A DNA stretch of 62,050 bases, counting the filler. It is 8 parts of 8 records of this genome, joined end to end, with 100 filler letters (N's around TTAATTAATTAA, not from the genome) between each part and the next. Parts side by side here need not be neighbours in the genome. Positions count along the whole stretch, not along the records: positions 14,816 to 25,957 come from SRR31147125_36107; 7 more parts are not named here. One strand, 5' to 3'. Below are positions 1 to 62,050 of this stretch, in pieces. The position numbers were made by a program, and so were the translations under genes. Positions within the stretch are counted from its first letter, which is position 1. Each line of letters opens with the position of its first letter. The notes under the pieces are model-generated. The model saw only the letters and a program-made list of their open reading frames with translations, was not told the DNA's origin and searched no databases.

Positions 1-534
1 ATCGACAACGGCATCGTCACCTTTTCCTTCCAGGAATTCGGCGTGAAGCTGAATTTCGTACCGGTCGTGCGGTCGAACGGCATCATCGCCCTGACCGTCG
101 AGACCTCGGTTTCCGAGCCGACAACCGATGGCGGTTTCACCATTTCCGGCGTGACCATTCCGGCCACCAAGGAGCGGCAGGCCAAGACCTCGGTCGAATT
201 GAGATCGGGCACGACGCTCGCTATCGCCGGCATCATCCAGGATCAGGTCCGTCAGCAGTTCAACGCCCTGCCGGGTCTCGAGAAGATTCCGATCCTGGGT
301 GCGCTGTTCCGCTCGCGCGATTTCATTCATGCCGAGACCGAGCTGATGATCCTGGTCACGCCGGTTCTGGCCGAAGCCAGCGTCGGGCCGGTCGACCTGC
401 CGACAAACCACATGAACTTCGCCTCCGATGCCGAGGCGATTTTCCTCGGCCGCATGGAGAGTTTGTACGGCGTCGGCGGCCAGTGCAATGAATGCAACAA
501 CTACCAGGGACATATCGGCTTTGTGCTCGATTGA
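1..534 (+). CDS. cpaC: Tad/Flp pilus secretin CpaC/RcpA, C-terminal part (5'-truncated)
   Basis: Frame 1 is open from base 1 (IDNGIVTFSFQEFGVKLNFVP...). Secretin signature LPGLEKIPILGALFRS...ETELMILVTP. Directly upstream of cpaE/cpaF. Confidence 0.9.
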   Translation: MDNGIVTFSFQEFGVKLNFVPVVRSNGIIALTVETSVSEPTTDGGFTISGVTIPATKERQAKTSVELRSGTTLAIAGIIQDQVRQQFNALPGLEKIPILGALFRSRDFIHAETELMILVTPVLAEASVGPVDLPTNHMNFASDAEAIFLGRMESLYGVGGQCNECNNYQGHIGFVLD

Positions 535-564
535 GCGGATAGGGCGTTTCGGGAGTATGGCGTA

Positions 565-1836
565 ATGGACAATCAGCACACGGGATCAGAGGGCGAACGC
601 CAGGCGGATATCGCACCGGGCGCCCGTCTTTTGCCACGCATCACCATTCAGGCGTTCTGCCTGCACACCCAGACCGCCCAGATGGTGGAACTCGCGGTGC
701 ATGACAGGCGCATGGCCAAGGTGGCCCTGACCACTCACAATGGCGGCATCGAAGGCGCCATCGAGACCTATCGCGCCAATCCCACGCCCAATCTCATCGT
801 CATCGAGTCGGCGCAGGACACTTCCACCCTGCTTGAGGATCTCGAACGTCTCGCCGATGTTTGTGATGCGGCAACCCGCGTCATCGTGCTCGGACAAGCC
901 AACGACATCAATCTTTACCGCGAGCTCATACGTTTCGGCGTGTCCGACTACATCATCCTGCCGGCTTCGCCGCAGATGCTGGTGACCTCGATCACCGATC
1001 TGTTTGCGTCCGAAGGCGCCGCCCTGATCGGCCGCACGGTCGGCTTCATTTCCGCCAAGGGCGGTTCGGGCGGATCGACTGTCGCCCACAATGTCGCCTG
1101 GGCCATTGCGCAATCGACCCGTCAGAACGTGCTTGTCGTCGATATGGACCTGCCCTTCGGCACCGCCGGCCTCAATTTCAACCAGGACCCGCCGCATGGG
1201 CTTGGAGACGCCGTTTTCAGCGGCGAAAAAGTCGATCAGGTCATGCTCGACCGGCTGATGGCCAAGGCCGCGGCCCATATCAACCTGCTTGCCGCTCCCG
1301 GTACACTCGATCGCACCTACGATTTCGATGAGCGCGCCTTCGAGCAGGTTGTCGAGATGTCGCAAAAGACCATGCCGGTCGTCGTGCTCGATATCCCGCA
1401 TTCCTGGAATGGCTGGGTGCGTTATACTCTGTCGGCAATCGACGAGATCGTCATCGTCGCCGAACCAGACCTCGCCAATCTCAGGAACGCCAAGAACCTG
1501 GCCGATACGATCAAGTCCATGCGGCCGGATGAATCCGAGCCGTCTCTTGTCGTCAACAAGACCGGCATTCCCAAGCGTCCCGAAATCGCCGCCACCGAAT
1601 TCGCGTCCTCGATCGAATGCCAGCTGATCGGACAGATCGCCTTCGATCCGGGCACGTTCGGCACCGCCGCCAATAACGGGCAGATGGTTGCCGAGGTCAA
1701 CGCCAGCCACAAGGCAAACGAGTTCTTCCGCCAGATCGGACAGCGGGTAATCGGACGTGCCACGGGCGAGAGCGGCGGGCGTTCCTCCGGCATCCGGTTG
1801 CCCGAGAGTCTCAGCAAGCTTTTGAAGATCGGTTGA
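565..1836 (+). CDS. cpaE: Pilus assembly protein CpaE/TadZ (atypical receiver + MinD-like ATPase)
   Basis: N-terminal receiver-like domain (PNLIVIES...NDINLYRELIRFGVSDYI), deviant Walker A SAKGGSGGST, DMDLPFGTA, tad context. Confidence 0.92.
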   Translation: MDNQHTGSEGERQADIAPGARLLPRITIQAFCLHTQTAQMVELAVHDRRMAKVALTTHNGGIEGAIETYRANPTPNLIVIESAQDTSTLLEDLERLADVCDAATRVIVLGQANDINLYRELIRFGVSDYIILPASPQMLVTSITDLFASEGAALIGRTVGFISAKGGSGGSTVAHNVAWAIAQSTRQNVLVVDMDLPFGTAGLNFNQDPPHGLGDAVFSGEKVDQVMLDRLMAKAAAHINLLAAPGTLDRTYDFDERAFEQVVEMSQKTMPVVVLDIPHSWNGWVRYTLSAIDEIVIVAEPDLANLRNAKNLADTIKSMRPDESEPSLVVNKTGIPKRPEIAATEFASSIECQLIGQIAFDPGTFGTAANNGQMVAEVNASHKANEFFRQIGQRVIGRATGESGGRSSGIRLPESLSKLLKIG

Positions 1837-1888
1837 AGGCCGTGGCACGGGACATGCGCGGTATCGGAGTTCTGAGAGGTAGTCTGTA

Positions 1889-3421
1889 GTGTTTGGCAAG
1901 CGTACGACATTCGGCGGAAATACCGGCGCGGCGCCTATGCCGACGCCTGCGCCGACGCCGGATCCTGCCCCCGCCGCGCCGCCCGCATCGCCCGCGTCCG
2001 AATCGGTGCGCCACCAGGGCGCCGGTACGATCGGCGGTCCAAGCCGAGAGGCCGCTGCAATGCGGCTGAAGCCCCAGGAAGAAGTTCTCGACGTTACCGG
2101 TGCCGGTGACAGTCCCACACGCGCCGACACCTATTTCCAGACCAAGTCGACCATTTTCTCGGCGCTGATCGATTCCATCGATCTGAGCCAACTCGCCACG
2201 ATGGACGCCGACGCGGCCCGCGAGGAAATCCGCGATATCGTTGCCGAGATCATCGGGCTCAAATCGATCGTCATGTCGATTTCCGAGCAGGAAGATCTGC
2301 TCGAGGACATCTGCAACGATGTGCTCGGTTACGGTCCGCTCGAACCGCTTCTCGCCCGCGACGATATCGCCGATATCATGGTGAACGGTTCCCAGAAGTG
2401 CTACATCGAAGTCAACGGCCGGGTGAAGTTGACCAATGTCCGCTTCCGCGACGATTCGCACCTGATGAATGTGTGCCAGCGCATCGTTTCCCAGGTTGGC
2501 CGCCGCGTCGATGAGAGTTCGCCGATCTGCGACGCTCGCCTGCCCGATGGCTCCCGCGTCAACGTCATCGCCCCGCCGCTGGCAATCGATGGGGCCGCGC
2601 TCACCATTCGAAAGTTCAAGAAAGACAAGCTGACCCTCCAGCAGCTCGTCAAATTCGGCTCGATTTCGCCCGAAGGCGCCGAAGTTCTCAGAATTCTGGG
2701 CCGCGTCCGCGCCAACGTCCTGATCTCCGGCGGTACCGGCTCCGGCAAGACGACGCTTTTGAACTGTCTCACCGGCTTCATCGATCGCGACGAGCGCGTC
2801 ATCACCTGCGAGGATTCGGCGGAACTGCAATTGCAGCAGCCGCACGTGGTCCGGCTCGAAACCCGCCCGCCGAACCTTGAGGGCGAGGGCGAGATCACCA
2901 TGCGCGATCTGGTCAAGAACTGCCTCAGAATGCGGCCGGAACGCATCATCGTCGGCGAGGTCCGTGGACCCGAGGCGTTCGATCTCTTGCAGGCCATGAA
3001 CACCGGCCATGACGGCTCGATGGGAACGCTGCACGCCAATTCGCCGCGCGAGGCGCTTAGCCGTGCGGAATCGATGATCACGATGGGTGGCTATTCGCTG
3101 CCCTCGCGCACCATCCGCGAAATGATCGTTTCCTCGATCGATGTCGTCGTGCAGGCGGCACGCCTGCGCGACGGGTCGCGCCGCATCACCCACATCACCG
3201 AGGTGCTCGGGATGGAAGGGGATGTCATCGTCACCCAGGATATATTCCTTTACGACATCACCGGCGAAGATGCCGCGGGCAATCTCATCGGCCAGCACCG
3301 TTCGACCGGCATTACCAAGCCGCAATTCGCCGAGCGGGCACGCTATTTCAGCGAGGAGGCCAATCTCGTCGAGGCGCTGGAGGCGTCCAATATCGAACAC
3401 CAGAACAACCTTGCGGGATAG
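1889..3421 (+). CDS. cpaF: Tad pilus assembly ATPase CpaF/TadA
   Basis: Walker A GGTGSGKTT, EDSAEL, LRMRPERIIVGEVRG, MNTGHDGSMGTLHANS. Pro-rich N-terminal linker. Confidence 0.96.
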   Translation: MFGKRTTFGGNTGAAPMPTPAPTPDPAPAAPPASPASESVRHQGAGTIGGPSREAAAMRLKPQEEVLDVTGAGDSPTRADTYFQTKSTIFSALIDSIDLSQLATMDADAAREEIRDIVAEIIGLKSIVMSISEQEDLLEDICNDVLGYGPLEPLLARDDIADIMVNGSQKCYIEVNGRVKLTNVRFRDDSHLMNVCQRIVSQVGRRVDESSPICDARLPDGSRVNVIAPPLAIDGAALTIRKFKKDKLTLQQLVKFGSISPEGAEVLRILGRVRANVLISGGTGSGKTTLLNCLTGFIDRDERVITCEDSAELQLQQPHVVRLETRPPNLEGEGEITMRDLVKNCLRMRPERIIVGEVRGPEAFDLLQAMNTGHDGSMGTLHANSPREALSRAESMITMGGYSLPSRTIREMIVSSIDVVVQAARLRDGSRRITHITEVLGMEGDVIVTQDIFLYDITGEDAAGNLIGQHRSTGITKPQFAERARYFSEEANLVEALEASNIEHQNNLAG

Positions 3422-3436
3422 GAGGCCGTTTAGCGT

Positions 3437-4414
3437 ATGACACCTGTCCTTCTCATTGTTTTGGTTGCGGTCAGCCTGGGCGCGGTGATCTTCACCTTCG
3501 TGCCGGCCCTGACCGGCGACAGCCGCGCCGAGAAGCGCCGGAAGGCGCTCAAGGGCAATTATCAAGCCGCGCGCGAAACCGTGTTGGCCGACCGCCAGCG
3601 CGATCAGCGCCGCAAAAGCGTTCAGCAGGCCCTGAAGGCGCAGAGCGATCAGCTCGCAAAGCACAAGCAGCGCGCCACGCTGGAGATGCAGATTTTCCAG
3701 GCAGGCCTGAAGACATCGAAGAACGCCTTCATTCGCAACGCCGCCATATTCGGCGTGCTGGTGATAATTGCGTGCTGGATTCTCGATGTGCCGCTGCCTT
3801 TTGCCGTCGTCTTCGGCGTGGCCTCCGGTTATGTGCTGCCGAAAATGCTGCTTGGCCACCTGCGTAGGCGTTATCAGGGGAAATTCCTCGACGAATTGCC
3901 GAATGCCGTCGAAGCCATCGTGCGTGGTGTCAAATCGGGCCTGCCGCTCAACGATTCCATTCGCATCGTTTCCAAGGAGGCAAAGGAGCCGGTCAAGACC
4001 GAATTTGCACGGGTGCTCGACCAGCAGAATTTCGGCCAGTCGATGACCGAGGCCATCCAGATCCTTTACGAACGTGTGCCGACGCCGGAGGTCAACTTCT
4101 TCGTGGTTGTCATCACCGTGCAGCAGCAGGCCGGCGGCAACCTCTCCGAAGCTCTGACCAACCTGTCGCGTGTCCTGAGAAACCGCAAGAAGATGCAGGC
4201 CAAGGTCAAGGCCATGTCGTCGGAGGCCAAGGCATCGGCCTTCATCATCGGCGCCCTGCCATTCATCGTCGCCGCTCTCGTCTCCGTGGTGCGTCCGGGC
4301 TATCTCAACACGTTGATCGAAACCCAGATCGGCATGATCTGGCTCGGCATTGCCGCCGTGCTCATGATGACCGGCAGCTTCGTCATGATGCGCATGGTCC
4401 AGTTCGAGGTATGA
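3437..4414 (+). CDS. tadB: Tad inner-membrane protein TadB (T2SS F family)
   Basis: RGVKSGLPL and QQQAGGNLSEALTNLSRVLR motifs, TM helices, position after cpaF. Confidence 0.92.
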   Translation: MTPVLLIVLVAVSLGAVIFTFVPALTGDSRAEKRRKALKGNYQAARETVLADRQRDQRRKSVQQALKAQSDQLAKHKQRATLEMQIFQAGLKTSKNAFIRNAAIFGVLVIIACWILDVPLPFAVVFGVASGYVLPKMLLGHLRRRYQGKFLDELPNAVEAIVRGVKSGLPLNDSIRIVSKEAKEPVKTEFARVLDQQNFGQSMTEAIQILYERVPTPEVNFFVVVITVQQQAGGNLSEALTNLSRVLRNRKKMQAKVKAMSSEAKASAFIIGALPFIVAALVSVVRPGYLNTLIETQIGMIWLGIAAVLMMTGSFVMMRMVQFEV

Positions 4415-4475
4415 GCATGATCCTGAAAAGTGGATATCGGTTTTCGGATGAGATCATGCGGCAACTGGGAGTCGT

Positions 4476-5474
4476 GTGATGGACTTGGTCGACACCCTGA
4501 CGAACGCGCAATTCCTCACCGCCGCATTTGCGGCGATTGCGGCGGGTGCGGTGGTGTTCACATTCGGCGCCCAGTTCTTCGATCGGTCCGACACCAAGCA
4601 GCGCATCAAGCGTGTGGCACTTGAGCGCGAGAAACTGCGCAGCGAGGAAATGAGCCGGCTGCGCGGTGCCGAGAACAACAAGCCGTCGATCCGCGGCGGC
4701 CGCGAGGCCAAGGCCTATGTCACCCGGATCGTTGAACGTTTCGATTTGCAGAAGGCCTTTGCCGACGAGAACACCCAGAACCTTCTGACCCAGGCCGGCT
4801 ATCGCGGGCAGGGGCCCCTGACGACCTATGTGTTCCTGAGATTCGTATCGCCGCTCGGTTTCCTGCTTTTGGCGCTGTTGTATCTCGCCGTGCTGGCGCC
4901 GGGCGGACGGCCGCTTTACCTCAATGTGCTTTATGCCGTCGTTGTCGGCCTGCTCGGTTCCTATTTGCCGCTGCTGTTGCTGCGCAATCAGATCCAGAAG
5001 CGCCAGCAATCGATCCGGCGCGCCTGGCCGGATTGCCTCGATCTGCTGCTGTTGTGCGTCGAATCCGGCATGTCGGTCGAACATGCGTTCAAGCGCGTGT
5101 CCGCGGAAATCGGCGCGCAGTCGGTTGCACTTGCCGAGGAACTGACCCTGACCACGGCCGAACTGAGCTTTCTCGAAGACCGTACCCGCGCCTTCGACAA
5201 TCTGGGCAAGCGCACCGGTCTTGACGGCGTGCGCGCCGTTATGACGGCGCTGATTCAGGCCGAACGCTATGGCACCTCGGTCGGCCAGTCCCTGCGCATC
5301 ATGGCCGAGGAAGGCCGCGAGCAGCGCATGAACGAGGCCGAGAAGAAGGCAGCCGCGTTGCCGCCGAAACTGACCGTTCCACTGATCCTGTTCTTCCTGC
5401 CGGTTCTGTTCATCGTCATCATGGCACCCGCCATGATCAACATTTTCAGCCAGAACCTGAATTTCGGGGTCTAG
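4476..5474 (+). CDS. tadC: Tad inner-membrane protein TadC (T2SS F family)
   Basis: PDCLDLLLLCVESG, QAERYGTSV, AEKKAAALPPKLTVPLILFFLP. Confidence 0.92.
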   Translation: MMDLVDTLTNAQFLTAAFAAIAAGAVVFTFGAQFFDRSDTKQRIKRVALEREKLRSEEMSRLRGAENNKPSIRGGREAKAYVTRIVERFDLQKAFADENTQNLLTQAGYRGQGPLTTYVFLRFVSPLGFLLLALLYLAVLAPGGRPLYLNVLYAVVVGLLGSYLPLLLLRNQIQKRQQSIRRAWPDCLDLLLLCVESGMSVEHAFKRVSAEIGAQSVALAEELTLTTAELSFLEDRTRAFDNLGKRTGLDGVRAVMTALIQAERYGTSVGQSLRIMAEEGREQRMNEAEKKAAALPPKLTVPLILFFLPVLFIVIMAPAMINIFSQNLNFGV

Positions 5475-5494
5475 AGCGGCGCGCGCTCAAGTTG

Positions 5495-5594
5495 NNNNNN
5501 NNNNNNNNNNNNNNNNNNNNNNNNNNNNNNNNNNNNNNTTAATTAATTAANNNNNNNNNNNNNNNNNNNNNNNNNNNNNNNNNNNNNNNNNNNN
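5495..5594. other. Artificial contig spacer (N44-TTAATTAATTAA-N44)
   Basis: Identical 100-bp linker with stops in all frames. GC content and gene content change abruptly across it. Confidence 0.99.
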
Positions 5595-5760
5595 CCCGGC
5601 AGGCAAGTCTTGAACGACCACTAGGGGGAAGGTAATTTCCAACCCATTCCCAAGCCGTGGCATTACTTTATCAAAAATCGTTTTTACGTCAAAGCAGTTT
5701 TGAAAATCAGGCCGGTCGGATAAGATCATGTCATAATATCCTTCTATCCCACCGGCTGTG

Positions 5761-7650
5761 TCATTTCAGGTTTGCAGCGGCAACGGGAAAGGTCACCGTA
5801 AACAGCGTTCCCTCATTTGGCCGGCTTTCCACACCTATGGTGCCGTTAAAATCTTTGACAATACCGTGAATGATGGGAAGCCCCAATCCCATTCCCTCTC
5901 CCATCTTTTTGGTGGTAAAAAAGCTTTCGAAGATTTTATCGACGCGCTCTTTTTCCATACCGGTACCGTTGTCTTGGATGGTCATTACCACACGATCACG
6001 ACTGCTGCTGAGCATTGTGGCGATCCGAATCTCTCCTTCGATTTTTTCCGGCGCCTTTTCCCACTTTTCGAAAATGGCATCCCTGCCGTTGGATATGAGA
6101 TTGAAAACCACCTGCTCAATTCGATTATGGTGGGCCAAAACCGCGGGTAGGTCTCCGTGAAGCGTCATTGAGAGTGTAATGTTTTGAAGCAATAACTGTT
6201 TTCCAACGATCCGATTGACGGATTTAATGCAGCTGTCGAGATTGATGATTTCCCTGGAAAAGTCCGATTTTCGACTGAATGTCTTAAGGCGTCCCACAAT
6301 ATCTCCGGCCCGGGTCACCTGATCACTGATCTCTTTGGAGACCATGATCATTTCATCTTTTCCAATGGAGCGATCCTCATGGGTCATCAAAGAGAGGTAT
6401 TCGCTGCCCAGTTTGATGGCATTCAAGGGCTGATTCAGCTCATGGGCGATTCCGACGGACATCTTTTCAATATTGCTGATTTTTGTGGCTTGAATCAATT
6501 GGCTATCCTTTTCAACAAGTTCGGTGATATCGGTTGTTGCCACGATGAGAGCCGGGATATTTCGGTAGACGGTCCTTCCGGCGTGGATGTTGACGAACAA
6601 TGATTCTCCGCTTTTTTTATAGATGCTCACCTTTGCACTGAGAAGAATCGATTGATCTTTGGGATAATTTCGGTTGAACATACCCGGCGAGAAGTTCCCG
6701 AGCTTGAGGAAATTCATGAAAGCCAGCTCATTTTTAGAATATTCGAATATTTCAACGGCCTTGGGATTGGCATCCAAAATAGCACACGTGTCTCGATTCA
6801 AAACGAAAATGGGGTTGGGACCACTGCTGAAAAGGGAGCGATACTTGGATTCCGACTCTAAAATTTCTTCCCTGGACGCTTTAATTCGAAAGATCATTTT
6901 TATGAAGGAGCGGGTCAGTTTGCGGATTTCATCATTGGTGGTTTTATCCCCGACGGAGTGGTGGGTTTCATTTGAAATGGGAATGTCGTAATTCCCGAAA
7001 GCCACTTGATCGGTGTATCGGGTGAGAGAGGATATGGGCTGGGTGATCCGCCGGGCAAGCCAGTGGCTCATGTAAAAAAAAACGATGGTGACGGCGGATA
7101 AAAAGCTTAGGAAAAGAAATCTCAGTTTTGTGATCAGGTCCAAAATATGTTGTTTGGCAAGTCCGATATGTACATGGCCGATGGTGTAAAGTCCCTCTTT
7201 AACCGGTACTGTCAGGTGGAATACATCTTGTCCGTTGACGCGGATTTCAGCCGTGGCTATTTCTTTGGAACCGCTTTTTGCATCGGCTTGTAGCGGTAAT
7301 GAATACGGGCGTGGATTTGGAAGATGAGTTAAAAATGTGTGGGCCAGAATCTCTCCAAATTCATCTTCGATGATCAGATAGGTGATGATGTCTTTTCGGT
7401 TGCCGCTTTTGGCCTCAAATGCAAGGGCGGTGAGTTCTGCCCGGTTTTGAGTAAGAAGGTGGGCTGCGGCACTGTCTGCAACGCTTTGCGCGATACCGGC
7501 CCCCCGTTTTTGGAGTTCGGTGGTGAGGCTGGATATGAGAAGCCAGCGGGTGAAAAGGGCAATAATCACACTCACCAAAAGGATAAATCCCAGGAAAGAA
7601 ACAAAGATTTTATTTTTCAGGCTGAACCGATCCAGAATCATCTTATCCAC
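5761..7650 (-). CDS. Membrane sensor histidine kinase (TM-periplasmic-TM-HAMP-PAS-HisKA-HATPase, NtrB-like)
   Basis: H-box GIAHELNQPL, N-box EQVVFNLISNGRDA, G boxes DNGTGM and GMGLGL, PAS-like ILDANPKA. Confidence 0.92.
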   Translation of the reverse strand: MDKMILDRFSLKNKIFVSFLGFILLVSVIIALFTRWLLISSLTTELQKRGAGIAQSVADSAAAHLLTQNRAELTALAFEAKSGNRKDIITYLIIEDEFGEILAHTFLTHLPNPRPYSLPLQADAKSGSKEIATAEIRVNGQDVFHLTVPVKEGLYTIGHVHIGLAKQHILDLITKLRFLFLSFLSAVTIVFFYMSHWLARRITQPISSLTRYTDQVAFGNYDIPISNETHHSVGDKTTNDEIRKLTRSFIKMIFRIKASREEILESESKYRSLFSSGPNPIFVLNRDTCAILDANPKAVEIFEYSKNELAFMNFLKLGNFSPGMFNRNYPKDQSILLSAKVSIYKKSGESLFVNIHAGRTVYRNIPALIVATTDITELVEKDSQLIQATKISNIEKMSVGIAHELNQPLNAIKLGSEYLSLMTHEDRSIGKDEMIMVSKEISDQVTRAGDIVGRLKTFSRKSDFSREIINLDSCIKSVNRIVGKQLLLQNITLSMTLHGDLPAVLAHHNRIEQVVFNLISNGRDAIFEKWEKAPEKIEGEIRIATMLSSSRDRVVMTIQDNGTGMEKERVDKIFESFFTTKKMGEGMGLGLPIIHGIVKDFNGTIGVESRPNEGTLFTVTFPVAAANLK

Positions 7651-7867
7651 TCTTTTTATTGAAAATTGTTATCAGCTGGGATATACCTTGATAACCGTTC
7701 AAAAAAAGAGAATTTTATCCTCCCATTTACTTATGATGCAGCACTCCCCCGGTTTTGCCGGACGACCTACAAAAGTTTGACTCTAAGTTTTGATACACTC
7801 CATGAATGGTTTTAACCGCTTAAGTGGATATGCCATCCATTGATGTTGACAAGAAAGCGGGGCCGCC

Positions 7868-8607
7868 ATGAGAATAGCCGTTTTTTCCGATGTTCATGCC
7901 AACTATGAAGCGCTTGAAGCATTTATCGAACATGTTTCACAAAAGCGGGTAAGCCACTATATCTGCCTTGGGGATGTGGTGGGGTATGGTGTCAATCCCA
8001 ATCGCTGCATTCGACGGCTCCAAACCCTGCCCGGAATTCGATTTGTTTTGGGAAATCATGATCATGCAGCCATCGGGGAGAAAGGAAAAGAGCGGATGAA
8101 TGGAGATGCGGGAAGCGCTTTAAAATGGACCCAAAACCGTCTTTCCAATCCAAGTGTCTCATTTATAAAAGGAATGAAGGACAATTTCAAACTGGATAAT
8201 ATTTTCTTTTGTCACGCCAATCCCGTGGGGCGATCGGATTGGTATTATATTTCTGAAAAGCCTCATATTTCCCGGACGTTTTTCAAAACTCGGGCCAAAA
8301 TTCTGTTTGCCGGTCATACCCATTCGGCAGCCATGATCACCAAGAAAAATTTTTTTGTACCTATATTCGAAAGCCTCAAAACAAGGCGGTGGTGCCAATC
8401 GCAAAACTCAGACGACAGATTTTCAACTGCGGAAGTATCGGGCAGCCTAGGGATGGAGATCCCAGGGGATCTTATCTCATTTACGATACGGATCGACATG
8501 TTGTAGAGTTTCATCGGGTGGCCTATGACCATGAGGGGGCGGCTAAGAAAATTGTGGCGGCAGGTCTCCCCGAACGATTGGCCCAAAGGCTTTCTACCGG
8601 GCAGTGA
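7868..8607 (+). CDS. Calcineurin-like metallophosphoesterase (YfcE/PPP-like); one frameshift near 8350
   Basis: SDVHAN, LGDVVGYG, GNHD, GHTH, then NCGSIGQPRDGD in the next frame. Adding one T to the T7 run at 8350-8356 gives KKNFFCTYIRKPQNKAVVPIAK. Confidence 0.88.
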
Positions 8608-8615
8608 TTTTTTGC

Positions 8616-9949
8616 CTAAACCCCTTCAGAGGGAAGTGTGTTTCCATTACCGAAATTCGGAATTTTTGCAAGAAGATCCTTTCGAAGGGCGGAAGCATCC
8701 CTGTATCTTTTTTCAAGATTGATTTCAAAACATCTCATAATCACCTGCTCCAACGCCTTAGAGAGGGATGAATCCAAGGTGCGTGGTGGAACCGCCGGTC
8801 TGTTTATATCGATATCCATGGGATAGATGCGGTTGTCCTGATAAAAGGGAAGACGATTGACAGTGAGGATGTAAAGGATGCACCCCAATGCCCACACGTC
8901 ACTGGCAAGGCAGGGCTTGCCTTCAAACTGCTCCGGCGGCATGAAATTCAAAGTCCCCTGACCGGAGGCCCCTTCATTGATCCAGGTAACATCCCTTGCA
9001 CTGCCGAAATCCAGAAGCTTCAAGAGGCCGTTGGGTTTGACCATGATGTTGTCCGGTTTGATGTCCCGGTGCATGATTCGATGATCATGGGCATAGGCGG
9101 ATACCGCCATCAGTTGCAAAAAGAGATTTTCTTTATCTTTAGACGAAATTCCTTTTTCAATCCGTTCCGGCAGCGTGACCCCATTGACATACTCCTGAAT
9201 CAAAATGTATTTATCTCCATCTTTCACCACCTCTATCAGATGAATGATATTTGGATGATACACCAGCCGCTTTAGAACGGCTGCCGCACGCAGTGTGCTG
9301 ATGTTGAGTTCTGGGTTGTGGGGGATTTTGGCGATGGCTTCTCTTTCATTTCCCACCTCACGCACCAACCAGATTTCTCCATCGCCGCCTGTGGCGATTT
9401 TATTGATTGGTTGCCATTTGCTGAAGATGGGCCGTCTTCCCGATCTTGCAAATTGAGATTTTGGGGAAAAAAGCTGAGACCTTCTTGAAGATATCCCACA
9501 ACCCGACGCCAAGTCTCATTTTTAGGCGCATATGGATTCGACGCACTCTTTTGCCGGGTCTGAATAATGGCTTGTCCGCACTCCAACAGCACATAAAACC
9601 GAATGGCAAAGCTCTCTTCATCCAATGGTATGATGATGTAATCATCTGCACCGGCTTTTATATATTGATGAATATTTGAGAGGAGATCATACGGAACCAG
9701 CACCAACAGGGGAACGGGATGGCATAACACACCCTTGAGGCGACGGATGATTTGCACCTGTCGATAGCGATCCTGCTCCACTCGAAGAATGAGAAGACAA
9801 GTATTCATTTGCTTTTGAAGTACTTCATGGGCTTTCAACCCGTGGTTTCGGATGGGGATCGCCTCGATGGCAAATGGACGGGCCAGACGTTGGATGAGTT
9901 GCTCGTCATCTTTCGATAAATTGATCATCATCAAGCTTTCAGATGTCAT
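8616..9949 (-). CDS. Receiver-like domain fused to Hanks-type Ser/Thr protein kinase; one frameshift near 9470
   Basis: N-part AGADDYIIIP (REC-like). C-part TGGDGEIW, AKIP, HRDIKPDN, DFG, PPE, SDVWALG. One extra T in the T6 run joins them as GLSFFSPKSQFARSG. Confidence 0.82.
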
Positions 9950-10176
9950 AGGAATTTCCTTGAAAGGTTGATGTCGGAACCGGGTGAGGATTATTCATTG
10001 AATGAGTTGTTATTTTAACGGTTTCTCAAAAAAAATCAAGGATGTTAAAAATATAGTGGTATAAAAAGTAAATTTATTAATCAGTTGATTTTTAAAAAAT
10101 ATCAGTGTATGGCAAAAGTATTATCTGAGACACTTGAAAATGCTGAGCTGACAATGAAATTGAGGGTGATACAACG

Positions 10177-11241
10177 TTGAAAAAAGATAAATCCGATGAG
10201 ATTTTGAACTGGAATAAGGCGGATATTGAAAGGCGATTTGGATTACCGTCCGGTGGATTCACCACCCCCGGGTGGATAGGCCCCATCATATCGGGAGGAC
10301 TTTTGGCCGGGGCGTTTTGGGTGCTTTTGCTGGGATTGGGACTGATGCCGCAATTAAGTCATCTGTTTGGGCAGGGGTATGAACTTTATCCCATCTCTTT
10401 TTTGACCACAACAGCCATGGTCTTTCTCCTGATTAAGTGGGTAAAGATTCGACTTCAGACAAAGCCCCTCAAACTAAAACCGTTCAACGACTTGATCGCG
10501 TTTTTAAGTAATTGGGATGAGCTGACACCGGAACACGCCAAAGATATCGTGACGGGCATGAGGAAACTGGTGGATGATCCGGATCGATTTATGCTGTTCA
10601 GCCGGATTAAAGAAGCGCTTTCCACATTCAGATTTGTCGGTGTGCCCGAAGACGTTGCAAAAGTGTTGAGAAGCAAATCTGCTGAAGATGCAAAACAGGT
10701 CGATTCCGGATATCTAGTGGTCACCATGGTCATATGGTTGATTCCACTGTTGGGCGTTTCCGGAACAGTTTGGAACTTGTATCTGGGATTTGTTGAAGCA
10801 GGGCTGTTAGGTAATTCCGGTGGGAGTTCCGTATTTTTGGCGCAATCCGGGCAATCGGATGTGATGGATCTTGTTCCGCTTTTTTTATTGAGTTTGGAGG
10901 TGCCGTTTGCCGGAATGGCGGTGGCATTGACGCTTTCATTGCTCATTCAAATTGCGGTAAGCGCTCTGAAAAAGAGAGATTTCATGTTGTTGGATGCCTG
11001 TGATGAGTACTGCTATTTGCATATTACCCAGGGAATTCAGCTCTCATTCGGGGATCGTTTGGAACAGATACGATTTCGAGTGACAAGACGAAGGTCGCCC
11101 AAGGCATTGGATCGACTATGGAAAAGCCTGGAGAATGATGATGTCATGGATGACGAAGAGGCCAGAGATCATCTTTGGCAAAGCTTTGAAAAAGCCCGGA
11201 AAAAGTGTCATCCAGGCGGACGGGCCGATGGATCGGTTTAA
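10177..11241 (+). CDS. MotA/TolQ/ExbB-like membrane protein (degenerate); possibly the N-terminal part of a fusion with 11205-13376
   Basis: Four hydrophobic segments. IWLIPLLGVSGTV resembles the family motif PxLGxxGTV. Confidence 0.65.
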   Translation: MKKDKSDEILNWNKADIERRFGLPSGGFTTPGWIGPIISGGLLAGAFWVLLLGLGLMPQLSHLFGQGYELYPISFLTTTAMVFLLIKWVKIRLQTKPLKLKPFNDLIAFLSNWDELTPEHAKDIVTGMRKLVDDPDRFMLFSRIKEALSTFRFVGVPEDVAKVLRSKSAEDAKQVDSGYLVVTMVIWLIPLLGVSGTVWNLYLGFVEAGLLGNSGGSSVFLAQSGQSDVMDLVPLFLLSLEVPFAGMAVALTLSLLIQIAVSALKKRDFMLLDACDEYCYLHITQGIQLSFGDRLEQIRFRVTRRRSPKALDRLWKSLENDDVMDDEEARDHLWQSFEKARKKCHPGGRADGSV

Positions 11242-13376
11242 CCTTTGTGTTTGTGTTGGTTGTAGTGAGCTCCGGGGCGTCTTATCGGTTGGGGCAATTA
11301 AGCACGGATAAAAGTGAGATAACCCATCAACTCATGCAAGCATTTCAAGCAAACGACTTTTCTCGAATCAGAAAGTTACAAAATGAGATAGAGGCTCAAT
11401 ATGCGTCTCTTTTTTCTGCAATTGAGATGGCGCATTATCGATCGAAAACAAATCAGTTGGAAGCAGGATTGACAGTGCAGAGTAATGCGTTTTACGATGC
11501 CATCCAAAAGCTGGAAGAGATCAAAAATGATCAATTTCAATCGCAATCAGATCCGGAAACCATTGAGACGTTGCTCAACGATGCCAACGCCCATTTAAAA
11601 GTGGCTGAACTTCTTTTTTACAGCCGGGGTAACCCATCAACCGCTACGGCAACAAGTGAAAAGGTAAAACACAACAACCATGCGCAAACCGTTTCAGCCT
11701 CATCTCCTCAACAGCGGTATTCAGATATTGTGACAGCCTGGGAAGAAAAAAAATTCGGTGTCACATCGGAGTCCAAAACTCGAATAACAAATATTTTGGA
11801 ACGTTTAAAGCGTTCGTTTCAGGTGATGGGAGATCCCACCTCACCGGATTTGTCATCCGGAGAAGAGCAGCTGCAACGCATTTCTTCTCTTATTTTTGAA
11901 GGTGCTGCAATCGACAATGTCACACCGGATATGAAAGACGAACTTGAAGCGTTTCGACCTCGTTTGAAATCTCTATTGGAAATTTGGAACAAAAGAAGAG
12001 ATACGCTTTCGTCTCTGTCCAACAGTGAAACATTAGATGGGTATTTTAATAAGCTCGAAGGGTTTCGGCAGACCTTTCCCAATGATGGTGTGAGTGACGC
12101 CATCACCGGAGTTCAAGCACAACTTTATCTTTATCGTCAATTTATTACTGTACCTGAGTTGTCAAAAGAGATTATGTCAAAGCGGAAAGCCGGGGGGGAT
12201 ATTGGAGAGAAATCAGAATCGAAAACAAAAATGGATAAAACGGAAAAGAGTGGTGCCGGCGGAGCGGATGGTAAAAAATCGGGACACAATAATAAGGCTG
12301 ACGGTGCGAAAGGAAAACAGAAAAAGGAGATCGAGTCGGAAAATTTTGATGAAAAAGCGCCGGAAAATTTATTTTGGCAGAAAATAGTCAATGAAAACAG
12401 AATTTTTGAATCTCATTTTGCCCGCTATTTACCGGAAGCGATGGAGAACATCAAACGGATTGAGCAGATTCATTTTTTTACAAATTTATGGGAGTGTACG
12501 GTCAAGAAACCCAATCAGGATCCTGAAACCTGGTATTTTATGGGAAAGCCCACCCAAACATTCATCCGTGGAGTCAAATCTTATGCCGGAGGGGCCTATG
12601 CACCGGCCATGACGGATCTTCAGCCGAAGTTTTCCGAAATGCACGTAGTCACCGTCCATGTTGAAGAGATGAAACCATCGCCCCATTGTCAGTTGGTCAA
12701 GGAGATGATGGGACGTATCGCTGATGACCCGAGTTTGGAACGACTACTGAAAGAGATGCATCAATTCAATAGCCACCCCCTTTCACCCATCTTGAAGTTG
12801 GATGTGTTGAAATATTTCGTAAAACCGTTGACTTTGATGGCCGGTCGGGAACATGCTGAGGAATTGGGAGAATTGGCAGATCTTTTTGAAAAGTCGACCC
12901 TTAAACATCATTGGCTTTGTAACCGACATCCCAAATATGAAGAAGAGAGCGGAAAAGCAACGGCCATTGTCAATGATATTTTGGCTAAATCAAATGGGGT
13001 CGGAGATTACATGCTCAAGATGAAGCTGGGTACCATTTCTTTGGATCGATTCCCGAGGTGGATCGGGTATGTCGACTTGGAAAACTCAGGCAAACTTCAT
13101 TTCAAATCCGGGGAAAGGCCCAAAGAAGTTTGGGTGCTTCGTGACGCTTCTCCCCCTCAAGTTCTGGTCGCTAAAGAGTCTCTCTCCGGGGAGGCAATGA
13201 TGAGCTATTCAGATCATGGCGCATATCTGCCTGGGGAACCTCTTTTTGCACCTGGGGGGGAGAAGACCACTTGGGAGGTAATTGACGATTTGGCTGCAGA
13301 CCTCCGGGAAATTCCGGGACGGCGGGATGGGAGTTGGCCTTTGGGCTGGCCGGTCAATGCCAGGTTTGAAAATTAA
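11205..13376 (+). CDS. Large hypothetical protein with one N-terminal TM helix, helical/coiled-coil body and a K/G/E-rich linker
   Basis: 723-aa ORF; TM WIGLTFVFVLVVVSS; weak GTG start overlapping the upstream ORF at an A5 run. Confidence 0.75.
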   Translation: MSSRRTGRWIGLTFVFVLVVVSSGASYRLGQLSTDKSEITHQLMQAFQANDFSRIRKLQNEIEAQYASLFSAIEMAHYRSKTNQLEAGLTVQSNAFYDAIQKLEEIKNDQFQSQSDPETIETLLNDANAHLKVAELLFYSRGNPSTATATSEKVKHNNHAQTVSASSPQQRYSDIVTAWEEKKFGVTSESKTRITNILERLKRSFQVMGDPTSPDLSSGEEQLQRISSLIFEGAAIDNVTPDMKDELEAFRPRLKSLLEIWNKRRDTLSSLSNSETLDGYFNKLEGFRQTFPNDGVSDAITGVQAQLYLYRQFITVPELSKEIMSKRKAGGDIGEKSESKTKMDKTEKSGAGGADGKKSGHNNKADGAKGKQKKEIESENFDEKAPENLFWQKIVNENRIFESHFARYLPEAMENIKRIEQIHFFTNLWECTVKKPNQDPETWYFMGKPTQTFIRGVKSYAGGAYAPAMTDLQPKFSEMHVVTVHVEEMKPSPHCQLVKEMMGRIADDPSLERLLKEMHQFNSHPLSPILKLDVLKYFVKPLTLMAGREHAEELGELADLFEKSTLKHHWLCNRHPKYEEESGKATAIVNDILAKSNGVGDYMLKMKLGTISLDRFPRWIGYVDLENSGKLHFKSGERPKEVWVLRDASPPQVLVAKESLSGEAMMSYSDHGAYLPGEPLFAPGGEKTTWEVIDDLAADLREIPGRRDGSWPLGWPVNARFEN

Positions 13377-13556
13377 CGAGTCTCTGTAGAATTGAGTCCG
13401 GAGTCAAGAGAAAATTGTGATTTTTTCTTTGTAAGTGCTCGACTTTATTGATTCTGGAAAAATTTTTAGAAAAATGCATGTATTCTACACGCTCAACGGG
13501 CTTTGACTGTGATATTTTTAATATCAAAATATCGTTAAATAGAGAGGGAGAAGAAA

Positions 13557-14306
13557 ATGAAATCAATACCTGTCAGTATTGAGGTTGGAAGTGGGGATAC
13601 GGTTTCCGCTATTGTGTGTGCACCGGATCATCTTCAAACGGATCAGCCAACCGGTCTCATCTTTGCCCATGGGGCTGCCAATGATTTGAATCATCCTTTG
13701 ATCAAGTTTGTTGCCGAAGGGCTGGCGGAAAAGGGATTCATCACATTACGGTTCAATTTCCTCTATAGAGAAAAAGGAAAACAAACGCCCGATTCCCAGG
13801 GCACGTTGGTTGGAACATGGAAAAGTGCCTACCGATTTTTCGAAAATATTGATCTCGATAAACTCTATGGTTATCAAGAAACGGAAATATCACTGCGGAG
13901 GAATCAGTCCATCATACCTTTCGAAAAATTCAAAAATATCGTTGCCGTCGGCAAATCTTTGGGAGGACGGATCGTTTCTCAAATGGTTTCCGAAGGGACG
14001 ATTTCACCCGATAAATTGATCTTTTTAGGCTATCCTCTCCATGCGCCCGGAAAGAAAGACTCGCTCCGGGATGCCCATCTTTACTCCATCGGCAACCCTA
14101 TTCTCTATTTTGCAGGAACAAAAGATCCATTTTGTGATCTTGATCTTCTGAAAGGTGTTCTCCAGCGACTGACTTGTCCATGGGATTTGGATATTGTTGA
14201 TGGGGGGGATCACTCATTCAAGCTCCCGAAAAGTGATCCAAGAGAAGAAACCGATGTTTACAATGATGTGTTGAACAAGACCGTGGCGTGGCTTGAAACT
14301 CAATAA
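13557..14306 (+). CDS. Alpha/beta hydrolase (Abhydrolase_11/KANSL3-like)
   Basis: AHGA, nucleophile elbow GKSLGGR, LGYPLH, GTKDPF, GGDHSF. GGAG RBS. Confidence 0.88.
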   Translation: MKSIPVSIEVGSGDTVSAIVCAPDHLQTDQPTGLIFAHGAANDLNHPLIKFVAEGLAEKGFITLRFNFLYREKGKQTPDSQGTLVGTWKSAYRFFENIDLDKLYGYQETEISLRRNQSIIPFEKFKNIVAVGKSLGGRIVSQMVSEGTISPDKLIFLGYPLHAPGKKDSLRDAHLYSIGNPILYFAGTKDPFCDLDLLKGVLQRLTCPWDLDIVDGGDHSFKLPKSDPREETDVYNDVLNKTVAWLETQ

Positions 14307-14349
14307 CAATCGTCAATTGGAGACGAAGTTTCCAGAGAGTAAGGAGTTG

Positions 14350-14715
14350 ATGATGACATCCAACGGCAAAGCGTTATTTTATTCCATATTGGTAATCTTA
14401 TTTTGTTTTATTTTTATTATCAAAATTTCAGCGGCGGATGATGAACAGTCGAGATATGATACGTTGAAACAGGTGAAAACCTGGATGTATCAGATTCAGG
14501 GACTGGATGAAGCGGGTGCCGTGGAAGTTTTGGCTGCCACGGAGTACGATATGTTGGTGCTTGAACCGGGGCATAATTTCAATGATTTTAATTATGAAAC
14601 AGATCGGATGATCGCATCCCTTCGATACACGCCATCAGGGAAACGGCGGCTGATTATTGCTTACATCGATATTGGTCAGGCTGAAGAGTACAGGGATTAC
14701 TGGGGGGAAGACTGG
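14350..14715 (+). CDS. GH114-like (MJ1477/TM1410; endo-alpha-1,4-polygalactosaminidase) glycoside hydrolase, 3'-truncated
   Basis: Signal/TM segment, WMYQIQ, YDMLVLE, IAYIDIGQAEEYRDYW. AAGGAG RBS. Confidence 0.75.
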
Positions 14716-14815
14716 NNNNNNNNNNNNNNNNNNNNNNNNNNNNNNNNNNNNNNNNNNNNTTAATTAATTAANNNNNNNNNNNNNNNNNNNNNNNNNNNNN
14801 NNNNNNNNNNNNNNN
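14716..14815. other. Artificial contig spacer
   Basis: N44-TTAATTAATTAA-N44. Confidence 0.99.
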
Positions 14816-15157
14816 AAAAAAGTATATCCTGTCTGCCATGTTCTGCATGTACTGCGGCCATGGACAGGGCCCGCAAGGACAGGCTGCTGGTGGTGATTCT
14901 TGCCTTTCTGGCCCTGGGATTCCTGGTCCGGGGAGAATGGGAGCGATAGGCAAATGGCAAGGGTGTTCTTATCCCTCCAGACCAGGGTCAGATCAACCCA
15001 GTCCGCCCTTATTTGATCTCATTTTTCTCAACCGGGTTTATTTTCTTCGGCTTTGGTCTGCCGCCCCTAAATTGGCCCGGCCTGCCCCCTGGCGGATACA
15101 AAAACTGATATTACAGCATACCGTGCATGTGAATAAAGCACCATATAACCAAGGTAG

Positions 15158-15173
15158 TGGCCGGATATTTGCA
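15158..15173 (+). promoter_or_regulatory. Candidate sigma-54 (-24/-12) promoter upstream of the GNAT gene
   Basis: TGGCCGGATATTTGCA = GG-N10-GC with TGGC/TTGCA ends, about 200 bp upstream of ATG 15371. Confidence 0.4.
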
Positions 15174-15370
15174 TAATATTCATATTTCAAACCATGCTGC
15201 CAACTTTTTTACATGACAGCGAAGAAGGCCATCAAGTGGAAGCGTATTTTTCCCTGCTTGAGCCAGAGGCAGAAATCGTGGTATGTTTAAACCTTCATGC
15301 CCGGATATTATTAACGAAAACGGGTTAAATCATTTTCTCGTAGTCTTAAAATTGAAAGAACAGGTTTTTA

Positions 15371-15970
15371 ATGAAACAAATCCGCCTTGCCACCACTGAA
15401 GATTCCCAGGACATATCCAAACTGAGGATCGGTGAGTTCAACCGGGCCAAAGACTTTGCCCTGCTTATTCCCCAGCGCCTGAAGTGGTGCCGGACCGATG
15501 AATCCAACCATGTGCTTGGGATCTGGAACAAGAAAAATCAGGTAGTGGCCACCTTGCGCATTATGCCGGTTAATGACAGGGAGAAGGCGGCAGCGGTTAT
15601 TGAAGCCGATGTCCCTGATAGTGTGGGCTTTCCCGCATATGTATTCAACAGTGCCGCCACAAGGAAGGATTATAGGAAAAAGGGACTGAATCAACTCCTG
15701 CGATACTACGCCATCAGTTCAGCCAAAGCATCCGGGATCCTAAACCTTTTGAGCCCAGTGTACCAAAGCGCTCCCCGGATTAATTTCATGAAAGAACTGG
15801 GATACGCCTGCAATGAGATGACCCGGTCATGGCAAACCAAGCTTGCCCCCAAAAGCCCCAGAATGCTCTGTGTTCTGGAGGCGGACAAGTTCAGCCGGGC
15901 CCTTGATATCATCCGCCGCTCCATTCCGGAGCTTCTTGCTGAATACCCCTGGCAGGGCCCCACTATTTAG
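15371..15970 (+). CDS. GNAT-fold acyltransferase (FeeM/LuxI-like N-terminal pattern)
   Basis: Acyl-CoA motif AATRKDYRKKGL, FMKELGY; KLRIGEF...D..NHVLGIW...VVATLRI. Confidence 0.7.
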   Translation: MKQIRLATTEDSQDISKLRIGEFNRAKDFALLIPQRLKWCRTDESNHVLGIWNKKNQVVATLRIMPVNDREKAAAVIEADVPDSVGFPAYVFNSAATRKDYRKKGLNQLLRYYAISSAKASGILNLLSPVYQSAPRINFMKELGYACNEMTRSWQTKLAPKSPRMLCVLEADKFSRALDIIRRSIPELLAEYPWQGPTI

Positions 15971-16985
15971 AGGGGGTTGCCGGCGCCATCTCCCGATAGA
16001 TATTATCTGCAGCCCCCAGAATATCAATGGTGGGATTATAGCCAACAATGGTGGCGGCCTCAATGTTCAGAGAAAAGGAAAACTCCTTGCCCACATCCAT
16101 GGGCAGGGTGGCAAGTTCCGTTCCGTTAAGAACCTTAACGGCATACTCGGCACACTGGGAACCGAACTTTTCCTTGTGCCGCCCGATACCGATGACCAGG
16201 CCTTTTCTGATATAAATGGGCCCTCCTGCACTGGGCAGGCTGTGCCGTTTAAAACAGTCAAAAAACAGGTCAAAATGCTTGTAAAAGGTATTTGAAATCT
16301 GGACATAGAATACATCCACCTTAGGGGCCACCGCGTTAAGGGCCTCTTGAATATTTTTCCGGATGACCTCTTTGGAATACCGCTTTTTATTCTCATCCCT
16401 CAGGGCAAACCCCTGTGAAACAAATTTAAACCCGGCCTTTTGGCTCAGTTCAGTCACCCTTGCCACGGCGCCCTCGTGGCTGGGTGAGCCTTTAAGATAA
16501 ACCATTCCAATGCTTTTAAAATTGATGAGTTCATGGAGCAGATTAATGCCGATACTCACATAGTTTCGGGTTTCCACACCGGTGTAGTTGCTGCCGGAAC
16601 TCTTCCAGTCGGTTACAATCCCCGAGGTTTCGGGGGCACCAACGTCTGTGAATATGATGGGGGTATCTTTAACCTGCCGAATCATCCGCTGGGTGGACTG
16701 GGTGCCGACGCTAAAGATCAAATCAATGTCGGTGCGATCCTTTAATTCATCGATAAAGGTATCCAAAGCCTTTAGGTCACCTTCTGCATTATAATATTCC
16801 AGAGTTGTCCGGTCCGAAATGTCAGACTGCTTTATTCCGGTAACAAATCCCTTGAGGGATTGTTCAAAGGGAAGAAATGTCTGGTGCCTCACCGTCATTA
16901 TCCGGTATCTTTCCTTGGCTGTGGCCAGGGTGGAAAACAACACCAGAACCACAACCGCTGCCACAATATACTTTGTTTTTTTCAT
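15963..16985 (-). CDS. ABC-type substrate-binding protein (ABC_sub_bind-like), no ATPase or permease nearby
   Basis: Signal peptide, YNAEGD, DLIFSVGTQS, PIIFTDVGAP, NYTGV, KVLNG...LP...LNIEAA. Confidence 0.85.
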   Translation of the reverse strand: MKKTKYIVAAVVVLVLFSTLATAKERYRIMTVRHQTFLPFEQSLKGFVTGIKQSDISDRTTLEYYNAEGDLKALDTFIDELKDRTDIDLIFSVGTQSTQRMIRQVKDTPIIFTDVGAPETSGIVTDWKSSGSNYTGVETRNYVSIGINLLHELINFKSIGMVYLKGSPSHEGAVARVTELSQKAGFKFVSQGFALRDENKKRYSKEVIRKNIQEALNAVAPKVDVFYVQISNTFYKHFDLFFDCFKRHSLPSAGGPIYIRKGLVIGIGRHKEKFGSQCAEYAVKVLNGTELATLPMDVGKEFSFSLNIEAATIVGYNPTIDILGAADNIYREMAPATPSK

Positions 16986-17033
16986 ACCTTGATTCCCGCA
17001 GTTTCCCTTATCTCAGATCTTAAATTAATGATC

Positions 17034-19046
17034 TTAGGTTAATGATTTTGGGTTATAAAAAATTAAAAATATCAGGTTCCCGGCAATACACAATGCCCCG
17101 CCCATGACAATGGCCGTTGTAATTCCGTAAAGGGAGGCAAAAAATCCAAAGAAAACCGGTCCCAGACTGCTGCCGATGCGCTCAAAGGAAAAATACACAG
17201 ACAGGGCGGTACGGCTGCCAATGGTCTTAGCGGTCCGGGTTTCAATCAAAAGGCTGGACTGGGCCGGGAAGGTAATGCTGTTGGAAATGCCCAGCACCAA
17301 AAGGGAGAGGATAACAAACAGGGCCTTTGCCCACACCGGCCCTCCTGCAAACAGGTAAAACAACATCAGCACCACCCCCACGAGGATATTGGATCCCACC
17401 ACCGAGGTTTTACTCTGCTTAATCTGCTTGATCCTCCGATTTAGCATCCCCCCAAACAACACACTTGGAATACTGTAAAACATCATGATCCTTCCGATGT
17501 CTGCGAACACAAAATCCTGTTTCAAAAAAATAGGCACAGCATAGTAGAAAAATCCGATAAAGGTAATCCGGGTAAAAATGCCATGGACAAAGATACAGAT
17601 CAGGTTGACGTCCTTGATACCGTATCTGAAAAACCGGATCAGCCCCCCATCGTTTGCCGCAGCCCCCTCCTCCTTCTGCTGACTGCCGACAACCTTGTCC
17701 GCAAGGATCATATAATCAAACACATAAATTAAAAGAACAATGGCCGCTGCACAGAAAAAACAAACCGGTAAGAAAAATACTCCACCAGAATACTGCCGAT
17801 GATGACACTGCAAAAAAGCCCCCGGAAAAAGACGCCGTAAATCCGGCCAGGTGTGAGGCCCTGTTTTTTTCACTGGCATGTTCAATGATGAACTGCTTGG
17901 TGTAAATAACAATAAAGGAAAACCCCACAGCGCCCAGTACCCGGCCGGCAATGAGCTGGACAATGTCATTGGAAAATCCGCAAAGCACAAGCCCCGCTGC
18001 CGTGCACAAGGTGCCCAGGCCAATGGCGTAATCCATGTTGACCCATCGCTTGAACTGCTGGCTGCCCATAAACAGCATAAAAACAAATACCGTAATCATA
18101 TAGCAGGTAATGGGCAGGGCCATGAGAATTTCCTGGGAGAACAGCCCGGTCAGAAAGGTCCGGGTCTCCAGCAATTCCTTGGAAAACAAAGGCAGAAAAC
18201 TGGCTTGGAGATTGGCACCCAGAAAAAAGAGAAACACCACCGGCCGAATCTGGGAAGGGTCCACAATCTTCTTGGGCACCGTCCGGATATCAATCATCTT
18301 ATCAAGCACCCCATGCTGGTGCCGAATTTGCTTTAAAAATGCCTGCCTGCCGTAAAAGATCCGGGATAAAAAGACCCGGGCCATGCTGTTCAGATCTCCC
18401 TGACCCGGTCCCCCTGCCGGACACGCATCACCACAAGCCCTCGGATCCTTCGGAAAAACAAATGAAACTCCTCGGGGACGGCAAAGGTATGGTAGGGATT
18501 CATGTGCCGGATCATGGAATTAAAGGTCAGCAGGGTTTGTTTAAAGGGAAGCGTCACAAGCTTTGACGAAAAGAATCGGATGATCTCGTAGGTAATGATC
18601 AGCCCGGCGATGACAATGGTGAACAAATCAAATAGCATGGCTGCCGTGCGTTTACCCAGCTCAGGGCTCAGGCCAAGACGGATATGCCCCACGACGCTGT
18701 CTTCTGAGCGAACCGGGATTTCTATGTCCCTTATGGACGGGGCCCCCTCCCCATCGGCGGCGTAGAGGACCTTGTCCCCCTGAATCACCTGGATGCATGA
18801 CAGCTCCGGGGTATCCTCCAGAATAGAGGTCAAAAAAGGAGTCATCCCCCCCAAAGAGGAGATGGAGATACCAAAACCCAGGGCATATTCCAATTCCTTT
18901 TGAATGACCGTCCCAAGTTCTTTAATTTGGGAAACACTCTGCTCCTCATACTCTTGTTTGAACATGGCCACATTGGAGTACATGTACAAAAGATGTGAAA
19001 AACAGACAAAACCGAGAACAATGATTATAAGGCGCTTGCTTTGCAT
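17034..19046 (-). CDS. MFS transporter with fused N-terminal periplasmic sensor-like domain; three frameshifts (near 18400, 17815, 17757)
   Basis: ORFs 18390-19046, 17716-18384 and 17034-17760 join by single-base changes, giving ...GDLNSMARV... and SGGFFCSVIIGSILVEYFSYRFVFFCAAAIVL. MFS motifs LIAGRVLGAVG and FERIGSSLGPV. Confidence 0.75.
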
Positions 19047-19066
19047 ATTAAGGAATCCTCGGGCCT

Positions 19067-19861
19067 TTAACTGGCATTCATGTGTTGCATAAGGTCCTTT
19101 TCCACTCTGACCATTCCATCCTCGCCGTCCTGTGAGGCATCATCCATCTGATCATACAGGTCCTTGTTTTCCAAAGAGAGCCACTCTGCCTTTTTCAATT
19201 TCCGAAAGGTCTGTTCCGCATGATCCAGGGCAGACAGATCAATGCCCTCTTTTTTAAGCGTCTCAACCTCCCCCCGTGCGGCAAGGTCGTTAATCCGGTC
19301 AATATAGGCCTTGTAAGGCCGGTTGATATACCAGGTCAAAAGGCCGTAGAGCAAGGGCAGGGAAAAGGCCAGAATCAACAGGAAGTTAAAAACCGAACTG
19401 CGGATAAGAAAAAGCAGTTTGTCCTTTGTCTCCCGGTAAGAGACCACCATCACCAGATTCCCCCGGATACCCTCCCTGTCTGATAAGGGGATGGAGAGGG
19501 TATAGGATTCCAGATTTTTTTCCCGCTTGAACTTAGGAGACAGTTCAAAGGTGTCTGAGGCGCCCTTTTTCCTGGCCGAGTACACCACCTTGTTGTGGGT
19601 GTCAATGACATGCAGATTATCAATATCAGCGGGAATGATCTTCTTGATCAATTTATCATAGTTGATCTGGGCCAAAGGCTTTCCGAATATGAGCGAGATA
19701 TTGAGCTTCCGCCGGATCTCATTGCCGATAATCCGGTATCGTCTCAGGTTGTTTTCTTCCAAATTGCTGGCAAGGAATCCTATTTCCAGAAAACAGTTCA
19801 GTCCCTGGACAAAGAGGATAATCAAAAAGGTGATAATCATAATCCTGGACCTAAGCTTCAT
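19067..19861 (-). CDS. Two-TM membrane protein with periplasmic sensor-like domain and no recognisable output domain
   Basis: TM - about 140-aa periplasmic region - TM - short cytoplasmic tail. ATG 19861 overlaps the SpoIIE stop. Confidence 0.75.
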   Translation of the reverse strand: MKLRSRIMIITFLIILFVQGLNCFLEIGFLASNLEENNLRRYRIIGNEIRRKLNISLIFGKPLAQINYDKLIKKIIPADIDNLHVIDTHNKVVYSARKKGASDTFELSPKFKREKNLESYTLSIPLSDREGIRGNLVMVVSYRETKDKLLFLIRSSVFNFLLILAFSLPLLYGLLTWYINRPYKAYIDRINDLAARGEVETLKKEGIDLSALDHAEQTFRKLKKAEWLSLENKDLYDQMDDASQDGEDGMVRVEKDLMQHMNAS

Positions 19862-21875
19862 TTTTCCCCTCATATTTGATCATCAGCATGGCAATATCGT
19901 CGTATTGAGGGGCAACATCGGCAAAGGCCTTGAGGTCCTCTTTGATTGTGGTCACTGTTTTTTCACAACTGGTCCCGGTCAGATCAGATACATTATCAAT
20001 CAGGGTCTGCTCCGAATAAAATTCCTCTTTGGGATTCTGGGCCTCGGTCACCCCGTCTGTATACATGAACACCGCCTCCCCCGGGGCCAGGGTCATGGAC
20101 AGCTCCTTGTACGGGATTTCATCCATAATGCCCACCACAGGCCCGGAATTCTCCTTGACGTATTCGCAGTCCCGGGCCGTTGACACCAGGATGGGGGGAT
20201 TGTGACCGCCGTTGCTGTATACAATCTGACCGGTGGAAAGATCAAGGATGCCGATGAAAAGGGTGACAAACATGGACTGGGGGTTGTCGCTGCTGATGGT
20301 GTCATTCACCTCGATCATAATATCGGCCGGACTCTCATGCTTAAAGGCGGACATTTTGATCAGGGTTTTGGTAATGGCCATCATCAGGGCCGCCGGCACC
20401 CCTTTGCCGGAGACATCTCCAATGGTGAAGCAGAGCCGGTCCTCTCCCACGAAAAAGAAGTCGTACAGATCCCCGCCCACCTCTTTGGCCGGTTCCAGGG
20501 AGGCATAGATATCCAGGTCATCCCGTTCGGGGAAGGGAGGGAAAATTTTAGGCAGAAGACCCAGCTGGATTGCCGTGGCAACGTTCAACTCCCCTTCAAT
20601 ACGCTGATTCTCCGCTGTGGTCTCAATTAACTTACGGATATTGTCCTTAAGCTGTTTTTTCATGAAAACAAAGGCCTGGGCCAACCGCCCCACCTCGTCA
20701 CGACTGGTCTCAGCCAGCCAGGCCATATAGGGATCTTCCTCCTCCTCCCGGGTCAGGTCGGTGGATGAAAATTCTTTTACCTTTGAAGCCAGAACATTGA
20801 GGGGCCTGGACATTCTGGACACCACCCAGGCGGTAAACAGGATGGAGCAAAGCAGAATGATGCCGATCAAAGTGCTTTGTTTGGTGGCAATGGCCTTGGC
20901 CGGCTGTTTGATCTCTGCCTCGGGTACGGTCACACCGATATACCAGCCCAGGGGTCTAAAATAAGAGATATATGAGATCATTTCCCGGTCTTGAAACAGG
21001 GGACTTGTATAGGCCAGGAATCCGTCCTCCCGGGCGGCCGCAGCCATGTCCTGCACAACCGTATTTCCGCTGCTCCCGTTTTTTGCCTGCTCAAAGGCCC
21101 TGGCCAGAGTCGGATCGCCAATGGCCAGGACCTTTGAATCTCCGTTAAAAAGAAAGGCAAAGCCGGTTTTACCGATGGTGATCTCCCCAAAGGTTTGGTT
21201 CAGGGTGCTGACGATATGATCCAATGCCCTTTGGGCCTCGGTCTCAATGGTGCCGATATCCACCATGGCCCCGGCCACCCAGTTCCAGGGGCCAAACTTC
21301 TGGGTACAGATTAATACCTTTGACACCTTGTCTTGGCCGGGCGCCTTCCAGTTCACCACGTTGAAAACAGGCTCCCGCCCGTTTGAAGCAGCCGTCACCT
21401 CGGCCATGGTTCTGCGTTTCATGTCCTCAAATTCGCCGATATTAAACCCCAGCAGTCCCGGGTTCGGGTGGGCAATAATGGACAAATTATCATCGGCTAT
21501 AAAAAGGGTGCCAGAGCTTGTCGGGCCAGAACCGGACACCCAGTCCCTGACCATCTGGCGGGCGGTGGCATCGGGCAGGGACGCGCGGCGGACATATCCA
21601 TCCTGCTGATTGATCATCTGGACCATCAATCCCACCCGCTCCTCCAATGCCGTCTTATAACGGGAAACCGAATAAATCTTGTCGGTGATCAGGTTGTTGT
21701 ACTGCCCCTTGATGTTCAAATCGATCAGGGACAGCACATGGCGGGACATCCGATCCTGCTGGGCCAGCATGGCATTTCCGATCTCTTTGTTTGAAATGGA
21801 GATAAGAATCACAGCGGTAATGACCATGATGGAAAGAATCAAGGCAATAATTTTGGACTTCAATGAGGTAAACAT
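19851..21875 (-). CDS. Cache-HAMP-SpoIIE (RsbU-like PP2C) membrane phosphatase
   Basis: IIAHPN and PWNWVAG / PLGWYIG Cache motifs, HAMP DEVGRLAQAF, PP2C motifs GGDLYD, GDVSGKG, YTDGVTEA, DDIAML. Confidence 0.93.
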   Translation of the reverse strand: MFTSLKSKIIALILSIMVITAVILISISNKEIGNAMLAQQDRMSRHVLSLIDLNIKGQYNNLITDKIYSVSRYKTALEERVGLMVQMINQQDGYVRRASLPDATARQMVRDWVSGSGPTSSGTLFIADDNLSIIAHPNPGLLGFNIGEFEDMKRRTMAEVTAASNGREPVFNVVNWKAPGQDKVSKVLICTQKFGPWNWVAGAMVDIGTIETEAQRALDHIVSTLNQTFGEITIGKTGFAFLFNGDSKVLAIGDPTLARAFEQAKNGSSGNTVVQDMAAAAREDGFLAYTSPLFQDREMISYISYFRPLGWYIGVTVPEAEIKQPAKAIATKQSTLIGIILLCSILFTAWVVSRMSRPLNVLASKVKEFSSTDLTREEEEDPYMAWLAETSRDEVGRLAQAFVFMKKQLKDNIRKLIETTAENQRIEGELNVATAIQLGLLPKIFPPFPERDDLDIYASLEPAKEVGGDLYDFFFVGEDRLCFTIGDVSGKGVPAALMMAITKTLIKMSAFKHESPADIMIEVNDTISSDNPQSMFVTLFIGILDLSTGQIVYSNGGHNPPILVSTARDCEYVKENSGPVVGIMDEIPYKELSMTLAPGEAVFMYTDGVTEAQNPKEEFYSEQTLIDNVSDLTGTSCEKTVTTIKEDLKAFADVAPQYDDIAMLMIKYEGKNEA

Positions 21876-22189
21876 GGATCGGCTTCTTTTATCCTAAATT
21901 GTCTTTCCGGGATCTCTTTGCGCCAGGATGAGAGCTTCGGGGCGACGTTTAATTGTAAAAACCTGCGATCCAAGTTATATCTGAACCGGTTTCCTATTTT
22001 CAAGCACTTAATTGTTTTTTGACCGAATAAGTGAAAAGGGGGACAAAGGCGATGCACGCTTTATGATTTCGCCCGAGCTATATGAAAAAAATTATGAAAA
22101 AAAATCCCCCTCGAAATCGACGCATTCCGGGGAAAAGGCTATTGGGGAGATTAGAAAAAGGATGGAGAGAATTCTGCCAGGGGAAAAGA

Positions 22190-22831
22190 TCAGCTTTTTG
22201 TCTGCCGGGATTTATAATATGCCGCCACCCCCATTAAACCGAAAATATAGCCAAGTCCCCCCATGACATCGTTCACAGAGGGGCCTTTATCTTCCATGTC
22301 TGCCAATATTTTCATCATGGGTTTTAACTTCTTATTCAAGGATTTGTCCACGGCCCGTTCAACCATGGCCTCAATCCTTGCCTCACCCAGGCTGGACGCG
22401 GTAAGGGATGTCGCGGGAATTTCCCCGGCCGGCGCGTCAGCCGCTGCCGGAACCGTTGTCCCCACTTGGGTTTCGTCGCTGGAAGGTTCTTTTCCTGTTT
22501 CCTCTGATAGGTCCTCTATGGGAATTTTCCACTCTCCCTTATGACCCATTCCGGCAATGAGTTCAATGCGCATGGCACTTTTTTGGGGAATGATATATGA
22601 AAACTCACCATTGACATCTGTCCGGGTACGCAGCAATTCATTGCCCCGGTCATCCCAGACGATGATCTCGGCATTTTTTGCCCGTTTTCCCCCGCTGAAC
22701 TTGCACTCTCCCAACACCTGGTTTCCCTCTACCCAGGCAAACACCGTGACTTTGTGCCCCCAAGCCGGGCCGCTGAAAACCAGGACAAGAGTCAGGGCCC
22801 ACAGGAGCCTGCCAATACGTCTTGAGTTCAT
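22190..22831 (-). CDS. Periplasmic membrane-anchored NikL/CbiL-like accessory protein of Ni/Co uptake
   Basis: Signal peptide then HKVTVFAWVEG, transthyretin-like RTDVNGEFSY, GMGH, C-terminal TM MGGLGYIFGLMG. GGGGAG RBS before ATG 22831. Confidence 0.7.
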   Translation of the reverse strand: MNSRRIGRLLWALTLVLVFSGPAWGHKVTVFAWVEGNQVLGECKFSGGKRAKNAEIIVWDDRGNELLRTRTDVNGEFSYIIPQKSAMRIELIAGMGHKGEWKIPIEDLSEETGKEPSSDETQVGTTVPAAADAPAGEIPATSLTASSLGEARIEAMVERAVDKSLNKKLKPMMKILADMEDKGPSVNDVMGGLGYIFGLMGVAAYYKSRQTKS

Positions 22832-22845
22832 ATTCTCTCCCCTCC

Positions 22846-22879
22846 GGCCCCAGTGCCGCCAAAGGGCGGCACTGGGGCC
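22846..22879. promoter_or_regulatory. Perfect 15-bp GC-rich hairpin inside the operon
   Basis: GGCCCCAGTGCCGCC-AAAG-GGCGGCACTGGGGCC. No U-tract in the transcribed (-) direction. Confidence 0.6.
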
Positions 22880-22889
22880 TGGGTCTTTT

Positions 22890-23669
22890 TTATTTTGTCT
22901 GCCAGTCCTCAAACTTTACCCAGATGACGGCGCCCAGTTCCACGCTTTTTTCCTGCCCCTCCAATTTGAGGGTAAAATCCGCCTCGTTCAAAGCGGCAAA
23001 TCCCCACCACCCTGATTTGGGAGCGGCATAGGTAAACACACCGTTGGCATCAGCCTTGATGGTCTGGGTCACCATGTAATCCGTGGGGGCTTGGGAGTGA
23101 CCGTCTTCATTATAGTATTCCACTTCCACCTCAGCATAGGGCACGGGGTTACCGTCCATTTTCACAATGCCCTGGAACACATTGCCGGTATACTGGGCAA
23201 AGGGCTTGGCCAGGGGAACGATCTCGGTTTTCAGGCCGATCTCCGCATCCCATCCCTCATCATCGCCAAAGGAAGTGACCACGGTTTTGGTATAGTGGAT
23301 GATAAAACAATCTTCTGCAGGTTCCCAATAGGGCACAGGCTCCATGTAAAACATGTAGACCCCCGGCCGCTTGATTTTATAATCGGTTTTCCAGGCCTTG
23401 TGGTTCATCACCTTTGCCTGTTTCAGGGTACCCAGCAAATCCTGGGATTCACCATTGGCCATCACCGAAAACACCTTGGGCGTACCCAGTTCCATTCCGA
23501 TCCCCTCAAAGGGATGGGAAAAAGAGGCTGTAATCTGGATGGTTCTTGCATCATCCTGCATCACCATATTATCCGAAGGGATGACCATTCCGTAATGGGC
23601 CTGGGCTGAGAACGCGGCAGCACCAACAATAAACACAACACAACAAATTGAAATTATAGCTTTTTTCAT
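22890..23669 (-). CDS. DUF4198 periplasmic protein (Ni/Co uptake-associated)
   Basis: Signal peptide, mature N-terminal [33 protein letters not shown]. Confidence 0.85.
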
Positions 23670-23941
23670 TATCCTACCCTCTCCTTAGTATCATGTATAG
23701 ATCCTATAATAGACCGCCTTTAACGGCTATTATCCCTTGTCACAACCTTCATGGCAGGATTGGTATAAATAAAACAGGTGTACTGACGTGTATGACAGGC
23801 TTCGTGCCCGCGGTTAGATGTAAAAGAGACTTACACCAGAACCCGGCCCGAATCAATAAAAAAATACAGGATCCGGCCAGGGCCGAAATCAACTGACTGC
23901 AAGGCCTTAGGGTTGAAACCGCCCTGAAAAACGCCGGACAC

Positions 23942-24442
23942 TCAGGAGGCAGCCATCCCCTTATGGGTATTAACCAGACCCTTTCTGGCAAAGAGGTGAA
24001 AATAAATATCTGCAATATAGACCACCCCCAAAAGCCTGCCGTCTTCCAGCACAGGCAGCCTGTGGTACTTGTTTTTCACCATCCGGTCCAGGATAGCCAT
24101 CAGATGTTCATCCGGAAGGGCCCCCACGATTTCCGTGCTCATGACCTCTTGGATTTTCTTTTTAACCAGCTCCTTTTTGCAGGTTTTCACCAGGCCGATC
24201 CAGGAGACATCCCTGCCGTCCACCCCGTAGTTCAGGAACCCGGGCCTCAGGTGATAAAGGATGTCAAACATGGTGACAATACCCACAAACCGGTTCTGGT
24301 CATCCACCACCATGAGGCTGGTGGTCTTATCCCCGGTCTCCCGGGTCCTGCCGCAGAAAATCATCTTAATGGCGGTTTCCACAGGTTCGCTGGCCTTAAC
24401 CGTGTCAAACTCCGTGACCATAATCTCTTTTGCAAATATCAT
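23942..24442 (-). CDS. CBS-pair domain protein
   Basis: AKEIM, LMVVDDQNRFVGIVTMFDIL, RLPVLEDGRLLGVV. Start chosen at ATG 24442 after an AAGGA RBS. Confidence 0.85.
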   Translation of the reverse strand: MIFAKEIMVTEFDTVKASEPVETAIKMIFCGRTRETGDKTTSLMVVDDQNRFVGIVTMFDILYHLRPGFLNYGVDGRDVSWIGLVKTCKKELVKKKIQEVMSTEIVGALPDEHLMAILDRMVKNKYHRLPVLEDGRLLGVVYIADIYFHLFARKGLVNTHKGMAAS

Positions 24443-24589
24443 TGGGTTTCCTTTCCCGGCATCCGCAGGATACGGCCGGTGCAATCTATTTTAAAGGGGG
24501 TGTATAAATATGGCATAATTCAAGATGATACAAGTGATTTGTTAATTTCAAGGCGACCACAGCGTTTTTCGCCTGGGAAAAGATGACTG

Positions 24590-25224
24590 CTAAGTCGCTT
24601 TATTTCTCAGGCGAAGTATTCCAAAGCCAAAGGCTATAAAAATCGTTCCAGATACGCGGTTAAACCATATGGCCCTGCGTCCCTTTGTAAACCATTTTTG
24701 AACGGATCGAGCACCCATTGCGTAACCCAATAGAACAACAAAAGAATAGAACATAAATGTTGTTGTTAAGATAACAAACTGACCCATGACAGGCTTTGAC
24801 AAGTCAATGAATTGGGGGAATAATGCTGTAAAAAATATAATGGCTTTGGGGTTAGAAATGGCAACCAAGAGACCATGGAGAAATGATTTGCGACGCTGTT
24901 GGTAAGTTTGATCCCGTTCAATGGAGGCTTCAAAAATATTGACGGGGACCTCCATTGCCGAATCCCCAGGTAAATTAAATAGATGGCTCCGACTGCTTTT
25001 AAATTCACAAACAAAACCGTCGAGGTCTGCAACACGGCACCCAAGCCTAGAACAGCGGCACCCGAGACGATGAAGATCCCCACAATGTTGCCCAGAGAAG
25101 AATATATGGATTCACGGAATCCATGCATGAGACTATTTGTTATTGATAGAAGCACAGCGGGACCGGGGCTGATCACAGCGATAAGAGCAATCCCTGAATA
25201 TACCAACCAAGTAGACAATTCCAT
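24590..25224 (-). CDS. LysE/RhtB family exporter; one frameshift near 24947
   Basis: SPGPAVLL, GAIYLIYLG, SNPKAIIFFTALFPQF. C4 to C5 restores WRSPVNIF. Confidence 0.88.
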
Positions 25225-25329
25225 AAATTCACCTTAACCTGATGAAAGTTAAATGGTATTTTGATATCTGAATTTAACCCATGTCCTGAATCAAAGCCGG
25301 GGTGTCAACATCCCTCTGGACAGCCTATT

Positions 25330-25957
25330 TTATATCCGGATCTGCCCGGTAAAGGCAAGGGTGGCAGGGCCGGTCTTAAAGATATGGTTGGTTTCCCGGT
25401 CCCAGCGGATGGACAGGTCCCCCCCGTCCAGATGGACAATGGCCTCATTGCCGGTCCGTCCGGTCAGGCTGGCCGCCACAAGGCTGGCGCAGGCCCCGGT
25501 GCCGCAGGCCAGGGTGATGCCGGCCCCCCGCTCCCAGACCCGCATCCTGAACTCTTTTTCAGAAATCACCTGGACGAACTCCACATTGGTCTTTTCCGGA
25601 AACCGGTGGTGAATTTCCACGGCCCTGCCCTGACCGGCCAGATCCACGGCATCAATATTCCCCGAAAAAACAACGGCATGGGGATTACCCATGGACACCG
25701 GCGTCACCTGTATCGGGCCGTCCGTGGTTTCAATATTTTCCTCCAGGGCCAAGGACTGATCCGAGACAAAGGGGATCTGTGAGGAATCCAGCACAGGTTC
25801 CCCCATATCCACACACACAGACCCCACCTGCCCCTCTTGGTCCAGGCTCAGCCGTGGCACCACAGTGCCAGCCAGGGTTTCCACCTGCATCTGCTCTTTG
25901 TTCAGGATGCCTTTGTCATAGAGGAACTTTGCAAAGCAGCGCATGCCGTTGCCGCAC
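25330..25957 (-). CDS. dapF: Diaminopimelate epimerase (5'-truncated)
   Basis: CGNGMRC, SMGNPHAV, NVEF, RVWERGAGITLACGTGACA. Confidence 0.96.
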
Positions 25958-26057
25958 NNNNNNNNNNNNNNNNNNNNNNNNNNNNNNNNNNNNNNNNNNN
26001 NTTAATTAATTAANNNNNNNNNNNNNNNNNNNNNNNNNNNNNNNNNNNNNNNNNNNN
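25958..26057. other. Artificial contig spacer
   Basis: N44-TTAATTAATTAA-N44. Confidence 0.99.
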
Positions 26058-26149
26058 TGTTTTTTACGTGGTTATCAAGAACACGTGGTTAATAATGGCC
26101 GCAAAGATAGAAAAATGTCTGAGAACCAAAAATGAATCGAAAGAAGCAG

Positions 26150-27028
26150 CTATTTTGTTAATTTATAGGCTTTTACCTGGTTTTTAAAGAATGTTGGAAC
26201 GTACAGAATTTGTTCATCAATGCAGAAATCAGCATCCGCTGCGTTTTCTTCAAGGGCTATCGTATTTAAAAGTTCTGTTATTTCACCTTTTGCTGATACA
26301 TAATTTACAGCACCTTTCCAGTTTGTGCAGATATAAGCACCGTCACCAACAGGAGAAATACCATCGCCATGTCCCATTTCTTCAGCAATAACTTTTGCCT
26401 GCATAGTAATCCATGGAATTTCGTAAAACAGGCTGCTGTTACTGGTTAATAAAAGCATTCGGTCTTTTTCCCAATACAAACCATTGAAGCGTTCGCCTTC
26501 GTTTCCGGTAAATATTGGTTTTAATTCGCCTTCAGCAAGTTTATAAATGCTTACCGAACCCGATCCCGAAACATAAACAGTTCCGTCATCGGCCACCGTA
26601 ATATCGTTCAGGTCGGGTTTGCCTTCCATTTCTATTTTATTGATTATTTCACCTGTTTCAATGTTAGCTTCAACCAAAGTATTAATATCGGCAATAAACA
26701 AAGACGAACCACTAATTCCCATTCCTTTGGGGCCGTTTAATCCCTCAATCCATTTCAGATCGATAATTTTTCCCGACTTGTCCATTTTGGAAATAAAACC
26801 ATTCCCATCTTTTTCCCATGGATTTTCATTCACACACGAAACGTAAAGGATATTGCGTTTGCGATCGAGTAATACCGATTCGGGTGTGCGCACTGTTGTG
26901 TCTGATTCCCAGAGTAATTCTAACTTGGGGCTTGTTATGTTTGCCGCCTTTTCTGTTGTTTGTTTTTTTGTTGTTGTATTACACGAAACAGCAGATACAA
27001 AAAGGATAAGGAACAATATGTTTTTCAT
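26150..27028 (-). CDS. Lipoprotein, SMP-30/gluconolactonase-like six-bladed beta-propeller
   Basis: Lipobox SAVSC, TPESV, DGNGFISK, GLNGPKGM, LNDITV, GDGI. Confidence 0.75.
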   Translation of the reverse strand: MKNILFLILFVSAVSCNTTTKKQTTEKAANITSPKLELLWESDTTVRTPESVLLDRKRNILYVSCVNENPWEKDGNGFISKMDKSGKIIDLKWIEGLNGPKGMGISGSSLFIADINTLVEANIETGEIINKIEMEGKPDLNDITVADDGTVYVSGSGSVSIYKLAEGELKPIFTGNEGERFNGLYWEKDRMLLLTSNSSLFYEIPWITMQAKVIAEEMGHGDGISPVGDGAYICTNWKGAVNYVSAKGEITELLNTIALEENAADADFCIDEQILYVPTFFKNQVKAYKLTK

Positions 27029-27047
27029 TTTCGGATATTTTGCAATG

Positions 27048-28919
27048 TTATTCAATAAAGTTACCGAAATGATTAACATCTTTCAAGTAAAAAGGTTTTG
27101 CAAAACTGTCAAGAAGAACGGCAAATCCTTCGCGAGAAATTCTTTGTTTTTTATTCTGAATTGTAAGGTTGTGCTGCCCCAGTATATTTTTTGCTTTTAG
27201 CTCCATTTTTTTAGGGGCCTTTAAATTGTATTTATCCAGAAATTGTCGAATAACTTCGAGGGCTTCGTAATATGAAATATTATCTGAATGGAACTGTAAG
27301 TTGTTGGCCGGTAGCCAGTTTTTTAATCCGTCTTTTAACGCCGTTGCAGTTAAAACACTGTCGGGGTAAAAATGCGTGTGATTTTCCCAGCCAATATTTT
27401 TGCCTTCGCCTTTTAAAATTCCTGTGGCACCAATTCGTTGAATGGCTTTAAAAGAAGCTCGTTTTTCGCTTACATCAGAATAAGGCATTAAAAAGGCTCC
27501 CAATTTTAATAATTCATTCTGAACTTCGCGTACCGAAATTTTTTCAGGAGTTAATTTATTTTGAACTGAAAGCGCGGCCAGTGTTCCCGCAGCCTGACCA
27601 ATTAATAAACAAACCGGTTGCAAGCGGGTAGTGCCGTTTACCAGGTTGGTTACAGAAATTGATTTTTCGGCAACAATAAAATTTTCTGTGTTTTTCGGAA
27701 TTAAAGTTCCCAGCGGTAACGAGTACGATGGAACCGGATAAAAATGCAGGTCGGGTAAATTTTTAGCTTCAGGGTAGGCGGCATGGTGATGATCGATTGG
27801 GTAATCGCCAACTGCAATTCCGGTACGGTATAAAGCTGTTTTTTGTTCAAACGGACGAGCCAAATCATTCACTGTAAATTGTACAAGTCCTTTTATTCTG
27901 CGCGATTCACGATGATAGGGAATAAATGGTAACCCGTCTTCTGTTGGGAAAATATCATCGGCAATGCCATAGTTTTTAAAGTCCAGTTCGGTTTGTAAAT
28001 AATACAAATATTGTAGGGTGAAATTCTTGGCTTTTTCCAGTTCTTTTTCCCTTTCTTCGGGCGAGAGTTCAATAATATTCAGATAGAAATCGTTGCCGTA
28101 AATGGGCCAGTTAATCATGTAATAATCGTTGGGCAATTTGCCGTAGGTCATCATTTTTTCGCAGGGCCACAAAGTTCTGCCAATGTCTTCCTGTTTACAT
28201 TTCCCGGCGCAGGTACATAAAAATGGAGTCGGATTGTAACCGGCAGGTTTTGCAATGGTTTTATCTGCTCCTTCTCCGTAATCTTTTAAAACCGCAACGT
28301 AAGTCATGTCCTGGATAATGTTGTTTGCTTTTTCGGGTGCAATATCTTCACCGGTTTCGTAACGCGAGTCCATTCCTATATCGTAAGGAATTCCAACGGC
28401 TTTAGCTACATCGCCAAGTTCGGTGGCATCAATTACAATTTTAGCTTGAATAGTAAATGTATTATCGTTATTAATTGTAGCCAGCCAGCCTTCTTCGTTC
28501 TTCACTATTGCTTTTAAACTCGATTCGCGGTAAACCGAAAGTTTCTTCTCTTTCGATACCATTTCGGTGAGTATTTTTTCTCCAACATGTGGTTCGAACT
28601 GAACGTTACTCACCCAGCCGGTTTTTAATGCTTCTTCTCCGCCATAATAATTATTCAAATTTTGCCTGAATTCTTCCCACAAACCCGAGTGTAACCTGTA
28701 ATTTCCATCAATTGCACTTACTCCTGCCGAAGTCAGCATGCCACCTAACCAAGGTGTTTCTTCCGCAATAATTGTCGAAACTCCCATTCGGGCTGCCTGT
28801 ATCCCGGACATTGTTCCACTGGCACCACCGCCAATAATTAGAACATCGGTTTTTACATTTTGTGCCGAAAGAAAAAGGGGGCCGAACAATATGCTTATGA
28901 TGATTATAAGTTTGTGCAT
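27048..28919 (-). CDS. Secreted FAD-dependent oxidoreductase (FAD_oxidored family)
   Basis: Signal peptide, IIGGGASG, LGGMLTSAGV, IDATELGD, YHRESRR, GQAAG. Confidence 0.87.
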   Translation of the reverse strand: MHKLIIIISILFGPLFLSAQNVKTDVLIIGGGASGTMSGIQAARMGVSTIIAEETPWLGGMLTSAGVSAIDGNYRLHSGLWEEFRQNLNNYYGGEEALKTGWVSNVQFEPHVGEKILTEMVSKEKKLSVYRESSLKAIVKNEEGWLATINNDNTFTIQAKIVIDATELGDVAKAVGIPYDIGMDSRYETGEDIAPEKANNIIQDMTYVAVLKDYGEGADKTIAKPAGYNPTPFLCTCAGKCKQEDIGRTLWPCEKMMTYGKLPNDYYMINWPIYGNDFYLNIIELSPEEREKELEKAKNFTLQYLYYLQTELDFKNYGIADDIFPTEDGLPFIPYHRESRRIKGLVQFTVNDLARPFEQKTALYRTGIAVGDYPIDHHHAAYPEAKNLPDLHFYPVPSYSLPLGTLIPKNTENFIVAEKSISVTNLVNGTTRLQPVCLLIGQAAGTLAALSVQNKLTPEKISVREVQNELLKLGAFLMPYSDVSEKRASFKAIQRIGATGILKGEGKNIGWENHTHFYPDSVLTATALKDGLKNWLPANNLQFHSDNISYYEALEVIRQFLDKYNLKAPKKMELKAKNILGQHNLTIQNKKQRISREGFAVLLDSFAKPFYLKDVNHFGNFIE

Positions 28920-29059
28920 TGCTTTATCAGATTACTTTATTAATCAGTGTAAAGCTATAAAAAACGAAGAAAATGTTTTGTAAAAAATTAAAAAGAACGA
29001 ATTGCCTTTTGGAAATGTTTTGTAATTTGTAAGCCAATAAATCTAACAATAACCACAAA

Positions 29060-30403
29060 ATGAACAAGAACGAACTTAACCGACGTAATTTTATTACAAA
29101 AGCTGCTGTTGGAACACTTGGGGCAGCAACAGTAATTTCTGCCTGTTCGAAGGATAAATCAAAGGTAAAACCGATAGAAGAACCGCCGGCTTTATTAAAT
29201 AAGGCTCCAGACGGGAAAGTTGTAAAGGCCGGACTAATTGGTTGCGGAGGACGCGGAACCGGTGCCGCACTAAACTTTTTAAATGCCGGCGATAAACTTG
29301 AAATTATTGCTTTGGGCGATGTGTTTCAGGACAAAATTGATAACTGCCGCGCAAAACTGAAAGAAGAAAAAGGCGTTGAAATTGCCGACGAAAAATGTTT
29401 TATTGGTTTCGATAGTTTTCAAAAAGTAATCGATTCGGGAGTAGATTTGGTTTTGCTTTGCACGCCACCACATTTCCGACCTGCTCATGTTCAGGCTGCC
29501 ATAAACGCACGTAAAAATGTTTTTATGGAAAAACCTTGTGCGGTTGATCCGGCTGGAGCGCGTTCTGTTTTGGCATCGGCAAAAAAGGCTGAAGCACTGG
29601 GACTTTGTATGGTAAGCGGAACAATTCGTCGTGTTCAGAAAGATTATATGACCACGCAAATGAAAGTTGCCAACGGCGAAATTGGTGAAATTGTTGGTGC
29701 CAATATTTTACGAAACGGAGGAGCTTTGTGGCACCGGAAACGCAGAGCGGAATGGTCGGACATGGAATACATGCTTAGAAACTGGGTGAATTTTTGCTGG
29801 CTTTCGGGCGATCATATTACCGAGCAGTTTATTCACGAAGTTGATGTAATGAGCTGGCATATGGGACGTACGCCTGAAAAAGCTGTTGGTTGGGGCGGAC
29901 GACAACGGCGTTTAACCGGCGACCAGTATGATTTTTTCAGTATAGAATATGTTTACGAAAATGGAATGCGTACGCATTGTGCTGCCCGCCAGATAAATGG
30001 TTGTACCAATGGCAAAGTTGAACGTATTGTTGGCACAAAAGGTACAGCAATTGCTTCGGGTAAGATTTTAGATTTAGACGGAAATGAAATCTGGAAGTAT
30101 CCAAAACCGGCCGATGAGGATACTGAATCGAAATGGAGAATTACAAATCCGTTTGTGCAGGAACATATTAATTTGGTAACCGGAATAAGAACCGGAAAAG
30201 CTGTAAACGATGCCGAAGCTCAGGTGAATTCAACCTTAATGACAATTATGGGACGGATTGCTGCCTACACCGGGAAAGAAGTAAGCTGGGACGAAGTGAT
30301 GAATATGGATTTATACCTTGGCCCGAAAACTTATTCGTTTGGCCCGGTTCCTGAAGTGAAAGAAGAAGTGCCGTTGGCCGGAGTTGCCAATAAACTTATT
30401 TAG
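29060..30403 (+). CDS. Tat-exported Gfo/Idh/MocA oxidoreductase
   Basis: Tat motif NRRNFI, GLIGCGGRG, TPPHFR, MEKP. Confidence 0.92.
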   Translation: MNKNELNRRNFITKAAVGTLGAATVISACSKDKSKVKPIEEPPALLNKAPDGKVVKAGLIGCGGRGTGAALNFLNAGDKLEIIALGDVFQDKIDNCRAKLKEEKGVEIADEKCFIGFDSFQKVIDSGVDLVLLCTPPHFRPAHVQAAINARKNVFMEKPCAVDPAGARSVLASAKKAEALGLCMVSGTIRRVQKDYMTTQMKVANGEIGEIVGANILRNGGALWHRKRRAEWSDMEYMLRNWVNFCWLSGDHITEQFIHEVDVMSWHMGRTPEKAVGWGGRQRRLTGDQYDFFSIEYVYENGMRTHCAARQINGCTNGKVERIVGTKGTAIASGKILDLDGNEIWKYPKPADEDTESKWRITNPFVQEHINLVTGIRTGKAVNDAEAQVNSTLMTIMGRIAAYTGKEVSWDEVMNMDLYLGPKTYSFGPVPEVKEEVPLAGVANKLI

Positions 30404-30416
30404 TTTAAAGTTGAGC

Positions 30417-30447
30417 TTCACCCCTTGACTTTAGCTCACCGGGTGAA
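30417..30447. repeat. Short REP-like palindrome
   Basis: TTCACCC-CTTGACTTTAGCTCACC-GGGTGAA. The CTTTAG core recurs in the palindromes of contig 8. Confidence 0.45.
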
Positions 30448-30487
30448 TACTTTTATAGAATTAATATTCCATTTAAATTTTTTAGAA

Positions 30488-31189
30488 ATGAGATTAATAG
30501 TATTAACAATATTTTGTCTGCTGTTTTCAATTTGTGCAAAAGCCCAACAACCTCTATTTAAATTTGGCGAGGTGGTTAGTTGGAATAAAGTAGTTGACGG
30601 CGAAAAAGCTAAAGGCGAAAAAATACAGTGGATTCAGGTAAATACAAAAACAGAAACCTGGGCAAAAAAAGGCGATGAGTTGGTTTGTAAGGGGCTGCCC
30701 ATTGGCGTTATTCGTTCAGAAAAAAAGTACCGGAATTTTATGATGCACATTGAATGGAAACACATGGAAGCCGGTGGAAACTCGGGGACTTTTGTGTGGA
30801 GCGATGCTGAAACTACGGAAGAAAAACCTTTGCCGAACGGAGTGGAAGTACAAATGCTGGAACTCGGCTGGGTAAAATTGAATAAACGCGATGGGAAAGA
30901 ACCTCCGGTTGCTTATGTACACGGCGAACTTTTTGGCGTTGGCGGCACCGAAACTGTACCAGATAATCCACGCGGACGAAGAAGCAAGTCGGTTGAAAAT
31001 CGCTGTAAAGGGAAAGGACAATGGAACGTGTACGATGTGGTTTGCGTTGATGGAACCGTGAAACTTTCGGTAAACGGTAAATTTGTTAACGGAATCAGCC
31101 AATCAACAAAAAAAGAAGGTTATATCTGTTTGGAATCGGAAGGCGCTGAAATTCATTTTCGGAATCTGAAGATTGTGGAGCTGCCGTAA
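30488..31189 (+). CDS. DUF1080 (3-keto-glycoside hydrolase/hydratase-like) secreted protein
   Basis: Signal peptide, GNSG, EVQMLE, GQWN, GYICLESEGAEIHFRNLKI. Confidence 0.88.
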   Translation: MRLIVLTIFCLLFSICAKAQQPLFKFGEVVSWNKVVDGEKAKGEKIQWIQVNTKTETWAKKGDELVCKGLPIGVIRSEKKYRNFMMHIEWKHMEAGGNSGTFVWSDAETTEEKPLPNGVEVQMLELGWVKLNKRDGKEPPVAYVHGELFGVGGTETVPDNPRGRRSKSVENRCKGKGQWNVYDVVCVDGTVKLSVNGKFVNGISQSTKKEGYICLESEGAEIHFRNLKIVELP

Positions 31190-31267
31190 AAGAAAGTTGT
31201 TTTTGATAGAGAAAGACCGGGGCTGTATATTTTATATATATATGAATACCCGTTTGTTTACCTAGCT

Positions 31268-31387
31268 CCCTACCCCTCTGCCTATTGGCATCTCCCCTTA
31301 CGAAGGGGAGAATACTCGCAGTTATTGCAGTGGTATTTTCAAGCTTTTCAGCGACGTATATTCAGCGCTTCTTCCCCTCTGTGAGGG
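31268..31387. repeat. GC-rich palindromic extragenic repeat at contig end
   Basis: TGCC-TATT-GGCA, TCTCCCCTT-ACG-AAGGGGAGA, and a truncated CCCCTCTGTGAGGG at the break. Confidence 0.55.
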
Positions 31388-31487
31388 NNNNNNNNNNNNN
31401 NNNNNNNNNNNNNNNNNNNNNNNNNNNNNNNTTAATTAATTAANNNNNNNNNNNNNNNNNNNNNNNNNNNNNNNNNNNNNNNNNNNN
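31388..31487. other. Artificial contig spacer
   Basis: N44-TTAATTAATTAA-N44. Confidence 0.99.
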
Positions 31488-31629
31488 CTGTAACGGTTCA
31501 TAATGGACAATTTAAAGATATTTTTAAACCTTTGGATATTCATATTTATAAATTAAATTAGCAGGTTCACAGTTTACTAATTCAACAAAATTTATAACAA
31601 AATTCCAAGTATAAAATTTGGAGCGAGAT

Positions 31630-32901
31630 ATGTCATTAAAATCATCATCTACAAGGCGAAATTTTCTAAAAAATACACTCGCGGCAGCGGCAACGATTAC
31701 CATTGCACCCCGCCATGTATTGGGTGGGCCTGGCTATACAGCTCCCAGTGATCAATTGACAAAAGCGGTCATTGGTGTCGGAGGCATGGGTAAAGGACAT
31801 TTAAAATATGCCGGAGCCAAATTATTGGCTGTCTGTGACGTGGATCAACAGCACCTTGATACAGCACTCAAGTTATCCGGTGAGGGTGTCAAGGGATACC
31901 GGGATTTTCGGGAAGTTTTGGATCGCCCGGATATCGACATTGTCCATATTGCCACACCACCTCAATGGCACGCGCTCATGTCCATTGCCGCGGCAGAGGC
32001 TGGTAAAGATATCTGGTGTGAAAAACCAATGACACGCACGATCGCTGAAGGACAGAAAGTCATTGAAGCTGTGCAAAAAAATGGCCGCATGTTTCGCATT
32101 AATACCTGGTTCCGTTTCAAGGATGGCTTTTATGGATTTGGCACAACCGTCAAACCCGTCCGTAAAGTCGTACAAAGTGGTCTTTTAGGATGGCCGCTGA
32201 AACTTACCATCAATGCCACAACAGGATTTAACTGGAAATTTTACTGGAGCGGTAAAACAGATCTGAAACCCATGCCTGTGCCCGAGCATCTGGACTATAA
32301 TATGTGGCTTGGACCGGCTCCCTACAAACCTTATCATCCGCACCGTGTTCATGGGACCTTTCGTGGGTATTGGGATTATGATGGTGGTGGCCTTGGTGAT
32401 ATGGGTCAACACTATCTGGATCCGGCACAATATATTCTTGGTAAAGATAATACCAGTCCGGTTGAAATAAATATTGATTCTCCGCAGCAACACCCGGATG
32501 CCGTGGGATCCTGGCGTCGTATTAGCTTAAAGTACGCGGATGGCTGCGAAATTATACTGGATGGTGAAAACAAAGACACTGATGCCGCGTTTATTGAAGG
32601 TCCTGAAGGCAAATTATACAAGGGTTTTAAATCAGACATTCCAAACTTAAAGGAAAAACTCGCAGCCTTTCCGGATCCGGAACCACAAATGACCGATTTT
32701 ATCCAGGCTGTTAAAACACGGCAAAAATTTGCATTAAACGAAGAAAACGCTCATCGTTCATGTACACTTGTTAACCTGGGTAAAGTTGCCTTACGTTTGG
32801 GAAGAAAACTACAGTTTGACCCGATCAAACAACGTTTTATAAATGACGAAGAAGCCAATCGTCTGATTAATCAACCGATGCGTGCCCCATGGCACCTTTA
32901 A
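31630..32901 (+). CDS. Tat-exported Gfo/Idh/MocA oxidoreductase
   Basis: TRRNFLK, IGVGGMG, IATPPQWH, CEKP, WLGPAP, DMGQH. Confidence 0.92.
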   Translation: MSLKSSSTRRNFLKNTLAAAATITIAPRHVLGGPGYTAPSDQLTKAVIGVGGMGKGHLKYAGAKLLAVCDVDQQHLDTALKLSGEGVKGYRDFREVLDRPDIDIVHIATPPQWHALMSIAAAEAGKDIWCEKPMTRTIAEGQKVIEAVQKNGRMFRINTWFRFKDGFYGFGTTVKPVRKVVQSGLLGWPLKLTINATTGFNWKFYWSGKTDLKPMPVPEHLDYNMWLGPAPYKPYHPHRVHGTFRGYWDYDGGGLGDMGQHYLDPAQYILGKDNTSPVEINIDSPQQHPDAVGSWRRISLKYADGCEIILDGENKDTDAAFIEGPEGKLYKGFKSDIPNLKEKLAAFPDPEPQMTDFIQAVKTRQKFALNEENAHRSCTLVNLGKVALRLGRKLQFDPIKQRFINDEEANRLINQPMRAPWHL

Positions 32902-32957
32902 TAAATATAATAAAGGCCAATTTTTTGCACATAATTTATAATTGGAGATAAAAAAGT

Positions 32958-35900
32958 ATGAAGCGTTTTATAAATATCACCTGGATTTTGCTTTATGCGA
33001 TGCTCTCTTTCGCACCTTTGGCGAAAGGCGCAGAAGATACCAGATTATTAGAAACAAAAGTAGTTGATCTGCTTGCTAAAATGCCAGCGGATAACCTTGT
33101 TGCATTGGAAAAAATAAATTCCGAATTTATTCAACTAGGCTCTAAAGGTATCCTTCAAATCTGTGATCTGCTTGTTCCACCGGGAACCAGTGATGACGCA
33201 AACGTCAGATACGCATTAAGCGGTCTGGCAAAATATGTGGGCCGCCAGAATGCGGAAAAAGAACGAAAAATGCTTTCCAAAGTCTTTTTACAGTCCTTGT
33301 CACAGGCTTCAGATAACGAGGTAAAAGCTTTTTTGATTCGACAGCTCCAACTCGTCGGCAAAAAAGAAGCTGTAAAACCTCTGGTTGCCTATTTGACAGA
33401 TGAACGTCTATATGAACCGGCAACACAGGCTCTGTTAGCCATTCGGACCAAAGGCATTGATAAAGCATTTCTAAAAGCCCTTCCAGCCGTAAAAGGATCG
33501 AATCAGGTCACCATTATCAAAGCACTTGGAGAGCTACGATATAAAAAAGCAACAAAACAATTGCTCGAGTATGCAGCTTCGGAAGACACGGATACGCGTC
33601 GAGTGGCGTTACATGCACTCGCTAATATTGGTTCAAAAGAAGCGGGGAGTGTTCTGGCGTCATCCATGGAATCTGCCACAGCCTTTGAAAGGGCTCACTT
33701 TAGCTCTTTATATCTTTTATACGCACAACGACGCGCCGAATCCGGCAAAAGAGGAATGTATTTCGATTTGCCGGGATTTGCTCAACAATCAACCCGAAAA
33801 GGCAAAAAAGAATGTCCAGTGTGCTGCCCTGAGCCTGTTAACGGATGTAACAGGTGTAAAAGCATTAAACGATCTTTTGGCTGCTATGGATAGTAAAAAC
33901 CAGGAATTACAGGGCACAGCATTACAGCTTGCAGATAGAATTCCCGGCAAAAACGCAACATCGCAATGGGTCGCTAAAATGCAAAAAGTACCCACTCAGA
34001 CCCGGGCAAGCATTATTGCTATGTTGGGACGCCGTGGAGACAAATCCGCACTACCTGAGCTATTGCAAGCAACCACAGACAGAAATAAAACCGCAAAATT
34101 GACAGCTATCTCTGCAGCTGCTCAACTGGGTTATAATGAAGCTCTGCAAACATTATTGGATATCATGAAAACCGGTTGGCAGGATGAAGTAGACATCGTT
34201 AAAGAGTCTATTCTGAGCTATACAGACAGTAAGGTTTTACCAACTCTGGCAAACAACATATCGGATATGCCGGATGTGTCTCGCATCGCTCTATTGGAGA
34301 TTCTCGCAGCCCGTCAGGCAAAAGCTCATTTAAATGTCGTAATAAATCAGGCTCGCGGTACAAACGGACCGGTAAGCCTGGCAGCCATGTCAGCTCTTGA
34401 AAACATGGTATCTGCAAAAGATCTGCCGGTATTGATTGACCTGTTAACAAACGCAAAAAGTGAACAGGAAATTCAAGCCGCTCAAAACGCTATTGTTGCA
34501 AGTGCGAATCAAATTGAAAATCCGGAAAAACGGGCGGATTTACTTTTACAAGCTCTTCCCAATACTGCAGAAGACATGAAAGGGTATCTGTTGCTGCCTA
34601 TGGCTCGTATTGGTGGAGATAAAGCCCTGCAAACAGTCGTTAAAGCAAGCAAAAGTAGTGACCCTGAGCTCAAAAGTACGGCTGTTTGGACAATGGCCAA
34701 TTGGTGTGATATCACTGCAGCAGATGAATTATTAAAACTTGCTCAAAATAAAGAATATGCCAGCTATCAGTCTATGGTAACCAATGGTTATATCCAACTC
34801 GTTCGTAAAGCAGAACTGCAGCCTGCACAGAAATTCAGCATGTTGAAAGAAGCGATGTTTATCGCAAAAACAAAAGAACAAAAACAACGTGTTCTGGAAG
34901 TCCTGGCTACGGTTCGAACAGTTGAATCTTTGCTTTTTGTTGCTCCTTATTTGGAGGACGAAACCTTACAAGAAGACGCATCTAAAGCCGCAGTGGACAT
35001 TGCCTGCCCGCAATATGGATCCGACAAAGGGCTTGTCAGTACCAATGTAAGTACGGTCTTGAAAAAGGTGATTACGGTTATTAAGGACCCCTATTTGAAA
35101 AAACAAGCGGAACAGCACATCGATACAATCGCCAGCACACCCGGCATTTCCGGGGGATTAAATCAGCCACCGGCCGGATTTGTAGCATTGTTTAACGGCG
35201 TCGATCTGACAGGCTGGAAAGGCCTGGCTGGTGAAGGCGGTAATCCTATTTCCCGTGCGAATATGACTCCTGCTGAACTGGCTCTGGCACAAGTCGAGGC
35301 GGATTCCGTCATGCGTGCAAACTGGAAAGTTAAAGATGGTGAATTAATTTTTAGCGGTCATGGAAAAAGCCTCTGTACCAGTCGCGATTACGGTGATTTT
35401 GAAATGTATGTTGACTGGAAGATAGAAAAAGGTGGCGACAGTGGTATTTATCTACGCGGCGCACCTCAGGTTCAGATATGGGATACAGCTCAATGGCCGG
35501 AAGGATCTGGTGGACTTTATAATAACAAAAAGAATCCCAGCAAACCCCTTACATGCGCGGATAATCCCATTGGTGAGTGGAATACATTCCGAATCAAAAT
35601 GGTGGGTGAACGTGTAACAGTCTATCTTAACGATAAACTGGTTGTCGATGATGTGGTTATGGAGAATTACTGGGATCGCAATCAACCCATCTTTCCCACA
35701 GGTCAGATTGAACTCCAGAGCCACGGCTCAACTCTTTATTTCCGTAATGTATTTATCCGCGAAATCCCACGCAAAGGTGAATGGCGTTCCCTGTTCAATG
35801 GTGTCAATCTTGAAGGCTGGACTGGCGCAACCGATGGTTATTATGTGGAAGACGGAAAAATCATTTGTCCGAAAGATAAAGACCGTGGTGGCAATCTTTT

Positions 35901-36354
35901 CACTGAAGAAGAATTCAGTGATTTTATTCTCCGTTTTGAGTTTAAACTCACTCCCGGAGCCAACAATGGTTTGGGAATCAGGGCGCCTTTGCAGGGTGAT
36001 GCCGCCTATGTGGGTATGGAATTACAGGTTCTGGACAATACAGCCCATATTTATAAAGATTTAAAACCCTGGCAGTATCATGGTTCCGTGTATGGTATCG
36101 CACCGGCAAAACGGGGTTTTCTGAAACCTGTAGGTGAATGGAATTACGAAGAAGTCATCGCCAATGGGCGTCAGATTACAGTCAAGCTCAATGGTACGAC
36201 CATTGTCGACGCTGATATTGACAAAGCCAGCACACCTCAACCTCTGGATGGGAAAAAACATCCGGGTGTTAAACGGGATAAAGGCCATATCGGTTTTCTC
36301 GGTCATGGTGCTCATGTAGAATTTCGCAATATCCAAATTAAGGAAATTGACTAG
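32958..36354 (+). CDS. HEAT-repeat protein with two C-terminal DUF1080 domains; one frameshift near 33750
   Basis: Signal peptide, many HEAT-like repeats, two LFNGxxLxGW...GxIxxxxH DUF1080 units. ORFs 32958-33893 and 33526-36354 cross at the A4 run 33747-33750. Confidence 0.85.
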
Positions 36355-36363
36355 AATATAAAT

Positions 36364-36430
36364 AAAACTGTACCAATTTTCATTTTAACCAGGTATGATT
36401 TCTTGGTTAAATGTTAATTGGTACAGTTTT
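36364..36430. terminator. Long hairpin, probable intrinsic terminator
   Basis: AAAACTGTACCAATT ... AATTGGTACAGTTTT with inner TTAACCAGG/CTTGGTTAA, 10 bp after the stop. Confidence 0.7.
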
Positions 36431-36550
36431 TTACAGGCATGAATGAAAATTTGAAATACTCTCTCCTATTTGTATAACATTCATATGATCTTCAAGCCGA
36501 TAAAATAATCTCTCTGCCCTTATAAACAGTTTACTTTTGATCAATTTCAG

Positions 36551-38014
<1,464 letters not shown>

Positions 38015-38114
38015 NNNNNNNNNNNNNNNNNNNNNNNNNNNNNNNNNNNNNNNNNNNNTTAATTAATTAANNNNNNNNNNNNNNNNNNNNNNNNNNNNNN
38101 NNNNNNNNNNNNNN
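38015..38114. other. Artificial contig spacer
   Basis: N44-TTAATTAATTAA-N44. Confidence 0.99.
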
Positions 38115-38753
38115 GCCCATCTCTTTTCCGGCATCGATACCAAAGCTGAAAAAAGCACTTAATATTCCTGAGATAACGGCAATAATTAAACCTGTTGTCA
38201 ATTTAAATTCGCTGTTTACCCCCTCGTTAGTTTTGGCAATTTCCTTGTCTTTCATCAGGCCTGCTTTACCACATAAAACAATCCCAACCATAAGTACCAA
38301 TATTCCGAATAAAATTATTTGTCCACTTGTGGTTGCAAGCATATCGGTAAACGAATCTCCGGCAGGTAAAATTTCACCCAGGTTGCCAATGTTGCGAAGA
38401 ATGGGTAAACCTAAAGCTCCAACTAAAGAGGTAATTCCGAGCAATACCGAATTACCCAGTGACATTCCCAAATAACGAATTCCCAAACCATAAGTTAGTC
38501 CGCCAATACCCCACAATACGCCAAGTATATACGTAAGACGAATGGTTGATGAATCGGTAGCCGATAAAATATCTTGCCACCCCGGAGAGGTTAATACCGT
38601 TGCTATATACGGCATAATTAACCACGAAAAGAGACCACCTATTATCCAGTATATCTCCCAACGCCACTTCCTTACAAGATTATAGGGCATGTACCAACTT
38701 CCTGAAGAGGCACCACCTAAAGAGTGAAAGAGAATTCCTAATAAAGCTTGCAT
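38115..38753 (-). CDS. rhaT: L-rhamnose/proton symporter RhaT family (3'-truncated)
   Basis: GILFHSLGG..SGSWYMP, WRWEIYW, LWGIGGLTYGLGIRYLGMSLG. Confidence 0.88.
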
Positions 38754-38873
38754 AATAATTTGTTTTAGTTTCTAAAAGTTTGTTATCGATTTAATACAGG
38801 TTCAAAAATATCTGCTTTATTTCCTTTATGCAATACAAAAACTGGCAAAAATTTTATATATTTTGACACTAAT

Positions 38874-39749
38874 ATGAAAAAAGACTATTTCAAGTATTTA
38901 ACTACTGCAGAAGAAGATATTAATTGGGGATTATATTTAAATGTTGCCGGCACCGCAAGAATATCTCCAAAAACAGTTTACCCGCCTAAAGAGCACCCTT
39001 CTGAGTATTTTTTCAACTGGGAAAACGGTCGGCTTTTACAGGAATATCAGCTTAACTATATAACGGATGGGACTGGAATATATGAAAATAAGCATGGAAA
39101 ATTTCAGGTAAAACCCGGAACTATAATACTGGTATTTCCAAACGAATGGCACCGTTACAGGCCAATTCGCACCACCGGATGGACAGAAAATTATATTGGA
39201 TTTAATGGTAGGATAGCTGATGAATTATTAAAAAACAAGATTTTTTCGCCTACTCAGCCTGTTATTCATTGTGGCATTAAAGAAGAAATAATTGACACCT
39301 ATTTAAAGATTTACGACCTTGTTGAAAAGGAACGCCCGGGATTTCAGCAAATTGCTTCGGGAATGGTGGTAAAACTGCTTGGGTATATCGTTTCGTTTGA
39401 AAAACGTAAAGGATTCTCGGGGAAATACATCGCGAAAGTAATTGAAGAGGTTCGATTTCAAATGCGTCAAAATATTGAGATGGAATTTAATATGGAAGAA
39501 TTGGCAAAACAACACAATGTTGGTTATTCATATTTTCGAAAAATGTTTAAAAAATATACGGGTGTTTCTCCGGCACAATATCACCTTCAGTTGCGAATTA
39601 TAAGGGCCAAAGAGTTATTAGCATCTACGGAAAAATCAATTACGGAAATTGCTTTTCAGCTCGGATTTCAGAATATATATCATTTTAGTTTACTCTTTAA
39701 AAAGAAAACAGGAATGAGTCCTTCTGAGTTTCGAAAAGGGCTTAATTAA
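38874..39749 (+). CDS. AraC-family regulator (YP..HP..YFF.W..GR.L subtype)
   Basis: Cupin N-domain plus double HTH (YSYFRKMFKKYTGVSP; IAFQLGF..YHFSLLFKKKTGMSP). Confidence 0.93.
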   Translation: MKKDYFKYLTTAEEDINWGLYLNVAGTARISPKTVYPPKEHPSEYFFNWENGRLLQEYQLNYITDGTGIYENKHGKFQVKPGTIILVFPNEWHRYRPIRTTGWTENYIGFNGRIADELLKNKIFSPTQPVIHCGIKEEIIDTYLKIYDLVEKERPGFQQIASGMVVKLLGYIVSFEKRKGFSGKYIAKVIEEVRFQMRQNIEMEFNMEELAKQHNVGYSYFRKMFKKYTGVSPAQYHLQLRIIRAKELLASTEKSITEIAFQLGFQNIYHFSLLFKKKTGMSPSEFRKGLN

Positions 39750-39783
39750 TTAAAATTCAGCAAATTCCAAAAGCTCCTCAATT

Positions 39784-41315
39784 TTATTTATCGCGAGATA
39801 ATTTGAAATGTTTATCCGGTTTCAGGTTCGTAACCTGGCAGCTCATTGTACTTAATTTCGTCATCATTATTTCGGTCATTTCAGCTTTCTGCTGTTCAAT
39901 TTCTTCATTTCCATATAAATCATTCCATTCTTTGGGGTCTGTTTTCAAGTTGTAAAATTCGCCTCCCACAATATCTGCTTTTGTGTAGGTTGAAGCATCT
40001 TCTTTTCGGGCGAAACATAAAATCAACTTATGTTTCTCGGTACGTACCATAAACGAAGCTTCATCAGCTCGTTCGTGTAAAGCGCAAAACGATGCTTTGC
40101 GTGTTTCATTTTTATCTAAAAGATTTATACCAACGGCTTTCTCCGGCACTTCAATACCGGCGGCTTTTAATAAGGTAGGATAAACATCAGTTAACTGAGC
40201 CGGACGAGTATCTTCTTTTCCCTTCCATTCCTTTGGCAATGCCGAACCAGAAATGATTATTGGTACACGAACACTGGCATCGTACAAACAATATTTATTA
40301 AAACGGTAGTACCTTTCGCCCAACATTTCGCCATGGTCGGAAACATAAATTACAATTGAATTTTCTAACATGCCTTTTTCTTCCAGAGCTTTTAAAGCTC
40401 GTCCAAACATATCGTCAATCCAAGTGCAATTGGCGTAATATCGCATGGTCATTTCTTTCCATTGTTGCTCGCTTGCTTCTTTCCAGAATCCCTCGTACAA
40501 TTCGCGGCGGTTTACCCCTTCGGCGTGTGTCGAGTTGTCTTTCTCCCAGGGAGGCTGCTCGGCATACTTTGTTTCGTCCAAATTGTAATCATCTTCAAAA
40601 CCTTCAGGAACGTTATGACCTGCATGTGGTTTTAAAAACGATAAGTATAAAAAAAGTGGACGTTCGTCTTCCCTGCCCTTAATATAATCCAAACACTTTT
40701 CGGTAACCCAACCGTCGCGGTGGTCAACTTCGGGTAGTTTACTTGTTTCGCCAATATATCCCGATGGGTCTTCTTCGCCCGGACCATAACCAATCGTTTC
40801 ATCCAGATAGCGTTGTTTGGCTTCGGGATTTAAGTCTTTCATCATTATGGCTCCCTCTTCAAAACATTCGGCAATGTATCGTGTTTCAAATCCTCGTTTC
40901 GAAAAACGTCCTCCCCAATGTGTTTTCCCAAAACCAGCCGTTTCGTAACCGGCATCAGCAAATACCTGGGGAAGTGTTTTTGCAGGAAGCTTATCGTCGG
41001 GAATACCCCTTCCATTTCGCAGTACTCCGGTTTGGTTGGAGTATAAACTAAACATCATTGAGTTTCGGCTGGCAATACACATGGGAGCCTGGCAAACCGC
41101 CTGAGTAAAGCGTACTCCAGTTTTTGCCAACTCATCTAAATTGGGTGTTATCACTTCCTTTTTTCAATTCCCAGAGCATCCCAACGGTGTTGGTCGTCCA
41201 TTAAGAAAATTATGTTGGGGCGTTTATTCTCTGTTGAAGAACAGGAACAAAAAAGTATTAAAACTCCTATTATAAGGATACTCAAACTAGTTTTTTTATA
41301 GCCTCGTATAATCAT
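39784..41315 (-). CDS. S1 sulfatase, lipoprotein; one frameshift near 41160
   Basis: Upstream frame gives MIIRG...LFCSCSS...KRPNIIFLMDDQHRWDALG. A6 to A7 joins it to VITPNLD. CIASR, GKTHW, KPH, SDHG. Confidence 0.88.
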
Positions 41316-41404
41316 GCCAGTATTAATTTAGTTTTGCCAATTCTATTGTAAGCTTAAATTTGATTTTATTAGGTCTTAAAATTACAATATAGCCAAGTAT
41401 ATTT

Positions 41405-41437
41405 TTTTCAATATTGTTCTATTCTTTTCGATATTGT
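41405..41437. promoter_or_regulatory. Direct repeat, candidate AraC/HTCS operator upstream of the sulfatase
   Basis: TTTTCAATATTGT (41405) and TTTTCGATATTGT (41425): 12/13 identical, 20-bp period. Confidence 0.5.
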
Positions 41438-41536
41438 GCCATTCGATTGCTTTAATCACCGAGCATAGGGCAAAATTCTTCAAATTCACTGAAAAGGATA
41501 TCTATTTCAGCCAAACATTAAAAATACAATTCCCTT

Positions 41537-42949
41537 CTAACAAATCTGAACCACTTTAATTTGCATTAAGTGCCCCAATTTCTCAATCTTATCGGCAATA
41601 TGCCCAACGCCGATTGCACAGTGGTGTGCCGGTCCTTGTTTCGACCACTGATTCATAAATTCCTTAGCTCCGATTGAGAAACGGTAGCGGCTATTTGTGT
41701 TGCCAATTTGAAGAATTGGACCATCAACCGACTCGCCCTCGGCAACCAGTAAGAATACTTCGTTTTTTCCTTCAACTACAGAAAGTATAGTTACCGGACC
41801 ATGTTGTACTGTCATTTGTATGGATAAACCTTTGCCCGGTTTTCCATGATAAATAGGAAGTGGTACCAGTTGTACTTTTCCTTCGGCAATGGCAAAATGC
41901 GCAGGACCATCGTGCCCAAGCATTACAATGTCGTCGTTAAAATCCATGGCATAAAATTCAGAGAAAGAACCTCCTACCCCAAACGAATCCATTATTTTCA
42001 TGGCTTGTGCATTTTTTACTTCGCACTCGCCTGCCACCGGAATATTTTTTCCCGTAAGTAAAGTATTCCCGGCAATTACCGAGGTTACAATATTTTCGTA
42101 ATCGTTACCATTTTCGCCCTCGTAATAATAAGCCATTGAACCTAATTTGTGAGCTTCAACCAATTTGTCGAGTGCTACGGATGTTCGAGCTGCACGTACA
42201 ATTTCTTCCTGTTCGCAAGCTTCAACAACTTCAAATGTGCTGTGGAATTCTTTTATTTTTTCGTCCACTTCAGCATCGCTTGCTTCATCGCGGTATTTCT
42301 TCACTTCACACATTTCAAGCAGTTCGATGTGGGTACCAAAAGTTGCAGCCTGTTTGGTAAGGTCGGTATAAACATCTAACATTCCGCAGTAGTAATGACC
42401 CAAAACGCCTAAACGATTATTTCGCATTTTTGCGGCTACATTGGCAGCATCAATCCAGCCCTGAATATCGTCCCAAACAGCTTGCTCGCCCAAATAACCG
42501 GTTACAAACTCGTATCCAATTCCGGCGCGGTTAAATACGTTTGCAATTTCAGGAACCGAACACGCCTGACAATGTGCCAACCACTCGCCTGTCATTACAC
42601 CACGGTCGCCCAACTTGTTGAACTTTTCATAATCGATGGCTGCAACAGGTTGAATATTTAATATGATTATTGGGCAATTCAATTTTTGAGCCACCGGCAA
42701 AACGGTAGACGACAAGGCATACGTTGAAATGTACATGAAAACAATATCAACATCATTTTTCTTTAGGAAATCTCCAGCTTCTCTTGCCTTTTCAGGCGAA
42801 TCAACCAAACCGGCATCCACTACTTCGGCTCCAAATTCTTCTATCTTATCTGCAATTTGTTTTTGATAGCCTTTTAATCGGTCTAACAGTCCGTCAAACT
42901 GGTCCCAGTAAGTATCAAGTCCTATTCCGAATAGTCCTATTTTTGTCAT
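41537..42949 (-). CDS. L-fucose/L-arabinose isomerase family protein
   Basis: VAGECEVK, GGSFSEFY, LGHDGPAH, GPAHHCAIGVGH. Confidence 0.85.
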   Translation of the reverse strand: MTKIGLFGIGLDTYWDQFDGLLDRLKGYQKQIADKIEEFGAEVVDAGLVDSPEKAREAGDFLKKNDVDIVFMYISTYALSSTVLPVAQKLNCPIIILNIQPVAAIDYEKFNKLGDRGVMTGEWLAHCQACSVPEIANVFNRAGIGYEFVTGYLGEQAVWDDIQGWIDAANVAAKMRNNRLGVLGHYYCGMLDVYTDLTKQAATFGTHIELLEMCEVKKYRDEASDAEVDEKIKEFHSTFEVVEACEQEEIVRAARTSVALDKLVEAHKLGSMAYYYEGENGNDYENIVTSVIAGNTLLTGKNIPVAGECEVKNAQAMKIMDSFGVGGSFSEFYAMDFNDDIVMLGHDGPAHFAIAEGKVQLVPLPIYHGKPGKGLSIQMTVQHGPVTILSVVEGKNEVFLLVAEGESVDGPILQIGNTNSRYRFSIGAKEFMNQWSKQGPAHHCAIGVGHIADKIEKLGHLMQIKVVQIC

Positions 42950-42970
42950 TTCTAAAATTTTTCTTTGTTT

Positions 42971-45900
42971 CTAATTCTCAACTTTCATTATTCTTACCGG
43001 ACCAAGCAGACCCGAAGCTAAAGGCTCTTTGTATCGGAAAGCCTCCATAGATTGTTTTGTGGTGAAAGTATACCTACCCGTACGAAACTCCTTCCCACCC
43101 ATTATCCCGTTTTTAAACTTTACGGTTCGCACATTTGCATCGGGTTCCTGTGTGTCGCCAAGTAAACGGTTAACCCAGCGGTTAGCCACTTCAATTTCCA
43201 ATTCGTTTGTTCCTTGTTTTAAGGCATCCGAAATATCAATTCGCCACGGAGCGCACCAAATTACACCCATGTCTTTTCCGTTTACTTTTACCCGGGCAAT
43301 ATCGTTTACTACGCCCAAATCGATGTAATGAGGATTTTCACTCAGCTCATCCAATTCAATTGATTTTTTGTAAATGGCAATGCCCGAGTAGTATTTTACA
43401 CCACGTAGTTCGTGTTTTGTCCAATCCTGAAGTTCGTCGAATACAATATTTTCGGGACCACCGAATTTTGAATTAAACGAAACATTCCAAGCGCCGTCAA
43501 TGGTTTTAACTTCATTAAAAACAAGAAAGTTTGATGTTTCCTTATTTGCAGGCTCTGCTTCCTCTCCAGAAAAAGTAACAAAGAAACTTTCGTAAGGGAA
43601 GAATTGCATTGGAATTGTTGTTGCACCATTTTCAACCGAATAATTTGCAATTTTTCTCGTTTCACCGCTTGTTCCTATCCATAATTCGGGCTGCCCAACT
43701 GCACGGAAAGCACATGCTGTTTGTTGAAATTCGTTTGTTCGGTTGGCCACAAAATAGATATCCTTATTTTCTGTTTTTCGGTGTCCAAACCGGATGCTAT
43801 TGTTTTCGGATTTAAAGTCTTCAGCAATATTCAATTTAGCCAACAACTCGGTAGTACTTTTATACGATGGATAGAGTTCGTTCGAGACCAAATCTCCTCC
43901 CCAAAAAACAGAACCTTCTCCGAATTCTATTTCACTAAATTCATTTGGCGTTTGAAGCGCTCCCCAAAATTTTTCAGCCAGACTTTTAACCTCGGTATCG
44001 CAAGCGGGATAATTTACCAAACTTGGAGATTTAACAGGAGGTACTCCAATTATTCTTGCTCCTTGTTCTACCAACGAGGTAATCTTTTTGAGCAATTCAG
44101 GTGTCATGGTTTCGAAATTTGGCAGCACCATAATTTCGTAAGAAGTTGCCCTTGGAAAAACAATTTTTCCATTTTCTACGGTTGCCCAATCCATCAACAT
44201 TTTAGGAGAACATCCATCAAAACCATATCCTTTTTTATCGGGAATCATTTCGTTTTCTACCAATGCGTCGGCAGGAGGTGTAAAAATCATGGGTGCTCCT
44301 TCGGGAGTCAGATAAAGAATATCGGCAACTGCCTGCCCTTGTTGCATCATGTGCGAACTTCTGCTAATGTATTCGTGGTAAGCGTCCACCATTGGCCACC
44401 AGGCTTGTCCACGGTCCCAGTGTACACCATAACGTCCCATTGTCATTCCGGGGCGGTGTTCTTCTCCCAAAGGTTTGTGGGCAAATGTATGGTATACAAA
44501 ACGGTTAATTCCGTGTGCCAGTGCCCAGTCGCTTTGACTTTTCATATTCCCGGGGTAAAGACTCCATGCCTCCGAAGGATGCGAAGTAAAAACCTCGGCA
44601 CCAACAATAGGATGCCCTTTAATGTGTGCTATAGAACTTGCCTGTAAAACAGCATAAATGGTGTGATACCCAAAGCCATTACTCCAAAATTCAGCCATAA
44701 TCACATCGGCAATTGCTCCTAAATCGAGGTCGCCTGCCGGATTCATATCGTACGGTTCAATAGTCAATTCAAGGTCATTCTTATGCGCGTAAGCCTTGGC
44801 GAATTCAACATGATTTTCCAATACCAATTCTTTGCAGGTTTGTCGTAAATCCCATAAAAAGCGTTCGGTAGTTTCTACACTCTCAACAGCTCGTCCGGTA
44901 TACGTCAAAAAATAAGGTTCCGGGTTGTATCCACGTCGTTTCTTAAACTCTTCAACAATACCCTCTGTCCAGTTTTGTGCACCGCTTTCCCAACTATCGA
45001 TATGAAAACCGGTCCAACCAACTCCCTCTTTTCGTGGAGCTGTTTTTTTCAATAAAATATCGGTATAATTTCTTAGGTGATTTCTGAATGCTGCTGTGTC
45101 CATTTTATTGCTTTCCAAACCAATAACAGGTTCCGGTGATGGTCGGGTACTGGCTCCGGTTACTCGTTTCCCCATGCGTATTATTGTCCACTTTCCTAAG
45201 GGAGCATCCCAAACCAAACGACCATCTTTCTGTAAATAATCCGTAACATCTATTATTTCTGATTGAGAAAGAATCCTGTCATTGTCAGGTTCATTGTAAT
45301 TAGCCAACGATGGCAACCATGGTTTCACATTTGGTTTCGACGAATATGGGTCTCTTTCGAAAAGTGCTTTTTCATTAATATCTTCAATTACAGGTACCGC
45401 AAGACTTGGAATGGCATAAACAGCTACGTCTTCGTAATACGGATCATTCATTTTATGCCATTGAGTACTGCGTTGTTCTGGCATTGGAAGTTCAACATCT
45501 ACCTTTTTGCCACCAACAATTTCAGTCTCGCTAAAAACCAGGTGTTTCATCGACTCTTCAGGTTTCACCCAGGGCCCCCCACTGCCACACCAACCGGGAC
45601 CGGCACCAAGTAATATTTTTATTCCTAAACGTTCGGCTTCACGAACTGCATGAACATATAAGTCCTGCCACTCTTCGCTCATAAAATCAACAGAACCTCG
45701 TGGAACTCCAATCCCAACTTCAAGAAAAATAAGGTTGCTAATCCCCACTTCTTTCATCGACTCAAGGTCTTTGGTCATCTCATCGCGAGATAAGTTACCA
45801 TCCATAAAGTACCAGTAGACACCCGGTTTTGCTGAATCTGGTGGGTTCAAAAAAGCTTGTTTTAATGTACTTTCAGTTTGGTTTTGGCTACAAGCAGTAA

Positions 45901-45973
45901 GGAATACTACTCCCAAACAAAAAATATAAATCGATTGAATTGTTATTAGACAGCTGTCTTTTAATTTATTCAT
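42971..45973 (-). CDS. GH106 alpha-L-rhamnosidase-like lipoprotein
   Basis: Lipobox LTAC, FLNPPDSAKPGVYWYFMDGN, GWCGSGGPWV, HIDSWE, GINRFVYH, SGLLGPV. Confidence 0.87.
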   Translation of the reverse strand: MNKLKDSCLITIQSIYIFCLGVVFLTACSQNQTESTLKQAFLNPPDSAKPGVYWYFMDGNLSRDEMTKDLESMKEVGISNLIFLEVGIGVPRGSVDFMSEEWQDLYVHAVREAERLGIKILLGAGPGWCGSGGPWVKPEESMKHLVFSETEIVGGKKVDVELPMPEQRSTQWHKMNDPYYEDVAVYAIPSLAVPVIEDINEKALFERDPYSSKPNVKPWLPSLANYNEPDNDRILSQSEIIDVTDYLQKDGRLVWDAPLGKWTIIRMGKRVTGASTRPSPEPVIGLESNKMDTAAFRNHLRNYTDILLKKTAPRKEGVGWTGFHIDSWESGAQNWTEGIVEEFKKRRGYNPEPYFLTYTGRAVESVETTERFLWDLRQTCKELVLENHVEFAKAYAHKNDLELTIEPYDMNPAGDLDLGAIADVIMAEFWSNGFGYHTIYAVLQASSIAHIKGHPIVGAEVFTSHPSEAWSLYPGNMKSQSDWALAHGINRFVYHTFAHKPLGEEHRPGMTMGRYGVHWDRGQAWWPMVDAYHEYISRSSHMMQQGQAVADILYLTPEGAPMIFTPPADALVENEMIPDKKGYGFDGCSPKMLMDWATVENGKIVFPRATSYEIMVLPNFETMTPELLKKITSLVEQGARIIGVPPVKSPSLVNYPACDTEVKSLAEKFWGALQTPNEFSEIEFGEGSVFWGGDLVSNELYPSYKSTTELLAKLNIAEDFKSENNSIRFGHRKTENKDIYFVANRTNEFQQTACAFRAVGQPELWIGTSGETRKIANYSVENGATTIPMQFFPYESFFVTFSGEEAEPANKETSNFLVFNEVKTIDGAWNVSFNSKFGGPENIVFDELQDWTKHELRGVKYYSGIAIYKKSIELDELSENPHYIDLGVVNDIARVKVNGKDMGVIWCAPWRIDISDALKQGTNELEIEVANRWVNRLLGDTQEPDANVRTVKFKNGIMGGKEFRTGRYTFTTKQSMEAFRYKEPLASGLLGPVRIMKVEN

Positions 45974-46232
45974 AATTTAGTAAAAATGTAACAAGTTTTT
46001 GGTTTATCTTCAAAACTATAAAAGCACAATATGACGTAATTTTTGAACTATCAAATTATCAGAACTACAATATAAATCATCCATAAACTTACCCCATCAA
46101 CAAAGTCCTGCTCCACAAAATTCCTTTTTATGAGCGCATTGCGCTTTTATTACTAATTTTATTCTTGTAAATTTCGTCTTTATGAATCTTATTAAAAATT
46201 GACAAACTGATATTTTTATTACACAAAATGAC

Positions 46233-47111
46233 ATGACATTAATAAACGGCTACAGAAAATATTTAATAACCTTTGAGCACGATGAGAAATGGGGTTTCTT
46301 CGTAAATAGTCTGGGGAGTGCAAAAATTAACAAAGGAGATTCTTACCCATCAAAAGGACATCCGGGCAGCTATATGTTCTCTTGGGAGAAAGGACGAGTA
46401 CTCGATGAATTTCAGTTTGTTTTAATAACTGATGGAGAGGGTGTTTTTGAGACTAAAGAAACCGGTAAAAAGAAAATATCGGATGGCGATGGCTTTTTGC
46501 TTTTCCCCGGTGTTTGGCACCGATACAAACCCCGAAAAAAATCAGGCTGGACCGAACATTGGGTTGGTTTTTCAGGAAAACTTGCCAAAGAATTTCTGTC
46601 CAACGGCTTTTTTAATGCCAATCAACCCATTATTCCCAAATGCAAACGTACGAACATCCTTGGATATTTCGATTCATTATTTAAACTGTTCAACAACGAA
46701 CCATTTGGATATCAACGTTTGGCCTCGGGAATTTGCTTGCAACTAATGGCCGAGCTGTATAATATTCAACAAATTAGCGATAAGGAAGATTCGTTAAACA
46801 CCATGGTTTCGCGTGCTAAACATATAATGTACAAACAAATCAATGAATCCATCAACTTAGAGAACATTGCAACTGAATTCGGTGTGAGTTATTCCAAATT
46901 CAGGGCAGATTTTAAGAAACAAACAGGCACGTCCCCTTTACAATATTTTTTGCTTCTCAAAATTGAAAAGTCAAAAGATCTGCTCGTTCAAACCAATAAA
47001 ACACAAAAGGAAATTGCTTATTTGCTGGGGTTTGAATCGGATTATTATTTCAACCGTTTATTCAAACAAAAAACAGGAATGACACCGCGGCAATTTAGGA
47101 GCAAACGTTGA
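46233..47111 (+). CDS. AraC-family regulator, paralog of 38874-39749
   Basis: YPSKGHPGSYMFSWEKGRVLDEFQ, WHRYKP, C-terminal double HTH. Confidence 0.93.
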   Translation: MTLINGYRKYLITFEHDEKWGFFVNSLGSAKINKGDSYPSKGHPGSYMFSWEKGRVLDEFQFVLITDGEGVFETKETGKKKISDGDGFLLFPGVWHRYKPRKKSGWTEHWVGFSGKLAKEFLSNGFFNANQPIIPKCKRTNILGYFDSLFKLFNNEPFGYQRLASGICLQLMAELYNIQQISDKEDSLNTMVSRAKHIMYKQINESINLENIATEFGVSYSKFRADFKKQTGTSPLQYFLLLKIEKSKDLLVQTNKTQKEIAYLLGFESDYYFNRLFKQKTGMTPRQFRSKR

Positions 47112-47354
47112 GAATTATGTTTATTGTATCAAATTTGTTCCCGTTTAAGAGTATAGTCCAATTGGGTAACGGTTCTTGGGAAATTTTCAACGAATTTACA
47201 GGCTTTTTAGCCTTACTATTTAATTACCCTAAAAAGTAATCCTGTAAGCATATTGGTGCAGATAAAGGTAGACAAAACTGATAAACAAAATTTCAAAAAA
47301 ATGTTTCAGATAAAATCAACCTACCATGCATGATTGGATTTTGCAAAAACCAGT

Positions 47355-48498
47355 CTATTTTTCAACCGAAAATTTATAAATCGACTTTGTCTGGTATGTT
47401 TCTCCCGGATTTAAGATAATAGATGGAAAGACTTCTTGATTTGGAGAATCAGGAAAATGCTGCGTTTCCAGAGCAAAAGATTCGCGGAAGTTAAAGGTTT
47501 TGCCCAACTTACCAGTATCTGATCCATCGAAGAAATTACCTCCATAAAACTGAATGCCGGGTTCTTCAGTAAATACTTCCATTTTTACACCAGTTTTGGG
47601 AGAAACCACTCTGGCAGCCAAAGTCATTCCTTCGTTGCCTTTGTTTAGTGCAAAATTATGGTCGTAGCCCATTCCATTTTTAAGCTGTAGGTTGCTTTCT
47701 TGCTGATCTAAATCCTGCCCAATTGCTTTTCCATTTCTGAAATCAAAGGGCGTTCCGTCAACCGTAACATTTTCTCCCAACGGAATCAAAGTTTCATCAA
47801 CAACCGTAAATTTATCGGCATTTAAGGTAAGAATATGGTCATTAATGGTTCCGCTTGCCTCGCCTCCCAAATTAAAGAAAGCATGGTTGGTTAAGTTTAC
47901 AGGCGTGCTTTTATCGGTAATGGCTTTGTATTTCATTACCACTTCATTTTTTGCAGTTAATTCGTATTCAACTTCCACACTTAAGTTTAGGATAGCCCAT
48001 TTCGCCATCTTTTGAAAGGTAGCTTAAAACTATTGATGTTCCGTTTACCGATTTTACCTCCCAAACCTGATTATGAAAACCTTTAGGACCACCGTGCAAA
48101 TGGTTGGGGCCGTTATTTAATGGCAGCGTATAAGCCACACCATCTAACTCGAACTTACCTTTGGAAATTCTGTTTCCAATGCGTCCGATCAAAGCACCAT
48201 GATAGGCTTCGTTGGCTGCCAGGTAATCGTCGATACTTTTAAAACCCAACACAACATCGGTCATTTCTCCATTTTTACCGGGAGTGCATAAACTTACAAT
48301 ACGTCCACCAAAATTGGTAACTGCCATGTTTATATCCCCATTTTTTAAGAAATATAGATTTACGTTTTTTCCATCAATATCTTTTTGAAAATCTTTTGCA
48401 TTAAGTTCACAACAAGCTTTTTGTTTAACGTTTGTAGTGCACGAATAAAGAATGCTACCTGTAAATAAGATTAGGATAATGTTTCTGATTAGTCTCAT
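47355..48498 (-). CDS. galM: Aldose 1-epimerase (mutarotase), lipoprotein; one frameshift near 47990
   Basis: [36 protein letters not shown]. The conserved GYPGNL needs two missing bases. Confidence 0.9.
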
Positions 48499-48550
48499 AA
48501 TGTAAAGTTTTGGCGGAAGACAGGTAATTGATGACCAATGTCGTCCAATA

Positions 48551-49405
48551 TTATTTTAATACAATTGTTTTATCTCTGTTACAGATGAGCTTACCGTTTA
48601 CAATTTCAAGCTCAGCCATTTGCAATACACTTTCACGGTTTTTTAGAGGCTGGTCGAAAATACGCTGTTTCCCCTCCCCTTTCAGCTTTTCCAGGTCGTA
48701 ACGGCGCCAGGGTTCTACATGATAAAAAATGAAAACCCTGTCATTTTTCACAGACACACTACAATGGCGTGCCATTGACTTATCGAGGTTTTGCTTGCCT
48801 CCCTCTTTTAATATTGTACCTTGAAACTTCCAGTTCTCGGCATCGGTAGAGCTATACACAAAAAAGCCATTATGAGGGTCGGTAATCAACCAGTACCTAC
48901 CTTGCCATTGAAAAATGTAAGGTGCCTCTTCGAAATTTGAACCTGTGGCTTCGGCATTAAATACATCGCTTTTAGAAAAGCCACGTTCTTCCCAATTTCG
49001 AAAATCAAGCGTTTCCAAATGATACAATTCATTCTTTTTAGCTCCTATTTCTTTTCCTTTAAACCAAACGTGAAAACGTTCGTTGCTTTTATACACCGTT
49101 GCATCAATGGTATTTAGATTATCGCTGTGTAATGCTGCTACTTTTTCCCAACCCCCAACAGGATTTATGAGCGGAGTTTTATAATGCACTATCCAACCTT
49201 GTCCTCCCCAAGCACCTTTGTCAGGAACAGTATCGGGTTTCCAGGTTACAAACATATGAAGTGTATCGCCTACCGAAATTATTGCCGGCGCCCAATAAGT
49301 TGAGTTTGCATCCTTTTTTCCACCTTCACCATCGAATTTACAATAACCTTTAAACTTCCAGCTAAGCAAGTCTTTTGATGTGGCGACGCCAATTGGAGTT
49401 TGCAA
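48551..49405 (-). CDS. Five-bladed beta-propeller glycoside hydrolase (GH43/GH32-like clan), 5'-truncated
   Basis: Asp-box-like TSKDLLSW and SSTDAENW, YWAPAII, IDATV, EEAPYIF. Confidence 0.72.
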   Translation of the reverse strand: MQTPIGVATSKDLLSWKFKGYCKFDGEGGKKDANSTYWAPAIISVGDTLHMFVTWKPDTVPDKGAWGGQGWIVHYKTPLINPVGGWEKVAALHSDNLNTIDATVYKSNERFHVWFKGKEIGAKKNELYHLETLDFRNWEERGFSKSDVFNAEATGSNFEEAPYIFQWQGRYWLITDPHNGFFVYSSTDAENWKFQGTILKEGGKQNLDKSMARHCSVSVKNDRVFIFYHVEPWRRYDLEKLKGEGKQRIFDQPLKNRESVLQMAELEIVNGKLICNRDKTIVLK

Positions 49406-49505
49406 NNNNNNNNNNNNNNNNNNNNNNNNNNNNNNNNNNNNNNNNNNNNTTAATTAATTAANNNNNNNNNNNNNNNNNNNNNNNNNNNNNNNNNNNNNNN
49501 NNNNN
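49406..49505. other. Artificial contig spacer
   Basis: N44-TTAATTAATTAA-N44. Confidence 0.99.
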
Positions 49506-49694
49506 AAAACGACGACTTAAGGAAACGGCATTGATGTTAACCATAGTAGGTTTGATTATTTTTTTAAAATTTGATTTTGAAATCTTTTCCCCAAACCCAG
49601 ATCACTATGAGGCTAACGGTAAGCTCACCGATAAAACAACCAAAGGACGACTGCAGAAATATGGACATGGTTTTTTAGAATGGATCACCCTTAA

Positions 49695-50878
49695 TCAAAA
49701 AATAATAAAACACTTCCAGGCGTATGTAGTCATCCCCTCTGAGGTCATACATGATATCGTCCCTGGAAATTCCTGAAAAACCCCAACCTCCAGTTCCGCT
49801 TTCCAGTTTTCCAGGAAACGGCGGCCGGCCTCCAGCTTCATTATCCGACCGTCCCCCTCCACATCGTTGATGACACCCAGAAGCACCTCGGAACCGGCCA
49901 TGTCATTCACGGCAAGGCGAAGGCCGAACATGAGATCGTTTTCATATGGAGTGGTGGCCTTTTCCCGGCGGTCATCATAGGCAAATTCCCCCAGCACACC
50001 CAAATCCGCATGGGTTCCACCGATACCGGTAAAGGTGTATTCAACCCCTCCGGTGCAGGCCCAGAAATCATCGCCATGCCCTGTCCGGTGGAGGGCCTCG
50101 AGTTTCACCAGCCACGGACCTGTCGTGACCTGGAGGTCAAGTCCGGTCTGGTGAATTTGCGGGTAGTACGGCTGCAGCACCTGGGCCTCCCTGTCAGGAT
50201 TCAACACCGGTTCCCGGCCGGTACCGGAGAAATGATATACACCGAAATCCGTATTTCCGATATAATGGCTGTAACGGAGGGCAGCATCCATATGATGTTC
50301 TTTGGCATCACTCTCATATACAGCATGATCGGTATCCACCTTCCAGGCAGTGCGCAATCGTCCTTTCTTCCCGGGATAGGTTCGTTCCCGGAATCCGGGA
50401 AGCAGAAAAAATCAAACACCCCACACTCCCCCGAAACGGAAAAATGGATCATGGGTTGACCAAGCTTGTCCTCGCCATCCGGATCTTCCACCAGATCGGT
50501 CTGATTGATAATATCCACCAAGTGAACAAATTCCGTAACCCCCCAGAACACTTTTTCCAGGCCGACGCGCAATTCCCAGGCATCCGCAACGATCAGGGCG
50601 TTTAGTTCTCTGATGTCAACATGGGTGCGCTCGGAGTCGGCACTGTCCACGCGTACAAAGGGGATGAAGCTAAAGGAATGGCCGTTTTCCCATTCATGGT
50701 AATATTCCGGCTGAACTGCCAGGGAAAAATTGTTTTTCTCCTGACTGCGGTACCGGGCATCATGGAGAAAGCCTCTGAATTCTCCGGCTACGTATCCCGA
50801 CAATTCATGGGCTGATGCGGGGAATCCGGTAGCGATAATCATCCACCCCAGCATCATCCTGAAAATGGTCCTTTTCAT
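49695..50878 (-). CDS. Outer-membrane beta-barrel protein of MMPL-associated operons; frameshifts near 50408 and 49770
   Basis: Signal peptide, DIRELN, VFWGVTE..HLVDIINQTD. Rejoined reading DFFLLPGFRERTYPG...DDYIRLEVFYYF ends in a barrel-type C-terminus. Exact stop uncertain. Confidence 0.75.
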
Positions 50879-51663
50879 TTCAGCCTTTTCAAACTTTTTT
50901 TGTTAAAATCCTTGTCCTCCATCCCGACTCTGTACTTGAAATTTGACCACAAAAGTCTGGTGGTTTTGCTGTTCTGATGATTGACCATATTCATTTCATG
51001 GGCCTTCCAGAATTTGTCCAGATATTTTTCAAAATGGTTGGCTTCATAGGTCTTTAACAGGGAATTCTTGCGGTCATAATAATCAATTTTTAAAACCCTG
51101 TACTCTGCCTTGTCCACCCACAGTTTCTGACGGGTATAACCGGAATTTTTTTTATCAACCGGATAGCGCTCCATGGTGAAACACGCTTCTTCCCTGTATG
51201 TTTCATCCTCCAGTTTTTTATACGTATATTTTTCAACTTCCTGGCTTGAGATATCTTCATAGGCAAACTCACTACCCATGAAGGAGCCGGATTTATTTCT
51301 GGAACTTATCCTTTTCACCCGTTTCAAAGCAGGCAGATAAAGCCATTGGTCGTCATCTCCGAATTTATGGGAAAAGGTAAGAAACGCCGTTCCCTTTACG
51401 TCCCTTGGAGTGTCAAAAATAGAAAGCGTTTTATCGCCATCGTTTTTCTGCTCCAGCGTATAAATGCGTATGGAACGCGTACTTTCCTGGCCATGCTTGT
51501 TCCTTAGAATCATCTGCATATCGGCTTTATAATCATGGAACCCTGACTCTCTTAAATCAATTTCATTTGCGATTTCAAGCCCCTTTTCCTCTGGACTCTG
51601 GGCGTTTATCATCACTGGGAACAGTAACAAAACAGCGGGAATAATCCATTTTAACAGCTTCAT
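50875..51663 (-). CDS. Outer-membrane lipoprotein-sorting protein (LolA-like)
   Basis: Signal peptide, PRDVKGTAFL, DDQWLYLPALKRVKRI, FMGSEFAYED. Confidence 0.9.
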   Translation of the reverse strand: MKLLKWIIPAVLLLFPVMINAQSPEEKGLEIANEIDLRESGFHDYKADMQMILRNKHGQESTRSIRIYTLEQKNDGDKTLSIFDTPRDVKGTAFLTFSHKFGDDDQWLYLPALKRVKRISSRNKSGSFMGSEFAYEDISSQEVEKYTYKKLEDETYREEACFTMERYPVDKKNSGYTRQKLWVDKAEYRVLKIDYYDRKNSLLKTYEANHFEKYLDKFWKAHEMNMVNHQNSKTTRLLWSNFKYRVGMEDKDFNKKSLKRLK

Positions 51664-51684
51664 GTTTTTTCTTCTCCACTTTCA

Positions 51685-53954
51685 TTAAAAGGGTTGGTAA
51701 AAAAAGAAATCAAGGATAAGGGCCATGATGATGGTCATGGCCGTCATGAGGCCCATATCGGAATTAATCTTAAATCCTGAAACCGCGAGGACCATAAAAC
51801 CGGCAGCGAGAATTGCCGTTGTCACCCATATGGCGGTCCCCACGTTGTGAAATGCATATCTGACAGCCCTTTCCGGGCTCATGTCATAGTCTCTTCTGGC
51901 CCTCAGGTATTTACTCATGAAATGAACGGTATCATCCACAACAATTCCCAGCGTCAGGGCCACCAGCACCGACAGAGCAAGCCCTACCCGGCCCATTGTC
52001 ATGCCCCAGATACCAAAGGCCATAAAGGCGGGCAAAAGATTGGGGACGAGGCTCACCACCCCAAGTTTAACGCTTTTCAGGGCAAAAACAATGATGACGG
52101 AAATGAGCACCAGGGCACCGAGGGAAGCCCCCAGCATGCTTTGGATGTTTCTCTCGGAAATGTGGGAGAAAATAATAAAAAGTCCTGTTCCATATGTAAG
52201 CATACTGGGCTGGGCATTCTGCCTGAGCCACTGTCTGGCCCTCGCATCAATGGCAAGTATTTCCTGGGAGGTCGTATCCCGCATTGTAACGGTAAACCGT
52301 GACGAAGACTTGTCAACATTTATCTGATTGTTCAAATCCAAACCAAAGGGCAGGGACATTTCATAGAGAAGCAGATATTGTGCGGCAAGTTCCCGGTCAT
52401 GGGGAATACGATAATACGCCGGGTCGTCTCCATGCATGTTTTTGTTCAGGCGTTTCATTATCTCTGCGATGGAATTGACGTGAACAACGGCGGGCTGGCT
52501 GAGGTACCACTGGGAAAAGGCTTCCAGATTTTTTAAATATACTGGCGAATTTATGCCGTTTTCCTCACCTGAATCAAGGGAATACTCTATGGTCTGCAGT
52601 CCGGACAGATTTTGTTCATAAAAATCACTGTCCACCCGGAAATCATACCGATGGTCAAAATAATGGACAAAATTATCATCAAGCTCTATCTTTGTCATGC
52701 CAAGAAGAAGCAATCCCGAAAAAATCAGCATTCCGGGGAATAATATTTTCTTATTTCGAATGGTAAACTCAGCCAGCCAGCCACAGGGCTTATCTTCCGA
52801 TTTTGATTTTTTTCCCTGATTTTTACGGGGATAACGGACATAAGAGCGGGCAGGAAGAAAATGGAGAGACAAAACGCGGCCAGGATTCCCATAGCTACAA
52901 TGTTACCGAGATCCCGAAACGGGGGGGCATCGGAAAAATTCATTGTCAGAAAACCGATCCCCGTGGTCAGACTGGTTAGAAACACCGGTTGAAAATTGAT
53001 CCGCAGGGATTCCCGGATGGCATGATTTTTTGATTTGCCCCGTCGCATCTGCTGAATAATGGTCACCAGCAAATGGATGCTGTCAGCCACGGCCAGTGTC
53101 ATAATGATCACCGGTGCATTGGCAGAGGGGCTTGTGAGGATAATGCCAAGCCGGCCTGCCATGCCGAGCCCGCACAGCATGGAAAATAAAATAACGATAA
53201 GCGTGGTCAACGTTCCGGAAATGGAGCGCAGGGTAAAGATCATTATAAGTACCAGCATTCCGAACATAATGGGAATAAGGGTCGTCATGTCTTTTTTGCT
53301 GGCCTCACCAAAGGCCATGTCTATCATGATGGAACCGGTAAGATACACCCGGATGCCGGGATACTCTTCCATGAAATCACGGGTCATTCTCCTTACATAG
53401 TCCGCAACTTCAATGGAAATTTGGTCATTTCCGTCGGGCTTTATGGTATTTACATTAATCGCCGTAACATGGGCGGAAGAGGAGATCAGACGATTGATAA
53501 GAAGGGGTTCGGCCAGGGCATTCTTTTTGATTTCCCGGATCTCGGCATCTGAAAGTGAAAGCGCATCCAGCACCAGATCCTCAACGATGAGATCGTCTTC
53601 CTGGGCCCTGGTATATTGAAAATTGGTGATGGAATCCACCCGGTTGGAATGGGGGATCTGCCAGCATGCCTGGGTGAGTTTTTCAATTGCATCAAGGATT
53701 TCCCGGGTGAAAACCTTTCCATCTCCGGGGGCGATTACAATCAGAACAGTGTCATCTTTTGTGTAGGTTCTCTCAAGGGCTTCCAGGGCTTTCAGCTGGG
53801 GGTTATCATCACTGAAAAAAACCCTGGAATCGTTGCTGAACCCAAGGTGTTTTCCACCACTTGCGGCAAGCCCGACAAGCACCATACTGATTACAATAAT
53901 CGGCCATCGAAAACGGAGTACCCATTTACCGATGTTATCTTCTAAATATTTCAT
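51685..53954 (-). CDS. MMPL/RND-superfamily transporter; frameshifts near 52810 and 51700
   Basis: Two RND halves: TLAVADSIH..TSLTTGIGF and LGIVVDDTVHF. A7 to A8 joins IREKKSKSED. Confidence 0.88.
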
Positions 53955-54073
53955 ATACCATACCTTTCTAATCGTATTCACTTCGATTAAATACTTTCAC
54001 CATCATTAAATTCCAAGGCGTTTGCTTATTTCCGACAAGTATGCTTTTTTTAGACTGGCTTCTTTGTCCGGAG

Positions 54074-54087
54074 GCCTTTTAAAAGGC
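54074..54087. promoter_or_regulatory. Perfect 14-bp palindrome in the divergent luxR/MMPL promoter region
   Basis: GCCTTTTAAAAGGC. Confidence 0.3.
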
Positions 54088-54187
54088 TTTTTTCACAATC
54101 TTTTTCAGGTATTCATCTGAATCAGAACTGTAAAATCCGGTATATTGATTTTAAAATAGCTTAGTTTAAAATATAACAGAGAATCAA

Positions 54188-54940
54188 ATGACAAGAGAAC
54201 TATCCAAACATCAGTTACGAATCATAGTGGACATTATGAATCAATCCCTGAATGCCAGGGATGAGAAAAACATCATCATCCTTATCGAACGGTTATACGA
54301 CATTTGTGATTTTGAGGCTGTGGCTGTAGGCCTGTTAAATGAATCACAAAACTCAAAACATGTTTTTTCGTGGATAACCAGTGGATATGAAAAGGGCTGG
54401 GTGGAAGTTTATAAAACCAACCAATATGAAAAAGTGGACCCCATACTTCAATATGGCATGCAAACGGAACACCCCTTTACCTGGGCCACCGCCCGTAAAA
54501 ACGTGTGCATGCGGAGAAAAGGTGTTTCCGAATTTCTTGAGAAGGCAAAGGACTTCAATGTCTACAACGGCCTTGGCATCATCTGCCGGGCCAGAGAAAA
54601 GACCCATTCAAAGACCATCTTTGCCATCCAAAGCGTACAGGATACGGCCCTAGACCATTGTCTTGAAATTCTGCAGCTTATCGCTCCCCACGTTCACGAT
54701 GCATTGAACCGTTCCATAGCCGGTCCCCTGGAAAAAAAAAATATCAAAAAACTTCTATCCGACAGAGAAGTAGAGGTCCTGAAATGGACAAAAGAGGGCA
54801 AAACATCCTGGGAGATCGGCTGTATCCTCAAGATATCCGAAAGAACCGTGAAATTCCATTTTAGTAATATCTTTAAAAAGCTAAATGTCGTTAATCGCTC
54901 CCAGGCGGTGGCCACTGGGATGTCCTGCGGGTTTATTTAA
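54188..54940 (+). CDS. LuxR-family regulator with autoinducer-binding domain
   Basis: GWVEVY...VDPI...PFTW...NGL ligand-pocket residues; HTH LSDREVEVLKW..EGKTSWEIG.ILKISERTVKFH. Confidence 0.93.
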   Translation: MTRELSKHQLRIIVDIMNQSLNARDEKNIIILIERLYDICDFEAVAVGLLNESQNSKHVFSWITSGYEKGWVEVYKTNQYEKVDPILQYGMQTEHPFTWATARKNVCMRRKGVSEFLEKAKDFNVYNGLGIICRAREKTHSKTIFAIQSVQDTALDHCLEILQLIAPHVHDALNRSIAGPLEKKNIKKLLSDREVEVLKWTKEGKTSWEIGCILKISERTVKFHFSNIFKKLNVVNRSQAVATGMSCGFI

Positions 54941-54974
54941 TTGCCCTTGACAGCACTCTTTCAAGGGCAATTAA
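54937..54974. terminator. 14-bp inverted repeat after luxR, probable terminator
   Basis: TTAATTGCCCTTGA-N10-TCAAGGGCAATTAA. Confidence 0.65.
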
Positions 54975-54977
54975 CCT

Positions 54978-55077
54978 NNNNNNNNNNNNNNNNNNNNNNN
55001 NNNNNNNNNNNNNNNNNNNNNTTAATTAATTAANNNNNNNNNNNNNNNNNNNNNNNNNNNNNNNNNNNNNNNNNNNN
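54978..55077. other. Artificial contig spacer
   Basis: N44-TTAATTAATTAA-N44. Confidence 0.99.
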
Positions 55078-55082
55078 AAAAA

Positions 55083-55138
55083 AACTTTGGCTTAAGTTCT
55101 GATCCATAGGTTTTGGTCAAAATGTTTAAGCCAAAGTT
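55083..55138. terminator. 13-bp inverted repeat downstream of the GH2 gene
   Basis: AACTTTGGCTTAA-N30-TTAAGCCAAAGTT, followed by a T-run on the minus strand. Confidence 0.45.
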
Positions 55139-55377
55139 CGTTCTAAAATTTTAAGGCAGTGTGCCTGTTAGTATTTAGAATGTATTTTTGCGTTCAATCA
55201 ATGGTATGAATCCTCAGGGTACAACCCTGAACCCGGAATTCCGATGCAGAGTATTGAGGTATACAACCACATAATACCGATACGCTTCACTATCGGGATT
55301 AGTTCAACTAACAAATTTCAGTACACTACGTTTCTGAAATTTGAGTTTCACTGTATAGAATCAATTCATTCTTCCGG

Positions 55378-57927
55378 TTATTCCGAAATTATAACCACCT
55401 CATTCGATTTTAAATCTCCAATATGGGCCGAAATATTAATTTCTCCAGCCTGCGTTGAGCTTTGTACAAATACAACTGCTTTTCCCTGGTAGGTTGTAAC
55501 CGAGTTTGTTTTATGATTTTCCACATTCATTTCCCAACCATTGTCAACTCCAATATTTTTGCCTGCTCCTGATATATCAAACTCAATTTTTTCATCAGCA
55601 TCGATAATTGGATTGCCATTTTCGTCGCGCAATTCAGCCGAAATTACTGTTACATCGTAACCATCAGCTTTCATGTTTGTCTTTGTTGAATTTAAAATTA
55701 CTTTGGCAAGTTTCCCGGTTGAATTCAGTACATATTCCGTTGCTTTTTGGCCATTGTTAAAACCAACAACCTTTAATTCGCCCGTTACATAAGGCACCAT
55801 CCATTTTATGGTGTTATCCTCGGCAAAATCGGCACGTTTTTGTTTGCCCAACGATTTCCCATTCAAAAACAATTCTGCTTCTTCACAATTGGTATACGTT
55901 TGAACGATAATCTCTTCATTGATTTCATAGTTCCAATAAGGATTCGTTTTGTACCACTCCCATTTACGCAACATCCTCCAAACTGGTGGCGCAGTATATT
56001 GCATATCGAATTTCCATCCATCCTTTTTAGTGAAAGAAAACTCAGATTCAGCAGATGGTGTAGTTACCATATAAACTTTAGGTTCTGGCTTCCATAAGCA
56101 TTCAAAAAAATGTCCACGAGCCGTTTTAAAACCGGCATAATCAAAAAAGGCAATTTCCAAACCCTTTCTTGGCCAAGGACCAGCTTCACCTAAATAAGCA
56201 AAACCTGTCCATGTAAAAATTCCAGCAACAAAATCACGTTCATTAATACTTTTCCACTCCGCGTAAGAGCCCCAGTTTTCAGAACCCAAAATCTTCAAAT
56301 TCGGATATTCTTTATGTGCGGCATCGTAATCTGCAGCTCTATAATTAAAACCAAAAACATCTACAGCAGTTCCGTAGCCACTTGCCATGCTCACTGACGG
56401 CAAAACACTACCTGCAGTAACGGATCTGGATGTATCAACGTCTTTTACCCAGGCAACTAATTGCTTAGCTGTTGTAGCTAATTCATCTTCTCCATCAATA
56501 TTTTTATGGAAAGCTTCTGTAACTGTTTTATTGTCGTAAATTGGGGTGTTTACATAACCTTGTGCACCTGTTTTTCCATTCACATCGCTATATGTTTTTG
56601 AATAATGAGGGAAAGTCCATTCAATTTCATTTCCAATACTCCACATTATTACCGATGGATGATTGAAATCACGACGAATTAAATCTTTCAAATCACGCTC
56701 GCCCCATTCATTAAAATACTCAGGGTACGATTTTGCCATTGGCCCTTTTGCTGCATTGTCTCCAATATACATAAGGTTTTTTCCCTTTGGCACCATCCAC
56801 TCGTCAAATGCTTCGGCCATAACAAGTATTCCCATTTCATCGCAAACTTCCATTAACTCTTTTGAATGTGGATTGTGCGACATACGAATAGCATTGCAAC
56901 CAATCGACTTTAATTTTTCAACACGGTATTCCCAAATGGCTTTTGGTACGGCAGCACCTACAGCACCCGCATCGTGGTGCAGGTTTACACCTTTTAATTT
57001 CATTGATTTGCCATTTAATGAAAAACCTTTTTCAGCATCGAATTTAAACGAACGAATACCAAAGCTTTCGATGGTTTCATCAACCAACTTACCATTTTCA
57101 CTTATGGCAACTTTTAATTTATAAAGGTTTGGATTTTCAACATCCCATAAAAGTGGAGAAGTTACTGTTAGCTCGCTTGAATTTTCCAGCTTGTTTTCCA
57201 GACTAATTTCTTTTTCAGAAACAATGCTATTATCGGGAGCCAAAATTTGGTAAGCAATCGAAACATTTTCAGCTTTTTCGGCCCCTGAATTTTCCAGACT
57301 CGTTTTAACACTTACGGTTGCTTTATTGCTTGAAACCTCAGGCGTTGTTACCTGAACCCCCCATTGAGCAATGTGTAAAGACGATTTTTTAATCAGTTGT
57401 ACTTTACGATAAATTCCCGAACCGGTATACCAGCGGCTATCAGCATAAGTAGTTCTGACGACCTTTACAGCCAACACATTATCGCTGCCATCGTATTTTA
57501 AATGCTTGCTTAAATCGTATGCAAAAGAGGAATATCCATTTGGACGGAAGCCCAATTTTTCGCCATTAATCCATACGGTTGAATTGTTATAAACACCGTC
57601 GAACATTACGGTAATTTGTTTCCCTTCGTCTTCAGCATTCAGCTTAAACGATTTTCGGTACCAACCAATGCCGCCTTTTACAAAACCTGTGCTTGCGGCA
57701 GTATTTTCGGTATGTTTATGGTAACCCATTTCAATACTCCAGTCGTGCGGCACACTTAGTTGTCGCCACGCCGAATCATCAAAATCAGCTTGATAAGCCT
57801 CGGGCGAATTGCCCAGATTAAACTTCCAGTTGTAGTTAAAGTCTTCGGTTATTCGTGCCGGTTCTTGCTTTGTTGAACAAGAAAACAAAAATATTGCAGC
57901 TAAAAATAATAGTTGGATTTTTTTCAT
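55378..57927 (-). CDS. GH2 glycoside hydrolase (beta-galactosidase-like) lipoprotein
   Basis: Lipobox LFSC, VPHDWS, FDGVY, GVNLHHD, IRMSHNP, acid/base WSIGNE, GSEN. Confidence 0.92.
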   Translation of the reverse strand: MKKIQLLFLAAIFLFSCSTKQEPARITEDFNYNWKFNLGNSPEAYQADFDDSAWRQLSVPHDWSIEMGYHKHTENTAASTGFVKGGIGWYRKSFKLNAEDEGKQITVMFDGVYNNSTVWINGEKLGFRPNGYSSFAYDLSKHLKYDGSDNVLAVKVVRTTYADSRWYTGSGIYRKVQLIKKSSLHIAQWGVQVTTPEVSSNKATVSVKTSLENSGAEKAENVSIAYQILAPDNSIVSEKEISLENKLENSSELTVTSPLLWDVENPNLYKLKVAISENGKLVDETIESFGIRSFKFDAEKGFSLNGKSMKLKGVNLHHDAGAVGAAVPKAIWEYRVEKLKSIGCNAIRMSHNPHSKELMEVCDEMGILVMAEAFDEWMVPKGKNLMYIGDNAAKGPMAKSYPEYFNEWGERDLKDLIRRDFNHPSVIMWSIGNEIEWTFPHYSKTYSDVNGKTGAQGYVNTPIYDNKTVTEAFHKNIDGEDELATTAKQLVAWVKDVDTSRSVTAGSVLPSVSMASGYGTAVDVFGFNYRAADYDAAHKEYPNLKILGSENWGSYAEWKSINERDFVAGIFTWTGFAYLGEAGPWPRKGLEIAFFDYAGFKTARGHFFECLWKPEPKVYMVTTPSAESEFSFTKKDGWKFDMQYTAPPVWRMLRKWEWYKTNPYWNYEINEEIIVQTYTNCEEAELFLNGKSLGKQKRADFAEDNTIKWMVPYVTGELKVVGFNNGQKATEYVLNSTGKLAKVILNSTKTNMKADGYDVTVISAELRDENGNPIIDADEKIEFDISGAGKNIGVDNGWEMNVENHKTNSVTTYQGKAVVFVQSSTQAGEINISAHIGDLKSNEVVIISE

Positions 57928-57942
57928 TTTTGGTTATTAGTA

Positions 57943-59568
57943 TTAAAAGAATACAATATAAAGTGCAACAACAATTACAACCAATATAATCGCCCAAAAA
58001 TCGAAACGGCTATAAAATGGTCGGTTGTTAAGTAATGCTTTGTCTTCATCAGAGAATGTACGGTCGATAATTGCTGATTGTGGAATAACTCCGGTTTTGT
58101 TGCGGAAAATGTACAAAATCACCCAGCAAATTATAAAGTCAACAATTACACGATTCAGGAACGGGATGGTTGGAATTAAATCCTGCGACTGAAGAATATT
58201 GATGATTATTGCCCAGGTTGGCCCTAAAATCATTGCCCACAGCGCACCTTTTGCGGTTGCTTTTTTGTAGAAGAAACCGGCAATAAAAATGGCTGAAATG
58301 GCAGGATAAGCAATCGACCAGTATTGTTGAATATAAGTAAAAATTGCATCGATATCTTGCAAGAAGTAACCAAAAATAGTAGCAATTATCAGGATACCCA
58401 CAATTACAAAACGCCCCATTTTAATAAGCTCCTGCTCTGTAGCTTTTGGTTTTAACATGGTTCGGTACACATCAAGCGTAATAATCGAACTACTTGATGT
58501 AAGCAACGATGCCACTGTTGACATTACCGCCCCCATTAAACTTGCCATTACCAAACCGGAAATACCCACCGGCAACAATTCTTTCAGTAAAGTTGGGAAA
58601 GCCAAATCGGCACGGTCGAGGGTTAACTCGCCTGCCAGCATTCCGTCGGTTGGGTCGTAAAGTGTAAATGCAATAATACCGGGAAGCACAACTAAAACAG
58701 GTACTAACAATTTCAGAAAACCTGCAAATACAAGACCCATTTGCCCGTGCCAGATATCTTTCGCAGCCAGCGTTTTTTGCGTAATAAACTGGTTGCATCC
58801 CCAGTAAAAAATATTGGCCAGCCAAATACCACCAAAGAAAACACCAATCCATGGCAACTCGGGATGGTCAATGGGTTGTACCATTCTAAATTTTTCGGGA
58901 GCAGCCTGAAACAGTGTTTTTAGTCCGTTAAGTGCTTCCCAGGTTTCGGCGTGGTTAAGTACACCAATTTTGCTAAGCCCAAGATAAGTAACCACCAAAC
59001 CTCCGGTAATTAAAATGGTAACATGAATTACATCGGTGTAAGCCACCGATTTCAGTCCGCCGTAAAGCGTATAGGCTCCCACCAAAAAGAAAAGTATGGC
59101 AAGCCCGTACAAAATCGGTAGTCCGAACAGCGATTGTATTGCCAGTGCACCGGTAAAAAGCACAACAGCCAGCTCGATAAAAATATATCCGAACAGGCTG
59201 ATAATGGCAAAGGTTATTTGCACTTGTTTGTTAAAACGGTTCGCCAGAAATTCCGGCATGGTTACAATCTTCGATTTTAGGAAATAAGGCAAAAAGAATT
59301 TACCTACCAGAATTAACACAATGGCAGCCAGCCACTCGTAACTGGCAATGGCTAACCCGATTGAAAAACCTTGCCCCGACATGCCAATAAAGTGGTGGGT
59401 TGAAATGTTGGCAGCAATTAAGGAGCCACCAATAATCCACCATGTTAATTTTCGTCCGGCAAGAAAATAATCTTCGCTGTCTTTGCTTTTGCCTGCCGAC
59501 ATTATGCCGATAACAAACACTACAGCGATGTAAAATATAAATACGATTAAGTCGATATTAAAGCTCAT
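57943..59568 (-). CDS. Sodium:solute (sugar) symporter, SSS family
   Basis: YFLAGR.L.WW.IG.SLIAANIS, YGGLKSVAYTD, YWGCNQFITQK.LAA. Confidence 0.93.
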   Translation of the reverse strand: MSFNIDLIVFIFYIAVVFVIGIMSAGKSKDSEDYFLAGRKLTWWIIGGSLIAANISTHHFIGMSGQGFSIGLAIASYEWLAAIVLILVGKFFLPYFLKSKIVTMPEFLANRFNKQVQITFAIISLFGYIFIELAVVLFTGALAIQSLFGLPILYGLAILFFLVGAYTLYGGLKSVAYTDVIHVTILITGGLVVTYLGLSKIGVLNHAETWEALNGLKTLFQAAPEKFRMVQPIDHPELPWIGVFFGGIWLANIFYWGCNQFITQKTLAAKDIWHGQMGLVFAGFLKLLVPVLVVLPGIIAFTLYDPTDGMLAGELTLDRADLAFPTLLKELLPVGISGLVMASLMGAVMSTVASLLTSSSSIITLDVYRTMLKPKATEQELIKMGRFVIVGILIIATIFGYFLQDIDAIFTYIQQYWSIAYPAISAIFIAGFFYKKATAKGALWAMILGPTWAIIINILQSQDLIPTIPFLNRVIVDFIICWVILYIFRNKTGVIPQSAIIDRTFSDEDKALLNNRPFYSRFDFWAIILVVIVVALYIVFF

Positions 59569-59655
59569 GGTTGAAAGGATTTGACCGAAGACGGAAGACC
59601 GGATACAGAATTAGTTTACCGGTTTTTCATCTCTTCAGCATTTATTGGTTTTTAT

Positions 59656-59793
59656 TTTTGAGCCATGCTTTAGCTTGGCGTTATTAAAAAAAATATAATT
59701 GAATGGCTTTAGCGTTTAATTCTTAAATAATTAATGGCTAAAGCCGATGCTTTGCATATTTTACTTTCACCGGGCTAAAGCCACGGTGCAAAA
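59656..59793. repeat. REP/REPIN-like element with GCTTTAGC/GCTAAAGC palindromes
   Basis: GCCATGCTTTAGCTTGGC, GGCTTTAGC, GGCTAAAGCC, CACCGGGCTAAAGCCACGGTG: two cores forward, two reverse. Confidence 0.65.
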
Positions 59794-59806
59794 CATTCTA
59801 ACAATA

Positions 59807-60814
59807 TTATTCTAACTGTGCTTTCGCAATATTTATAAACGTTAGCATATTATCCATGCTGGTATCGCTTTCAACCGAATGCGATGGCGAGAAAATATAA
59901 CCTCCGTCTTTTCCCAGTTCAAGTAAACGGTGCGATTCGGTAGCCACTTCTTCGGGTGTACCGAAAGGAAGGATTTTCTGCATAGACAAACCGCCATGGA
60001 AAGCCAAACGTCCCCGATATTCAGGTAAAATCGTGTAAATATCCATTACCTCGGGCTGGAAAGGGTTGAAACAATTTAATCCACATTCAATAAGGTCGTC
60101 GAACAATTCGTCAACATCGCCACACGAGTGAATCATTACATATTTTCCGTTATCGCGGGCAAAACCATACATACGTTTCAACTGTGGATACACGTATTCT
60201 TTCCACATGTCGTAACCGAAAATCAAACCACTTTGCTGTCCCCAGTCGTCGCCAAAATAAATGGCATCAATATCATACTCCATTGCTTTGGTCATTTGGG
60301 CAATGTTGTAATCTGCAATTTTTGTAAACAGCTCGTGTACAAAATCGGGGTACATCATCATGTCCATCAAAAGATTTTCCATTCCACGTAAACTCCAGGC
60401 ACGCTCGTACAAGCTAAAACCAATCTGGAACAAACGGAACAAGTCTGGTTTCTTTTCAATTTCAGGCTCAATATTCGCAAAAAAACGAGGGTCGTGAGGA
60501 TTCGGAAAAGTTACTCCCTCCATCGACGGTTCTGAGATAACATACGGACTTGTTGCATCGCCAATATCTTTATCAACGCTTCTGTCCCAAACCACACCAA
60601 ACACATCTTTCCACATATCCGGTGCAACCTCATCGAAAAAACCAATATCGCTACCCAGGTTTAAAATGTGGTTCCCCAGACAAATATCCAGATCTTCTTC
60701 GTTAAAATACTTTTGTAATTCTTGTTTTGGTTCTTCAGTAAATTTAAACGACCATGGCACATAAGGAGGCTTTTTGCCATCGAGCACCATTTTTATTACT
60801 TCACGTTTTGTCAT
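59807..60814 (-). CDS. Uroporphyrinogen decarboxylase/MtaA-CmuA-like family protein of unknown function
   Basis: [51 protein letters not shown]. Lacks the HemE MRQAGR motif. Confidence 0.85.
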
Positions 60815-60855
60815 GATGATTTTATTAGTTTTTATTTTTAAATATTTTGCACGTT

Positions 60856-60943
60856 TTGTTGAACCCTGTCAGGGTTCTCTTTTTCCTTATTTCTGTTCCC
60901 GGGTTTTACCCGGGGTTATTGTTGTTGAACCACTTTGTGGTTC
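60856..60943. repeat. REP-like triple palindrome
   Basis: GAACCCTG-T-CAGGGTTC, CCCGGGT-TTT-ACCCGGG, GAACCAC-TTT-GTGGTTC; TGTTGAACC occurs twice. Confidence 0.65.
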
Positions 60944-60986
60944 TTAGTCCATTCCTCTCCAATAAACTTTAATTGCAGTATATGAA

Positions 60987-61097
60987 TTGCCGTTCATAAG
61001 CCCCAACAATAATCGGGCTTTAGCCCATAATTCAAAACTTTAGACTAAAGTCCATTATTTCAGCATTTCAAAATCCCTCGGTTAAAACCGACGGCAA
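60987..61097. repeat. Second REP/REPIN-like element of the CTTTAG-core type
   Basis: Termini TTGCCGT...ACGGCAA; internal GGGCTTTAGCCC, GACTAAAGTC, TCGGTTAAAACCGA. Confidence 0.65.
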
Positions 61098-61219
61098 AGG
61101 ATAAAATCTGATAAGGTTCAACATCCCAGTAAAACTTAGAACTTTCACGGTACAATTTTAGAGATTGATATTTTCAATTTTTTAAACTATTTTGCCAATA
61201 ATTTAGTTATTTTATCCTT

Positions 61220-62050
61220 GTGGAAGTTCAAAGAGAAAATAAAGCACTTTCGGCAGAACTGGAGAATGTAGAAATTTCGCAAAGTTCATCGTTTCATGTC
61301 GACAGATATCGCGATTGTTTTTTTCGCCGGCCCTGGCATTACCATCCCGAATTCGAACTTCTTTTAATTACAAAAGGTTATGGCACCAGAATGGTTGGCG
61401 ACCATTTCGAAGATTTTACAGCCGGCGATTTGGTGCTACTTGGCGGCAATCTTCCCCACGCATGGATTTCGGATCCGGACTTTAAAGCCGATGAGAATAA
61501 TGAAACCTGCTGCGAATCGATTTTCATTCAATTCAGAAAAAGTGTGTTTGGCACCCATTTTATCGACATGCCCGAAATGGCAAGCATCCGCACCATTCTT
61601 AAAAAGGCCGAACGCGGAATAAAAATTACGGGCAAACTCCGCGATGAAATAACCTGGGAAATGAAACATATTGAAGGGCAAACTCCGCTGGAACAAATGC
61701 TAACACTTATTCGTTTGCTCGACCTTATTCAGAAAAGCGATTACGAAGTTCTGGCATCGGCAAATTATGCGCAACGCGGAATTTTTAAATCGGAAAAGAT
61801 GACCACGGCGCACAATTACCTCATGCAGAATTTTAAACACGAGATTGATGTAAATAGCTGCGCCGAACATGTTGGAATGACCACAACCTCTTTTTGCCGC
61901 TTTTTTAAGAAACACACCAACGTAACTTTTTCGGTTTATCTAAACTATCTCCGAATTAATTTCGCCCAAAAACTTTTACGCAACACTAAACTGCCCATTA
62001 AAGAAATTGCCTTCGAATGCGGCTATGTTTCGGTGGTTTATTTCAACCAG
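61220..62050 (+). CDS. AraC-family regulator with cupin domain (runs off the window end; absent from the ORF track)
   Basis: Open from GTG 61220: PWHYHPEFELLLITKGYGTRMVGDH...LLGGNLPHAW...FCRFFKKHT...IKEIAFECGY. Confidence 0.9.
   Translation, partial: MEVQRENKALSAELENVEISQSSSFHVDRYRDCFFRRPWHYHPEFELLLITKGYGTRMVGDHFEDFTAGDLVLLGGNLPHAWISDPDFKADENNETCCESIFIQFRKSVFGTHFIDMPEMASIRTILKKAERGIKITGKLRDEITWEMKHIEGQTPLEQMLTLIRLLDLIQKSDYEVLASANYAQRGIFKSEKMTTAHNYLMQNFKHEIDVNSCAEHVGMTTTSFCRFFKKHTNVTFSVYLNYLRINFAQKLLRNTKLPIKEIAFECGYVSVVYFNQ

Follow-up and report, generated by a model that had tools for sequence, protein, structure and literature searches.

The window analyzed in our study, a stretch of 62,050 nucleotides in which several contigs are joined by N spacers, carries a real and conserved gene cluster. 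We propose, with a probability of roughly 45%, that this cluster is a make-export-sense cassette of the Bordetella btr type which would feed a STAS/anti-sigma partner switch. Its product is likely a modified amino acid that is made, exported and sensed. This reading is favoured by the synteny of the cluster, by fusions of Cache modules to the MFS transporter and by an enzyme slot that is filled by amino-acid-modifying enzymes.

Organization of the cassette

The cluster lies on a contig of 11.1 kb that is bordered by N spacers on both sides. The following features were annotated:

14816..25957, no strand: contig carrying the cassette, with unrelated upstream genes (NikL, DUF4198, CBS, a frameshifted LysE and a partial DapF)
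15371..15970, plus strand: GNAT acyltransferase of 199 aa (PF00583, E 1.5e-4), convergent, with an 8-bp overlap with the binding protein gene
15963..16985, minus strand: ABC_sub_bind periplasmic binding protein (SBP) of 340 aa, TrpX-family fold, hydrophobic leader at the N-terminus, BtrN-like by gene content
17034..19046, minus strand: sensor-fused MFS transporter (TM-Cache-like-TM, linker, MFS core) in four frame segments, BtrO-like by gene content
19067..19873, minus strand: 2-TM protein of 268 aa without Pfam match, one periplasmic sCache/PAS-fold domain
19851..21875, minus strand: membrane PP2C/SpoIIE phosphatase of 674 aa (TM-dCache_2-TM-HAMP-SpoIIE), BtrU/RsbU-type architecture

An earlier note on this DNA had described four tightly packed minus-strand genes. 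The open reading frames of the phosphatase, the 2-TM protein and the SBP were recovered as such, whereas the MFS gene is split across frames. The packing was recovered as well, with overlapping phosphatase and 2-TM genes and gaps of 20 and 48 bp between cassette genes. However, the count of four overlooked a fifth, convergent gene, the GNAT, which is more constant than the phosphatase. For the 2-TM gene, a start at 19861 is more likely than one at 19873, because homologues begin there and a purine-rich site lies upstream. A scan for promoters and terminators returned counts close to those of shuffled sequence (10 versus 8.9; 12 versus 9.7).

The phosphatase comprises a dCache_2 domain (residues 40-322), a HAMP domain (350-410) and a SpoIIE domain (478-668; PF07228, E 1e-48), with transmembrane segments at 9 and 334. 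All four catalytic motifs are intact (GGDLYD467, DVSGKG487, TDGVTE606 and DDIA659), and they correspond to the metal-binding Asp motifs of SpoIIE.

Conservation and exchange of parts

A neighbourhood survey revealed that the cassette genes co-occur in related loci. In six GTDB loci with the 2-TM gene as anchor we found the MFS in 6, the GNAT in 6, the SBP in 5 and a co-oriented phosphatase in 4, together with RsbW in 4, STAS in 3 and a class III cyclase in 3. Among 11 metagenome loci, which had the MFS as anchor and are partly redundant, the 2-TM protein, SBP, GNAT and phosphatase were each present in 10, RsbW in 6 and STAS in 5. The earlier note had stated that ABC transporter, STAS and anti-sigma factor genes are missing from the flanks. 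This holds for the scanned genes of the 11.1-kb contig, among which no ABC permease or ATPase, STAS or anti-sigma gene was detected, but not for the close relatives with their RsbW and STAS genes. The SSAGLR serine motif is retained in the STAS proteins of four related loci; its serine is presumably the phosphate acceptor.

The phosphatase shares 60-64% identity with the co-oriented gene of four loci (L001, L002, L003 and L005). Nevertheless, it is the least constant member of the cassette and was present in none of the eight GNAT-anchored regions fetched and in 5/14 distant loci. No close homologue was found in genomes G746 or G507, and the set of 2-TM protein, MFS, SBP and GNAT occurs without a nearby phosphatase in L068, L069 and L072. 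Of all partners that accompany the sensor-MFS in the wide family, the SBP is the most constant (11/14 distant loci).

The five-gene cassette is conserved in sulfate-reducing bacteria, and cassettes with the gene content of btr are found in Desulfobacterota, Alphaproteobacteria and Vibrio. The enzymes encoded beside distant sensor-MFS genes comprise Ddl-type ligases (L026, L031, L006), racemases (L006, L035, Azospirillum), formyltransferases (L006 and L029-type loci), a Glu-Cys ligase in Aureimonas, as well as DapF and GNATs (L033, Azospirillum); a racemase or Glu-Cys ligase is found in the family loci L006, L035, L038 and L076. The outputs vary among PP2C, adenylate cyclase (Azospirillum) and hybrid kinase (L075). 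Across phyla the core of SBP and sensor-MFS is stable, while the amino-acid-modifying enzyme and the output are swapped. T3SS or T6SS genes often adjoin family loci; the five close genomes contain at most one FHIPEP gene (3/5), and VipA is present in 1/5.

The 2-TM protein and the sensor-fused transporter

The structure model of the 2-TM protein (pLDDT 88.7) matched the WalK sensor domain (Z 12.2, rmsd 2.3, 125 residues aligned) and also LuxQ (Z 10.1). The modelled topology, in which a PAS-like alpha/beta domain lies between two transmembrane segments, fits a single Cache (extracellular PAS) sensor, and distant relatives gave sCache_3_2 matches below the cut-off. Moreover, the profile of the 2-TM protein aligned with the MFS N-terminus in hhalign (probability 81, E 1.2e-5, 185 columns), and 43/148 representatives of the distant relatives are fusions with at least two sensor modules on the MFS core. 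The Cache module of the 2-TM protein is homologous to that of the MFS N-terminus, and many relatives have the two fused. What had been called an output-less sensor is therefore the first Cache module of tandem-sensor MFS proteins, which carry two, in its free-standing form. An independent receptor function of the 2-TM protein was rejected on account of these fusions.

The MFS gene carries three frameshifts, near 18400, near 17812 and at 17756-17762, two of them in T6 runs and one beside G runs. The pieces share 55-72% identity with intact homologues, and the aligned segments contain no in-frame stop. Fifteen of 16 longer homologues are single proteins of 668-688 aa; the remaining one has 503 aa. 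LysE on the cassette contig is split in a similar way, as are genes on further contigs of the window, namely aldose epimerase, GH2, MMPL and a kinase. Intact MFS relatives and the similar breaks in other genes here make an assembly error the likely cause of the frameshifts.

The MFS core shows 61-72% identity among close relatives. Among solved structures, the family profile A4 is closest to NorA (E 3.5e-19), EmrB and VMAT, and with this proximity to NorA and EmrB the profile bears a feature of DHA-type drug:H+ antiporters. In NCBIfam the middle piece matched aromatic acid symporters and EmrB equally weakly (E 0.0018). No acidic column of the core is conserved at 80% in the wide-family alignment; the close alignment has several such columns. 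Given the lack of an 80%-conserved acid in the wide family and the degenerate motif A loop in the clade of the window, coupled export is not assured. Plain MFS matches of 410 aa in three genomes (G147, G178 and G248), none with an SBP nearby, were excluded from the family counts. An MFS tree of 24 rows, built on the last 400 residues or fewer, places the window with split forms from Desulfobacteraceae (100/99), while all fused forms fall into one clade (100/99). As the deeper forks are weak, we claim no direction of fusion or fission.

The binding protein and its predicted docking

The SBP matched PF04392 (ABC_sub_bind, E 3e-29) and resembles in sequence, along most of its length, the solved proteins 6hni, 3lkv and 3lft. 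All three solved PF04392 proteins have an aromatic amino acid as ligand (PMC10443332 Table 1). Several motifs common to these three proteins are altered in the SBP clade of the window. Against the TrpX model NF041285 the SBP scored 88 bits, far under the cut-off of 390, and judged by this cut-off and by linkage to a permease and an ATPase it is not part of a TrpX-type ABC uptake system. A regular pairing with an ABC permease had been named as evidence against the module; no ABC permease flanks the SBP in the close loci, and none was present among the scanned neighbours, a subset of all neighbours. The SBP as the orphan of a distant ABC transporter was rejected, as it stays beside the MFS across phyla. 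In the close loci it lies between the MFS and the GNAT. With only 3-7 PF04392 matches per genome in five relatives of 3.5-5.8 Mb, its position directly after the MFS in 5/6 loci is more than chance. It is absent from L004, L041 and L042.

Docking of the SBP on the Cache modules of the 2-TM protein and the MFS was predicted with a score of 0.52, compared with 0.14 for the best control, in which the 2-TM chain was replaced. The contacts agreed to at least 96% between runs, and the partner pLDDT was at least 84. The docking mark was reached by 51/78 solved complexes and 2/108 mismatches. Passes at or below 0.60, however, comprised only 5/78 solved complexes but all 4 passing mismatches of 180, and without a prior a pass of this grade is wrong more often than it is right. 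The model thus weakly suggests that the SBP docks on the Cache pair. The earlier note had placed the SBP, phosphatase, 2-TM protein and MFS in one complex. The docking lends weak support to the part concerning the 2-TM protein and the MFS, whereas an obligate complex including the phosphatase is doubtful because the latter is the least constant member.

The GNAT acyltransferase

The GNAT is convergent with the other cassette genes and not co-transcribed. It is present in 6/6 genome loci and 10/11 metagenome loci. A role as chance neighbour was rejected, and we regard it as a candidate signal synthase or signal-inactivating acylase. Its structure model (pLDDT 85.3) had BjaI as the top Foldseek match (TM 0.68), and in VIA FeeM ranked first with a Z of 15.7 (rmsd 3.0, 169 residues aligned), tied with generic GNATs (15.6). 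There was no FeeM or LuxI match in Pfam, and a profile search against the PDB gave neither a FeeM or LuxI match nor any alignment under E 0.3. In the N-terminal half R19 and W39 are invariant and D43 is nearly so. The protein also has an RxxG stretch resembling GNAT motif A. Nine copies occur in 8/401 Desulfobacterales genomes, five of them with the 2-TM protein and the MFS. Three of the four remaining copies follow an EamA transporter, including one locus with the order EamA-GNAT-SBP-hybrid kinase, and a PPTase follows the GNAT in 3/9 copies.

Proposed mechanism and alternatives

In the make-export-sense model the GNAT would N-acylate an amino acid or amine, and the MFS would move the product out. 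The SBP may capture the exported product in the periplasm and gate or report transport from its site on the Cache pair. The dCache_2-HAMP phosphatase would read the same metabolite, directly or via the SBP, and would dephosphorylate a STAS protein of the RsbV type, whose gene lies next to the cassette in relatives and would lie off-contig here. Export is favoured because the MFS family is nearest to efflux antiporters and because EamA takes the exporter slot beside the GNAT. Synthesis of a signal is favoured as the GNAT model ranks BjaI and FeeM first, and an amino-acid-type ligand because all solved PF04392 ligands are aromatic amino acids. The model is weakened by the frequent absence of the phosphatase, the convergent GNAT, the three loci lacking the SBP and the frameshifted MFS copy, and also because the GNAT is tied with generic GNATs, coupled export is not assured and the docking pass is of low grade.

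The same efflux-type profile and the substitution of EamA for the MFS beside the GNAT speak against SBP-dependent uptake, which we consider rather unlikely. Here the MFS would be a sensor-gated importer that receives an aromatic amino acid or amine of environmental origin from the SBP in a TRAP-like logic, while the enzymes would process or detoxify the import and the phosphatase would report supply. The fold relatives of the SBP are indeed uptake proteins for Trp, Tyr and Phe, its constancy beside the sensor-MFS and the symporter match of the middle piece agree with uptake, and the docking score fits equally well. However, most of the neighbouring enzymes form bonds (ligases, acyl- and formyltransferases) instead of acting in catabolism. 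An improbable alternative, near to the picture of the earlier note, is a non-transporting MFS that forms a co-receptor with the 2-TM protein and, with the liganded SBP, switches the adjoining phosphatase, cyclase or kinase in one membrane complex. The missing conserved membrane acid, the degenerate motif A, the swapping outputs and the overlap of phosphatase and 2-TM genes would fit such a transceptor, but the full MFS core is kept among close relatives and the other four parts occur together without a nearby phosphatase. Least probable of all is that the three frameshifts are real and the organism is losing the transporter of its cassette, the family itself being as described. The four neighbours of the MFS gene are intact and STAS and RsbW are not beside the cassette here; yet the homopolymer context, the similarly split genes and the stop-free, conserved MFS pieces argue against decay.

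The make-export-sense cassette might, as an unlikely extension, represent a widespread and previously unrecognised class of cell-to-cell signalling. In this class a swappable enzyme would make an amino-acid-derived signal, the MFS would export it, a TrpX-fold SBP would read it on a Cache pair in the transporter, and a swappable output would often govern T3SS or T6SS, with btrM-btrN-btrO-alr as one member. If this is true, the unknown input to BtrU would be named. The cassette provides a testable model of a binding-protein-coupled MFS and of a signal upstream of a secretion-controlling partner switch. Harmless laboratory hosts with family loci are Azospirillum brasilense Sp7 (AMK58_RS24830-24850) and D. 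vulgaris Hildenborough (DVU_RS16635-16645 and DVU_RS16380).

Comparison with known systems

In Vibrio the periplasmic binding protein LuxP docks on the Cache/PAS periplasmic domains of its receptor LuxQ. The cassette differs in its predicted docking site, a Cache pair within an MFS, and in having a PP2C as output instead of a histidine kinase. SBP-stimulated receptors have been described as a general principle (PMC10443332). The aromatic amino acid binding proteins TrpX, CD0873, VC_1101 and SP1069 belong to the same PF04392 family as the SBP, which in contrast lacks an adjoining ABC permease and ATPase and stays under the TrpX cut-off. The structure model of the GNAT has its best or longest matches in FeeM and the LuxI-family synthases BjaI, RpaI and LasI, but sequence identity is 8-16%, Z does not separate them from generic GNATs and no cognate LuxR adjoins. 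The RsbU-RsbV1-RsbW partner switch of Chlamydia trachomatis responds to alpha-ketoglutarate; its RsbU resembles the cassette phosphatase as a periplasmic-sensor PP2C acting on a STAS protein, whereas the switch, in the parts of the description consulted, comes without a binding protein, sensor-MFS or synthase (PMC8256260).

The earlier note knew of no characterised system with this layout, but the Bordetella btr locus, which controls type III secretion, is a precedent in gene content (PMC7498569). This locus (BP2226-2234) encodes the STAS protein BtrV, the kinase BtrW, Alr, the MFS BtrO, the SpoIIE phosphatase BtrU, BtrN as an 'ABC transporter' or exported protein, and the Glu-Cys synthetase BtrM (PMC7498569 Table 3); BP2231 is annotated as 'putative exported protein' (PMC6627887 supplement). 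The functions of BtrO, BtrN, BtrM and Alr are unknown and the mechanism of BtrU/W/V is unresolved (PMC7498569). Beyond this review, our literature search, carried out outside subscription journals, returned nothing on the cassette architecture and no publication on an MFS carrying tandem Cache sensors. Both systems combine a SpoIIE phosphatase, an MFS, an ABC-type exported protein and an amino-acid-modifying enzyme, and judging from gene content alone BtrU, BtrO and BtrN may correspond to cassette proteins. The STAS and kinase genes of btr are absent from the 11.1-kb contig but lie beside many cassette relatives, and relatives of the window's MFS adjoin a btr-like racemase or Glu-Cys ligase and T3SS genes (L035, L043, L033, pDV and Aureimonas). 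In contrast to btr, the cassette has a GNAT in place of BtrM/Alr, a split 2-TM protein with a one-module MFS, and neither T3SS nor ECF sigma genes beside it; its close relatives adjoin class III cyclase or T6SS-type genes. Our analysis shows the recurrence of the btr gene content across phyla, the tandem Cache sensors on the MFS and the interchangeable enzyme and output.

Gene content and integrity of the cassette

The cassette lies on an 11.1-kb contig (14816-25957) bounded by N spacers and comprises the following genes:

19851-21875 (-): Cache-SpoIIE phosphatase; intact ORF, 674 aa; TM-dCache_2-TM-HAMP-SpoIIE, all four catalytic motifs present
19067-19873 (-): two-TM, one-Cache protein (2-TM protein); intact ORF, 268 aa; no Pfam match
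17034-19046 (-): MFS with an N-terminal Cache-like module; four frame segments
15963-16985 (-): periplasmic binding protein (SBP), ABC_sub_bind; intact ORF, 340 aa
15371-15970 (+): GNAT; 8-bp overlap with the end of the SBP gene

The earlier note described a four-gene module; three of these genes are intact ORFs, the MFS gene is not, and the GNAT joins the cluster as a fifth gene. The intergenic distances (20 and 48 bp) and the gene overlap that it reported were borne out on the sequence. Using full-length homologues as tblastn queries, we located the MFS shifts near 18400, 17812 and 17756-17762, and 15 of the 16 longer homologues are single proteins of 668-688 aa. That the shifts mark the window cassette as a decaying copy is the less likely reading. 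We read them as a probable assembly error, since two of the three lie inside T6 runs and other genes are split likewise, namely LysE on the same contig (24590-25233) and, on other contigs, aldose epimerase (47358-48555), GH2 (36509-38012), MMPL (51688-53996) and a kinase (8616-9949). Single-base frameshifts split many genes of the window, so any broken gene seen in this assembly should be viewed with suspicion. The eight contigs of the window are unrelated to one another, range from 39 to 61% GC and are separated by N44-12 bp-N44 spacers (5495-55077).

Elsewhere, the region 7868-13376 encodes a sensor kinase, a metallophosphoesterase and a frameshifted Ser/Thr kinase whose N-terminal part is receiver-like; a MotA/ExbB-like gene and one for a 723-aa protein that matches no Pfam family lie opposite these. 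Another contig (54170-54937) carries a LuxR-type regulator that has an autoinducer-binding domain, with no link to the cassette shown.

Conservation in close relatives

The earlier note had called for a neighbourhood survey, and synteny proved to be conserved. Scanning the 2-TM alignment against 185,579 genomes yielded six loci, all Desulfobacterales by their titles. The 2-TM gene is followed by the MFS in 6/6 and accompanied by the GNAT in 6/6, the SBP in 5/6 and a co-oriented phosphatase (60-64% identical) in 4/6; one locus (L004) has no phosphatase and another (L006) a divergently placed 37% paralogue. RsbW was found in 4/6, STAS in 3/6 and a class III cyclase in 3/6. In Desulfotignum loci (L001:6882-7799) the cyclase is small and soluble, with a HAMP-like N-terminus; its gene points the same way as RsbW and away from the phosphatase gene, and it is a possible switch output.

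An MFS-anchored metagenome scan gave 11 loci, several apparently from one organism, in which 2-TM protein, SBP, GNAT and phosphatase each occur in 10/11, the misses being contig ends; RsbW occurs in 6/11, STAS in 5/11, and the phosphatase is relocated behind the GNAT in four. Anchoring on the GNAT instead (401 Desulfobacterales genomes) retrieved nine copies in eight genomes. The 2-TM and MFS genes adjoin five of the nine, a close SBP homologue accompanies six, and a PPTase follows three. Of the four copies without MFS, three sit behind an EamA transporter gene, in one case in the order EamA, GNAT, SBP, hybrid kinase. Since none of the eight newly retrieved regions contains a phosphatase and two of five genomes examined gave no close homologue of it, the stable core is 2-TM protein, MFS, SBP and GNAT, with the phosphatase as a looser member.

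Tandem Cache modules

In the model of the 2-TM protein (69 sequences, pLDDT 88.7) the periplasmic domain is PAS-like and matches WalK (Z 12.2, rmsd 2.3, 125 aligned), LuxQ and the Cache domains of chemoreceptors. The protein shares homology with the N-terminal module of the MFS (probability 81, E 1.2e-5). When 1.84 billion representatives were searched with the profile, 187 matched; of the 150 best, 148 were new, and among the matches listed 43 of these 148 combine an MFS with at least two sensor modules in a chain of 790-1240 aa, repeats being counted by a simple rule. Because of this homology and the existence of fused forms, the 2-TM protein is the free form of half a Cache pair and not the output-less receptor proposed previously. 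The MFS tree did not settle the order of fusion and fission. Two MFS proteins (P0065, P0085; 1176-1240 aa) carry four tandem TM-Cache-TM modules. These comparisons establish the domains, synteny and module homology of the cassette.

Enzymes and secretion genes in the wider family

The alignment of fused forms matched 17 of 401 Desulfobacterota genomes, and 14 loci were kept after leaving out three plain MFS. Among these distant loci the SBP occurs in 11/14, the phosphatase in 5/14 and STAS plus RsbW in 2/14. A named amino-acid-modifying enzyme (Ddl-type ligase, formyltransferase, racemase, DapF plus GNAT) stands beside MFS or SBP in 8/14, four of the eight being near-identical, and an unnamed ORF does so in five more. 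One unnamed family of about 510-590 aa directly follows the fused sensor-MFS (L037:15223-17007, L041:3599-5152, L035:10238-11755, L043) and is a candidate new enzyme of this "synthase slot"; a second of 415-431 aa lies between MFS and SBP (L027:10846-12093, L028:10932-12227). Neither has a Pfam or NCBIfam match.

T3SS-type export genes adjoin L033, L035 and L043, and T6SS-type genes adjoin L027, L006, L063, L064 and one Vibrio locus. Annotated records fit this picture. In D. vulgaris pDV, SBP-MFS adjoin a CesT chaperone and SpoIIE lies within the T3SS cluster. MFS, Glu-Cys ligase, SBP and SpoIIE occur together in an Aureimonas record, as do racemase, SBP, MFS, GNAT and cyclase in Azospirillum brasilense Sp7; one Azospirillum lipoferum match was without such neighbours.

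L006 carries a second cassette (689-9678), oriented divergently from the first, with the paralogous Cache-SpoIIE, an ornithine-racemase-like enzyme, a second SBP, a Ddl-like ligase, a formyltransferase and a SulP-STAS-cNMP transporter, the T6SS-type genes being on its other side. L029:243-11958 (also L030, L032, L036) combines the fused sensor-MFS with two SBPs, DUF697, an ABC-ATPase-containing protein, an SPFH protein, a formyltransferase and a D-Ala-D-Ala dipeptidase; genes for a thioesterase and a PPTase adjoin it. At L068, L069 and L072, SPFH, PPTase or DUF697 are seen again, hinting at a connection with NRPS-type products.

Predicted docking and proposed mechanism

Docking of the SBP on periplasmic domains, as the earlier note envisaged, is weakly predicted for the 2-TM protein and the MFS N-terminal Cache modules. 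The three-chain model (2-TM 5-195, MFS 1-175, SBP 25-335; built without alignments) scored 0.52 versus 0.14 for the best control, in which the 2-TM chain was replaced, with 96% contact agreement across runs and partner pLDDT of at least 84. Of 78 solved complexes 51 reached the docking mark, as did 2 of 108 mismatches; passing scores of 0.60 or less came from only 5 of the 78 solved complexes and from all 4 of the 180 mismatches that passed.

The cassette may make a modified amino acid, export it and sense it. The GNAT would acylate an amino acid or amine, as its top fold matches are BjaI (Foldseek, TM 0.68) and FeeM (VIA, Z 15.7), though tied with generic GNATs. The MFS would carry the product outward, since its nearest solved relatives are NorA, EmrB and VMAT and EamA substitutes for it. 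The SBP might bind this product, given that the ligands named in PMC10443332 and PMC6816091 for solved PF04392 proteins are Trp, Tyr and Phe; yet the window SBP reaches only 88 bits against TrpX, where the cut-off is 390. The phosphatase would act on an RsbV-type STAS protein, because STAS proteins of related loci keep the serine motif. Counting against this reading are the convergent GNAT orientation, the optional phosphatase, the weak docking and the MFS core, in which no acidic residue is conserved across the wide family. The rivals to be weighed are SBP-dependent import, and a co-receptor role in which the MFS no longer transports.

Comparison with the Bordetella btr locus

The earlier note knew of no characterised system with this layout; by gene content, Bordetella btr is a precedent. 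According to PMC7498569, this locus encodes BtrV (STAS), BtrW (kinase), Alr, BtrO (MFS), BtrU (SpoIIE phosphatase), BtrN ("ABC transporter") and BtrM (Glu-Cys synthetase); type III secretion depends on BtrU/W/V through a mechanism given there as unknown, and Alr, BtrO, BtrN and BtrM are described as of unknown function. Supplements list BP2231 as a putative exported protein (PMC6627887) and BP2228 as alanine racemase (PMC7828420), and Btr and chlamydial switches are described in PMC8256260 and PMC4615762. The window cassette may work like that of btr by analogy. The likeness is one of gene content and, unlike btr, the window has no racemase or ligase and no adjacent T3SS. A literature search outside subscription journals found no publication on MFS proteins with tandem Cache modules, on the interchangeable enzyme and output or on the likely SBP docking. 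The cassette is real and conserved, a variant of a partly known kind.
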